DNA of 63,475 bases, the filler included, from Porpidia crustulata (taxonomy: Eukaryota), in the NCBI GenBank assembly GCA_964255105.1. It is 5 parts of 5 records of this genome, joined end to end, with 100 filler letters (N's around TTAATTAATTAA, not from the genome) between each part and the next. Parts side by side here need not be neighbours in the genome. Positions count along the whole stretch, not along the records: positions 38,176 to 50,780 come from CAXUWE010000506.1; 4 more parts are not named here. One strand, given 5' to 3'. Under the pieces are notes generated by a model, which saw only the letters and a program-made list of their open reading frames with translations, searched no databases and was not told the DNA's origin. Below, one piece after another: positions 1 to 63,475 of the stretch; positions within the stretch are counted from its first letter, which is position 1; the number at the start of each line of letters is the position of its first letter. A program made the translations under genes and the position numbers.

Positions 1-121
1 TCCGGAACCCTAACCCTAAGGCTTAGGGTTTTCGAACTAGGGGTGAGTACGAGTATAGGAATCATGCGGGCCGCACGTGCAGGTCACGTGAGCATGGGCA
101 GTGGGCATGACTATGACCGTG

Positions 122-985
122 ACAAAAGGGAGCTATTAGTCAAAGAAAGGAACCAAGGCCTTGAACCCCTATTGGCTGTACTGAAGCTAGATCATGGAGC
201 ATAATTAGACTAGGGTACTCTATACGGAGCTCTTTCGAAGGATAGCAAAGTACTTCAATTTACATAGAAAGATCAAAATGTAGTCCTTTTTATGACTACT
301 ATTTCAACAGGGGAGGTATACGTACTTTGTTAACGGAGAAGGCCTGCTGCAACGTCTATAAATACTCGTACATCCAGGGCTATTTCTGGCGAAGAAGCAG
401 TAAAAGAGCTCTCTGTCCCAGAGTTTATTGATATGTACAACCACTTTATGAATGGGGTAGATCAAGCCGATTAGCTTCGAAGCTATTACACTACCTAAAA
501 AGCTCACTCAAAGACGTGGAAACCTCTTTGGCACTTCCTACTAGATACAGCAATTTTTAATACATACAAGATCCTGTATTATACGCCTGAGCGACTATTT
601 GGGGAGCTATGGAACCATACTACCCACAAGCTCTTTAGAGGAAAGCTAGCGATGAGCCTATTAGCTTGCTCTACCCCCTTAAAGCAAAAGAAGCCAATAC
701 TACCGGAAGCGCCACTCCGGAGCTTCGTCTGTCCGGGTGAGCCGAGTAATCATAGGGTTATAACGAAGCTGGGGCAGAAAGCGCACTACTGTCGAGCATA
801 TACGAGTACTGGGAGGTTTAAAAGGGGCTCGCGTAGTAGGAAGGCGTTGACGGAGCTCTCTCCCAACACGGTACGGCGCGAGATACGTCGCAAAAGGACG
901 CCGTAGAGCCTATGGGGTTGCAGTCTATGTGAGATCTATCTATGCCGAAAAAAGCAATGCTGGGATGAGCATATCCATGTAGGGA
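122..985 (+). mobile_element. piggyBac-like DDE transposase relic (3' half), RIP-degraded
   Basis: Hand translation: KVLQFT*KDQNVVLFMTTIS...VPEFIDMYNHFMNGVDQAD*LRSYY...WKPLWHFLLDTAIFN, then a C-terminal Cys-rich tail GCSLCEIYLCRKKQCWDEHIH. Stops sit at TAG/TAA where W or Q is expected (C-to-T/G-to-A). Confidence 0.85.
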
Positions 986-1044
986 AGGAAAGATATATGT
1001 AGAATTTATGGGGGAGGATTTTTGGTGGGGAATGCCAAGCCGAA

Positions 1045-1311
1045 TTAAAGCCCGCTCCGCCAGGATATAGGATACACGCCGCTTTGTCCATCACCCTCAA
1101 ATTCTTGATTTTGTACAAGCGATGCTCCATTCATCGCAGCATGCCGTTGGCGCTTCGGCGTTGGTGGCCGAGGTGCAACGGGTAGACAATGGCGAAGGGC
1201 CAGGTCCCGGAAGTGATCTCTTTCCGTACGATAACGGTCTCTCTCCTGCCTCGTCTCTCGTACTTGAGCCTCCAATTTAGCAATGTTCTCAGAAGTCTCC
1301 TGTTCTTTCAA
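1045..1311 (-). pseudogene. bZIP transcription factor fragment (zipper and downstream part, basic region missing)
   Basis: KEQETSENIAKLEAQVRETRQERDRYRTERDHFRDLA...APRPPTP resembles the zipper and tail of a fungal bZIP family. There is no true ATG and no upstream basic region. Confidence 0.6.
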
Positions 1312-1860
1312 CGGTGGGAGGCGGTAGCGTTTCTCAGGTATGTCGAGAAGCTGCTCTAAGCATCAATGACCAAACGTAGGCCGTAGATGAGCGAGATACG
1401 ATACCGCAGCGTGAAAGTCCACGCTCGAAGGTTGCATGTCGAGTATGATTGAGTTGCCCTCGCAAGAATTGAGCTTGCGATAACCTCATAATCCATGCTT
1501 TTATGCGTCTTGTAACAAAGGTATCGCGACTGCGCCTTCAAGTGGTAGTGTTGTCAAGATATAGAGCCCCAGAAAGACCTTGGTGGGACCCTGGTGCCGG
1601 CAGATGTTATGAGAGGGGATCCAAGCAGTGCGATGTCCGGGCTTAAATCACCTCATGCATGTCGAATTACGTGGCGCATAACGTGCCTCGGTGGACACAC
1701 AGATCACGACAGCAATTGGAGGCTGGATGAGGCGTATAGACTATGGATTTCCTGAATGTGCCACAATCTCGCAAGCGGCTGGATTCCGCGACCTTGAATA
1801 AATCATGAGGCTGGTCATACAAGCATTGAATCTTGCGAGACCTTATCCTCCAAATATCTC

Positions 1861-2167
1861 AAGACTCTACTTAGCTCTTGCCGAGACTCGCAAGATCACC
1901 TTTCAGCCCTTCCGTAGTATTAATATTGTGAGAGTCTACCTGACTTTCGGAACGATAGAGTCATCGGCACAGGCTTTAGCGCCGCCGATATACATAGCCA
2001 TAAGCTAAGCCTCTACTAAGCTACCTTTGAGACTCACAACGTTCAATATTCTACCGATTGCTATAGATTTCGGAACAACAGAGTCATAGGGAAAGGTTTC
2101 AGAGCCGCCAAGATGCATATCCGCAAGCTGAGACTCTACTCAGCTGGTTTTGAGACTTGCAAGACCG
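1861..2167 (+). repeat. Degenerate tandem repeat, about 123-bp period, inside a decayed coding relic
   Basis: TTTCGGAAC.A.AGAGTCAT.GG...CTCTACT.AGCT....TGAGACT recurs at about 1945 and 2068, with a partial copy at about 1862. Confidence 0.6.
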
Positions 2168-4505
2168 TTATAGATCTCCTGGAATGGATAATAGTGGAGG
2201 TACGGGACTAGTTCGAAGAGAGGACGGTCTAGGTGATGGATGTGTTGAACAGGCAAGTAATGCATAAATATTTGTATTGGTGCAGATCCCAGAATATGGG
2301 AATTCTACAGAACATATATAAACCTCTGCCACGCTAAGCCTAATCCAGCTTAGTAGTTGCCTAAACGAGCAAAAGGGGTAATCCACCCGACCCGTTCATG
2401 GAAGCATATCTGCTCAATTCCAACAGGATGAGAACCAGGAAAATGATACATCAAACACCCCTGTGATACTTGTCCGACTGTCCATCCCGTTCGTAAGACA
2501 TCTTTGAAAGACCGGGCTCCCACTCATCAGTCAAGACAAGACGCGAAGAACTCCCATCAAGGAATCTAGTTTCCTAGCTTTGGAATTATTGCAAGGAAAA
2601 CGTGATCTTTCGTTCATTTTCAACCATCATGAGGGTTACTCAGCTCAGGTCTTTTGGGGTTACTCGCCACGCTTACCATCGTTCTTATGGGCAAGAATAT
2701 ATCACAGTCGCCCCGCGCCAGTACAATAAACTGCTACCGAGGGCTACCACGACAACAATAGCCACCTCTACTGCTCAAGTGCGTAGAAGAGGCCTTGAGG
2801 CACGAGACTGCTTAGTTGTGCGCGAATCCAAGCCGCATCAATAGGGAAAACGCGTAGAGAAAAATATACCAGGCAAGTTGATATCAAAAAGCATAGCAAT
2901 TGTGGAGCCGCATACAGCCACTGACATCAAATCGTTAGGAACCAGCCCACTGATATCAGCTCTTCGGAACATCCCCAAATCTGTGTGATACACTCCCGGG
3001 ATCGTAACGAACGGCCTTGCGCATGGTGGTGTCCAAAAACATAGCATCGTGACGGGCTTAAAGGGTCTTTACGTATTCACCGGAAACATTTTCATCGACG
3101 GACAACGGATGGAGTCGCCCATGCCATTTATCGCTCGATGGGACTATGATGAAGAGAAGCCAGCGTGAGTACACATCCTTCCCTTCCCAGTACATGCATA
3201 TCCCTATCGGACATTAAGAAAACCCAAATGTTCTGAAAATTTGACACTGCGAGAAAGCCATGATCGCTGTCGCGAGTGACTTGGTGCCTAGATATGGCCT
3301 CGCTGTCATGGATTCGGATTGTGAAACACATGGTTTGATTATGAACGGTGTGGAAACAACAAAGCCTCGGTTTTTGATGTACTACACATAGCCATATGTT
3401 TGTTCCAATAATTGTGGGTAAACAATCGCCTGTCTTTCAGCTTAGTAACAAGATGAGGCTACTTCTATCGAGATCTGCAGAGAGTCAGATACACGGCTGC
3501 CGAGAGGAGACAGGTGAGAGAAAGATTGTTGCAGGTTCGTAACAGAAAAAGCATTTCGAGAGACCATGCTCACTAATTGTTATAGTCAAAAGGTCGTTTT
3601 GCACATATTCGAGCAAGGGAAAAACAAGGAGCTTTCCCTATAATTACCGCAGAAGCGCAGCCTCGAGTGAGAACGAGTGCGCGCCCCACCACAAGGCCAA
3701 AGCTACGACAGTAGAGGGCGAGCCAAACTCGGCCCTCTGATAAGCTGGTAACAGAGATGGGGCATTAGGACAAGATGTATTGCTTCACGGCCGTGCCACT
3801 GCTCTCGGTGGCATGGACCTGGGCAAGGAATTCACGAGCCTTCTCCGCTGTGCGCTTCAGGTTTTCGAGCGACTCGTCCAACTCATCCCTCGTCTTGGCC
3901 TCCCTAATCATCGACCGCAATTCTTCTTTCTCGACGGTGGCAATTAAGCCATGCTACTTGATTGGATGGCATGTTAATTTATAATGTCTATCTGTGATTT
4001 GGGTCGGATGTAAATAAAGAAAATGTACAAATATCCTGTCGAATTGCTTGAAAAAGGAGACAATTTTGATTGATAGAAGGGAAGACGACCCAAGCTCATA
4101 CTGACCATCTCGTCTTTTTATATCCAGGAGCTTGGTGAGTCATGTTCGTCATGACTGATGTGAAATCCAGTAGATGGGACAATATTCGGCCGACCGAATC
4201 TTGCGCTGCTCTCTTGATGGTGGACACATTCCTCCAAAATTCAGCTAGACGGGGAATTGCGATCCCTAGCGCCGGATGGTCGGCGGGTCAAGGCAGGTAA
4301 TATACTTTCAAAAAATATATAAAATAATAATATATCTAACACTAAGAAAACTGCTAATAACAGTGTGGCGGACATACGAATTGCCGCGACATCAATATAT
4401 GGCACGCAGGTACTGACTCCAGCAAATCGGAGCTGACATGTAGCAGGGACTTGGAGAGCATCGAAGCATGGTTAACGGCCGCCCCAGTTCGTCTGTGGAA
4501 CCATC

Positions 4506-5500
4506 ATGAACAACGGCACTGCCGAGCTCTCGACGCCACAGGCGAGACGCCGCAGACCGAAACCGCAATTATCGTGCAATCTGTGTCATAAGAGAAAGTA
4601 AGATCACCAAACCGACCCTGATCAATTGGACTGCACGCTTACGGACAAGACTCGGATGCGATAGAGGCAGGCCATGCCAGACATGCGCTTCCCGAGGCTT
4701 ATCCCATTATTGCTCCTACAATCGCTAGGAAGTCGTGGACCAGCCTGTACGGAAAGGACCAGTTGCATTTTCAGCTGTCAGGCATGATTCATTCGTATGG
4801 GACGAGATGCAAGACCGTCTGACTGAGCTTGAGGCGTTGCTCGTTGCATTGCGAGCCACCTCGACAGGACCTTTCAGTGGATCCGGTGTGACGGAGCCAG
4901 ATCGAGAGACTCAATGGACGGCCATAATGCAGCGAGTTTGTGAATGGCCATATGTCATCAGAAATTGGCAGCGGTTTACTTATCTTCATTCCTAGGTCGC
5001 TGAGTTGAAGGCCTGTCTCGGCAATCAAAGCGGTACCTCGGTGCCATCGCCCAAGAAACATGCACCCGCGACCGCAGAGCCTGCAGCCATGGATACCACA
5101 CCAACATCAAGGTCTGACGAATCGACTAGTCTCGAAAAATCGGAACATGCACCAGCGAAATCATGGAAGAAACATCCATTGCCCTGGATGCAACATTTCT
5201 ACGTCCCCGTCACATATGATGGTCGCACGGATGATTCAGCTCCCCTCGGAACGGGAATGGTCACACACTGAATATGGTCTGATTCAGGTCTGCCAAACTT
5301 GTCAAATAGACATGTTCATGGAGGAAGATCATCCTAACGCCCAGAGTTGCATGAGTAATAACAATTACTACTATATCGGATGGTAATAGCAAAGCGACTT
5401 TCCACGACATGAAACTCCTCCATTTCGAAGCTTCAGGACACACAGCGTCACCCGGACCATATCCGCAAGCCTCACTAGCGCCACAAATTATGACAGCCTA
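4506..5500 (+). pseudogene. Zn(II)2Cys6 transcription factor pseudogene
   Basis: ATG at 4506. Splicing GT-AG intron 4598-4649 gives RRRPKPQLSCNLCHKRK|LGCDRGRPCQTCASRGLSHYCSY (six Cys). An in-frame TAG follows at 4726-4728, then a coiled coil QDRLTELEALL and fragmented downstream frames. Confidence 0.8.
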
Positions 5501-5725
5501 GAACTCCATCCTCTTGCTGTAGGCCCAGGCCAGCCCAGGCCACAGACAAATTCTTTTCGAGTCAATTCACAAGCATCCAAACATCCAAATCCCACGTAAG
5601 TAGGCAAGAAAAAATTAAGGGACAGATCGATATATCCGTGCAAATACAATTTATATACATGCTCCAGTCTCTCACAATGATATTAGTCCACGAAGCCAAA
5701 AAAGGGGGTAGGTAGGTGAAAAAAC

Positions 5726-5765
5726 CCTCTCCTCTCCTCTCCTCTCCTCTCCTCTCCTCTCCTCT
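5726..5765 (+). repeat. (CCTCT)8 microsatellite
   Basis: Directly visible. Confidence 0.95.
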
Positions 5766-6416
5766 CCAATCGTCAGCCGCACCTTGTTCGCCTCGCATGA
5801 ATGGGAGGAATCCCATGCCATTGCATGGCAGAGGATCTCTCTAGGAAAGAGCGCAGGCAGAGGTATGAGTCTACTATCTACAGTGCCACGGAAAGGGGAA
5901 ACGCCATGATTCTTGCCAACGATCCTCGTATTTCGAGTTTCTGCTCTTTAGCCTGTGCTAGATCGGCTGAGCCCAATAGCTGCTCGGTCGGAAGGTGGGT
6001 GGCCGGATTCCCAGGTCATTCACACCTTATACTGCATCGGAACATGAATCATACGGAGAGTGTCAAAGAAATATTCTTGCCCTCGAACACTCGTCAGTAT
6101 TATAAGCTGTTAGGCTAGGGTTGGAAGGGCGCGTGAGAATAGATTATGAGAGCTTAGGCTTGACTTCTTAGCTAGTAATTAATAGAAGGGTCAAAGGACA
6201 GTACGTGAAGCTAGACCGAACACCGTCTGTGATGAATCTCATATCTGATATTGGGCCAGCACTCTTGAGCGGCTTTCCCTCTGACCATGTACCATTCAAG
6301 CCTGTGCACTGCAGAAGACCGAGTGATGATTGACCTTCTCTCTCCTTGATTTCTGTTGACATGCCATGCCTCGTCCTTGTCGCTTGCCAGCCGATACCAA
6401 ATACTGCCTTGAACCG

Positions 6417-7322
6417 CTAGAGTAGAAGATCATCATTATCCGCAACGTTCTCCGCCATCAAACCAACATCGACGTCCTCAAATTCTGCAGCCTCATCAAT
6501 CACCACACCTCCATCCTCTTCTTCCTCGTCATCATCCTCGATCTCTTCACGATCCGTCTGGCCATAGACGCCGCCCAAGAACTGTGCATGCTCCACCTTG
6601 CCGTACTGGACATACTTGCCCTTCTTGGACAAGAATGGTATCTTGAGGGTCAACTTTCGATACCGAATGGCGAATACCTGCTCGCCTACCATCTCACCTG
6701 CCTGGTGTGCGTTCCACCCTCGACTCGACTCCACGCCTGTGGATATATCGGCGACTTGACCGATTTGCACGACACCGTGCGATGCAGCATCGACAACGAG
6801 ACCAGTGGGCAAGGTGAGTTCGACCTTTCTCGTGGAAGTCCTACCGAGGCTGGACCCGTGCGAGCCGTCGATGCAACTCTTGACCCCGACGATGAGGTGG
6901 CCTGTCCCACCGTTGTCGCCGAGTAAGCGCAGGATAGCAGTGCGGTGATGTTCCAGCAACGAGGCCAAGGCTTCCCGGTGCTGGGGCAGGCTGCGCGTTC
7001 GAACTACCCTGGCTACGCGGCTCTGCGTGGCTTGAGCGGACTGATCGAAGTCGATGTTGAGTAAACGGCACGCGCGGGCCTCGGCGCCGGAGTTGCGCTG
7101 GGCGGAGAAGAGGGTGGAAAAATCTTCGTCGTAGAGTTCCAGGTACGGCCGTTCATCTCCTCCTCCTACGTTCAGGGCTGGGCGGGGATCTTCCGGCGCG
7201 TATTCGTCCGAGGGGCTGCGTGTGTTGGCTACGATGCGACCGAGGAGGAAAGGGATGGTCGAGCCGGGGAGGCGGTCGACGAGGTGATATTCTGGCGGAG
7301 CGGACTTCCCTTGCGATTTCAT
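6417..7322 (-). CDS. Fungal gasdermin-like pore-forming protein (RCD-1/HET-Q2 family), 301 aa
   Basis: Intact intronless ORF with family-typical motifs LLGRIVANTRSP, HLIVGVKS and EQVFAIRYRKL, alternating beta-hairpin-like segments, and an acidic C-terminal tail of about 48 aa. It lies next to a protease gene. Confidence 0.8.
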   Translation of the reverse strand: MKSQGKSAPPEYHLVDRLPGSTIPFLLGRIVANTRSPSDEYAPEDPRPALNVGGGDERPYLELYDEDFSTLFSAQRNSGAEARACRLLNIDFDQSAQATQSRVARVVRTRSLPQHREALASLLEHHRTAILRLLGDNGGTGHLIVGVKSCIDGSHGSSLGRTSTRKVELTLPTGLVVDAASHGVVQIGQVADISTGVESSRGWNAHQAGEMVGEQVFAIRYRKLTLKIPFLSKKGKYVQYGKVEHAQFLGGVYGQTDREEIEDDDEEEEDGGVVIDEAAEFEDVDVGLMAENVADNDDLLL

Positions 7323-7689
7323 TCTGACCTAAATTCTAGCGCGCTAAAGCTGGCCACCAGACCCTTCTCTCCGAGGTGAAGTAGGAGTCTTCTTAAGGTA
7401 TACTCTAGTCCTGATTTTAAATTTCGGTATAGCCTCGTGCCAGGTGGATGTCGATGCTCTAGCTCGCCAAGATTGTGGCTGCAGAACTGGGAATAATCCG
7501 GTTGGTGGGACGCAATGCATCCTCTTTCTCGCCAACGTATCAAAGGCCACCTCACATCGGGTCTCACGTTCGGATATGCACGGCTGAACGAGAGCGCACA
7601 AGAGACTTATTTCTGAATTTATGTTTTCGTCGTCGCTGAAAGCCTCACTAGAATACGTCGAATCCATCATGTCTTAGTGGTACAACGTC

Positions 7690-10600
7690 ATGGCAGGAAT
7701 TCAAGTCAGCGAGGTAAAAGAAATCCGCGAGTCCGAGTGGACCGTCCGCATGAGTCATGGCGGCGTGGAGCGACAATGTCAAGGTATCATTTTCATCTTC
7801 CAAATGTTAGCCTGCTATTAAACATAGTTTGCAGTACGAGATCCTATGTTCATCAACTACGACCTGACCGAGGACGACGTTCGCTGGCTACTGGAGGATT
7901 ACCCAACGTTCTTTCCATACGACGTAGCCAGTGCAAATCAAAACAACTCCGCTCTCATCAAATATGGCGAGCTCCTGGCGGAACAGCTCGATCTCCAAAG
8001 CACGATACATTCCAGTAAAAACCAACCTCAGACAACATGGGTCGTCGACATTTGCGACCGCGGTGGCGATTCCGTATTCCAAAAACTCTTCTGGGAAACC
8101 TTGGAACCAGCCCTGGCGAAAGAAGGATTCAAAATCTTCGTGCGTAGGAACGCTACGCTACCACCCATCGTGGACAAGAGGACCCTGGAGGAGAAAAAGA
8201 CATCGACAACTGAAGCTCACGACAATGCAATGCAGATGATTGAGCCAAACGCCGTGGATGCTACTCCGCCCCGCCCTTGCAAGATCTGGTTCGATGGCAA
8301 GTCTATGGTGCGCAGGATCAATATCTTACTTGTCGTCTCTCGGCCTTCTAGAAAGGATGATATCAACCCATTGATCGCTACTAATGGCATCATCGATGCC
8401 ATGATGAGGTCGCGGGAATTGCAGCGTGCTACTCTCGGCTCCGAGTCTGGATTGCAGATCAGGGTGGAAATAAGCCGACCCGGAACGTGGACTGCCTTCA
8501 AGAAGCATCTGGAAAATCGTACGGACTTTTGGCGTCGCGCAGGGGGCACGGGAGGGTGGTTCGATCTCGTTCATTTTGATTGCCATGGCGCTGTCAGGGA
8601 CGGCATTGCGAGCCTTCTGTTTCTTTCTTCGAGCGGGAACAAGACTCTTCGATGCTCTGCTGAGAAAATTGGCGACTTGCTTAGATTTCATAAGGTCAAA
8701 CAGGTCGTCTTACATTCCTGCGAGACGGCAAAGGTCACTCGATCGACCCAGTCTAATATGGCAGTTACACTTATCAACATGGGTATCGAGACTGTGATTG
8801 CCATGAGTTTTAAATTCACGACCTCGGCAGCAGAGATTTTTGTCAAGGCCTTCTATGATCGGCTTTTTGCTGACTCCTCGGCCAACATCGAGCGTGCCTT
8901 CCTGTTTGCTCGTACGGTCTTGAAACATGAGAAGACCCGCATTGCGAGATTTAATCTAGAAAGACAGATTCCAGACTATATTGTTCCAGTCCTGTACTCT
9001 TCACAAAGAGATGATTCTTCGATGGCCGACGTGGTTCAAGCGGTAGATGATTTCACGGAGAAGGGCTTTCACAGTGAACGGTACAAGGCCACTGACGAGG
9101 CGGAAGTTCTGGGACGGGAGCACGATGTCTTGGAGATAGAATGGCAGCTATTACGTTCACCAAAAAACAACATTCTATTATTGACAGGCGATGTAGGTAG
9201 TGGCAAGTCCTCGTTACTGGGACTTTTGATGCAAGTCTGGGGATCTTCTGGTCTGCTGAGTTCGGCGAGCGCTTTTGATATGAGGCGGGACGATGCTGCT
9301 CCCGTCATTCAATTCGTTCAGGCCTTGAAAGCCGGCGAAGATCAGATATCTGGCGACAAGAAGATGCTGATCCTCGTCGACTCGCTTGATGCAGTTGTAC
9401 ACCCAACCGGTGTTTACAAGCACATGATGTCTCCAGACGTCCGAGCGGCAATGAAGCAAGCCATATTGGATCTGCAAGGAACCAACACCCTAGTAATAAT
9501 CGCCTCTCGACAAGAGGAGAATTGGCTTGGGCTGCCTCAAAGCCAACTATATCGGCTCAGGCCGCTTACAAAATACCATACCACATCCATAGTCTCGAGA
9601 GTTTTGAAGTCGCTAGGCAAAGAAGATTTTCTCGAGGGAGATGAGAATCTACTGTACATCGAATACTTGATGTATCGCTTAGACTACAATCCACTATCAC
9701 TTGAGTTGTTTTTGGGATCTGCAGTAGCGCAACGAGAATATATCCGAGGAAAGAACCAAACTGTCACCGACGAGATGGGTGACATGCCAGATACGCCGAA
9801 ATTGCTCTTCACTTTGACTCTCAAGGATGGGCTCATTATGGACGATGATCACCAGATGAAGAAGGAAATTTCATTCCTTACCGAGAAATTGCTCGGTGAA
9901 GGAGGAGGCAATGCGGTGGTTCTGTTCGCACTTGCAATTCCTGCGAGGATATACCGCAGAGAATGGCACGATGTTGCTGCCGCGTGCATCTGTCATATGG
10001 AAGAAACCCCCAATTTCATCACTGGAGATAAAATAGACGCTTTTGTGGCCTTGTATCTCCTCGATACAGGCTGGATGGACACTTTTGAAATGCTGTTCTC
10101 AGATGGCTCTCGAAAACGCTACTATCGCATTCACCCTTTGCTAACCAACGCCTTTCGTCAACTGTTGGTCAGTGTACCCTGGGGAGGTCCTTGGCGTACA
10201 TCACTGACAAACAAATTCATTTATTTTTACTGCATGTGTGTTTTGGAAGCCCTTGTGGCGAAGGACTTCATGGAAAAGCAGGTTCACTTGATTGAGATTG
10301 AATGCTACAATTTTCTGAGCGCGGCCGACGGATACATTTACGTTTTTGAACATCACCCATTCATACCCACCAGACAGAGGGCTACTTTGCATGCGCAGCT
10401 TTCTTACATTCTGAGAGCTCTGCACATCGCTTCTGCGAAAGGGCGCTCGGAACGCTTGCCCATGGAGCTGGTTCAAGTCCGATTGGAAAAGTTCGCTTCC
10501 TACCTCGAGTTACGGCTTGACGAAGGACATCTTGACGATGACGAGAGTACAGAAGACTCGCATTCCTCGAACAATATTCACATACTCGTTGACATACAAA

Positions 10601-12480
10601 ATCGACTTGCAGAAAATATACTTCTGAAATATCCGCAGAAAGCTGCGTCTTATGCCGACCGGGCTTTGCGAGCTGTGCTCAAGGGATGCCAGAAAAGAGT
10701 CAGCTGGGATATTTCACAACGAGAAGCCGTTGCGTTTGCCCTATTGCATCGTGGAGAATCTAGCCTACATTACAGGGGCCGTTCCACCCTTGCTAGGCAA
10801 GCGTTCGAGATGGCTTTGCGCTGTTTTCGCCGGGAAGATGATAGCAGGGCGTCACGAGAAGACAGTGTGATGATACGCAAGCGAGGATATACCGGTTTAG
10901 CGAATTCTGAGCGTGCTATTAGGGAGTTCCATCATTACACAGATGGCTCCTTCAACGAAGCTGCTTACACAGCAGCCTCTTTGAAGGCCGAAAAGGATTA
11001 TTTTTCGGCCGACACCCAGAACAGTCCCATTTCAAAAACGGATGCTGGTTTTGCAACCGCCAAAGACACCCTCACGTCTATTTATGTGGAGGATGACATG
11101 CAAGGCTGGCAATCCTCGCTCTTAGCTTCCTTCACGCGAGCTGAAGAGCTGCGAAAAGCTGGCTCAATTCCAGCGGCCAAGGATATCCTGCTGTCCATTG
11201 TCACTCAAGCTCAACGGGATAATGACATCTACGCCGAGCATGCTTGTCGCTATGCTCTCATTGACCTCGCTATACAGGAACACGACTGGGCTGCAGCAGC
11301 AATGCATATTATTCGTGATGCGAGCCTTGAGAAGCAATCCTCTTCCATTGGACCTGACTGGTTTGCCATGACGGCTCCTGATCGTATGATTCGGGAAGCC
11401 CGCCACGGTGCCGTTTTTCTTCGCTTGCATATGCTGGAACATGCACTGCGCTTTTTCGACCGAGGCTTGAGCGCACTAAAAGGCACTTTGCACACCGATG
11501 TCCTTTACCCGTCGTCTCCTGAGGCGTTCGTTGACGTAGTGTTGGATGTTGGACGCTTTGGGCTAATCTTGCTCACTGGTGAGCCAAGAAATGTCATTAC
11601 CATACCTGAGTTCTTCGCATTAGACGACATATTACAGATGCTGACAATCAGACATGTTCTCGATAAATGGCCTGACTTTGATAACGTGGAAGAGAAGCGG
11701 GTCCTGAAGATGATGAAGAGACCTGAGTGGATGGCCTTCCTCAGCCAAGTTGATGCCAAAAGTCTAGAGTCGCAACTTGCTTCAGGGGAGTCCAAGCTCA
11801 CATTTATTCATTCAGCGGACATGGTCAGGGCAGGCCCAATTAGAGTGGAGGCTAATGAAGAGAATGAGATGCAGGTAGAGGCCGCAATCGCCATTGAACG
11901 TGCACGCGGCAAAATCCGTCACAATCGATCTGATGTCGCCAAAGAGGTGCAACTTGTGAAAGGACTAGGAAACACAACGCTGAATGAAGAAGAAGATAGA
12001 GCTGTCGATGAGGAATCCGTTGATAAGAACATCGATCAGGGTTCGACGCCTGACGCTGGAATGAGCCTACGTGATGACGGGCAGACTCTAGAGCAGAAAA
12101 GTCCGAAAGTCAAAGCTGCAGCAGCCAGCTCTAGTATCGCAAGAGAAGATCAGAAGACCACTGATGACATTGTCAATTCTAACAAAGAACCTCGACTTGA
12201 AACAAGCGACCAAATCACCGCCACAGACACGGACAAAGGCAAGGCCGAAGCGCAGTACGAGAACAAAAATGAGGACGAGGACGAGCCTCCCTTCCCATCT
12301 TTCCCCGCACCCAGAAACGACAGACGTGCCTACCGCGTGCTTCCCCTCGACCCAGCCCCAGCTGAGCTGTGCGATCTCAGCCCGTTGGAGGAGGGAATGC
12401 CGCTCTACGACGCTGATCCGGAAGGCGATTTCAAGGGGCTATTGAAGCATGACTTATTGGATTTGCCTCATATCTATTAA
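7690..12480 (+). CDS. CHAT (caspase-like, clan CD) protease - P-loop NTPase (NB-ARC/NACHT-like) - helical/TPR-like repeat protein, NLR-like architecture
   Basis: Open 4.6-kb frame 7846-12480. Catalytic motifs LVHFDCHG (H near 8584) and VVLHSCET (C at 8719-8721), Walker A GDVGSGKS (9187-9210), Walker B MLILVDSLD (9364-9390), winged-helix-like YRIHPLL, then Ala/Leu-rich helical repeats. A probable first exon 7690-7783 with intron 7784-7834 joins in frame. Confidence 0.85.
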
Positions 12481-12636
12481 CGACTCTTAGGATGCTGGAG
12501 CAATCTAACGGCCTTGAAAATGAAAAAAACGTACATCTCTCCGTTAATTATGAATATAAATCTGCCTGAACAAGCGCCGACCAATAAGGTTTTGGTTCAT
12601 ATATACGTTACGAATCGCTTCCATTTTCAATCATAC

Positions 12637-12736
12637 NNNNNNNNNNNNNNNNNNNNNNNNNNNNNNNNNNNNNNNNNNNNTTAATTAATTAANNNNNNNN
12701 NNNNNNNNNNNNNNNNNNNNNNNNNNNNNNNNNNNN
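12637..12736. other. Artificial contig spacer (N44-TTAATTAATTAA-N44)
   Basis: Six-frame stop linker inside an N run. Confidence 0.98.
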
Positions 12737-13265
12737 GGGAGGCAGTGCATGAGAGCTTGAAGGGGGTGTCACTGGTGAGTGATGTCTCTTGTTTTTGCTT
12801 TGTTGATTGAGCGCGTGAGCTGATGTGCACCATGCAGCCGGACGTGTCAAAGGGGGTTGGGCCGAATAAATCCGCGAGTGCGAATGGGTATCTGCAGCAT
12901 AACGAGTATATCGCTTATAGCGTGGCGCAATTGCGGTTGAGATATCTGTTCCGGGTCGGGATGTAGGGTGTTTTTTGGGCACATGGCAATTAAATCGATT
13001 GTTTTCTGGATATGTGCTTGGGGCTTGTTCGATCGATGCTGTAACGGAGTTTTCGTTTGAGCGCCGCGGAATGCCCGAAATATAAAGTACTTCAATTAAA
13101 AAACGAGCAGTCCGCCGTCAACCCGTCAGCTCCTTCTCCAGACCCGCCTGGAGAATAGCAGGGAGAGAAAGCTGCCCCCTCCGACACGACACACACTCCT
13201 GCGAAAGGCGAACATCCTCCCTAGTTCCTTGTGAAAGCTAACATCACGGACTAATCTCTCCTGCA

Positions 13266-13930
13266 GGTTAAAGGTTCGAGCTCAGTGGAGTTGGGTTCAC
13301 TCCCGCTGTGGAGGAAGTCCGCCTTGGGAATCCTACAAGAAGGCATATCATCGAGACTTGGGTGGTTCGGTCGTGATTGTTTGCAAGAGACCAACTACGT
13401 TGCAGCGTTTCGCCGTAACAACCATCTCTGGACCCGATGTGGGCTCAAAATTCTAAACGCTTTGTCAATATTCGCAACATATTTGAATTTCAAGAGACAA
13501 TCCAAGTCATCTCCGAATGCATGGCGATTTCCCTTGTCGAGATCAAAGGTTTGGCTGAACATCCCGACGAAGGTCAGATAGCGACGATCGTAATCCAGGT
13601 GAGTCAATCATGGCGATGACAAATTCGCTGAAAGTGATGACAGGTCCTTGAAGAAATCATATACCTTGCCTCACAGGACATCATGCACTGAGCCATCACT
13701 TGTTCAAACGTATTGCTATCATCACGTGGGGATGCTGAAGTTGGTACGCGCAAGCCTCATGGAACGGCTCCATGGAATCGGCGGTATGGATCGATACGTC
13801 GAATAGCCTCTTATTTGACTTGCAAATTGGCGAGGATTCTAGCCGTCTTTGTCGGTCAACGCAGACTATTGACTGCCTTAATCACAGGCTGCCCTCGCTC
13901 GCTCACACATCAAAAGGTGAAATACTAAGT
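13266..13930 (+). pseudogene. Degenerate short protein-kinase-like gene
   Basis: Fragments SPPWESYKKAYHRDLGGSVVI, FVNIRNIFEFQETIQVISECMAISL, and after an intron VLEEIIYLASQDIMH*AITCSNVLLSSRGD. Frameshifts and stops are present. Confidence 0.6.
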
Positions 13931-14476
13931 CGTTAGATCTAGCCCATGTGCAACTAGATATATCAGGAGTTTGGTCATAACAGATATAACATTAATTCCG
14001 TGAATTTGCGACATTATTAATATTTTAACAATACGAAGTTAAAATTTCATGTAAATGCGTCTACAGATGAAACAATATGTAATCTGTAATTCGTATAGTT
14101 TTAAACAGTATTTGACAAAGCGTTGTTTACATTAACAACAAGAAGCTAAAATCTCATATAATTATGTATACAGATCTATGTGATTTTAAACGATATTTAA
14201 TAAAGCGTTGTTCACTGTATCGTATAAAGCTGATTTTGATCCTACAGAAAAGAAAACCGCTACATCATTGTACCAGCGTCATTAGGAATCGAACCTACTA
14301 TGATTATTACTTCAACGGCTCACGCCTATGATTCAAAGAAAAACTAAAAAATCAAGACAAGGCGGCCACCTAGATATTAGGGAAATGTAATCACCTCGCA
14401 ACTTCACAAGCCCGCATCAATACCAGTTCAAGCTTATAACCCCCCAGGAAGACAGTCCTAGTGGTGACCAGGCATT

Positions 14477-16179
14477 ATGGCCATTGTACGATCGTTTCGG
14501 TCTTCTCGTCAGTCTTTCTTTAACCCGGCCATGTGCTTATCCCTCGCACACCGTTCGTACGCCCCGTTTCGACTTCAGAAGACTCCTCTACCCGCTACAT
14601 TCAATCTCTCCTTCCACGAACCGACCGAAGAAGAAACAACACAAGACTATGTTCCCGACCATTTCTTTCCGGTCAATCCTGGTGATCTGCTCCATGACCG
14701 GTACGAGATCACTGCAAAGTTGGGGTGGGGCAGGTCCTCGACGGTCTGGCTCGCCAGGGATATGCTCCGGTGAGTTTCACGTGCCGGCCTACTTCTACTA
14801 TCCTATAACTACGATAATGAATACATGCTAAATGCCCCAACAGACAGTTGGAGGTGGCAATCGGAGCGCTATGTTGTTCTTAAGATCAATAACTCCAACT
14901 TCATCGATCAGGCCGGTGCGGAATACGAACTCAAAATGTCGCAGCGTCTTACCAAGGGGGATCCGCAGCATCAGGGAGCCCGATTTGTGAGAACGGTACT
15001 TGATAATTTCCAGATCATTGGACCCCATGGCATGCACGTTTGCTTGGTGTACGAACCGATGAGAGAGACGCTTAGCTTTGTCCAAAGACGGTTCGAGCAC
15101 ATGCGGCTTTCGTTGCCGTTGGTGAAGGCTTTCGTAAGACTCCTGCTCAAGGGGCTTGACTATCTCCATTCGGATGTCAGATGGTTCACACTGGTAAACA
15201 TGACACCTTCGTATGCTGTATAGCTAAGGAGAGTCATAGATCTTAAAGTAGACAACGTCCTCCTTTCCTTCGAAGAGTCCAGCGTTCTACAAGATTTCGT
15301 CAGCACCCAGCACACCCGTCCCATGCCTCGAAAACCTTCCCAAGCTTCATCTTCTATATCTTCATTAGTCGGCTCCCCTATCAGATACACTTACCTGTCT
15401 CGCGCGAACTTTGGCCGTCTCCGCTCCTCTAAGGTTTTGCCGAAAATTGCAGACTTTGGGGCTGCGCAACCAGGCGATCGGTTGCAGATACACCCCATTC
15501 AGCCCAACTCTTACCGTGATCCCGAAGTTCTATTAGGCATAGGATGGTCATACAGCGCGGATATATGGAATCTAGGCGTTATGGTATGACATGAATAACA
15601 TCACGCTCGCATTTCCCCAGTCTCCACTGTCTTCGCATGAATGAGGCTGACCACAAATCAAACGAAACAGATGTGGAACCTTCTGGAAGATCGAGACCTC
15701 TTCACGCCGCGAATACAATCTGGGGGGGCTTATGAACCCAGCGTACATCTCGCAGAGATGATTGCCCTCCTCGGCCCCCCTCCTCAGACCTTGATCATGA
15801 ATCGAGCTAGAAGCGCTTGCCATTGGAAATGGAGCCCAGCTTTCGAAAACCCGAAAGGGAAGCTCTGTGAGCGAGTCGGGGAGTATTTTGGGGGCCCATT
15901 TTGGAACTATCGCACCGGTATGCCTTTGCTGCAAACTGCTTAGGCGTAAGGAATTTGCAGTTACTGATGCAATCGCCCGTTGTTTCCCTCAGGCGAATTT
16001 CTACACAAGGAATTGATCCCCTCAGGTTCACGTCTCAAAGACTCGGTGCCTTCGCTCCAGGATGTGGAGGAGAAGAGGCAGCTCCTGGAGTTTGTTGGGG
16101 GAATACTCCGTTGGGACCGGAGGAACGGAAGACGGCGAAGGAGTTGCTAGAGGATCCGTGGCTCGCGCGGAAGGATTGA
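14477..16179 (+). pseudogene. SRPK/Sky1-like CMGC protein kinase, five exons, frameshifted
   Basis: RYEITAKLGWGRSSTVWLARD, YVVLKI, HVCLVYEPM, DLKVDNVL, KIADFG, YRDPEV, SADIWNLG, PEERKTAKELLEDPWL. One-base frameshifts near 15174 (HS[E]CQMVHT) and near 16116. Confidence 0.85.
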
Positions 16180-16651
16180 AGTATCCACTTTGTCTCATAA
16201 TAAAAGAATTGGAAAAGAACAGATGAGGACATCTCTCCTTCATAATCGTTTCCATCTCCGATTGTTAGGAATTGTGTGGATCAAATCCAGCTTGCAATAA
16301 ACACCCTTTGACAAACTCAATCAGAGTCAAATACACTGAGCGAGTCCACTCCGATCCAGTCAGGTTACAAGTATATCATTGCAACTCCAGAACCGTCCCT
16401 CCAATCAACACGGTGTGCTTTTGATATAACAATCGAGCAAACCAAAAACGAGTAGGATGACGAGAAGCAAGCGTCTTCAAACATATCTACAAGAAAGTGA
16501 GCCACGCACTGGTGAAAGCAATATTCGAGTTCAACGCCGCGCAGTCACACTGGCGGTGGATGCGAATCGGTAGAGTTCTTGGGAAGAGTATGGAAGTCAA
16601 GCGGCTTATCTCACGTATCTTTATATCTGATAATGTAATAGGGTGTGAGTC

Positions 16652-16752
16652 CAGCTCAGCTTTTATTCAGCTCAGCTTTTATTCAGCTCAGCTTTTATTC
16701 AGCTACCAAAACACCTGCCTGCTTGCACGCCTGCTTGTCCGCCTGCTCACCT
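16652..16752 (+). repeat. 16-bp tandem repeat (CAGCTCAGCTTTTATT)3 followed by GCCTGCTTG-like repeats
   Basis: Directly visible, starting just after TAGGGTGTGAGT. Confidence 0.85.
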
Positions 16753-18455
16753 AGTTATACTGCCATTATTTAGCCATGAAAACGGATCATTTATCCAAAA
16801 ATCATCAATCGTTCAGCTTACAGATGAGCATTTCAGCCAACAGATTATCGATGTTAAAACACGTTTGCAATTCGAGAAATTCTGAAAATATGCTTGAACT
16901 AAGATTAAAAACCTTCCAATGTTTGATCAGTCGATGAAGTGAATTAAGAACACGGAAGTAGTAAGAGAAGTCGTGGTCTTGGCGATGAACGAGTCTATTC
17001 AATTGAAGATTGTTGAGATTCAACGGAGGCGACGGTCGATGATTCTTTGCCCGGCGAACAATAGCGTGCAAGAGAGCCTTACGCAAACCAACACGAACAG
17101 TTTACGGGCATATCAGCGAATTGGACGCACATTGAAATGCTCGGGGAGCGCATTCGCGTCCTGAGCGTTGTTTTTGACTATCATAGACAGGCGCTATTTG
17201 TTCTCTCGATGTCTTTGTCTAAAGTTATTTATATCTCATTAGAATATGGGCTGTAATGTTGAGAACGACGATCGAAACAGCGAGGTTCGTGCTTTTAGGA
17301 GAAGAGGAAAACCCTTCTGCTCGCAGACGACGACGAGGAATAGTCGCACATCTCGTCGTTGTTGGCTAGAAGAGATCAGCAGCAGAGCGTTTGCTGTGGA
17401 AGACCATGACAACTTCACAGGGAGGAGATGTGTCGAGCAGAACGCTTGGATAAGGGCCTGAGAGGAATACGCGACGAACCGAGGAAAACCGGAGAAGAGA
17501 ACTCAGAAATAGTTAAATAATACATGAAGCTGCCTAGGGCAGGTGTTGAAAAGGCTCAGAAAGAAGCTGAAACCTAGGCCTGGATAAGCTAGGAACAAGG
17601 TAGGAGCGAGACTGTCCCCTGAAGCCAAGAAGGCCTAGGACCCAGGAAGGTCGGGTGTTTGTTGGGACTAGGAAGGCTGTTCAAATTATGGCTAGGGAGG
17701 CCATTTATCGGGTGCCGAGAGGGTTCCTGTAAATATGATTCTGGATTCGGTTTTGGTAAAAACTTTGAGCGCCAGGAGGGTACCCTTATGCTTAAGTTTG
17801 CGTTTCAATTCTGCTGAACGTGGTGAGCGTACGGGATCATCCAAATTACGCGTTGCAATTATCGAGGTTTCAAATTGAAAGACTCAGCCAATGAATGGTT
17901 TTCATTAATAATGTTTTACCCAAAATCCAAATTCAGAATGTATCAATTGCGGGTTATATGAAGTGTTTGAAACTCGAACACGCGTGGAGGTAATAAGTGA
18001 TTGCATAGACATTGGCATGTAGCATTGGGCGCTTGTGAGGAACACTCGCCACGGGGGAAATCAAGGACGGAGCTTTTGGTTCAGGATGCGGAAAGATGGT
18101 GTACTGTGCACAGAAGGTCATGCAAGACGTTCAACCCAAGCCTTTAAGCTAGGCCGGACCACAGGAAAAGCAGGGGTCGAAGAGAATCTGTCTGAAGAAC
18201 TGCGCATTTGACGGCTTGATAGGCTTCTCAAATTGATGGACATAAGGACAACCCCCCTAGATTATGCAATACAATCAGCCTTAGAGCTAGAGGTATTTAG
18301 CCAATCTTTCGGAAGAGGTGGTATTTGTGCTTACTACGTACAGTCTCAATGTGCCACGTCCATGACCAAAATTGGTGATCCATGTATTTGAGCGGGCCTG
18401 GAAGCATATTACCAGACGCCTGGCACGGAGAAGCGAGACCGAGGCTTAGGAGAAA

Positions 18456-19612
18456 CTACCCGTGTGGTAGAAAGGCTTTCCAAGCGACATCTTGATAAAC
18501 ACCAGCGGGTAGCGCACGGAGGCTAAGGAGGACTTCTAAGATGAGATATACTCGAGCGACGACCAACAGAGGAGCGCCGGTCCCAAATCCTACTGCCAGG
18601 ATGAGGCTTTGTTCTTAACAAACAGAAAGGCATACTGTCCGATGATTGATAGACATGCGGTAAGGCTACATATCCTCCACAGCATCTGTTCGGCCGCACT
18701 CGGGAACGAGAAGTTCCATGCCGCTACGTGGATACCGTTGAATATACAGCCGATCCATACCAGGTGTACCGCCTTTTGCCGGAGGTTCTTCATAGCAAGA
18801 AAGCTGGCGTAAAACTCTTTCGGTGACACTTTCTCGACGATTTCTTGTTCCGAAGGCGAGAAATCGAGCGAGTCAAACACATCAAGGAACTCGCCTTCCT
18901 TTTCAGGCGCAATGCGGATCACCGTATAGCTACGTAAGTCCAGAGGTTTGGACCACCAGAAGTATGTAGTAGCAGCCGAGCACCAAGTGAACGCAAGCGT
19001 GGACAACTTCAGCGTCGAGATTGGTAATCTCTGTGCAGCTCGGGCGATGGTTTGTATGCAGAACCAAATTACTTGCACCGTAGTGATTGCTTTAGCGAAA
19101 CCATCTATTTTGCTTCTTTCCTCGAGGCTTTTAGGCTCGATGACGGGTACCTCAATGATCCGTTTCCCCACCAGCATTTGAATATCTTCGGATCTGATGA
19201 TATAATGTACCCCGTTGTGAAGTACAGTCGCCACGCCATCTGCCGACACTTGGAAGCGAGGTTCGGCATTTAATCTGACTACGAAGCCGCCCATGATAGC
19301 ATAGAAACCATGCAGAAGATTCCACCACTCGTACCCAAATTCTTTCATGATCCGGGTTGTTCTCTTTGCAGTCCGCCATTCGTTGAAAGCTATCCAGGTA
19401 ACATACTCCGGACAGAAGAGTGTCATCAATAGCCATGACACCTTTCGCTTGAACAAGAGCACGTCGGAGTCAAGGGTAATGATGTCAAGTCTTTGAATAG
19501 ACCAGGTGCAAAGGAAAATCGTTACCAAGCAGCTCCAAACAAGGCCCGTGGTTCCTCGGGTGTTGGGTTCTTGGACAAATCCAAGGGTTACGTTTGCAGT
19601 CGAGGTAGTCAT
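18456..19612 (-). pseudogene. Uncharacterised fungal multi-pass membrane protein (EPNxRGT...WSCLxTIFLCTW family) with one frameshift
   Basis: ORF 18590-19612. The conserved C-terminus ARVYLILEVLLSLRALPAGVYQDVAWKAFLPHG* lies in a shifted frame ending at 18456, with the shift near 18605. Confidence 0.75.
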
Positions 19613-20271
19613 GGTGCCCTTGATTTGGCGCTCCTTTTACGTGTTGTAATGATGTGTTGGTATTAAGACTGAAGTTCGTGAGTATAGGTGTAGTTCAAAG
19701 AAATAGCTCAGCTTGGTCAACTTTGGACGAAGCATCTGCTCTTCTGTAAGAGTCCGGCCAGTCTGACGGCATTGGTCGTTGCAACATTTGCATGTAACAC
19801 CTCTGCTGGCTCGATTGCATGCTATTCTTGGGCTGTGGTCTGGTTGTGCCATGATTGTACAGTACACCAAGAATGGAGAGAAGGCAGTCGTGTTTCGAAA
19901 TGCGAACAATTTCAGCATGGCTCGAGTGCGTTCAAGGCAACTTGGCAGAAAAAGGCAGCCTGACAGAAAGGGGCTGCATATATGTGAAATAATTTGCGAG
20001 ATGCATGGAACAATGTCGGCGTAGGTGCATGAAAGTTTCTTTCTTTCGCGCCCTAATCAGCTTCAAGTCTGTAATGTTGTGTAACACGAACAAGAAAAGA
20101 AGATGTCTTTATTTAGGACACAAGGAGCGAATCAACCTGCACTTCACCTAAGCGATCGGACTGATACATCCATGCAGGGACATTTTCCCTAAGGATGTGC
20201 ACAACAAATTGAGGTCTATAAAGTTGTCCTCCACCTGCTATTAGCACTTGAATGTCAATACCTTAGTTACC

Positions 20272-21800
20272 ATGGAAGGGTTTTGTCCATCATACGAAGA
20301 GATCCTTCATCAGTACGCTTTGCGGTACGACACCGACATTCGTCCCCCGCGCTTTCGACCTTATGCTTTCTGTCTCGATTTTCTCAATTGGATCCTCTTA
20401 GTTGGATATCTCCTCACTTCTCGCAAACAATGGAATGTGGTCGAACGAGTTCGACACGCAATCTTTCTATTTATCACCTGGCTTTCGATGTTGAGTGTGA
20501 TGCACAGTCGGACTGTGGCTTTGGCTTACGGCATGAGAGAGTTGGCGTTTGCTCTGCTTGGTGTGTCCTCTGCTCAGCTGCATTAATCATTTTCCACCGT
20601 CCCAGCAAAGAATTTCGAAGGATCGCGAGAGTACGGAAAACGACTTCAAACCCACGACTAATGATAAAATCACTGAGTCGTCAAAACTCCTCGATGCCTC
20701 AGACCCAGAGCCTCGTCCATTGATAGATACGGCGGCATTCGCACCGAGTTGCGTTGATAATCAAGGAAATCCAATGATCAAAATAACAGTGTTCTAGTAT
20801 CGCAATCGATGCCCTCCGCATTTCTTGGGTGTCTTGACTGGGTAGTCGACCTCACAACAGTCTTCGTAGTTTGCGTTGGCCATGGCAATATTCCAAGAGT
20901 GCCCCACCCTCAAGACGTCGTTGCCCAACTTCAGCCCCAATCTACCGCACCTCTCGCCTTTCGTCTCCTCAGATTGTTTATTATTTACCTACTTCTAGAT
21001 GCACTAAAGAATAGCATGATGAAAGATCCATACTTCCTGGGCTTCGTCAACTGTCCGCCCCCTGGGTATCTAGTGAAATACAAAGATTTCCCTTCTTTGA
21101 TTGATCTATATCGCAAGCTTTTCTCCTTCGCTGGGTTTCATGCCTCAATGATCCTGAACTTCGGTGTTGGTCCCCTGCTCTTCGTTGACCTCTTAGGTCC
21201 TAAAATTGTTGGAGTAAGGGGCGAGGGATGGATGTACCCATTGGGCTATGGAGACTTCAGCGCTGTATTGAATCGAGGGTTGCAAGGTTGGTGGGGAGAG
21301 TGGTGGCACCAGCTCTTCCGGTTTACAACTTTATCAACTGGTCATTGGGTCACAAAGCAATTGCGACTTGTCCAGGGTAACTTTGCAAGACACTTACGGC
21401 TATTCATAGCATTCTCACTGAGCGGGGCTTTGCACGCAGCTGTAAGCTACATATTATGGGGTTTGACCTGGCAGCTTGGGCCGCTTCTCTTCTTCCTGCT
21501 GCAGGCCGTTGGTGTTTCCTTACAATTGTTCTTTGCGAAGATACTCCGACTTGGAAGTTTGGTTGATGCGCTCCGAAGAATTGTAAGGAGGGTCAGCATC
21601 CTTAGCATCGCTTTGGTGGATATTCCCGCTGTTGGTGGACGACTTCGCTCGCGGAGGCCTTTAGTTACTAGAGCCTCTTCCAGTGAGCCCTCTTCGTGGA
21701 CTCTTCTCTGGTCCTGGCGAGTTATGGCGATGGCATGGGCCTTGTTTTGGGTGGTTCACAGGGCAGGAGTGGTGACAATTAGGCCTAATATTTTGGGGCT
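20272..21800 (+). pseudogene. Membrane-bound O-acyltransferase (wax synthase/TRI7-like, MBOAT_2), disrupted
   Basis: GLQGWWGEWWHQLFR and AFSLSGALHAA motifs. The N-terminal part is split over several frames with stops. Confidence 0.75.
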
Positions 21801-24024
21801 GATTGATACAGAAGACCCTAAGAGGCTCTTCACTGCATTATTGACTTTACTGCACCCAAGATGTTCGCTCCCGTATACTTATTGTTCTTGCTCTTCTTTA
21901 GCATAGACATGATTACTCTCAGCTCCTCTGTCGTGTCTCTAGATTGCCTGATCTACATTGTGTCAACTTCAATGATAGCATCTACTATCGTCATAGCTGA
22001 GATCTCTCGCATGATTTTAGGAACTTCAATCCCGAATTCGAGAAGTTGTACACTATCAGGCTGTCAGGTTAGCTGCAGCATTGCACATCACAGAATTATC
22101 TCATACCGCTTCAGTGATCTGAACTCCATCATTCGTCGTGAAACGGACGGAAACGTAGACGCTGAGACAAGGATATTTCCTCTCCACAGCAAAGAGCCGG
22201 AAAATGACAGTCTCTTCAGCATGCTGATTCCTTGTCTCTATCCCGGATCAAAAGACCTTCAAATATCATTTCTGCTGAGTCCAACTCAACGATTGAAGAA
22301 GGTCAGATGATACCGCTTGAACCAATCCTTGTAATTAAAACTCGAGTCTTTCATAAGTCTCTTGTGATCTAAGAGGTCGCACCGCAGCTCTAGATATCTC
22401 AAACTCATGTAAGCTTATCATCAAAACAGTACGTTTCAGGAATCAGATGTTCAAAATATAACAACTCTGATCAAGAGATCGGAAGAAAGCAATCAGACGG
22501 ATCTGACGAGATTAGCTGCATTGAATAACAGAATTCTCCATGAGACTGCGATGATACATTGGGCAGACACGAGGCCGCGGAGACGGGTTGTCAATAGATG
22601 TTGTTGGAGTGGAGATGTCACTATTACATCTGGCATTTAGTGTGCTGTATATTATTACATGAAACCGGTAACGACACTCGATATCTTACCGTCCTGTATG
22701 TCGATTCTCAACTCCCCCGAACCTCGCCTCTCAAAGAGCCCTTCAACAAATTCAGTCCCAGGAAAGACTATTGCAAATCAACGCATGTCGATATGATTCA
22801 GCGGACTGACGACGTTCCTCTGATCAATGAGAGCCAAGACTTGTTGATAGATACGAGTGCGTTAGGATAACAATCATCTGTGGCTGATGTACTGCAGAGT
22901 CAAAATTACAACCCTCAACTCCACCAAACTGCAATATCTATCGATCACCCGATGGTGAACCATGGCTTAGATAAGACGCGATGCTCTAGTACTATTTGCA
23001 GCGTTCGATGAGTAAAGCCGGCGGCTATCACGGACTTACTCGGGCTTGACAGTCGTTGGCCACAGAGAATTGCAGCTGCAGATTTGGGACGTCACGACGG
23101 TACGTTGAGGAAATTCAATCTGCCCATGGGCCACAGCCAGCATATAATGCAGCTGGATACATCACTTTCTCCGGATCTAAGTGCACACTAAAGCAACCCA
23201 TATGCAGACAGCTATGATTACTCGTGCATCTTTAATCATTCAACTACTACAGCACCTCTGAGCATCCACAGCTGGCATGATCACCAAACTCTCAAACCTT
23301 CTTGACGCTTCAATGTGAACGATCTAGGCACGTCTAAAATCTCAGTTGTCTGTCATATAAGAACCGGCCTGAGGGAAGTATGCAGGCGGCTACCGCTGCT
23401 ACTTCGGACTGGAAGCGAAGAAATCTCTGTCGAGCAGTGTGCATCGTTGAGCGTAACGGATATGACTTGGGATTGAGGTGCGAGACTGAACCACTATCCG
23501 ACACAGACTTAGGCCGCATCCAAGTCATAGCCCGAGCAGCACAGGTCAAGTCAATCTATATCATTCGAGCTAAAGGTCCAGGAAAAAGAAACCTCGTAAC
23601 ATTTAGACGGTTGATGATCAAATCGGCGGGCAGCAACCGATATGGTTCTGAAATGGTTACTCCGTCTGGGTTTGTAAACTTGAGGGTTTAGAGTTGCTTC
23701 TCATTCCTCCGAGCACCTCCGTGAGTGGGTCTTATAGCGTCTCTCAAAAACAAGCCTTTTGATTAACCAATTGCAACTTGGAGCGCCATCTGTGTTGCCG
23801 TGTTAGCTATGGAATTGGCTGAATGATGAATTGCTAGTCATGAAAGGCAAAAGGCAGTGCTGTCGAGGCTTGGACCAGCGAACATAAGAAGGTGACCAAA
23901 TCCCTCGAAATATCGAATCTCAACATCAAGAATCAGTCATCTGCGCTCCTTCCAAAAAACCTCAGCTATCCAAAGCGTACCCAAATTCCCCAAACCCACC
24001 TCTAAACTATCATACCGAGACATC

Positions 24025-24803
24025 ATGCCCGCCGGATTATCCTCGGATGATATCTGCGCATCCGTCGATGTACTCACAGCGAAATCTCAATCGTGTCAAG
24101 GGCCAGCCAACCAGATCAACGTTGTAAATATCGCTCTTGCTGTCGCGGGCTTGGGACCTATCCCGGTAGGCATGAACTCATGATGCTCTTTTCAAAAGCG
24201 TCGGCTCATTGGGACCAACGCCTAGATGGTCATTGCTCGCTTGAGCGACATCATCACAGCAGGGTCGACTACCGCGATGCAGCTTCAAGGGACTCCGCCA
24301 CTCACTGTCAAGTCGGACGAAGAAAGTGTTCTCAAATCTTTTACCACTGTACGCTGTATTCTCTGCCGCTGCCCTGATGTGGCTTAGCTCTCCAACTAGT
24401 TTGTTCAAGTTCACCAAGCGCTTCTGAACATCTTCATTGCTAAGTCTGGCCTTGTGCCCGAACTTATCCCTATCGTTGGCCCGCCCTTGGCGTCAGCCCT
24501 CAGGCAACTCGAGTCTATAGTCGACGTACGTTGTTTTTCTTAGTCCTCTGTACCCCCGAACTTCATCACGCAAGCCGTCTTCCGGGTTTGCTCTCCGCCG
24601 CCGCTATCATTGTCCTGGCCTACCACCACAATATCAATGAACGCTAGACCTTCACTGACCACTGCGACACCGTACAGACTATTTCGTTTGAACTCCTCGA
24701 CCTTATTCCCGACAACGCAGCCGAAGCAATGCAGCAGAAGAACTCTCTAGATGCAACCCTAGCGGAGGCGATTAATGGCTGGAGTGGTGGAATCACCTTG
24801 TAA
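24025..24803 (+). CDS. UVI-1-like small helical protein, 171 aa, four exons (24025-24165, 24226-24348, 24400-24525, 24678-24803)
   Basis: GT-AG phase-0 introns give an open frame MPAGLSSDDICASVDVLTAKSQ...GLGPIP|MVIARLSDII...|FVQVHQALLNIFIAKSGL...GPPLASALRQLESIVD|TISFELLD..., matching the UVI-1 family pattern. Missed by the ORF track. Confidence 0.8.
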
Positions 24804-25172
24804 GCGATCGAACTTACACACGGTAGTCAAGGGACCTGGGTTTTTCATATGGTTGTGACCCAAGCATGTGTATTCTTCATAAAGATGAAGATTCGTTGTC
24901 GTGGGAAGAGATCTTGTGGATAGACAGGAGCCACCTCTATTGACATTTGCAAGCTCGTTGTACTAAAATCCATTTCAATTCTCGGTGCCTAAGTGAAGAT
25001 GAACAAAACACATTGATGTACATGTCCTGTTTGCAGATACGTGTAGATGATCGTCAACTTCAAAGTCGATGCCGCTGGTTCATATGCAGCTTTGAACAAG
25101 GTCAACCAGTGATACGGCTAATTGTAAGATATCGATTTAATATTTAGAGTGTCTGTTTTGTATCGGGCAGAC

Positions 25173-25294
25173 ACGCGACTCACGTGACGTTAGACGCGTA
25201 CCGCGTTCGCTTTTCCATGTTCACCTTGATCAATTCTAGATCACAATCATCGAAGATTCAGATCGCGATGCCTCTGATACGCAAGCGTCGCGCA
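25173..25294 (+). promoter_or_regulatory. MCB/E-box-rich promoter and first micro-exon (MPLIRKRRA) of a gene cut off by the contig end
   Basis: CACGTG at 25181, ACGCGT at 25194, ATG at 25268, and a GTATGT donor at 25295. Confidence 0.4.
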
Positions 25295-25363
25295 GTATGT
25301 GAAATCCCCAATATTCTGTGTTTTTGCTGAAGCATCCCACCCCTAGCAAGTCGAACCCTCCCC

Positions 25364-25463
25364 NNNNNNNNNNNNNNNNNNNNNNNNNNNNNNNNNNNNN
25401 NNNNNNNTTAATTAATTAANNNNNNNNNNNNNNNNNNNNNNNNNNNNNNNNNNNNNNNNNNNN
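25364..25463. other. Artificial contig spacer
   Basis: N run with TTAATTAATTAA. Confidence 0.98.
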
Positions 25464-26630
25464 CACCACGACCTTGTCCAGGACCACGAGATGCCATTTG
25501 GATTTACTGACACTTGGTTGCAGTCGTGCAGGCTGAGAGCCCAGGGTAATAGCTAGGTTACGCAATTAGTGAATGTCCTCTAGCTCGCTAGAGTATTAGA
25601 TGAGGAGCTGGACGTATGTTGTGCTACACAGACGTAGCAGTATCAGTTGAACGAAATGACATCTGAAGAAAACGATTTGCTGCACAAACCTTACCAATTT
25701 GCTTAGCACCAACAAAATAACCACACCTTTGTAACGGGACCACAGCCAAGCACGTTATTTGACTGGAAAGGTGTAATTGATGAAGAGACAGGCTGGATAT
25801 CACACGCACTAGACCTTACTAAGAATATCAATCAGATATCGTACTCAGCAGCAGATTATACAGCAAGAATTGGTTGTTTGAAATCGAGTGTGAGGTGGTG
25901 ATGAAATTGCGGAGACTGAGGAGAGTAAAGCAAGGTCGTTCAATTTGGTGATCATTGAGGAAGGAGGCTGGGAGTGTGTCTGTGTTAAATTCGAACGCTA
26001 CTGCTGCAAACACACATAGAGGTGTTTGTTCCTATTACACGTGTCGCACAGAAGATTCGCTGTGTGCAAACAGCAACTTGCCGAAGAGAGGAAGAGAGCT
26101 TCACTCAAAGTAAGCAGTAAGTACCCGTCCCCGTTTTCGAGGAGACAAGATACTTCCAAGCATGAAGCGGTGAGCCTAGCCTGAAAAGGCTAGTGTAGTG
26201 CGTACTGCAGCAGAATTCCAACGACTCTCAACCACTGCGGCTTCTGTTTGTAGTAGAAAAGTTCAATGCTACTTGACCTTGGATAGGTAGGTAAACAGAG
26301 AGTATCTGTATTAAAATTGGCGCATATCCTCATTTCCGATAGTATCCACTTACTCTAGAAGTACGTCTTCCTACGAGCCATGGCCCGTCCAGCACTTGCG
26401 ACAAGGAGGTTTTGCCGCATTAACGTTCCAAACAAAAGATTCTCCGCTGTGGTCTTAGGGCAGTCATCTCTGAAGTATTGGACGCGTTGACAAATGATTA
26501 TTTCAGGAGACTGGCTCATCATTAGCATACTGATATAATTGCCTCACTCCGTTCAAATGTCTAACAACAACACATTCTTTGTATCTTAACCGGCCTTGAT
26601 ACTTGATGGTCACCTGAACATAGTGGGAGG

Positions 26631-28399
26631 ATGGTTTCTTCACATATCATAATCTCGCATGTGTTGTCCAATGCTATTTGGTTGGTCTTCATCAAACATG
26701 CTGTGCTGGGACATTGTGAGAACTTCGATCCTCAGCGCGCCAACCCCCGATGCAATATTACCTGCCTTGGTAACCCAAGCACCCGATTTCCAGTTCCTTT
26801 TATTCCTGCGAGTCCAGATTTCAACCCGAATACCATGACAATGCAGAAGCTTTGTGGTAAGTTGAATTCACAACAATTTCTTCATGGATTCCGTATTACT
26901 CGATTTATCCTTGGGATTATGCAAGGCAAATTTACCCGCTGTATCTCGTCATGGAATGAACGCTGAACCCAGGCATATCCAACAGCCAAACCGCAATTCC
27001 TTGGCGGTCAACCTGGACAACATGTGGGCGGTTTCAGTGATGGCGCATTCGAACCACCTAGACTTAGGTTTGATCTGCTGAACCCTCAGGCAATGTCCAA
27101 TTTCCAGCTTGCGCATCAACGCTTCTTGCAATAGTGTTTTTACCGCTGTTTTTGTAACTTTGAGGTGGCCGATAGGACGATGAAACCAAGAAACCGGGAA
27201 CAGAGAGGCACAGATCTCAGAGGCCCACCATACCTCAACCAACATTATGGCGAGCCCCTTAAGGCATCTCGGCAAACGGCTGAGATTACGCTGGACGAAG
27301 TCCCATCCTTTACCAACACTGAGCTTGCAGATTATTCTTTGCCGGTAGGGCAGCAAGGTACCACTTTAGTACCTAATACAAAGATATATTTAGTATCTCA
27401 GATCATGATGGGTCCGTATCATCAGATCATGCATTTAAGTCTCAATGCAGTGAATCGAGTCGTTTGCAAGGGACAGTTACCGAACTTTCCCTTGGCTGGG
27501 CCTTACAACATACCGGACTTCCGTAATAACCAAGACTTGTGCGCGGTTGAACCGTCCGGTGGTGCACGGTGAGTAGAAACACCATCACCGTCCCTTGTCA
27601 ATCTCGCTTATATCAATCTAGCTTTGCTAACGCAGGAGCTTATTGTCACCGAAGCTCCTAAAATCCCGGTAGTCCCAACCAACAGCGTTCGGTTTGGTTT
27701 TCCGACGCAATGACCCCTCGACATGAGTGGCTGTGGGACACCAACTTCCGCGCGTCAGCTGCCATCCGATTTCACTGCTGGAGGAACTGCGCATGTGAGG
27801 AGCCAGACAAAACATCAGGGCGAAAGGACTTGACTAAAAACGTTTGGCACATCGTCGATAACTTGGCGAGTTATGGACTCTTTGAAACCAAAGAATACGG
27901 CGTCAAAATAGGATCCGTCACAGGAGGCAAGCGTTTACGGTCTGGGAGGGAGATCCTTCCTCCACAAAAACGCGATGGACCCTCATCAGCCGGAACTTGC
28001 GGAGATGATGGTAGGCAGTTCTGCATCGAACCGTGGCCCACAGATCTTCTCGGACCGATTGCCACAGCGCCGCCCAACCCTGCCGGCTTAGACGGGGTGT
28101 TGATCGAAGATCCTGATGCCGATGTGGGCCGCTGTGGAAATCATTGTACCGGTCAGCAAGATTGCTTTGTAGATGATGGAGTCCCTGGCTGTGACTGTAA
28201 CGTGCTGGACAAAGAAGGGATAGCACTGTACGGCGTTGATCCCGTGTTTCCGCCTGATATCTGCCTTGGCGTGGCTAGCGGGAGCATGATGGGCACACTT
28301 GGTGGTAGGTCTTTCGAAGAAAATGGGTCCGCCATAAGTCGCTGCAACTCAACTTACGTGTCGTCAAAATGCTGTGGCTCGGAGGATGGGTTCATATAA
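26631..28399 (+). pseudogene. Secreted cysteine-rich protein, multi-exon, probably disrupted
   Basis: Hydrophobic N-terminus. Motifs TMQKLC|AKPQFLGG, Q*CFYRCFC (in-frame stop), FHCWRNCAC, CGNHCTGQQDC, RCNSTYVSSKCCGSEDG. Confidence 0.55.
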
Positions 28400-29672
28400 T
28401 TCTCGTTCGCTGAAATCGAATGACAACGAACCGCTAGTAATAAGACTCTAATTTTATCAAGATATCTTCAATTATATCATTATAAGCATGGAGCTAGGGC
28501 TCGAAGCTCTGCGTCTTGCAGCTAGCATCCTACACAAACTCCTAATAAAAAGTGCCCTTTCGGGGATACGATCTTTGCACGTGCTATATTCTATCTGCTT
28601 GGACCATCAATATCAATTCGTTATTCAATATCTCGACAACGTCAGCTTGTGTAACACTAAGAAACGGTTTATTGCAAGGAACGATGTAGTGCACGAACGT
28701 ACATCATGATGATTGGAGAAGGGAGGTTGGTTTTGGGTTTCAACATTTGTTCTCACCTTAAACCCCTGCTCTCTAAACTGTATTTATAGAATCTAAGAAG
28801 TCTACCGAAGTGGAAAAGTGTTTGAGTGTGGGCCGGAAGCGAGCCGTTGTACCGCGTCAGCCATTTGCATTTTCAACGTCTGGACGTGATATGCAAGGAG
28901 GGGATTTTGCCGCAACGATGTCATCGGCGTCGCTGGGGGCCGTTACCAAATTCTGTTCGTGAGGCTTTGTGAAACCCATCATTATGGTAATGGCGATGCA
29001 TTGGTTCTGATAGGACATTGAAATCCGATGAACATAGCTACGTCTCTGACACCTCTATGCGATTTTGATTGATACTCAACAATCAAAGACTGCTGCCCCC
29101 GTCATCTGTCCAATGAGGCTAGACTCATGATGCATACTGTATCGATAGATCCCAGTAAGCATGCATGGCAGCATTACATGCATGGCAGCACGAAATAAAA
29201 TTCTATACAGACTGCTGTTCAGACAGTGCGAAGATGTGGCAAAACGTATGTATAATTCTGAATACGGATGTAAGTAAGGACCACAAGGACAGATCTCTTC
29301 CGCAATCTTGAGTTAGAAGGAAGGAACGTGCAGCATAAATGGTACACGTTAGCGACCGTAACAGAGGATGGATACCTTGTCTGATTTACGGCATATTGGA
29401 ATTAGGGGAGTGGGAATCTCCGTCACACTGGGCTTAAGACGCTAGCAAAGTTTTCAGACCTTATCTTCCTTTTTACCCCCACGACAACATCCTTTTGGCA
29501 ACGACAACGTCAATGCCAATTCCATACCTGATACCTGCCAGCGAAGGTCCACGTGTATGCTAGACAAGCATGTGTACTGTTCCACACAGCAAGGTATGAA
29601 GTAACAAACCTGCAGATCGTCCCTCACCCAGTAGAGCCTACTTGAATAATATGAAATCGGTGGGACCTCCGG

Positions 29673-31082
29673 TCATCGAGGAAACTCTTCCAGCTCCACC
29701 GTGTAGCCAGTGGTGTGCTGAATCATGTTCTTATCCGAATCGCCACTGGTTGGCCTTGATTCTGTAGGTTCGCCAGTCGCAGTGGCTGTTGGAGGATGCT
29801 AGTTTTGGTCATACGACCGATTTGGCCTGCTGGCCGATATTTTGCCCGTACTCGATCGCTCTTTGGACTTCACCACCGATCCTATGTTGTATTCCATCCT
29901 CATATGGCTGTTTATGATTCTGTTGTATCATAACCCTGTGCGGACATCACTTGTGGACCATCCTGTTTGAAGGTTGTCCAACAAAGGTTTTAGAAACGGA
30001 ACGCAAGACAGTATTATGCTCAAATTCATTCCAACCTGGGTCACTACAGCGACCTTGAAATCGTTATACGTACGATCCGAGGACGTAGAAGAATTCGTGA
30101 TATAAACAAGGCGAAGAAGAATTAGTGGCAAGTATCTGATGTATGTTAGTTAACGTTTCTCGTGAATAATCTCCTGTTTTTGCAAGAACTACTTACAGAA
30201 CTCGGGCGGCAAAAGCAATAATACTTGCACTCTTCCTAGTCCATGATGTCTGCACTTTCCATAACACAGAAATCGGGATTGCGATGAGTGTCCCGTCAAT
30301 CACGAACTCCATGGCTCCAATGCCATCCCAGAACGCGCGCTTCACTATTTCAGACAAAAGTTCGTTGAGATTCGAACGAGGAGACGCACCTGATTAAAGC
30401 ATTGACTAGATAGAACTGTCCAAGTCCTAGAGACATGGCACTGAAGAGCAATTCCAAGTATGGCGACTCTATTACCACATTTCAGTCGACAACATCGAGG
30501 GAACAATGGGATCCAGATCTTTTATAAGAACCAGGATGCGACCAAGCCCGTTATCCCATAGACTATCCGGCGATCTTTAAACAATTCGAGGGTCAGGATA
30601 AAGCAAAGTATGGCGATCTTTGCTATGCATATAGCTGTAAAGTAAAGAAACTGTGTAGCATATGCGGTCTTCCCACTCATTAGATCGAATTTTGGTTCAA
30701 TATAGAACATGGAATAAAGAAGTAGCGTACCTTCTGGTAGTGTACGATCTGGGACGAAGTCAAGTCCGACTCGTATTGTCCCAATCCTGCTGAGACTTGC
30801 ACAGATACGACGATACTTTGAGCGACTGCTACGATCTAGTGTTCAGGAAATCAGCCAAGAAGAAAACAAGGACAGTGCTCTTCTTTTCTTACCATAGCTG
30901 CAGTAATCATCCAGTTGAAGACTTTGGGCCTCTATGGTCTTGTGATTTCTTATGAGCTTACTGGAAACCTTCAGGATTACCACTAGGCACATGATAACGA
31001 GACAGATACAACTCGAAAGATTAACACCAGGCCCGAGATGGCCGGCTCTTATGATGGTGCCTGATTCTACTGGAGAAGACAT
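29673..31082 (-). pseudogene. PTH11-like (rhodopsin-domain) integral membrane protein, multi-exon, probably disrupted
   Basis: LQLDDY, YATQFLYFTAICIAKIAILCFI, LLRLVYI, TQVGMNLSIILSCVPFLKPLL. An in-frame stop follows near 29930. Confidence 0.7.
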
Positions 31083-31888
31083 TGCTATCAGCGTCGGCCG
31101 ACCGACTGGATGCGCAGGAAAGGAATCACATAGAAGTTCCAAAAAGAGATGAAAAATTGAATCAAGTCGTGACCGTACCATTGGAGCAAGCGTGATGGAG
31201 TGCTTTCAGAAGAAGCACAGACAGAGGCACACACAAGCTTTAACTTGCAGGCTGCGCCGCCGAAAATATACAGAGACAAGGATCTGGAAGGTGTCTTGAT
31301 CCTGACCCTGACCCACTTATTGACATGTGAGAGTCTTGTATTACCGAAGTCATGCAAAGACAGCGCCGTCTCTAGCGTAATAATCAAACAAGCGTTCATG
31401 AAATTGGTTGGTAGCAGTGTATGCAGCGCCGTGCATCCGCGTACGTGCTACTTAGCATTCCGCAGTCGATGAATGCAATTGAACGTAACGGATGCTTAAT
31501 GCAGGAGCCAAAGTGCGCGGTATGTACCACGGTAAGTGATCTCTTTCAGCCATAAACACTGATATTGGCACATCCCTGTGTTGCTAATCCCGATACGACC
31601 TGTATGAGTGCGGCCACTGACTTACCTGTCATCTGGTCGAGGCTACGATCACTTAGAGCAGTCGGTAATAACTCTCCAGTTTGTATTCTCAAGGCGCCTG
31701 CGCAGAAGAAAAGTATTGCAAGGCTTCAAGCACTATCAATACGGTAAATCCGCTCATGGAATTAGTTTTGAGGTCTTGAAAGCTCGTCAGGAAGAGGACG
31801 AGAAGCATCTTCTAGCGTGGCTCTCATGTTGCTTTTTGAATATTATTCCTGAGATATATCACGTTTTTCATTCTTCTTCCTCATACCC

Positions 31889-33968
31889 ATGGCTGAAGAA
31901 GGTTTTCTGATGAAGCGTGTGGCTCCACAATCATGGGAAACCGACCCACTTTCAATGGAAGGCTCGATCAGGTACCACGACGAACAAAGGCTTGCACATT
32001 TTGGAAAAAAACAGCAGTTCAGAGTTAGCAAATCTCCCGAGACGCACACAGCATCACTTTTTGCACCATCGCTGATCTCATCGGCGTAGCAAAACTTCAG
32101 TCTATTGTCAATTCTTGGACTCAGCTGCACGCTCAGTATGTACAGCAAGAACCTACAACTCTCTGGCTAATCTTCTCCCGTAGTGATGACATGGGTTGGA
32201 TCATTAGCGTTCGTAGACCTACTGCAGATTTTGTACCTCGACAAAACCATCCTCTAATGACATATGTCTGTAGTCTGCTTCAGCCTCTCGTGACAAACGG
32301 CGGACCCACAGGTGCTGTAGCCGCATTTCTGTTCGTAATCGCTGGTGTGCTTACACAGGTACTGGTCATGGCTGAGTTGGCATCGATGTTAGTGTTTTTA
32401 ATGTCTAGAAGGAACAAGAAACTAATTTTATCAGGATTCCTCTATCTGATGGCCAATATAACTGGTATAACCCCCAAACCTTACGAGCTCTAATACTGTA
32501 TTTACTCGGCAGACTTATCAGCGTCGAGTCAGGGTCGCCATCATTGCTCCACCTTCATGCTCGAAGTTCCTCTCGTATATGACTGACTGGGTGACGATGA
32601 TCGCCTGGCAGACCTCAGTGGCGTGCATGACATCCTTCAATGCAACAATCATACAAGCTCTAGTGGTTCTGAATTACCCAGATTATGACGTTCAGCGCTG
32701 GCATGGCACCCTGATCTTTTACACCATTATCGCCGTCGCCCTTTTCGTAACCACATATCTTGGACGTGCATTTCCCAAGTTCGAGGCAATAATCTTGACT
32801 CTACATGTTGCTGGCTTCTTTGCCATTTCAATCACAGTGACATATTTGGCTTCCAAGTCAGACAAATCTGAGGTATTTCAAGCTTTCATAAACGGGGGTG
32901 GATTCAGTACGGACGGTCAGTCATTTTTAGTAGGATCAGTGTCTGTCATATTTGCATTCAACGGTGAAAATCTTCCTAATAGACCCCAGATTGATGCTGC
33001 TAACCAGCTACAGGTATTGATGCTGCAATACATATGGGTATATTTCAGTTGTCGACACAAGTCATTAAGTAGAGTCCACTAATCTTCTGGTCATAGCCGA
33101 AGAAATAAAAGATGCGGCTGTAATCATTCCTCGATCTATGATCACCGCGATGTTTCTTAACGGCAGTTTAGGTTTTTTGGAATGCTGATTGTCGTTCTCT
33201 TCTGTATGGGTCCCGTTGAGGATGTGTTGAGCTCGATGTTCTTTTTCCCCTTCATACTTATCTTTCAAAAGGCCACAACACTCTACAGTGGCTGCCACAG
33301 GAATGGTAAGTTCCTGTGTCCTTTCAGTATACTTAAACTTACTCGACAAAGACAATCATTATCCTCATAGTCACCATCTCTGGATCGATCGGTATGCTTG
33401 CAACTGCGTCCCGTATGCTATGGGCTTTTGCTCGGGAAGACGGTGTCCCAGGATCAAGATTCATTTCGAGGGTAAAAATCCCGGTTCCAGAATCCTTTTA
33501 CCACGCTAAGATGAGTGATACTAGGTCGAGCGTCAATCAGCTCTTCCCTTATGGGCAATCGGCAGTTTAGCCCTCATCAGTCTTCTTCTCGCTTTGGTCA
33601 ACATCGGTTCGACCGCCGCTTTCGGCGCATTTACCGGTCTTACAGTCGCAGGTTTTTATTCCTCTTCCATCATCTCTGCCTCTGTCATGCTCTACAAGCG
33701 CCTGACCACCAAATCCTCCGATTTTCTTTGGGGACCGTTCCACCTCGGTCGAGCCGGAGTCCCTTTAAGCATAAATGCTCTGGCATATAGCGTCGTAGGA
33801 TGGATTTTCTCCTTCTGGCCACCCACTGCGGTCCTGACCGTGGCTACCTTCAATTGGTCTATAGTGGTATACTTCGGTATCATTGTGTTGGCGGTGGTCT
33901 GGTGGGCCGTTTCCGCAAGATATACTTACACGGGACCGAAAATTGAGTCGCTTGAGAGAACGGACTAG
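31889..33968 (+). pseudogene. APC-family amino acid/GABA/choline permease, multi-exon, frameshifted
   Basis: NFSLLSILGL, NGGPTG, MAELASM, WVTMIAWQ, WHGTL, AEEIKDA, SRMLWAFARE, IGSTAAF, WGPFHLG, FNWSIV. Frame breaks near 33178 and 33285. Confidence 0.8.
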
Positions 33969-34476
33969 CTGAGAGGTAAAGTCGAGGTGTAGTAATAAAT
34001 CGTGGACACCTATCTTCGGTAGATGGAACACAGGCCAATGACGTCTACAGGTTGATATGGTCAGATTTAGAACTTAGTGCATCTAGAAAACACTTGTCAG
34101 GCTTAGTGTTAGAATCAGACTAGTAACTAAGTATTTTATAGTTATAAATACATCGAATAACGAATATAATATACTGTTCATTTTATTTATAAAATTTAAC
34201 GAGGGGACGGCGAAAAGAGGGTCGGTTTCGATAGATATCGGCAGTTTTGCCAGCCATCCACACGCAGTAGTGAACTGGGGTACGTGCTCGGGTACGCCGC
34301 TCTGTGACCCTTCCTGCATGCTTCTTCGGCAAGCATCATAAATTTATATCGTCGTGGTCCTCGATATCCAAAAATGGCCTCTCAATTGTGTATAGCGCTC
34401 GATTCTTTGCCCAAGTCTTTGCAACCCCGTAAATGTTCTAGTCGTTTAGCTCTTGTACTTGGATCCGTCCGCAATC

Positions 34477-36689
34477 ATGACAAAGACCAATCCCACAATG
34501 GAGCGCCCAGCAGAATACTACAAGCAGTGGGAACGCGACATGGACGCCTTGACTCTCACTCAAAGTGTCTACAAGCCGAGCACGGAAAAGCTGATACTTT
34601 TACTAAAGGATCGGTGGTGTCGGTGAGAAGTCATTACTGAGTGACACATATATATACTGACACTCATCAGGTATTGTAAGCTCACAGATAAGGACGCTAT
34701 AAAAGCTCTTAAGGCAATATCCATCAAAATTCTCATCCCCTTCTTCGACTGACTACTTACCGTCAAAGATTTTGGCACGGCCAGTATTCTACAAACCTAC
34801 TAGAATGTGTTCAATCAGGTGCGAAGACAAAAGACTGAATGCCTAGGTCTTAAGGCTCTCACCAAGTCACAGTTTTGACCGATGTGTATGCTCACACTCA
34901 ATCCATAGATATATAGTTGATCCACTATAGTGGAGATAACATCTAGCTATCAACTATAGCTGAGACTCCGAGAAGAAAAAGAAGCCTATCATGCGCGTTG
35001 AAGACGAGTTCGAACTCTTAAAGACACTACACACTTCTGATGAGATGATATTCAGTCATGAGCGACACCGTGTAGAGCTTGCATTGCTTATGCAGCTTGG
35101 AGGTATCACGGGCAATCGGCCCCCGGCGCTTCTAGCTGTTCACTACGGACACGTCAAGGTCACTTTAATTGAGGATCCGAATGGAGGAAAGTGGCCTCGG
35201 GTGTTGATCGAGATAGCATACAAGTGTACAAAGAGTTTCTTGGGCCCCAAAGACACGCACCAGCCTCATCACCCCTTTCACCCGACATTCGAGACTAACG
35301 TGTATCGTAGGAATGAATTTGGGATTGCCGATATTCCCAATGAAACATGCCCGCTCCTCTGTCCTCAGACTACTTTATTCGCTTTGATATTTTCGACTGT
35401 GCGTTTGACGCTCCCTCGATCACTTTACCAGAGCAGCTGTTTCGTCTAAGAATACCTCAAGGACAGAAACAACTGTCCATACCAATGAAAGAAGCATGGC
35501 CAATAATCCACTATTTCGCCGCTCAGAGAAGACGGTGAATGGAATTGAGATTTTTAATAGCCAGCCTTTTTCAGATAGCAGCCCCCACGATAGGCTGGTT
35601 ACTCTAGGCAAAGTCTCAGGCTTCCAATATGTGACCGGCCCATATAATTTTCGACGTAGGAATGGCGAACCCCTGAATAGTAGTAGTAAGTCATGAACTC
35701 ACCTTCAATCTCGAGCGTCCTTTGATTAGGATAGGCTTTATTAGTGAAGCACAACGCAATCTAAACTTACAACACTCGAAATCGGCAACCTTCGTGAAAA
35801 GCTACCTTTCGAGTATATCACAGTCGACACTCAAGCGGCTTACCGTGGCTTGGAACCACAAACCGCACCAATGCGGGCGGCTAGCGGCATAAGTCGTATC
35901 ATCGATCGCCGTAGGCCTCACAAGCTCACCAGGGCTCGCAGAGCTGAGATTGGCCGTCATCCAGAAGTAAAATGGTCCCACAGACGACTCCAAAAGATCT
36001 CAAACTATATCAAAGAGACACATGACGCTATCAGAAGCGTAGCTGAAACTTCGATGCACGACGAGTACCAGAGGGTTTCCAAGAATCATCTCAACTTGAA
36101 GCGGCGCCTTGAAAAGGCTTTTCTGAAGGATGTCATAGCTAGATACGAGGTAGAGTAGTCAGTCGCTGATATTGAGCAGCAACTGGGAGGCATACCCCAA
36201 AATGAGCTGAAGTTAATGAAATGGGATGACTTCTTATTCCTTGAGCGTACTCAAGTCATCGAGGCCCTATTTACTTTTGTGACTTCGTCTCCACAGGAAG
36301 AGTCTCAGCGACGCTCGAATGCCATCAAAACATTGATATCACTTTACAGCTTATCAGACGCTCACAAGTTTTATCGTGGAAAGCCGAGCAAGACTCGCAT
36401 TCCTGATCAGGATAAGACACCAGGATCAAAAACAGAAGCCACGAGAATCTCAGAGTCCCTCCTAATTGAATGTCAACTGACTCAGTGTGTCTTCTGCCTA
36501 GGCAGAGAAGATTACCCTTCCGAAAGTCGTCAACATGCTTTCCATAGCCGTTGCGATCTTAAGCGGCACTTTCATCGTTATCACCTCCAACACTACGAGG
36601 AGGGCGAATCAATACTGTGCCCTCATCCTCGGTGCCGAGTCTATCTGACGACCAGTATGCAGATACGAAACTACGCTGAATCGGTGTAG
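34477..36689 (+). mobile_element. DUF3435 tyrosine recombinase (Starship captain-like) with C-terminal zinc finger, RIP-inactivated
   Basis: HERHRVELALLMQLGGITGNRPPALL, CPLLCPQ, PYNFRRRNG, SEAQRNLNLQHS, DTQAAYRG, DRRRPHKLT, and CVFCLG...DLKRHFHRYHL...CPHPRC. TGG has become TGA/TAG in exon 2 and there are several frameshifts. Confidence 0.85.
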
Positions 36690-36991
36690 AAGACACCCGA
36701 TTGACGCAGGCGTCAGGTCAGGCATACCGCCGGTCGAATCCCACTTTTGACCAGGCTGTCTAATTGATTCGCTCCACAATCGGCTATGCCTCACATCACC
36801 TGATGCCATGGGACTAGCGCCACCGATGGCTATAAAGAGAGGATCCCCTCGGGAAGCGTTGACCCCAGTACCACGGGAAAAATGCCTATCATGTCTAGCG
36901 GCAGCACAACCAACATGGAACTGTCTCTTCAAAGGCAACATTTGCCGCCGAGACAAGAAATCAAAGAACTCTTGTCGCTTGTACCTAACTA

Positions 36992-37853
36992 ATCCACTGA
37001 GCCTGACTATGACGCGAGTCTTAGCCTTAAAGGCTCAATTGTGGAGCCGAAAGAAGGCAGTTTATATTACCGGTGCAGGAATATCTGTCAACGCGGGCGG
37101 TGAGCACCCTCGTCCTATGTCTGTGCCTTCAGTGATTGACCTTATAAGCTCCGGGTTTTGGACTATACGTAAATCGGACCGTAGCTCTTTTGATATATCC
37201 GTCTACAATTCTTCCGGGGCCACTGAACGCTTCTGTAATATAGTCCGCAACATCTGGATGTAATCTTCCCTTGCTGAACCCACTGCGTTTCATCTATACA
37301 TGGACCAACTTGCCTAGTATGGGCAACTCCTTCGGCATTATACCCAAAATATTGATTGTGTCGAATAAATACTGCCCGCTCTGGGAACGAGAAGTATACA
37401 GCTCTACGGCCGTATCGACTAAGCATTGTGTCAATATCGTGGCTGGAAAGCACCGCTCGTACTATCTACTCACGTTAGACCGGAGTTGCCGTCTTGCTCT
37501 CCGTGCTATGATGCTTCGCTCGAGCGGGAAAGGACTGGAAAACGGTAACTTGGCATTGGTAGGCTCCGTCCTATTTATGGTTCTTTATGGGGAAGAGAAT
37601 GCCAAAAGCTATACGATTAGGAGCGCTATAGCTCATGATACGTAACGCCGACCAGGTGTTGTCTTTGTTGTGGGGCTACGTTGAAAGTGCCAGGGGCCAA
37701 GAGATTGACAAAAGAGCTATGACGTGCCGCAAAGGCGCGCAGAGGATTAATTGTGTAGATCAATAAGGCTTTGCCTCTATCTTGTTTGGGGTTTGATATT
37801 GATTACGTGCTGCAAGGAGACTGCGATGAGATTTTTTCGATGCTTCGGTGACG
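36992..37853 (+). pseudogene. Sirtuin (Sir2/Hst3-Hst4-like NAD-dependent deacetylase) relic
   Basis: YITGAGISVNAG, LLRHYTQNID, GIGRLRP, VLYGE, LKVPGAKRL spread over several frames with stops. Confidence 0.8.
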
Positions 37854-38075
37854 AAGTTGATATGTATGATATTGGCCCGTTGCTTCTAAGGACAAGTACA
37901 CTTTGTCCAGCCCATGCATGTAATAGCCATACTCATAACATTGGCCTTGAGATCATCCTTTAAATCCTGATATGCAAACCCAGTGTCATACACCATGGCA
38001 TTAACTGCATTACTCAAATATAACGCGGCCAGCCCAATCTGTGCCCTCCCCCCTCCACTCCACTCCTCCAACCCC

Positions 38076-38175
38076 NNNNNNNNNNNNNNNNNNNNNNNNN
38101 NNNNNNNNNNNNNNNNNNNTTAATTAATTAANNNNNNNNNNNNNNNNNNNNNNNNNNNNNNNNNNNNNNNNNNNN
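38076..38175. other. Artificial contig spacer
   Basis: N run with TTAATTAATTAA. Confidence 0.98.
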
Positions 38176-38898
38176 GATTTGAGATTTTTTGATATTAGAT
38201 GGATGGTTAGGGAATAGATGATCTGGCTAGTATGTACTGTGTATCTAAATATTGGATATCTTTGATTTATTCTTCTGAGTTTAAGATATTGTTGGTTAGA
38301 TGTAATATCTTTTCTCCTGCCAAAATCGGTTTGAGAAAAGGGGTTATTTGAGCGGCTAAAGTTATATGGACAAAATTCGTGTATTTATGCAAACGTACAA
38401 AGGATGAAGCCTTAGAAAATCACAGAGTGGTATGACTCATAACTGTTTAGACATCACTATTTAGAGCCTTATATATGATAATATTCTATACTGAAAGCGC
38501 TCCCTCGTCCATCGGGAATTCTGGTGAAACCTAGATATATCGCTGCATCCACCATGCTTATCCCACTCTAATTTCAGGTCTACCTCCTCCACGCCTTGCT
38601 TCTGAATGCAAATTTCGGTTATGTCAACGCGGTTTTCCTGTCAATTCATCTTGGTGAGCACGGAGAAGGTGTGAGTGGTCTTTTTGCCTGTTGCTTGGTG
38701 GATTAGAGCTTGGACGCAAGAGCCTAGTAACTCATATACATGTTTTGCAAATAAAAAGGCCAACGAGAAGGTCTGGGGATGGTTCTGGTCCTCCCATGGA
38801 CCTAGCGGAATTCATGCAAATCGGTCGACTCCGAATCTATTGCAGCCTGCTACTTCCTATGCTTTAGTACTATCCACTCAAGGGCTCTTTCAATCCGG

Positions 38899-39863
38899 TT
38901 ATACCGAACTCGATGTACACCACCTTGCAAAAGGAAAGACCGCCTGCTCGCACCACCTCCGACCGTCCATAAACCGCATAGTGTAAATTGAGTAAGCGGT
39001 CCTCGATGCGAGAGCGTTTCTTTCCTTGGCAAATGATACGACAATGGTATCACAGTCGTCGCACACTCGAAATCCCGTGTTCCATTCACGGATGGCATAA
39101 TCCGAGTCGCTTTTCCAAGTCGACGAGATTTTCCGAATCAATGCGTCTATACTCTGATGCGGGCAGGATAACCGCGGAGATGTTTCTGGGGAATCATAGG
39201 GCCGGGTGAAGCGGTATTTGTGGATAACTCCGAATCCGCCGCGGTCGTGGTCGATGCAATATTTGATACTTATTTGCACTTCGATGGTGCCGTAGACTTT
39301 TCGGCATTGGTGTGCCCATGGTCCGTCGGATTCGAAGCGTAAAGCTACATGATCCCCCGCTAATGCACGAGGACCTCTGTAGAAATACTGGCCATCATCC
39401 CTCCAAGAGTTGTTCTCCTTTGGTTTTGGGTCTGCACAGATCCTGGCTTTGATCTCGTGCATTTTCCGTGGCGTCAGTTTGATACATGGACAGAGATCGA
39501 TCACTCCATAGGGCGAGGAGGAGATTGGTCCAGAAGACGAAGCGGGTAGCAGCCGACAGCAACTTCTGGCCACCGGTCCCTTGGACCTGGAAAATTTGCT
39601 AAGCTAACGCACCAATGACGACTCGTGCACGCTGAACGTGTGATTTGGATGGAGCAGAAAATAGACGGAGCGAAGGGACCATGTGCTTAATACGTCTTTC
39701 TCTAGGAGCCGAAAAATTTACCACCGTTCGGGCTGGTATAGTTGTGGGTTACTCGTGCCTGCGTCCTGGAGATTTGGAGGTTGTTCCACCGGCATCTCCA
39801 ATCATTGAAACCTTCCCGATGACAAGTGGTGGAACTTCTTGCAGGCTGAAGAGAAAGAGGCCA
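38899..39863 (-). pseudogene. F-box-associated family protein relic
   Basis: GVIDLCPCIKLT, WAHQC, SCPH and VCDDCDT are typical of a fungal F-box family C-terminus. The 5' part is frameshifted. Confidence 0.45.
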
Positions 39864-39887
39864 TATTGTGCTCGAGTTATCGCAAAC

Positions 39888-39984
39888 TCGCGATGTACCC
39901 GAGTACTCGCGATGTACGCGAATACTCGCAATGTACCCGACATGTACGCGAATACCCGCGATGTACCCGACATGTACGCGAATC
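39888..39984 (+). repeat. Minisatellite built from ATGTAC(C/G)CGA units (19-30 bp period)
   Basis: Directly visible: ...TCGCGATGTACCCGAGTAC TCGCGATGTACGCGAATAC... Confidence 0.85.
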
Positions 39985-40099
39985 ATCGAGTCGATGAAAA
40001 TCTCTGACGTGCGCGATGAGCATTATATATTGATTACTGTCGTCACGTTCTATTAAAAATTCTTGCTTCTGAGCTGTCACACGGTTCAACGAAACGACT

Positions 40100-40440
40100 T
40101 CGACTTTTCGAATCTCGTCGTCGTTTTTGATTGAATCGACGTTTCGCAGAACACAGTTGTGGGAATGATGAGTGTGAGAAATTCTGCGAAATCGCAGAAC
40201 ACATACGATACTGTAGATCGAGCATCGTATATTGGATTTTCTTCTCCGTGAAAAGGCGAGTGACGATATCTTATCGTTCTTTGCGATCTCGCTTGTAGCG
40301 GTGATCAAACAGATGCGTTCAAGCTGATTAGAATCTTCGTAAAGAAAGAGAGCCTGCTTGGGCGCTTGGGGGAGCTCCGAGCCGATCAAGGAGATGATTT
40401 CGTTTGGGAGAAGCTCGATAGGAAGCGAGGCCCTTGGGCA
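40100..40440 (-). pseudogene. F-box motif relic
   Basis: IELLPNEIISLIGSELPQAPKQALFL fits an F-box motif. The downstream sequence is decayed. Confidence 0.5.
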
Positions 40441-43280
40441 TTTGGGTCGAATGGGCGAGAATACATAGCGGAAATTACTGAATTTCGTTGCTATGACTTA
40501 AGACGGTCGGAGGAACCTGTTCGAGATTGGCGAGTCGCTTTTCACATTTTTGAAGCCTTTCGAGTATCGACTATTGTGGGACCTCGCCTCAGATCCATGA
40601 TGACAAGTAACAGCTTAAGAGGTAGATTTCTGAGAACCTTGTTACTGCTGACCGACTCTGTTAATAATGTTTGAATTATAGAAGCGAAGAAAAGCGCTGA
40701 CAATCACCAAGCTTCACCTAATGTGCTTGAAGAAATGATACATTGAGAAGAGTTAATGAATGAAAGATTCTCCACATGATGAAATGCAACCAGTCAACGC
40801 TGTGATTAAGAGACATCTATAGCTAATTTAGAAATAGTCCGTGCTGCCAAGCGTAGGTAACCAGGGCAAAATACCTCAGAAGGCCCGTAGAATCCCAGGT
40901 ACCTGATCTTGATAATATGTGGTCTCTGATGTGAGTCAGTATATGTTGCAAAGTTGATGAATCGTGCAATAGATGTGCGATCTGATCTGATCTCGTTTTT
41001 TCGTTGATGGAATTTCACTAGGTTTAAGGATTCGATCTAATATCTATTTCGCCGTATACTCCGATGAGTTGTATCTATTTATGCTCTTTACGTTGATAGA
41101 AACTTCGTATAATAATTAAGAAATCTATGCACAACTGTCGGTATTGTCCAGCAAAGGAAAACAAAGGACTTTCCCCTCTTTTCGAACGCTTCGTCGCCGC
41201 CGTTATTCATAGCGTATTTCAGGTTTCTTTTTTTTTGTACTCAACTTCGATCATTTTAACCACGTGCGAGGACATCATCGATGCCAAAGATATCGAACCA
41301 CCCTTTGGGTTACGGGCCATGCGACTATGGCCATAGAACTCAAGGATTCCGGATCCGCTTGCCAAGAACGAACATCTTCGATCGACATTTTCTTCTCGAA
41401 AGTCTTCTTTAGACTCACCGCTGAGATTCTTTGGTATCTGGATGCTTGACACAATCTGGGATTCTCCTGTTCAACATGCTAATTCTTACATATCCTTTCT
41501 GGTGAAAATCCATAGAGCAAAATTTGATCCTATCTCTAGAACCTACTATAATTAAATACCAACTGACAAACACGACTCTCTATCACTCCTCAGCGCCCCG
41601 CAGACGGAGTGCCACCGATCCTGTCCATATGCGAATGCGCCGCAGCTGGGATTCGAACTCCGGACCTCTTCCCGCGCAGCCGACTTGAACTGATAACGGT
41701 TATTGGCGCTGGTACGTGCGCGCCCAGGAGATGATGAGATGATTGACAATCTGGAGAAGGCCTTGGAAAGCCTTGGAAACTGGTTCGGAAAGGCTTCCTA
41801 AACATCTTCGGTAGTTAGACGTTGATAATTATCGCGCTCCACTAACGACCGCAGTCGTGGAGGGTTTCCGTAACATGATATCTAAGAAGATGATCATAAC
41901 CTGATCCCCAGTTGATCAATTATTTGACTATCCCGAAGACAATGAAGTCACGGCATCCGGCAACCTTGCCAGCTCCACATTACATCATGGCATTGCGAAG
42001 GCAGAAAAGGAGAAAGCCGAAGCAAAAGAGAAGGACGATGCCATGTCATACAAGACATGCGGCAAGGATGGTCATGAGAAACGAGCAAGCCAGAAGAAAT
42101 TTTGGGAAATTTAGCAAGCTATTGGTATGGTGTCTTTAAACACGTCAGCTTTCGAAGCCTCGTGCAAATTCCTGCACCTGAATCCCGATGACCCTATTCT
42201 GTGATTCAGTCCTGTCAATCCCTCGATGCAAGTTGACAGCTGTCAAACTGGACCAGGAACTTATGGTTTTTTCGTACTTTCTTGGTTCGCGGACTCAAAA
42301 TTTCGGTTCCTCGACGTGCTTGATATGTTGTTGGCCCACCATTGTGTTTCGATCTTGGAATCGCGATAGTTGCTTGGGAGAAACCTAGATATATAAGCCA
42401 TCAGATAGCATATATAAACAATAGTGCCAAACCATAGCACTGAACGATTGATAAGTTTCTGATTTACTAGAATAGCTGCAAAGTACATTGCATCCCATCC
42501 TGCATTGTGACAATATAACGTCACAATTTTTGTCGACTCGCACTTTGACTTCAAGAGTCTGTGTGCTACGTTGTAATATCTCATAACAATTTTGCTGAGA
42601 CTTTCGTCATAGTCGAATCTATATTCAACGTTATGATCTGTCACTGCTCATTTCGTATTAAAAGCGAACGCGTATTGTAAAACTGAATGATTGAAGATAT
42701 CGGACTCGAGAAACTTAATCTTTTAATAATCAGAGACAGCAGCGTGACTCATGAACATTATTCTTGTTAACTGACTTTCTTTTCTTTTCTCGCGCTCATC
42801 AATTAAGATGCGCGAAAAGAGAAAAATGTCGATAATCTTTCGAAGACTGTTAACATCGCGAAGTTTTTCTTCGAGCTGCGCGAACTGTGCTTTTTAATCT
42901 GTCGTGTTTCGCATCTTGACTATTATACGTCGTCAACAGCAAACACAAAACGACACATGTTAATACATGACTGAGATTTGACTTACATTAGCTGTTGACG
43001 AGGTTGTAGAAATGAGATCTGAAAATTGTTCTTGATGCAGAAGCTCTAGAATCGAACATCAGTCTGTCAGCAACGACTGACTAGATCAAACTTCAGGACC
43101 TCAATAAACCCCACTCTGCTCACCAGAAAAGGAAACACACAATAAGCATTAGATTCCAGTAGAGCAGGGTTCTGAGGGTGGAAGGGGACGTGGAATTTCG
43201 AAGTGCTATTGGGCCATTAGAAAGCCATTTTTATGACTAAGTAAATCAAGCCGATCCACAGGACCTATCAAAACAAGGAA

Positions 43281-43920
43281 TCAAGGCCTATCAAAGATCT
43301 TGTTCCGAACCTGGTGAAGCCTTCTTCTGACCCCCCTTTTTCTGGTGTTCCCAATGGTCTGATCTTCCGGAAATGGCGATGTTCTTCGTGCCAGATGCCC
43401 AATCTTTCGAACGAATTTCTTTAGGTGATTTCCATGGAATATCCCCTTTATCCCCCTTCCACTAAGCTGCATCAGTAGGTATTAGATCCCATGCTGCTCG
43501 TACTCCGAACTTCGAAACGGGCCCCTCCATAGAGACTCCAGTTTAGCAGTATCTTTCTGGAATAACATGACCAGATCCCATACTGGTAGAACTATTTCCC
43601 TTACCCCTGTATTATATCGGGCTGCTTCTTCTTTCTTCATTTGGTCAGGTAGTCGGCGCATTTGGTCATGGGTCTGAGCCCGGTAGTTAATTCATTGTTT
43701 TACCGCTTTGACACGCTGAGTAGGGTTAATTAGCTGATCGATCCAGGACTCAACTACCCTGAGAGTAGCCGAAAGAACTTTCGGGTCCAAGGCGGAAGAC
43801 ATAGGTGATGGCGAAGCACCTAATAAACTTTCCGAAGGGGCTGCTTCCAGATGTATCACCACCCTAGAATTCAATGCTCTGATTGCTTTTGACAAGGCCA
43901 AGTATCACGAGTATCTCAGT
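43281..43920 (-). mobile_element. Ty3/Gypsy integrase C-terminal relic
   Basis: ALSKAIRALNSR...PSESLLG, then KLESLWRGPFR...YLLMQLSGRGIKGIFHGNHLKKF (GPF/Y module), with stops and frameshifts. Confidence 0.75.
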
Positions 43921-44058
43921 CCCTCGCTTCTTGAACGATTGTTTTGTGAGTCGGTACAGTTTATTTCTTCCCGAAACCCGTCCCCGAGCACCACCCTTTC
44001 AAAAATAACCCCCAAAAATTCCACTGCAGAGGTTAGACAAATGTGCATGACAATGAGA

Positions 44059-44092
44059 AAAATATAAAATCAAAAATCAAAAATCAAAAAAA
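44059..44092 (-). terminator. RNA polymerase III oligo-T terminator of the tRNA-Pro gene
   Basis: A T7 run (44086-44092) starts 3 nt after the discriminator and is followed by further T5 runs. Confidence 0.8.
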
Positions 44093-44095
44093 GTG

Positions 44096-44240
44096 GGCTC
44101 GGGCCGCGATTCGAACTGGAAAGAATGAGGATGTGTGCGGGAACTTTGGAGATATTATGAAACTTACCGCGGGGCCTCTCGCAAGTTGTAACTTAGAGTT
44201 TTTTCCCTAAGCGAGAATCATACCACTAGACCACTCGAGC
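44096..44240 (-). tRNA. tRNA-Pro(AGG) with two intervening sequences: canonical 21-nt intron (44184-44204) and 52-nt GT-AG insertion (44116-44167)
   Basis: GCTCGAG TG GTCTAGTGGTATGATT CTCGC TT AGG G [21 nt] T GCGAG AGGCC CCGCG [52 nt] TTCGAAT CGCGG CCCGAGC C. The acceptor stem (one 6:67 mismatch), anticodon stem and T stem all pair. Confidence 0.9.
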
Positions 44241-45503
44241 TGTTGGCTGAGCATGAGCTTAGATGGTTTATATTCTTAATAACTTCTCGAGCCTGAACCT
44301 TGGCACCTTCGTCTGCGATGCCAGCGGGTGCTACTAGTCTATTATAAACTACAACTACCTAGTTGGGACGATGATGCATATGACCCTGATAGCACAGCAC
44401 AATCTGTGCATCCTTGGCTTGAATGATCACCCGTTTGACACGAATCGTCGTCAAGATAACATTAATAATTCGTGAGTAAAACAGCAACAATATAAGTCTC
44501 CATGGCCTCCTGCAACGCACCTAATGCCGATACCTAGAAACGAAGATCCACCTCGTACTTAAACGTTCAAGGCTATTAAATTTGCCATTTACATTGATTC
44601 CGAAATCGTCAGTTACTTTCAAAAGACGCTAATTATTATCAAGTAAAAAGCGAGTGCATTTGCAATACGAGCGATCTCGTCAGAAAAAGTAGCAAATGCC
44701 GCAGAAATGACGAGCGAGAAAGATTTCGGAGAGTTTCTCAAAGTTAGACTGAGCATTGCTGTAAAGAATGCTCAAATTGAAGATTAATATAATAGTTTTT
44801 TTATGTTTAGATTGATATGATCAAGTACAAAGCGGCTGTTTTTTCGATCCGGTTTGGGTGCCGGAGTATCGAGAAATAATTTACTCGAATCAAATCTTAT
44901 CATCGCCGTTATCTCCAAATGGGTACGATTTTTTTGAGGGTTAGCTTAGCACTGATCGAGGTGGTGGCTGCAGTCTTGGATAGAGGATATGCGGATTATG
45001 GAAAGACTATGAATGAGAGGTTGATGCGATCTAGATTGAAGTAATACAGACTGTTGAGAAGGTAAAGTTGAAAGACGTAGGTGAGGTTTTAACTCAAGAT
45101 TAATGATTGATCTGTAGGTTTGGAGGGATCCCCCATCCTCGACATGATTCGTACCGCACGGATCAGCTCGATTTGATTTTGGCCCGAAGAGCCTCCTTTT
45201 CGGCATCGTTTCCGTCGTTCTTCTTGTTTCACACTGCGTTTTTTAAAACTGTCGTCTCATTGAATCTCTCATTGAATCATTCATTGCAGAAAACTAAAAC
45301 CCTTGCGCAGTAAGAACACTCTTGAAAAGAAGCCTGTCCTGAAATTCGACATCACACCCCGGGCGGATAAGAATTTGATCCCACCGTCTCGTCCACCGCG
45401 CGCAGGACTATTTGTACGGCGCCGGTGTTGCCGGTTCGTCCGCTACCAAAGATATGGCTAGGGGCTGGTGGCTGGGGGCTTTGTGTGTTCTTCGCTGCTG
45501 CTG

Positions 45504-45521
45504 ATATATATATATATATAT
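45504..45521 (+). repeat. (AT)n microsatellite
   Basis: Directly visible. Confidence 0.85.
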
Positions 45522-46899
45522 CACACTTTCAAATCTGTGTTATTCGATTTTACATCTTTCTTTCGGCTCTTGACTTGAGAATCTTTCTTGAGATCTCAAC
45601 GATCTATACATCGATTATAATGCTCAATTCACATTTCTCATATTGACGATTCGAAACGCCGCTTGATTGTTCCTTGCACGAATACGTCTTCGTCGTCGAT
45701 AAATTACCGCGATGATCAATTTTTTTTCTTGAACTTCGAACCATTCAAATGCTCACATCGTCATCGTCATTAGACAGTATGTAAAGGGTGATGGTCACTG
45801 GGGCTAGTGGAGTTCAATAGGAAGGGAACTCTCTACTTATGTTGATTAGCTAGCGCCGGCCGGCTAGCCCCCTTCGCTCCTTCCTTACCCCCATACCCCA
45901 TCGAGCCCGTCACACAGTATCAGGACTTCTATATCTTCGGATAATGATAGAACCTTCGTCGTTGGTCTCACTATCATGTGTATGCTTGCAAGCGACCGGA
46001 GAAGACTATCAAATCCGCTTGTGTCGAGGTTGGGATGATGAGGACCATGTTGAGTTATGATCTGTCAGGCTCGAACCGGTAGAGGCAGAGGCAGAGGCAG
46101 ATTGGCAAGGGAAGAAGTCCTAACACAAGTCTTCCTTCAGCCGTTTTGTTTCATTTTGATTTGTTTTAATTTGTTTTAGTTTACGCCAGCTGTACATCCC
46201 GACAAAGGCAGCAAGGGTTTGGTTCAGCGTCTCCACGCCACGGGCTACCATAAGAGTAGCATCGATAATTGGTGGTGCGGACGTCAGTCCCGAGCGTCTC
46301 ACCACCCGTTGACCGACGGTCAGCATGGTGTCGTAATACTTCTTGTGCGCCTCGAGGGCCGCGAGCTCTGCATGGTCCTGTCCAGCCGGAGCGCAATCGT
46401 AGGCGACATGGAGGTCAACAAAGCCGTTGAAATCTCCCACACAAATAGCAGGAATCTGTCTATTCGTTATTGGTTACCACCTGAGGGGGATACTTTACCC
46501 ACCGCTTTGCACTCGGAACCCTGGGACTGGCAGTACGAACACTTCCTCAATATAGTGGTACCGGAGAACTTGGAATTCTCCTGAGATTCAGCTAATCTAG
46601 ACAGCTGGTTTGCTTGACATATGATTTTTGGAATTCTTTTCATCTTAGCTTCCGGGCAAAGTTAATCGTAACTGATGTGAGGTGTTATTTTGCATCGTAG
46701 CGTAGTCGTGGAGACGGTATTTCCTTTTTATTGTATTTATAGACGCTAGTTAAGGAAGAGTAGCCCTTGCGCCTGGTTTGTCAGGGACTGAACTATTGGA
46801 TATCAGTATTGTTTGCATCTATTTCCCTTAGTTGAGGAGAACTTTAGACTCTCAGAGCTTCTTGATCGTTGATCCTTTTGATGATAAATCACCATTCGC

Positions 46900-49750
46900 T
46901 AGTTTCGTGTACTTGCGAGTTCTAGGAGCTCTTTGATCCGTGTCTCAATACCGACTGGCTCAAAATTTCAATGGCGCTACCAGGAAAGCCATCTAGGATA
47001 TCGTGCCCGAAGCTCTAAAGAAAGCCATTACCACAGCGCTCTTCGTGAAACAAATCATGAACACATCTATCCAGGCGACGACGAAGTCAGATCAAGAGAC
47101 AATCTCAAGAATCGAAAGCCAATCCAAAAAACCTATTATCAGCCTTCCCCTAAACAACCAACTCATTACTGATTCGATAAAGCCAAATCCAATTTTATCG
47201 TGATCAAGCTCAAGAGCTACGAAATTGGAAACAGGAACGCAGCTTGTAGATCAGATAATTAGGAAACGGAAGGTCGACGGTCCAAGAGAGTTTCAACGTC
47301 TCTTTCGCAGTCGCAGTATCCTTTGGCACGGACATTTTGCCAGCTGATCCACTCATATATGGAATACAAAATAAGCAGAAATCTCGACATACAGGAAGAT
47401 TCCGTTATATGTGGCGATGATTTATCCGAACTCTGGATTCTCAAAGGGCATTCTCTCCAGCTCCACTAGTATATTGTTCAGCTCTTCCAGGGACACCCAG
47501 TCACAGCTCATGCGTTTCATCCCCGTTAATTTCCTACCGCGAACATACCGTCCACGATAAAAGTATTGTCACTCCACTGATGCAGTAGCTCCCAGCAATC
47601 ACGGCTCCCCAAAGCGTGAGACCGCCGTGGCTTTTAATGATTCCACGCCTTATGTATAGAAGTAATATCAAGAGTACTTGGCGAAGTCGCTCAGCAAGTC
47701 CAAATAGATGTTTTGTAGTAATATCTGACATAGTATTTCAATCCGATCCGAAGTACTCATAGTAGTATTGGCGCTAAAAATTGCTCGAGTTCACATTCGG
47801 TCTTGTCTGTATCTGTATCTGTATCTGTATCTGTATCTTGATCCTTTATCTTAATGCGTTCCTCAAACTTGAGATTGTCAGCAGTCTCTCGATACGTCTT
47901 GGCCTGCTTCTGAGAGACTATCTCCAGGTCTGTGAATACTGCCGCTTTTTGGAGGAACCGCCCAGCCATATCATATACAAAGGTTCTAGAGACTTCGAGC
48001 GAGGAACTTTTTGCTGCCGTTCTCGGAGATTCCCTTCCTTGTTTATCAGAATGGGGAAAATCAATGGGATTATCTTGGCGGTAAATACGGTAGTATCGAA
48101 GTTAGACTTGGATTTCGACTTCTCTCGTTCCTTTTCACAGTGGATAAGTCCGAGAGCGATGTCTCCCGTACGATCATCACAAATATTACCATTGGATACG
48201 ATCTTCGAAACGTACGCCAATGATTGATATCGACGCAGAGACCATCGATACAAGCGGAGAAATTGACTCGGATCGATGCTTAGACAAGAGGGTGAATGGA
48301 CAAGTAAATAGGTATGGTTTCCAATATCGCCGACTCCGATGACCACTGTTCCAAGCTATCTATTCTCTGTACAGCTCGCCGCTGCATACTCGGAACGCTT
48401 CTGTAGCCGAGAGGCTACTGTCGATATTCCCTGAGACAGCAGGATCTGATCGATTTAATACACGCGATCATTATCTTCGATTTCTGTATTTGAGACTTGC
48501 TCGCGTTGGTCTCCGAGAGAAACCTAATCTCCAGGTTTCTTTATTTGATAAAGTCTGAAGTTGATAATATGTAGTTTCGCATTTGAATTGGTATAGATCG
48601 CTGTACGCGATTTGATCTCGTCTTGTTATCAAAGGAATTTCTTGTGGTTTGTGCTAAGTTATCGACAATGATGCGTGCTTGCATGATATATACTAACAAC
48701 ACAGTCATTTGTACTAGTGTTTCTGTAAATTAATACATAGCGCAGAGACGTTTAAGCAAGATAAATATATGATTGTAAAACGAGAAACACTAAATCATTT
48801 TAGGTGCGTTTCCTTTCAGCTTCTTCTCTTAAGCTCTTGTAGGTCGAAGGAAGTGTATGACGAATGTGGTTATCTCGTGAAATTTCGGGATGCTTACTCC
48901 ACATCTGAGTCGCGAGATATTCTATTTAAGAGAGAAACAAGGATTGTCGCGCCGACGCGCACGCTTGAAAAGTTTCCCATGCTTATCTCGCATATCAGCT
49001 GTTTCTTGATAGTCTTCTACTCGCTTTATTTGAAATCTCAGAGAAGAGAAGCTGTGGGATATCCTTAATGGCACGTACTGCTCCGGCTCGACTTCGATAT
49101 ATCTTCATCTTGGAGTGCTCGACTATTTCAGGTCACACAGGACGGTGATGCTTGGCTGTCGCGTTGTCTCAAGACATGGAAAGACCGTTGTATGCATTAA
49201 AGTATCAGCATAGACTTCATGATGTAGCTGCGTATCAACAGATTTTCTGAAGCAGAAATTTTTGAGATGCAGAAAAAAGCCCAGTTTCCATCTATCAAAT
49301 CACTCGTTGTGTCTCTCTAATATGCTCTTGACATCCAGTCGTGACAATCATAATCCCTGTCATTCTCCTTTATTTCTTAATATGATATGGTTTCCGTTAG
49401 AGACAGACGTCCAAGAAAGAAGACTTAGCTGTAACATCTGCGTTTTCAGGATAGCAATGACATCAGTATCGTCTGATATTTGCGACATGTCATCGTCTTC
49501 TCAAGGCTCTCTGCGCTCAACCTCTGCTGCATCCCATTTGATCTTTACTGTTCTTGATCTCTCTATAGCCTCCGCAACGGGCTTCATCCGCGCATCTTCG
49601 AATTCTTACCATTAATAGCCGCAAGTCTGACTGCCTTAACTCTGTTCTCGCGCTTTGTCATTGTATACGTTCTCTTCAGCGGAGCTGATTCTTGAATCGC
49701 AACTAATGCAGCTGTCCAGACTACTCCAGCTGCCATAATTTTCATTCAAT
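46900..49750 (-). pseudogene. Decayed coding or TE relic(s) of unknown family, containing (GTATCT)5 at about 47809-47838
   Basis: Short protein-like segments in shifting frames (47918-48346, 47757-47969, 47534-47731) with many TAG/TGA stops. Confidence 0.3.
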
Positions 49751-50780
49751 TCTGTCCTTCTGGTATTCTCGCCCGTCTATATCAGCAAACCTTTATGTTG
49801 GATCTTGTAATTTCGCATCTTACTGACTCTATAATCTTCTTAAAATAATTCATCTATTCTGTTGGAAAGTGCGGTAGGACGAAGGCCTAAACTCCTCATT
49901 ATCTAGTCGGTGTGAATGGATGGATTGGATCTAGTGATAGGGCTTTGCCCTACCCCTGTCTTATGTGACCACCTGGCCACTCAACCTTCTAGTTCTGTAC
50001 GTAATTCAGTAGCAATACTACGACAGTCACCCTGCCTGTTCAACATATTCCTCTCTTCCAAATGCAGCATTTGTGTCGTCACATATAAGTTGTATTCAGT
50101 GTTGCTCTAATCGGTCTGTTTCTTTGAACCTTGTGATCCTTGCTTCTCTTGTTTACTTTTCCCCAATAATAGATCTGTCATAGAGATTCTCCAGCCCAAG
50201 ACCTCCTTCGCTTCCCTTGCGTTTTCTTGTTTCTTTCTGACTTTATCACACTTCTCCCAACCTGCGAGGGATATTGCTAGTGCTTCTCTTTTTTCTCTGT
50301 CCAGTCGGCTTGTCCTTTCTTTTGCTTTTTTTTCTACAGTTTCTGCTTTCAGCTATCAGGTCGTATAGAGTCCTCATTATCGTCTCTTTAATTGCTCCTA
50401 AAATTAAATTCTATTGCGCTGTACGACTGTAGAATTATGTTATTTTAATTGAAAGGATGTTGGTAAATGAGTCTTTTTCCCACTAGAATTCGCATTTCGC
50501 TGTTATTACTAAAGTCCCAAGACTGCCGTCTCCAATTAAGTGACTAATTGTAAATAAGAAGTACTAGTTTCAGCAAGATAAGTCTCGCCGCTGACTTGAG
50601 AGAACCTAGCTGCAGCTGACTGGGATCCACTGCATTGATTGTGTAGTATCCGACGGAGAGAATATCCTATGCTCCTCATCTTCTGAACATCACTTATTAT
50701 TCAAGACTTCCGCTGCATCTTTATATTGCTACGACCACCCCCAGGGGTATTGGTTTACCCGGGTGAGGAAGCTAGGTGGG

Positions 50781-50880
50781 NNNNNNNNNNNNNNNNNNNN
50801 NNNNNNNNNNNNNNNNNNNNNNNNTTAATTAATTAANNNNNNNNNNNNNNNNNNNNNNNNNNNNNNNNNNNNNNNNNNNN
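50781..50880. other. Artificial contig spacer
   Basis: N run with TTAATTAATTAA. Confidence 0.98.
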
Positions 50881-51960
50881 CAAAAGCCCCATCTCCACCC
50901 CCATCCCTCGAAAATCAATCCCATATCATACCCCTCCTCACATGTTGTTAAAATCTCCGGAAAATTCCTCGTCCTCTTGAGAATCTTCCGGCGCGAGAAC
51001 ATTGTTTTTGAATATATATTCATAGATTCGGGTAATGTTTTTTTCATAAGGACGGAGATAGCTGCGGAGTAAGAGAAGAAGAGGGAAAAGGAATGCGCCG
51101 GGGGGGGCTTTAATGCACGAAGGTGTTGAGTTTCGAAACTTTGGCGATGGGATAACGATCGTTTTAAAGCAGGCGAGGGGAGTTTTCCATTGATGACATA
51201 CATTTACGAGATACTTTGTAACGCGTTTTATGATCTAACCATCCGTCCAACATCAACGGACCAGGAGATTTGAGACCCATTGCCGAGAGGAACTGTGGAA
51301 GTGCCGATGGCTGGAGTTGGCGGTGATGGTTGCGAGACTATTATTGGCACGGGAACAGGTCGATTGTCAAAGCAACGACGGCCGTAGGAGCCGAAGCAGC
51401 GGCCGTAGACTGCAGGCTAAGTTTTACTTGTGTTGGAGAAATTGTAGCCTGAGGTCAGCTCACGGCTGGCGCTGGACTGTTGGTGAGAGAAGGACCTGCC
51501 TTTGTCGTAGCCGAGGCTTGGGACGAGGTGGACGCTTGGGTTTGCCGGCCGACACTCGGTGGGGCCTGCGCAGGAATGCTAGATGCGATCTTTGGAGAAT
51601 TGGTCGGTTGAGTCTGTGGTGAAGATGTTGGTTGGACCGGCGTTGAAGGACTTGGCTGACACTGGGTTGGAGGATTCTGACTGGGGTGAGATATATGGAG
51701 GTTTTCCTGATGATGAATCGGATTATCCATTTAAACAAGAGCTTGCTGGAGCCTGAGCTTGGGTTGTGAATTGCAGCTGAGCCTGACTTGGAGGCTTTTC
51801 TTGAGCGTGCGGAGGGGAGGTTGGTCGAACTTGATGCAAAGGATTTCGCTGAGCTTGAAATAGGGGGTTCGGTAAACCTTGGGTCGTAGGGCCTTAGTGA
51901 GCTTGAGGTGGGGGATTTCAGTCCGGGCTCAGAGGCTTGTGGGTAAAGTGTTGAGAGCAA
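50881..51960 (-). pseudogene. Ser/Pro/Gln-rich gene relic of unknown function
   Basis: Overlapping low-complexity frames (51455-51730, 51460-51960) and a downstream segment running off the contig end. Confidence 0.25.
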
Positions 51961-54374
51961 TCTGAATGTCGCCAGATATTGCCCTGGCTCGTGTTATGTC
52001 GTCGAATGTGTATTACGACCCATACATCAATCGCTATCCCGTACTGGGGTCGAGAGACAAATACTGATAAAGCGTGGTCCCCAAATATGTTTCCCTCGCC
52101 ACAGTTTATGTGACTATGGTATCCCCTAATAGATCAGGTATAGTAGGAGTTTTGTATGAAATCATATAGGAAATTGTAGAAAATTTCCAACGATCGTCAT
52201 TAAATACAAGCAGAGCAGCGATGTGTGTATCGATAGCTCGCCACGTCATCAGGTTTGTAGCGTTTTGCTATAGCCGTTCATCGCAAGAAAACTCAAAATC
52301 TGATGGCAATGGTGTGAAAATCGATCTCCCGGCGCCCAAGATAATTCCAGTCATGGTCGCCATACCCGGAGAGCCCGCTAGAACTGACCAATTGATTTTT
52401 TTAGGTGTGAAGCGCTGATACTAAATGTTTTCTTCAGTGAAGGCGAGGGTACAGAGCACCGTGCATATAAAACATGATAATCGATGGTATATACCCCATA
52501 GAGAGAAACATGAGCCGCTCACGTCAAGACCGGGCAGTTCCGTCCATCTAAACAGACAAAAAAAAATCATCGGTATAGTATGACAAGAATAGATGGAAAA
52601 GGTGCGCTTAACGCACCTGCGATCGCAGGCTGGTTTGGTTTATCAAATTCCGAATGACTGAGCTGACCTCTGAAGCCAACCTTTGCATGCCGAACGGGCC
52701 TGATGAAAGCCGTCATGGTGACCTGATGTAGTGACGATAATCAACTGATTTCGATGCTCAATGTTAATTGCGGCTGAATTGGAATATTTGACGTGTAGTT
52801 GTTAAACCACTTCAAAGAATCGCACTGCTCGCAACAAGCGGAAATGTGACAGGCAGTGTAGGCGTGGAATTGTTTGCTCGATACAATGATTGTAGTTCGA
52901 GAACTATTCATTCCACAATCAAGAGTAAAGTAACGAAGAGAATGCTAGACCCAGGTCTGCACCGAAAATTGAGTTGTTTAGCATTGATTTGGGAAACACA
53001 ATGGCCCATCAAGATTGGGATTGGTCTGCCTTAAGTGTTGCAGCTTTTTGCTACCTGACGTGATTCCACGGTGACAATAACCACCTCGCTGATGGGGGCT
53101 AATGGGGTACTCCGATATGATGAAATTGGGAATGCCGGTGCACCTCGAGCAAGTTTGCCAATATTCGTGAAGGGTGTGCTGCTGAGAGATGCAGAACAGT
53201 CTCGAGAGAGTCTTATCAAATGTGAATAAGAAGATAGCAATACTTTGCCCATTGAGTGAGATATAGTTGAAGAAATCTTGGTTAACAGACTCAACCTTTT
53301 AATGTTGTCGATGTACCTATTTTCAGTATGGTATATTGACGACCGAGGAAACACGTCTTCTGCAAAAGTTTCATGTAGCAATAGAAAAATTGGAAGACAA
53401 GATACTGCTATCTAGAGCCGACACCGACACGAATATCACTCTGAAGAACCATGTCATACTTTGGCGTGGGCGTTGCTAGCATTATCACGCATGTACAAGA
53501 TATGTGGATGAGAGACACAGAGAGAAGGATGTGTGTAGGTAGGCACGAATGGCACGTCTGTAGAGCACCAACGGAACATAAACCATCCAGGTTGAAAACT
53601 TGGAACGTCTGTCTTCCATTTAACGTGGTGACCCTTCCTTGCAGGCGAAGTCTCAATACCAAACTGATCTTCAATAGAGTAGGCTCTCTGCAAGCAAACT
53701 TGCTGTCGCTGAGCCACGCTACTCGCAGGCGACTATCTCCGTACTCGTGATGGTAGTGTCGTGACCTCGGTACGTAAAGGAGAGGGGTAGGGGACGATCG
53801 GAATGGGAATAAAGTTTGGACTTCAATCAAATGTCAAAAACTTTTTTTCCTTCCAAGATAGCTGTGAGGAGCAGGAGCTATGGTCCTCTGACCTGTTTAT
53901 CGTTCCAGAAGAAGGTCAACAACCTAAATTGACGTGATGCAGCAAAGCGATACACGATACGGCATTTAAAACACAGGGAGCAACCTATCAATTAGAAACT
54001 CGATGACACATGTGCCGAAGCGGGGATACCGGGGTCAGCATTGACTATGGAGCAGCCTGATTGAGAGCCCAACTTCCTCTTGGAGCCTTTTGGAGATTCG
54101 TACATCTAGACCTTTGTGCGGCGGACAAGTGTGACGACGAAAGTATGGTCGATTCCATCACACAAATCATCATGATCAATGCGAATCATTGGTGTGGTGT
54201 TGTTTACTATATACGACATGTGGTTGAACTCAAAGCCTCACTTCGATATTCGATGACGTTTTGGGACTGCTCTTTGATTTGCCGCCTGGACATCATGGAT
54301 GTTTAGTGTGGAGTTGTGACAGGGGCGCAGAGTGATGGCATTTTTGCGAGTTTCAAGAGCTGGAAAGAATTGTG

Positions 54375-56397
54375 ATTGGCTGTCACGTCAGCCTGTCCAT
54401 TATTAAACAATACATAATATTAAAATCAAATTTAATAACAATGTTTCTCTTCACAAGTCACTCTATTGAATGTTAATGTTGAAATACATCAAGAATTGCC
54501 CTGGGATCGATTACTCTATGTGCCGTTTATAACGAATTTCAAAATTTAATCTGCGGACATATCCTGCCCTTTTTTTTCCGAGTCTTGATCCTATCGACGC
54601 GTCACACCGCTCTTACAAATCATCAACAAGCGGTAAAGGTGCGGTAACAATACCCTATTGTTACCCCCCTCACCATTGGCCAATCAAAAAATTCGTCTGC
54701 TTTTCATTTCCTCATTTTATCCCAAATTTCTTTTGCAATTTGCCATTCGTCCACCTCATCCAACTTGGCGCTACTCAAGACTATTAGTTGACAACCGCCC
54801 CCCCGTGCTCGCTCCCTCTTGCACCAATCATCACCGTCTCCAAAATAGTTGCGGAAGATCGACTGCACATATTACCGAGCCCCAATCATTGCGCTGTGAG
54901 CGACGACCGGACGACACCTCTACAGATCACCTGACTGCTTGTTGATCCAGCAAACCTTCTTTACCCGCGGGTGAAGGGCGTCCAACGAGCTCGCGGGTTA
55001 GTAGTGCTCCAGAGCTCGACAGTGTGTGAGTGTGTCGTCAGTCTTCGCAATTGTGGGCTCGCTGAAAGGCCGTCACAGACGCGACTCCCATCAATCAGAC
55101 ATTCTAATCATACATCGCGTAGATAAAATCCTCATCCCACGGCGTACTGTAGACCTCTCGTATTGGCGCATACTCTCGGTCGCATACCGTCCAATCCCTC
55201 GACGTCTTACCCGACAACTTCAAGCGCTGCCACTTCTGATAAACCCCACTAACGCGCCCTCGTCCGTCTGTATACATCTAACCATACTACGGTGCTCTTA
55301 CGGTGCGATACAATTGTCTCCTTATCACTTCGTCCATATTCCACAAGTACAATCCAACGTTACTCGACCAGGTATAGTCTCCCTTTTGCATACGACGGCG
55401 CTATAAGGCGCATTGCCAGCGCATCACCGCCAATCACCTCATGTCTCCACACAGCATAACTCCAAATGCTTCCAATCGCTGCGTCAATGCATATTTGTGT
55501 GCTATGCTAATGGACGCTTCCCTTTGCAGAGCCGGCAACTTTTCAGTCGAGTCCGGCAACATTTAGCACAACGAAACGGCGCTTTAGAGGTGAGGTGGCT
55601 TTAGACCTCTTCTACCGGTGGCTCACACCACAATTGGCAAGCACAGCCTCGTATCAGCCATTGAGCTGACCTTGTTGTGTCGCGCCACGCCGGAGACTCG
55701 AAAGCTTTCAAAGGATAGGATTACAATTGCTGAAGCTGTGAGGGCCGGCTGGGGTTACCCTGAACAGGACAAAACCGCTGTCAGAAAGGCTTCAACAATA
55801 TCATATTTCTGAGGCGAGCAATCCGAGCTTGGTCTCTCCAAGTCACGCCTCGAATCATCCCCGCGGCCGCCGGGTTTGAGCCTCGTGCTGGAAGGGCTAG
55901 CTTATTTGATTCAGACAGCGCATCCTACCTGCATTGCAACCCAACCAACACTCAGCAGATCTGGCATTATAATCAACTTTCGGCAGACCGAGGTCGACTG
56001 AAGACATTCGACACCGTCCAAGGTATTTGACGGTATTGCGATTGTTGGTTAACGAGAACTCCTGGTAAATACACCCTCGGTGCTTTTCTCCAATGACATG
56101 CCCAGGGCTCACGATGGGGTAGGGCTGCAGCGTGCGTTAATTGCTTCTCTAATCGGCAAGCCCCGCAGAGGAAGATCCTCACGCCACTGAAAAAGCTTTC
56201 TCCCAATCAACATTACACATTTGCCAGTTCATATAACAGGACTTCCCCAAGTCTGATTGGCCCTGACTAATCTCTGACGCGCGAGTCTCACAGCCTATCC
56301 GGATCTTCCATCACATATAACTATTGTAAGGAAAGGCCACTACGGAAGGTAGCGCATTCGGATCACCAGTGTTTGTCGTTGCTCAGCGTCCTCACTC
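54375..56397 (+). promoter_or_regulatory. hapB promoter and long 5' leader with clustered CCAAT boxes and two putative UTR introns (55372-55529, 55590-56293)
   Basis: About 13 CCAAT/ATTGG sites, including palindromic ATTGGCCAAT at 54675-54684. Donors GTATAG and GTGAGG, branch sites GCTAAT and ACTAAT, CAG acceptors. Confidence 0.5.
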
Positions 56398-57492
56398 ATG
56401 ATGGACTACGCGCAATACCAAGCTCCCTCGCATGGGCAGCATCCTCACGCGCCGCATTTGCAAGGAGGTTATCCGACCACACAGCAGAACTCGAATACCG
56501 GAGGACCATCTATGGCTTCTCCTCCAAACCAGGCGCCACCGATGCACCACCACTCAAATCACCAACCCTCACCTATACTTCCCACTCAAAGCCATCCATA
56601 TCAGCCGCAACCTCCAGGCCAACCGAACCACTACCAGCAACCATATAACGTTCCTTCGAACCACATGCACTATGCACAGGCAGCAGCCATGGCCACTGCA
56701 GCTGCGTCTGGTCAGTCATTTGGGTATATGCCACCGACATCCATGCCAGACGGCATTGCTCGGGGCTCCCCGCGCATGGCGGGCGTTGCAGTGAAGAACG
56801 AGCGTACGCCAAGATCGCCTCAACAAGTGGCTAATCCGATGCCTCCTCTACCCCCACAAGTCCAATTAAATTCAAATCAGAGGATGTCTCACAACCATAT
56901 TGGTCATAATGTCAGCAGTCCTCACATACAGAGCGCACAAACCGTTATGATGAATCACCCTCCACCACGAAACTCAGTTCCACCTCAGATGCCTCCTCCG
57001 CAACAGCATCAGCCTTCACCCGAACCCGCGGCCACGGGTGCTGAAGAGGCACCGTTGTATGTCAACGCAAAGCAGTTTCATCGCATACTGAAGAGACGAG
57101 TCGCCCGGCAAAGACTCGAGGAAGCACTACGCCTTACGTCGAAAGGCCGCAAACCTTATTTGCATGAATCGAGGCACAAACATGCGATGCGCAGACCTCG
57201 AGGGCCGGGCGGTAGATTCTTGACAGCCGACGAGGTTGCCGCGATAGAGTCTGGCAAGGGCGAGGACCTTGGGGAGGACTTGGTGGATAGTAAAGAAGAT
57301 ATAGATACATCCACCAAAGGAAGTATATCTGGATCTCGAGGCGCTGGTTCGAAAAGAAAGTCTGGAGCCCTCGGGGGTGACGGTCCGATACCTAGTAGCA
57401 AGAAAGTCAAGACTGAAGCAACACGAACGAGCACTAGCGCAGATGAGAGCGAGGAGGCCGAAGAGGAGGACGAGGTCGATGATGATGCATAG
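56398..57492 (+). CDS. hapB: CCAAT-binding complex subunit HapB / Hap2 / NF-YA, 364 aa
   Basis: PLYVNAKQFHRILKRRVARQRLE...RKPYLHESRHKHAMRRPRGPGGRFLT NF-YA core, with a Gln/Pro-rich N-terminus. Confidence 0.97.
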   Translation: MMDYAQYQAPSHGQHPHAPHLQGGYPTTQQNSNTGGPSMASPPNQAPPMHHHSNHQPSPILPTQSHPYQPQPPGQPNHYQQPYNVPSNHMHYAQAAAMATAAASGQSFGYMPPTSMPDGIARGSPRMAGVAVKNERTPRSPQQVANPMPPLPPQVQLNSNQRMSHNHIGHNVSSPHIQSAQTVMMNHPPPRNSVPPQMPPPQQHQPSPEPAATGAEEAPLYVNAKQFHRILKRRVARQRLEEALRLTSKGRKPYLHESRHKHAMRRPRGPGGRFLTADEVAAIESGKGEDLGEDLVDSKEDIDTSTKGSISGSRGAGSKRKSGALGGDGPIPSSKKVKTEATRTSTSADESEEAEEEDEVDDDA

Positions 57493-58503
57493 TTGCTCGT
57501 CCACAATCGTTCAGATCGGTTGCGCCTCGTGTGCCGGAAAGTCCACTGGCTTACGCTGAACCACTATTGGGACGTCACTCTACGAATTACGCAGCGATCC
57601 TTTCACTCAGTCTTAGGAGCATGTGTGCCCAACCACTCACCTAATGACTTCGCCAGAACCACTTTTCTTAGTCAGATTATAGTCGCACCCGTCTCGCAGA
57701 TACCCTACTTATCGTGTACAGCCGAGTCATCCTTCTTTTCCGGAACGGGGGAGCTTTATTGGTAACTAGATGGAATCCTTCACTGGAACAAAAGGATATG
57801 GATATATGGGGGGATTTGGACGTTACGGCTATGATGTTCAACGATTCTCTTTTCGTCCTGGAAGTGTACCTACTACCCAGCGCTTTGGTTCGCTGGCAGT
57901 TTGTATGATAATCGGTATAAGACTGAATCTTGGAGGATTGCGCATCAGAAATTCTGCACGCGCGAATTTCATTCATCATGATTGATATTGAGCGTATTCA
58001 GACCGAGAACCATTTGTACCCAATCTAAGAAAGTCACAAAGCTTGTGAACGGTTTCGAGAGGCTCTGCCAACCAGTCTGAACGTAGTGGAAGGCTCCAGC
58101 TAACGAGACTCGCGACTTGAGAGACAGCGTTACCTAATAACGAATGAAAAGCAAGTCGAGAAATGTCATTTACTCAGACGTTATAGTCATGGAACCAAGT
58201 TCAATGAAGCCCTTGTTAATGATTCATACCTTATACTTGGTGAGAGAAATGTCCTTATAGGAGGTACAGACAACTCCTTCTACCATGTCACCGTAGCACG
58301 CGTGGGTCCCGAATAGATAATTTGATAGAGGGTGACAGGCACGTGACAGGGTAACAGGGTGACAGGATGCTCGGGCTTGGCGGAGCTTTGCCACATTTGG
58401 CGACAAGCCACCGTATCCCATCCGTATGCTTGACTTCAGCTTCTCAGCTTCCACCTCTGTCCTTAGTGTATGGAGCAAGTGAGAAGAGGATTGGATCGCC
58501 ATA

Positions 58504-61500
58504 ATGTGGTCAACGAAACCTTCTTCGGCGCTGATACTATTTGCAGTTCTAACACTGCAGGTATTATCTTCGTTTGCCAAGGAAGATGGACCGGATATTA
58601 AAAAAAGCAGACTCGAGAACCCTCCAGCGAATCTTTTCTATTTTGAGGATACGGATACCATCCTAATACACGATCTTGACGCTCGTAGTGTCCTTCGATC
58701 GGATGACGCTGGTGTGACTTGGGAACCAGTCAAGGGCATTGAACACAATCAAGCTTATGACCTCTGGCCACATCCATACGACAAAAAAGTAGCATATGTT
58801 CTGGGCTTTGGAAATACCCACTGGATCACAAAAGATCAGGGAGCATCTTGGACAAGCTTTACGACAGAGCAACAACCTTCGCGCTACAGACCGCCTTTCA
58901 GCTTTCACGCAGGTGACAGCGAGAAGGTCATATTGCATCAAGCAGCCTGCGATGACATTTTCAGAAGTTGTGAGGAGTCGACATCATACACGACGGATGG
59001 CTTCAAGCACGTCAAGACTTTGCGAGAAGAGACCAGGGGATGTGTCTTTGCTCATTCCACGCCACTTTTTCAAACCAGTGACGACGACAAGGATGATAAC
59101 CGGATCGTCTGTGTCGCCAGGGGTCGGTACTCGCCTTTACCTGTCGATAACCGCCTCGTGGTCTCCGACAACTTTTTCAAGGACGAGAGAGAGCCGTACC
59201 TGGAAGACGACCGTACTGTACAGGGGATCATCAATGTTGCTGTTGTCAAAGGCTTCCTCGTTGCAGCTGCAAAATCAGCCAAGACGGACGAATTAGCCTT
59301 GTACGTAACCCGAGACGCCGAACAATGGCACCGCGCGGTCTTCCCGAGCGATCATAGACTGGAGCAAGATGCATACACTGTGTTGGAGTCTACGAATTAC
59401 AGCATTCAAGTTGATGTGATGACTACACCGCCAATAAATCCGATGGGAGTACTTTTCACAAGCAATTCCAATGGGACCTACTTCACCCGAAACGAGGCGC
59501 ACACCAATCGAGACCATCGAGGCATAGTCGATTTCGAGAAAGTCCAGGGTATCCAAGGGATTGTTCTCGTGAACATTGTTGATAACTGGGAGGAGGTGGA
59601 AAAAACGAGAATTGCAGCGAAGAAAGTGCGCAGTACAATCAGTTTTGACGATGGGCGAACCTTTCAAGATCTCAAGTATGAAGGGAATGATTTACACCTT
59701 CATTCTACAACCCAGATGTCAAATGTAGGCAAGATATTCTCTAGCCCCGCTCCTGGACTTATCATGGGCATCGGTAATACTGGCAAATTTCTCAAAGATT
59801 ACGAAGATGGTGACCTGTACGTGTCCGATGATGCAGGTTTGACATGGAGGAAAGGTCTAAATGAGGCTCACAAGTATGAATTTGGTGATCAGGGTTCGGT
59901 TCTGGTCGCCGTTTTTGACGAGGGGCCGACGGAGGAATTATCTTACTCGACCAATCACGGAAAGGATTGGGAGAAAGCGAAGCTTCCGGCCAAAATCCGT
60001 GCCAAGATACTGACGACTACACCAGACTCGACCAGCCTGAAGTTTTTGTTGGTGGGTACCGAGGGTCGAGGCGATAACGCTGAGAATATCGTACTTGCTA
60101 TCGACTTCAGTAGTCTTCGTAAGAGGAAATGCAAAGATGACGACTTTGAGCTTTGGAACGCACGAAAGGATGAAAACGGTCAATCAAGCTGCATTATGGG
60201 TCGCGAGCAGAAGTATCGAAGACGCAAGGCCGACGCCGATTGTTTCATTTACGAGGAATTCAAAGACCCCGTGCCACAATTTGACTCATGTCCCTGTACG
60301 AAAGAAGATTTTGAGTGCGACTACAATTTCGTTCGAACCGAAGATGGCAAATATTGTCAGCCAGCTGGAAGGATGTCGGTTCCTGAGGACGCTTGCAAAA
60401 ACGACGACGAAACTTATAAAGGTAGCTCTGGCTTTCGGCTCATTGCCGGGAACGGATGTACCCGTAAAGGAGGCGACGAGCTTGATGAGGAGATGCCTCG
60501 TGATTGCAAAGAGACGGCCAAGCCCCCTCCTGCAAGCGGCGAAATCAGTCATGAGGCAACTTCGTTCCACGCTAGTTCTTTTAAGGAGTATTACTATCTC
60601 GAAAGAGTCGGGTCCAGCAGAGGTGAGGACGAGACGGTAGTCATGCTCACTGACAATAGCGATGTCTTTATCACGAAAGATCATGGCAAGGTTTGGGAAC
60701 AGATCCTCAAGGATGAGCCTATCACAGCTATCTATCCTCACCAGTACTTGAATGACGTTGTCTATTTCCTGACTCGGGGCAAGAAGGTATTCAGCTCGAT
60801 TAACAGAGGCGATACTATATCATCTTTCCAGGCCCCTGATGATCCGACTGGATCTCGCTTGCCAGTCCTCGCTTTCCACCCAAGTAGAAAAACTTATATT
60901 ATCTGGACGGGCGCAAGAAATTGCGGGTTTGGGAAAGGCGAATGCCACAACGTTGCTTCTTATAGTAGTGATGGAGGTGATCATTGGAAGACGTTGAGTC
61001 GTTATGTCAACAAGTGCGAGTTCATCAAGGAAGAAGGCCGAGGGCAAAGTGAAGATTTGGTATACTGTGAAGTTTACGAAGACGAGAAGATCAAGAACCC
61101 CCTTCAACTGCGATCGAGCGAGAATTGGTTTGCCGATTCGGAGAAACATTTCGATGACATTGTTGCGTTTGCTACCATGTCGGAATTCATTGTGGTCGCA
61201 GCAAAGGAGGCCGACCGTGATTCTCTCAAGGTCGATGCGAGCATAGACGGGAAGACTTTTGCTGATGCTAGGTTTCCCCCAAAATTCGATGTACCTTCGA
61301 AACAGGCCTTTACCGTCCTCGATAGCTCTACCCATGCGGTCTTTATGCATGTGACAGTCCACGATGTTCCAGGTTCCGAGTATGGGACAATTGTTAAAAG
61401 CAATAGTAACGGCACGTCCTATGTCTTGAGCCTGAACGGAGTGAATCGGAATGCGGATGGCTACGTTGACTTTGAAAAGATGTTGGTGCTCGAAGGTGTT

Positions 61501-62993
61501 GCCTTGGTCAACGTCGTCGACAACATTGAAGATACCGAGAAAGGGAGTCTTAAGAAATTGAAAAGCATGATTACACACAATGATGGCGCTCAGTGGGCAC
61601 TGATCAAGGCGCCACAGAAAGATCCCGAAGACCGCGACTATGAATGCGACGTTGCAAATATTGGAAAGTGCTCGTTACATCTCCATGGGTATACTGAGAG
61701 AAAAGATCCCCGAGATACCTTTTCTTCTTTTTCCGCTGTTGGCATGATGATGGCCGTTGGTAACGTTGGAGAATATCTGACAGCAAAAGACGACGGAGAC
61801 ACGTTCTTTACTCGAGACGGCGGCGTGGAGTGGACCGCAGTCAAGAAAGGGAATTATATGTGGGAATTCGGTGATCAAGGATCCATCATTGTCATTGTCG
61901 AGGAAAACGTCGCTACGAAATTCATCTTCTACTCTATTGATGAGGGTCAGACGTGGCAACAATATCAGTTCACCGATTCGATGATGCAGATATCAAGTAT
62001 TTCGACTGTCCCATCTGACAATAGTCGAAATTTTCTTCTCTGGGGCAGAGACTCAGACAAGAGTAACGGGATCAAGACTGTGAATATTGATTTCACCGGA
62101 CTTTGGGACCGGCCGTGTACTTTGCATGAGGAAAACCCGGAAGGCGACGATTTCTATCTGTGGACACCGATACACCCTGCACAGAAAGATGATTGTCTTT
62201 TCGGGCATGTAGCACAGTATTATCGCAAAAAACCCGAAGCAGATTGTTACAATGGCTACCAGCTCCGACAAATCCACAATATTTCACGCAACTGCGATTG
62301 CACTAGAGGCGACTTTGAGTGGTAAGTCACCACTTCGGCATATCGTTTGAACACAAAACTAACGACTCATCCCTGCATAGCGACTACAACTATCAAACCG
62401 CAAACGACGGCTCCTGCCAACTCGTCCCGAACCTCGAACCTCCCGACCACTCGAAAGCCTGCGAAGCCGACCCAGAACTAGTGTCCTACTTCCTCCCCTC
62501 GGGCTACCGCCGCATTCCCATGTCCACCTGCGGAGGCGGCCGCGAGCTCGAGTATATCTCCGAGGAACGGCCCTGCCCCGGCCGCGAAAAGCAATTCGAA
62601 GACGCCCACCGCGGCCTCTCCGGCTTCTGGATCTTCGTCCTCGCCGTCCTGCTGCCCGCTGGCATCGCCTCGACTGTGGGTTACTGGGTCTGGCGCAACT
62701 GGGACGGCAAGTTCGGACGCATCAGGCTCGGGGAATCCGGCGGCGCGTTCGATGCCGATAGGCCCTGGATCGCGTATCCGGTCATGGCGGTGTCCGGGGT
62801 CGTGGCCGTCGTGGCGGCGACGCCCGTGCTACTCGCGAGTCTGTGGAGGGGGATTATGGGGCTGTTCGGTATGGTTGGGGGTGGCAGGAGGTATACGACC
62901 CGGCAGAGTTTCGCGCGGGGCAGGGGCGATTATGTTGGAGTGGATGCGGACGAGGATGAGTTGTTGGGCGTGGATGATGACGATGAGGTGTAG
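58504..62993 (+). CDS. VPS10: Vacuolar sorting receptor Vps10/Pep1, 1476 aa, exons 58504-62321 and 62381-62993
   Basis: Signal peptide, two Vps10 domains with Asp-box repeats (SDDAGVTW, SFDDGRTF), and Cys-rich 10CC modules. Intron GTAAGT...ACTAAC...TAG restores DFEC|DYNY. TM helix and FGRIRLG tail are present. Confidence 0.97.
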
Positions 62994-63475
62994 ATTAGCG
63001 GATAGGAGGGGCATTATGGGTGGCGTTTTCTTTTTTCCACTTTTTTTCGAACCCTCAATGTTGGGGGAAATTCAAAGCTGGCGAGACGGTCTTTAGCTGT
63101 ACCTAGGGTCTCGGGATATTCTTTGTAGGCAGGATTTCGAGCGTCCGGGGTGGTTGAGAATACCATTCGTTTTTGTGGCCGCCTTGACTTGGCCGTCTGT
63201 ATGAATCAACGCTGGATATTCATGTTAGGTTTTTTTTTTTCGGTGAGGGAAGGTGGGTATTTTAAATTGTGAGGTAGATAGGTAGTGTTGTTGCAGATAT
63301 TTATCGTACTTCGCCAGACTGTCCATCTATCTCCACCCCCTCCACCGCCCCAAAAACAACCCTAAACCTCCTTCCCTTGTCTTCTTTCTCTCTTCTTTCT
63401 CCCTTTCTTCTTTCTTCCCCCACAGTTATCGAAGTATTTACGATATCCATAATGTCCACCCCTCTTCCCCTCACC

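Follow-up and report, generated by a model that had tools for sequence, protein, structure and literature searches.

The DNA analysed here, referred to as the window, is a stretch of 63,475 nt from the genome assembly of Porpidia crustulata. On its minus strand, to which all gene coordinates below refer, positions 44096..44240 hold a whole tRNA-Pro(AGG) gene with two introns, running from G1 to the discriminator C73, as called by ARAGORN after one of the introns had been deleted by coordinates. Its five pieces sum to 145 nt. Exon 1 (44205..44240, G1–G37, 36 nt) supplies the 5' strand of the acceptor stem, the D-arm, the 5' strand of the anticodon stem and the anticodon AGG, as read from the sequence and the ARAGORN cloverleaf. 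A canonical tRNA intron of 21 nt (44184..44204) follows directly after G37; ARAGORN places it at position 37/38, and in the fold its CTCTAAG is complementary to the anticodon region. Exon 2 (44168..44183, T38–G53, 16 nt) carries the 3' strand of the anticodon stem, the variable loop and the 5' strand of the T-stem, CCGCG, and exon 3 (44096..44115, T54–C73, 20 nt) carries the T-loop TTCGAAT, the 3' strand of the T-stem, CGCGG, the 3' strand of the acceptor stem, CCCGAGC, and the discriminator C, both assigned from the sequence and the cloverleaf.

Between G53 and T54, within the T-arm, the gene is interrupted a second time by a spliceosomal-type insert of 52 nt (44116..44167), GTAAGT...TTTCCAG, whose identification draws on the sequence, on a deletion test and on related genes. 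Its donor GTAAGT (44167..44162), a branch-like CTCAT (44129..44125) whose A (44126) precedes the end of the insert by 10 nt, the pyrimidine-rich tail after it and the acceptor CAG (44118..44116) can be read directly from the sequence. The original prediction held that the insert is bounded exactly by GT..AG; removing it in that frame indeed restores the T-arm, but since a G precedes the insert and a G ends it, the boundary slides by 1 nt and GT..AG is one of two equivalent frames.

In its native form the gene is invisible to the tools applied to it, as had been foreseen for standard tRNA finders in general. ARAGORN reported no tRNA for the native window, switching on its intron search revealed none in the native locus either, and Rfam contained no tRNA match in the native window at the gathering score or at E<=10. 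A match to PsrR1 at E=10 was taken as chance, and a tRNA-Val with a 2,155-nt 'intron', which ARAGORN reported for the whole window with introns allowed, was rejected as spurious. After deletion of 44116–44167 by coordinates, the check proposed along with the original prediction, ARAGORN returns tRNA-Pro(agg) i(37,21) and draws a full cloverleaf, a result that together with the sequence itself confirms a tRNA-Pro(AGG) gene carrying both the 21-nt intron at 37/38 and the 52-nt GT-AG insert between G53 and T54. We also performed a blind test in which GT...AG segments of 35–120 nt were removed from either strand of the window and of 33 metagenomic loci (see below), with a TTC[AG]A pre-filter that yielded 37,431 candidates. 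Among the 640 ARAGORN calls obtained, 52 spanned the junction. Exactly one junction-spanning tRNA was found in the window, namely the tRNA-Pro(AGG) at 44096..44240; the remaining such calls were related split genes or edge effects at ordinary tRNAs in false-match loci.

The signals expected around a gene of this kind are present in the DNA. The D-arm of exon 1 contains TGGTCTAGTGG (44233..44223), and the last G of the insert (44116) together with exon 3 still reads GTTCGAATC; by the consensus sequences of the two boxes, we take the former to be A-box-like and the latter to be B-box-like. The B-box thus survives in the DNA because the final G of the intron stands in for G53. Runs of T7, T5 and T5 lie downstream (44072..44092), the first of them 4 nt past the discriminator, and resemble a Pol III terminator. 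The longest T run within the 52-nt insert is 3, and no run of at least four T is found anywhere inside the gene. The A-box, the B-box-like element provided by way of the acceptor G and the oligo-T terminator had all been predicted and can be read from the sequence; with an A-box, a B-box-like element, a downstream T run and no internal one, the locus reads as a putative Pol III type 2 gene. Upstream, TATAAA occupies 44267..44272, positions -32 to -27 relative to G1, which is weak evidence.

The window also encodes a Vps10/sortilin protein, a HapB-type CBFB_NFYA protein, an MBOAT_2 protein and a CHAT/AAA_16 protein, all of them fungal genes. Between 39.8 and 52 kb none of 10 ORFs matched Pfam, so that the tRNA gene sits in about 10 kb of DNA with no recognisable genes. 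A DUF3435 fragment is located at about 36 kb. Among named organisms, the Vps10 protein is closest to those of Lecanoromycetes, with 61–64% identity (Hypocenomyce scalaris, Lecanora helva, Pycnora praestabilis, Candelina mexicana and Lasallia pustulata), and metagenome proteins reach up to 78%. As its nearest named relatives are Lecanoromycetes, the window was assigned to a lichen-forming ascomycete or a close relative. In two large ORFs of the window, CCT or CCC, the codons read by tRNA-Pro(AGG), make up 56 of the 112 proline codons.

Related genes were sought in metagenome contigs with a pattern of the conserved Pro exons, a gap of 1–31 nt at the anticodon loop and a gap of 40–70 nt directly after the 5' strand of the T-stem, leaving the content of the gaps free (no GT or AG was demanded). 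The pattern matched 33 loci, 11 of which have a true split T-arm. The other 22 are uninterrupted ordinary tRNA-Pro genes belonging to other organisms, where TTCNANTC happens to occur downstream, and were excluded from all counts of split genes. The 11 split genes fall into three groups: class A (L003, L005, L015, L020, L022, L028, L029 and L030), in which the near-identical pairs L003/L020 and L022/L028 leave six distinct sequences; group B1 (L007 and L027); and group B2 (L002). While the class-A flanks are 92–97% identical to one another, the window, class A, B1 and B2 resemble each other only in the tRNA itself, their flanks being unrelated. Class A is one closely related set, and the number of independent lineages with a T-arm intron is therefore four, not twelve. 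The class-A flank encodes NDUFAF7 (PF02636), whose best named relatives are Lecanoromycetes at 63–67% (Lecanora helva, Letharia columbiana, Mycoblastus, Alectoria, Xylographa and Toensbergia), and the L002 flank encodes Med31 (PF05669), with the lichen fungus Pleopsidium flavum as best named relative (77%). In the B1 flank the sole domain match, to Yae1_N, scores 27.0 bits where the cut-off is 27.5, which makes B1 eukaryotic at best. Judged by these proteins, the window, class A and L002 are lichen-forming Lecanoromycetes or close relatives.

Far from being unique to one copy with splice signals unconserved in orthologues, an outcome that had been named in advance as speaking against the original prediction, the insert recurs: all 11 related genes contain a GT...AG insert of 50–53 nt at the same position and without a T run longer than 3. 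Their donors are GTAAGT (3 of 11) or GTAAAT (8 of 11), the branch is CTRAY in every case (CTAAC, CTAAT or CTGAT, with the A 11–12 nt from the 3' end), and each acceptor is YAG (TAG or CAG). All 11 carry the canonical 37/38 intron as well, with a length of 18–19 nt. A run of T5–T9 follows within about 25 nt downstream in all of the related genes, and TATA-like words near -30 are also seen in class A and B1 and, weakly, in L002.

Comparison of these genes indicates that the tRNA is under selection. Not one of the 73 exon nucleotides differs between the window and the eight class-A loci, even though introns and flanks cannot be aligned between them. Counted over the six distinct class-A orthologues, 0 of 73 exon columns vary, against 20 of 53 columns (38%) in the T-arm intron, 5 of 19 in the canonical 37/38 intron and 55–64% in the 200-nt flanks. 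Moreover, the acceptor stem reads GCTCGAG / CCCGAGC in the window and class A but GGACTTA / TAAGTCC in group B; five of the seven pairs differ on both sides and are still paired. The two acceptor strands co-vary while lying on opposite sides of the insert and hence evolve as one helix of one RNA. The original prediction had described the stems as undamaged. The cloverleaf of the window tRNA is complete, but its acceptor stem contains an A6/C67 mismatch in the ARAGORN model; as this mismatch is shared by the window and all eight class-A loci, we regard it as a native trait rather than as decay. With a cloverleaf, conserved exons and covarying stems, the locus has the features of a functional nuclear tRNA gene. 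Since the exons are invariant while introns and flanks drift, and since the acceptor strands co-vary, the comparison indicates that the interrupted tRNA-Pro(AGG) gene is alive and that the insert would have to come out.

The way in which the T-arm insert varies points to the spliceosome. In class A its invariant parts are the first 8 nt (GTAAATTT), a block ATCT.A. and the last 6 nt (CTTTAG); within the block CTAAC, CTAAT and CTGAT alternate, all of which conform to CTRAY. Donor, branch block and acceptor are thus fixed while the interior drifts, to the extent that the interiors of the four groups are unalignable and comparisons between groups score no better than shuffles, with the exception of A versus B1 (p about 0.01–0.04). 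The window copy has a GTRNGT-like 5' splice site, GTAAGT, at the boundary that restores the product, and a YAG 3' splice site, CAG. The fungal branch consensus is CTRAY, about 8–25 nt before the 3' end. The predicted branch-like CTCAT is present in the window insert with its A 10 nt from the end, but it departs from the CTRAY that 11 of 11 relatives carry and that a random 52-mer would contain with a chance of 0.066; with CTCAT in place of CTRAY, the window copy may splice poorly. For a random 52-mer of the composition of the inserts, the probability of starting with GT and ending with AG is 2.5e-3, and that of combining GTAART, CTRAY and YAG is 3e-6. If the 1-nt slide is allowed for, the chance of GT..AG is about 5e-3 per independent group and roughly 1e-7 for the three groups found by the scan.

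The length of the insert also fits the mRNA introns of the host. The Vps10 gene contains an intron of 59 nt (62322–62380) with GTAAGT, CTAAC and TAG, the sole mRNA intron in the window confirmed by alignment to homologues. ORF-joining candidates with full signals span 42–113 nt over 17 rows, a range that takes in the 52 nt of the insert, and the best-supported ones 55–87 nt. The original prediction had put the protein-gene introns of the window at 51–60 nt; only the Vps10 intron is confirmed, and the candidates are spread more widely. A T4 run occurs in 3 of the 17 candidate rows, all sharing one donor, and the absence of runs of at least four T was discarded as a Pol III signature, not being discriminating.

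Some further features count against a spliceosomal reading. The exon contexts, GCG|TTC in the T-arm and TAG|TGG in the D-loop of L002, are poor matches to a proto-splice site, and GTAAAT, the donor of class A, is a weaker donor. On the other hand, of the two introns only the 21-nt one has the hallmarks of a tRNA-endonuclease substrate; the 52-nt insert lies at 53/54 instead of 37/38, and in folds of six precursors from the four groups neither a bulge-helix-bulge nor a common fold was found at its cut sites. A search for repeats, introners and transposons detected no second copy of the insert in the 63-kb window and the 33 loci, and no near-identical, introner-like intron copies within the window. 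An origin as a transposable-element fragment, also named beforehand as an outcome that would tell against the prediction, thus finds no copies to support it. The marks of a pseudogene or of disruption by a transposon, decayed exons and further copies of the insert, were not seen either: exon sequence stays the same from species to species, and neither the 63 kb nor the 33 loci contain another copy of the insert. On this comparative evidence, with GT...AG in 11 of 11 relatives, fixed signals and a drifting interior, the earlier proposal of a spliceosomal-type intron is supported at the level of sequence.

One of the related genes appears to have gone further. In L002 the D-loop is interrupted at 15/16, between GGTCTAG and TGGTATGA, by another insert of 52 nt (L002 1617–1668, minus strand), GTTGGT...TACTAAT...AAAG. 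Its branch is CTAAT and it ends in AAG, but its donor GTTGGT is weak, which counts against the spliceosomal reading. ARAGORN finds nothing in native L002 and nothing when either insert alone is removed, whereas removal of both gives tRNA-Pro(agg) i(37,19). As this gene carries a GT-AG insert in the D-loop besides the one in the T-arm, the phenomenon is not confined to one site. The GTTGGT donor leaves AGGTTGG in the L002 DNA, and one may speculate that it keeps an A-box-like element in this way.

Taken together, we consider it likely, from comparison of the sequences, that a lichen-forming ascomycete has at this locus a live nuclear tRNA-Pro(AGG) gene, with an endonuclease-type intron of 21 nt and a U2-type GT-AG intron of 52 nt for the spliceosome. 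Three other explanations have to be weighed against this. The spliceosome might remove the intron from a unit that RNA polymerase II transcribes within a longer non-coding RNA, from which RNase P and RNase Z would afterwards free the tRNA. Spliceosomes normally act on Pol II transcripts, and the TATA-like words near -30 would fit either polymerase. Yet T5–T9 stands directly after the gene in all four groups with no run of at least four T inside, the A-box and the B-box-like element are kept in the DNA, and no ORF-joining intron candidate overlaps the locus, although the ORF-based finder is noisy. Fungal spliceosomes are, besides, known to act on Pol III (U6) and Pol I (rRNA) transcripts, and we think Pol II transcription of the unit unlikely.

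Still less probable, in our view, is that the interrupted genes are not working tRNA genes but pseudogenes that have suffered an insertion, or tRNA-like RNAs in which the insert is retained for some other role. Such an explanation would fit the rejection of the native locus by standard finders, the position of the window copy within about 10 kb without a recognisable gene (0 of 10 ORFs in Pfam) and with the DUF3435 fragment at about 36 kb nearby, and the off-consensus branch site and A6/C67 mismatch of this copy. It is hard to reconcile with 73 exon nucleotides that have stayed identical in the window and eight class-A loci next to unalignable introns and flanks, with the absence of any variable exon column in class A compared to 38% in the T-arm intron, and with acceptor pairs that co-vary across the intron. 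The helix between anticodon and 37/38 intron is kept in the folds too, the mismatch is shared and hence no lesion, and neither the window nor the loci contain the insert a second time.

The least probable of the three is removal without the spliceosome. The tRNA splicing endonuclease might do this by cutting at a relaxed bulge-helix-bulge of the kind used in archaea, Cyanidioschyzon merolae and nucleomorphs, or another route of nuclease plus ligase might serve: non-canonical introns in the D- and T-arms do occur in tRNAs of other eukaryotes, and the T-stem strands pair around the insert in some folds, but the six folded precursors of the four groups share no cut-site structure and have no 3-4-3 bulge-helix-bulge, the conserved parts are exactly the three spliceosome signals while the interior that would build a structure varies freely, and 50–53 nt is the size of the mRNA introns of the host.

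If the T-arm insert is a spliceosomal intron, tRNA-Pro(AGG) probably needs two splicing machineries. RNA polymerase III would transcribe the whole unit; we infer this because the A-box is intact, GTTCGAATC is kept, runs of at least four T are absent from the interior and each of the four groups has a T run after the gene. The spliceosome would then excise the T-arm intron in the nucleus, presumably as the first step, because the later enzymes need the T-arm and the elbow. Both the T-arm and the tRNA elbow would form only after this removal, to be followed by trimming of the ends, export and removal of the 37/38 intron, for which the tRNA splicing endonuclease would do the cutting and tRNA ligase the sealing. 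The T-arm intron would be old, as it occupies the same position in at least four lineages with interiors diverged beyond recognition, and one lineage (L002) would have gained a further GT-AG intron in the D-loop. With somewhat less confidence than for the single gene, but still on the favourable side, we propose that an old class of nuclear tRNA genes exists in lichen-forming ascomycetes, with true spliceosomal introns at 53/54 and 15/16 beside the ordinary intron at 37/38, and that one Pol III transcript would be handled by the spliceosome as well as by the endonuclease/ligase pathway.

Several known systems share part of this arrangement. In S. pombe the spliceosome splices U6 RNA, a product of Pol III, and fungal U6 genes contain up to four unrelated introns; U2, U5, U1 and rRNA genes are hosts as well, while tRNA does not appear in the list of hosts (PMC5855946). 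Like the tRNA insert, fungal U6 introns interrupt a short, structured non-coding RNA made by Pol III, measure about 50 nt and have canonical 5' splice, branch and 3' splice sites, with no conservation beyond these; some of their positions are common to relatives and others lineage-specific, and reverse splicing has been proposed as their origin (PMC5855946). According to the title of a work cited there, Schizosaccharomyces U6 introns contain a match to the B-box (PMC5855946). Unlike tRNA, U6 has its place in the spliceosome's active site, which explains why U6 gets hit, and unlike U6, the tRNA-Pro(AGG) RNA would also need tRNA endonuclease and ligase. The rDNA of lichens carries ectopic spliceosomal introns, one of which yeast spliceosomes removed from Pol I transcripts (PMC8527467). 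These are again short GT-AG introns (57 bp in Cladonia grayi, for instance) of the same group of organisms, located in a gene that Pol II does not transcribe and taken out of the mature RNA (PMC8527467), but their host is rRNA made by Pol I instead of tRNA made by Pol III. The word tRNA is absent from the main text of that paper (PMC8527467). In archaea, Cyanidioschyzon merolae and nucleomorphs, tRNA introns likewise occur outside 37/38, including the D- and T-arms, with several per gene, and are missed by standard finders (PMC3978253, PMC9602550). What defines those introns is a bulge-helix-bulge that the endonuclease cuts, whereas none was found here and the conserved features are GT, CTRAY and YAG. 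The canonical eukaryotic 37/38 tRNA intron, finally, matches our 21-nt intron in position and in its pairing with the anticodon; in contrast, the 52-nt insert lies at 53/54, is longer and bears splice signals that the endonuclease does not use.

We know of no spliceosomal intron in any tRNA, and a full-text literature search likewise retrieved no described case of one in a tRNA gene, in keeping with the original prediction, although papers beyond the reach of that search could exist. In the same search a 2023 review of tRNA processing (PMC10275265) gave no match to the word 'spliceosomal'. Spliceosomal introns in other non-coding RNA genes are known; what would be new is such an intron in a tRNA gene, and its combination with the canonical tRNA intron.

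The introns of tRNAs and mRNAs are textbook examples of separate systems that differ in position, signals, enzymes and even cell compartment. A spliceosome-dependent tRNA would break this separation, and tRNA would join the short list of non-coding hosts of spliceosomal introns (U6, U2, U5, U1 and rRNA). It would also be the second natural Pol III substrate of the spliceosome, and one outside the spliceosome itself, which would bear on the origin of such introns by reverse splicing into abundant structured RNAs as opposed to proximity to the active site. With 145 nt, three short exons, two machineries and natural variants that have one or two spliceosomal introns, the gene offers a clean test system. 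If our reading is right, tRNA annotation misses genes across a whole fungal class, and these would be absent from the published lichen tRNA sets. Such genes, along with the introns in lichen rDNA, would tie the supply of translation components to the capacity of the spliceosome, which connects to the proposal that lichen fungi slow the production of their translation machinery via ectopic introns (PMC8527467).

The metagenome locus L002, whose split tRNA-Pro(AGG) gene represents subgroup B2 (within group B) of the true split genes, carries a second 52-nt GT-AG insert, located in the D-loop (L002 1617-1668, minus strand; GTTGGT...TACTAAT...AAAG), so that, with this insert included, we count three introns in a single tRNA gene. 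With the D-loop insert in place the L002 DNA reads AGGTTGG, as opposed to AGTGG in the uninterrupted gene, and because of this reading an A-box-like word may persist despite the interruption.

Directly 3' of the tRNA-Pro(AGG) gene of the window we found three T runs (T7, T5 and T5) separated by GA spacers (window 44072-44092, minus strand), an array resembling stacked Pol III terminators. The gene is surrounded by a gene-poor stretch (window 39800-52000), where none of the 10 ORFs tested gave a Pfam match. A DUF3435 fragment at window 36159-36689, on a joined record that need not adjoin that of the tRNA gene in the genome, hints at a decayed mobile element near this stretch.

Elsewhere in the window, a 1,550-aa open frame (7828-12480, plus strand) contains a CHAT domain together with a sub-threshold AAA_16 match (21.4 vs 32.6 bits), an NLR-like combination; such architectures are common in filamentous fungi. 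In intron mode ARAGORN called a tRNA-Val(tac) at 1453-3699 (minus strand) whose intron would span 2,155 nt; we regard this call as a false positive that results from the permissive setting. The 352 Ns of the whole window form eight 44-base runs, arranged as four evenly spaced pairs, and have the appearance of masked bases, not of gaps in the assembly.

Two loci belong to other organisms. In L017 (~618-865, minus strand) an ordinary intron-containing tRNA-Pro(AGG) is present, and no more than ~20 nt beyond it lies a second T-arm-like piece (CGTG TTCGAATC CACGG), which may represent one half of a further tRNA gene. L025 is a 2-kb contig which over its whole length shows densely clustered tRNA genes (Val, Ala, Pro and Arg).

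Returning to group B, we observed that CGCGGTAAGTC is present within the mature tRNA of all three genes (L007, L027 and L002), where it spans the 3' strands of the T-stem and the acceptor stem, and that the identical 11 nt form the exon-intron junction at the donor of the T-arm intron in L007 and L027. This double occurrence may have arisen by chance from the palindromic CGCG stem; alternatively, it may be a trace of the intron's origin.
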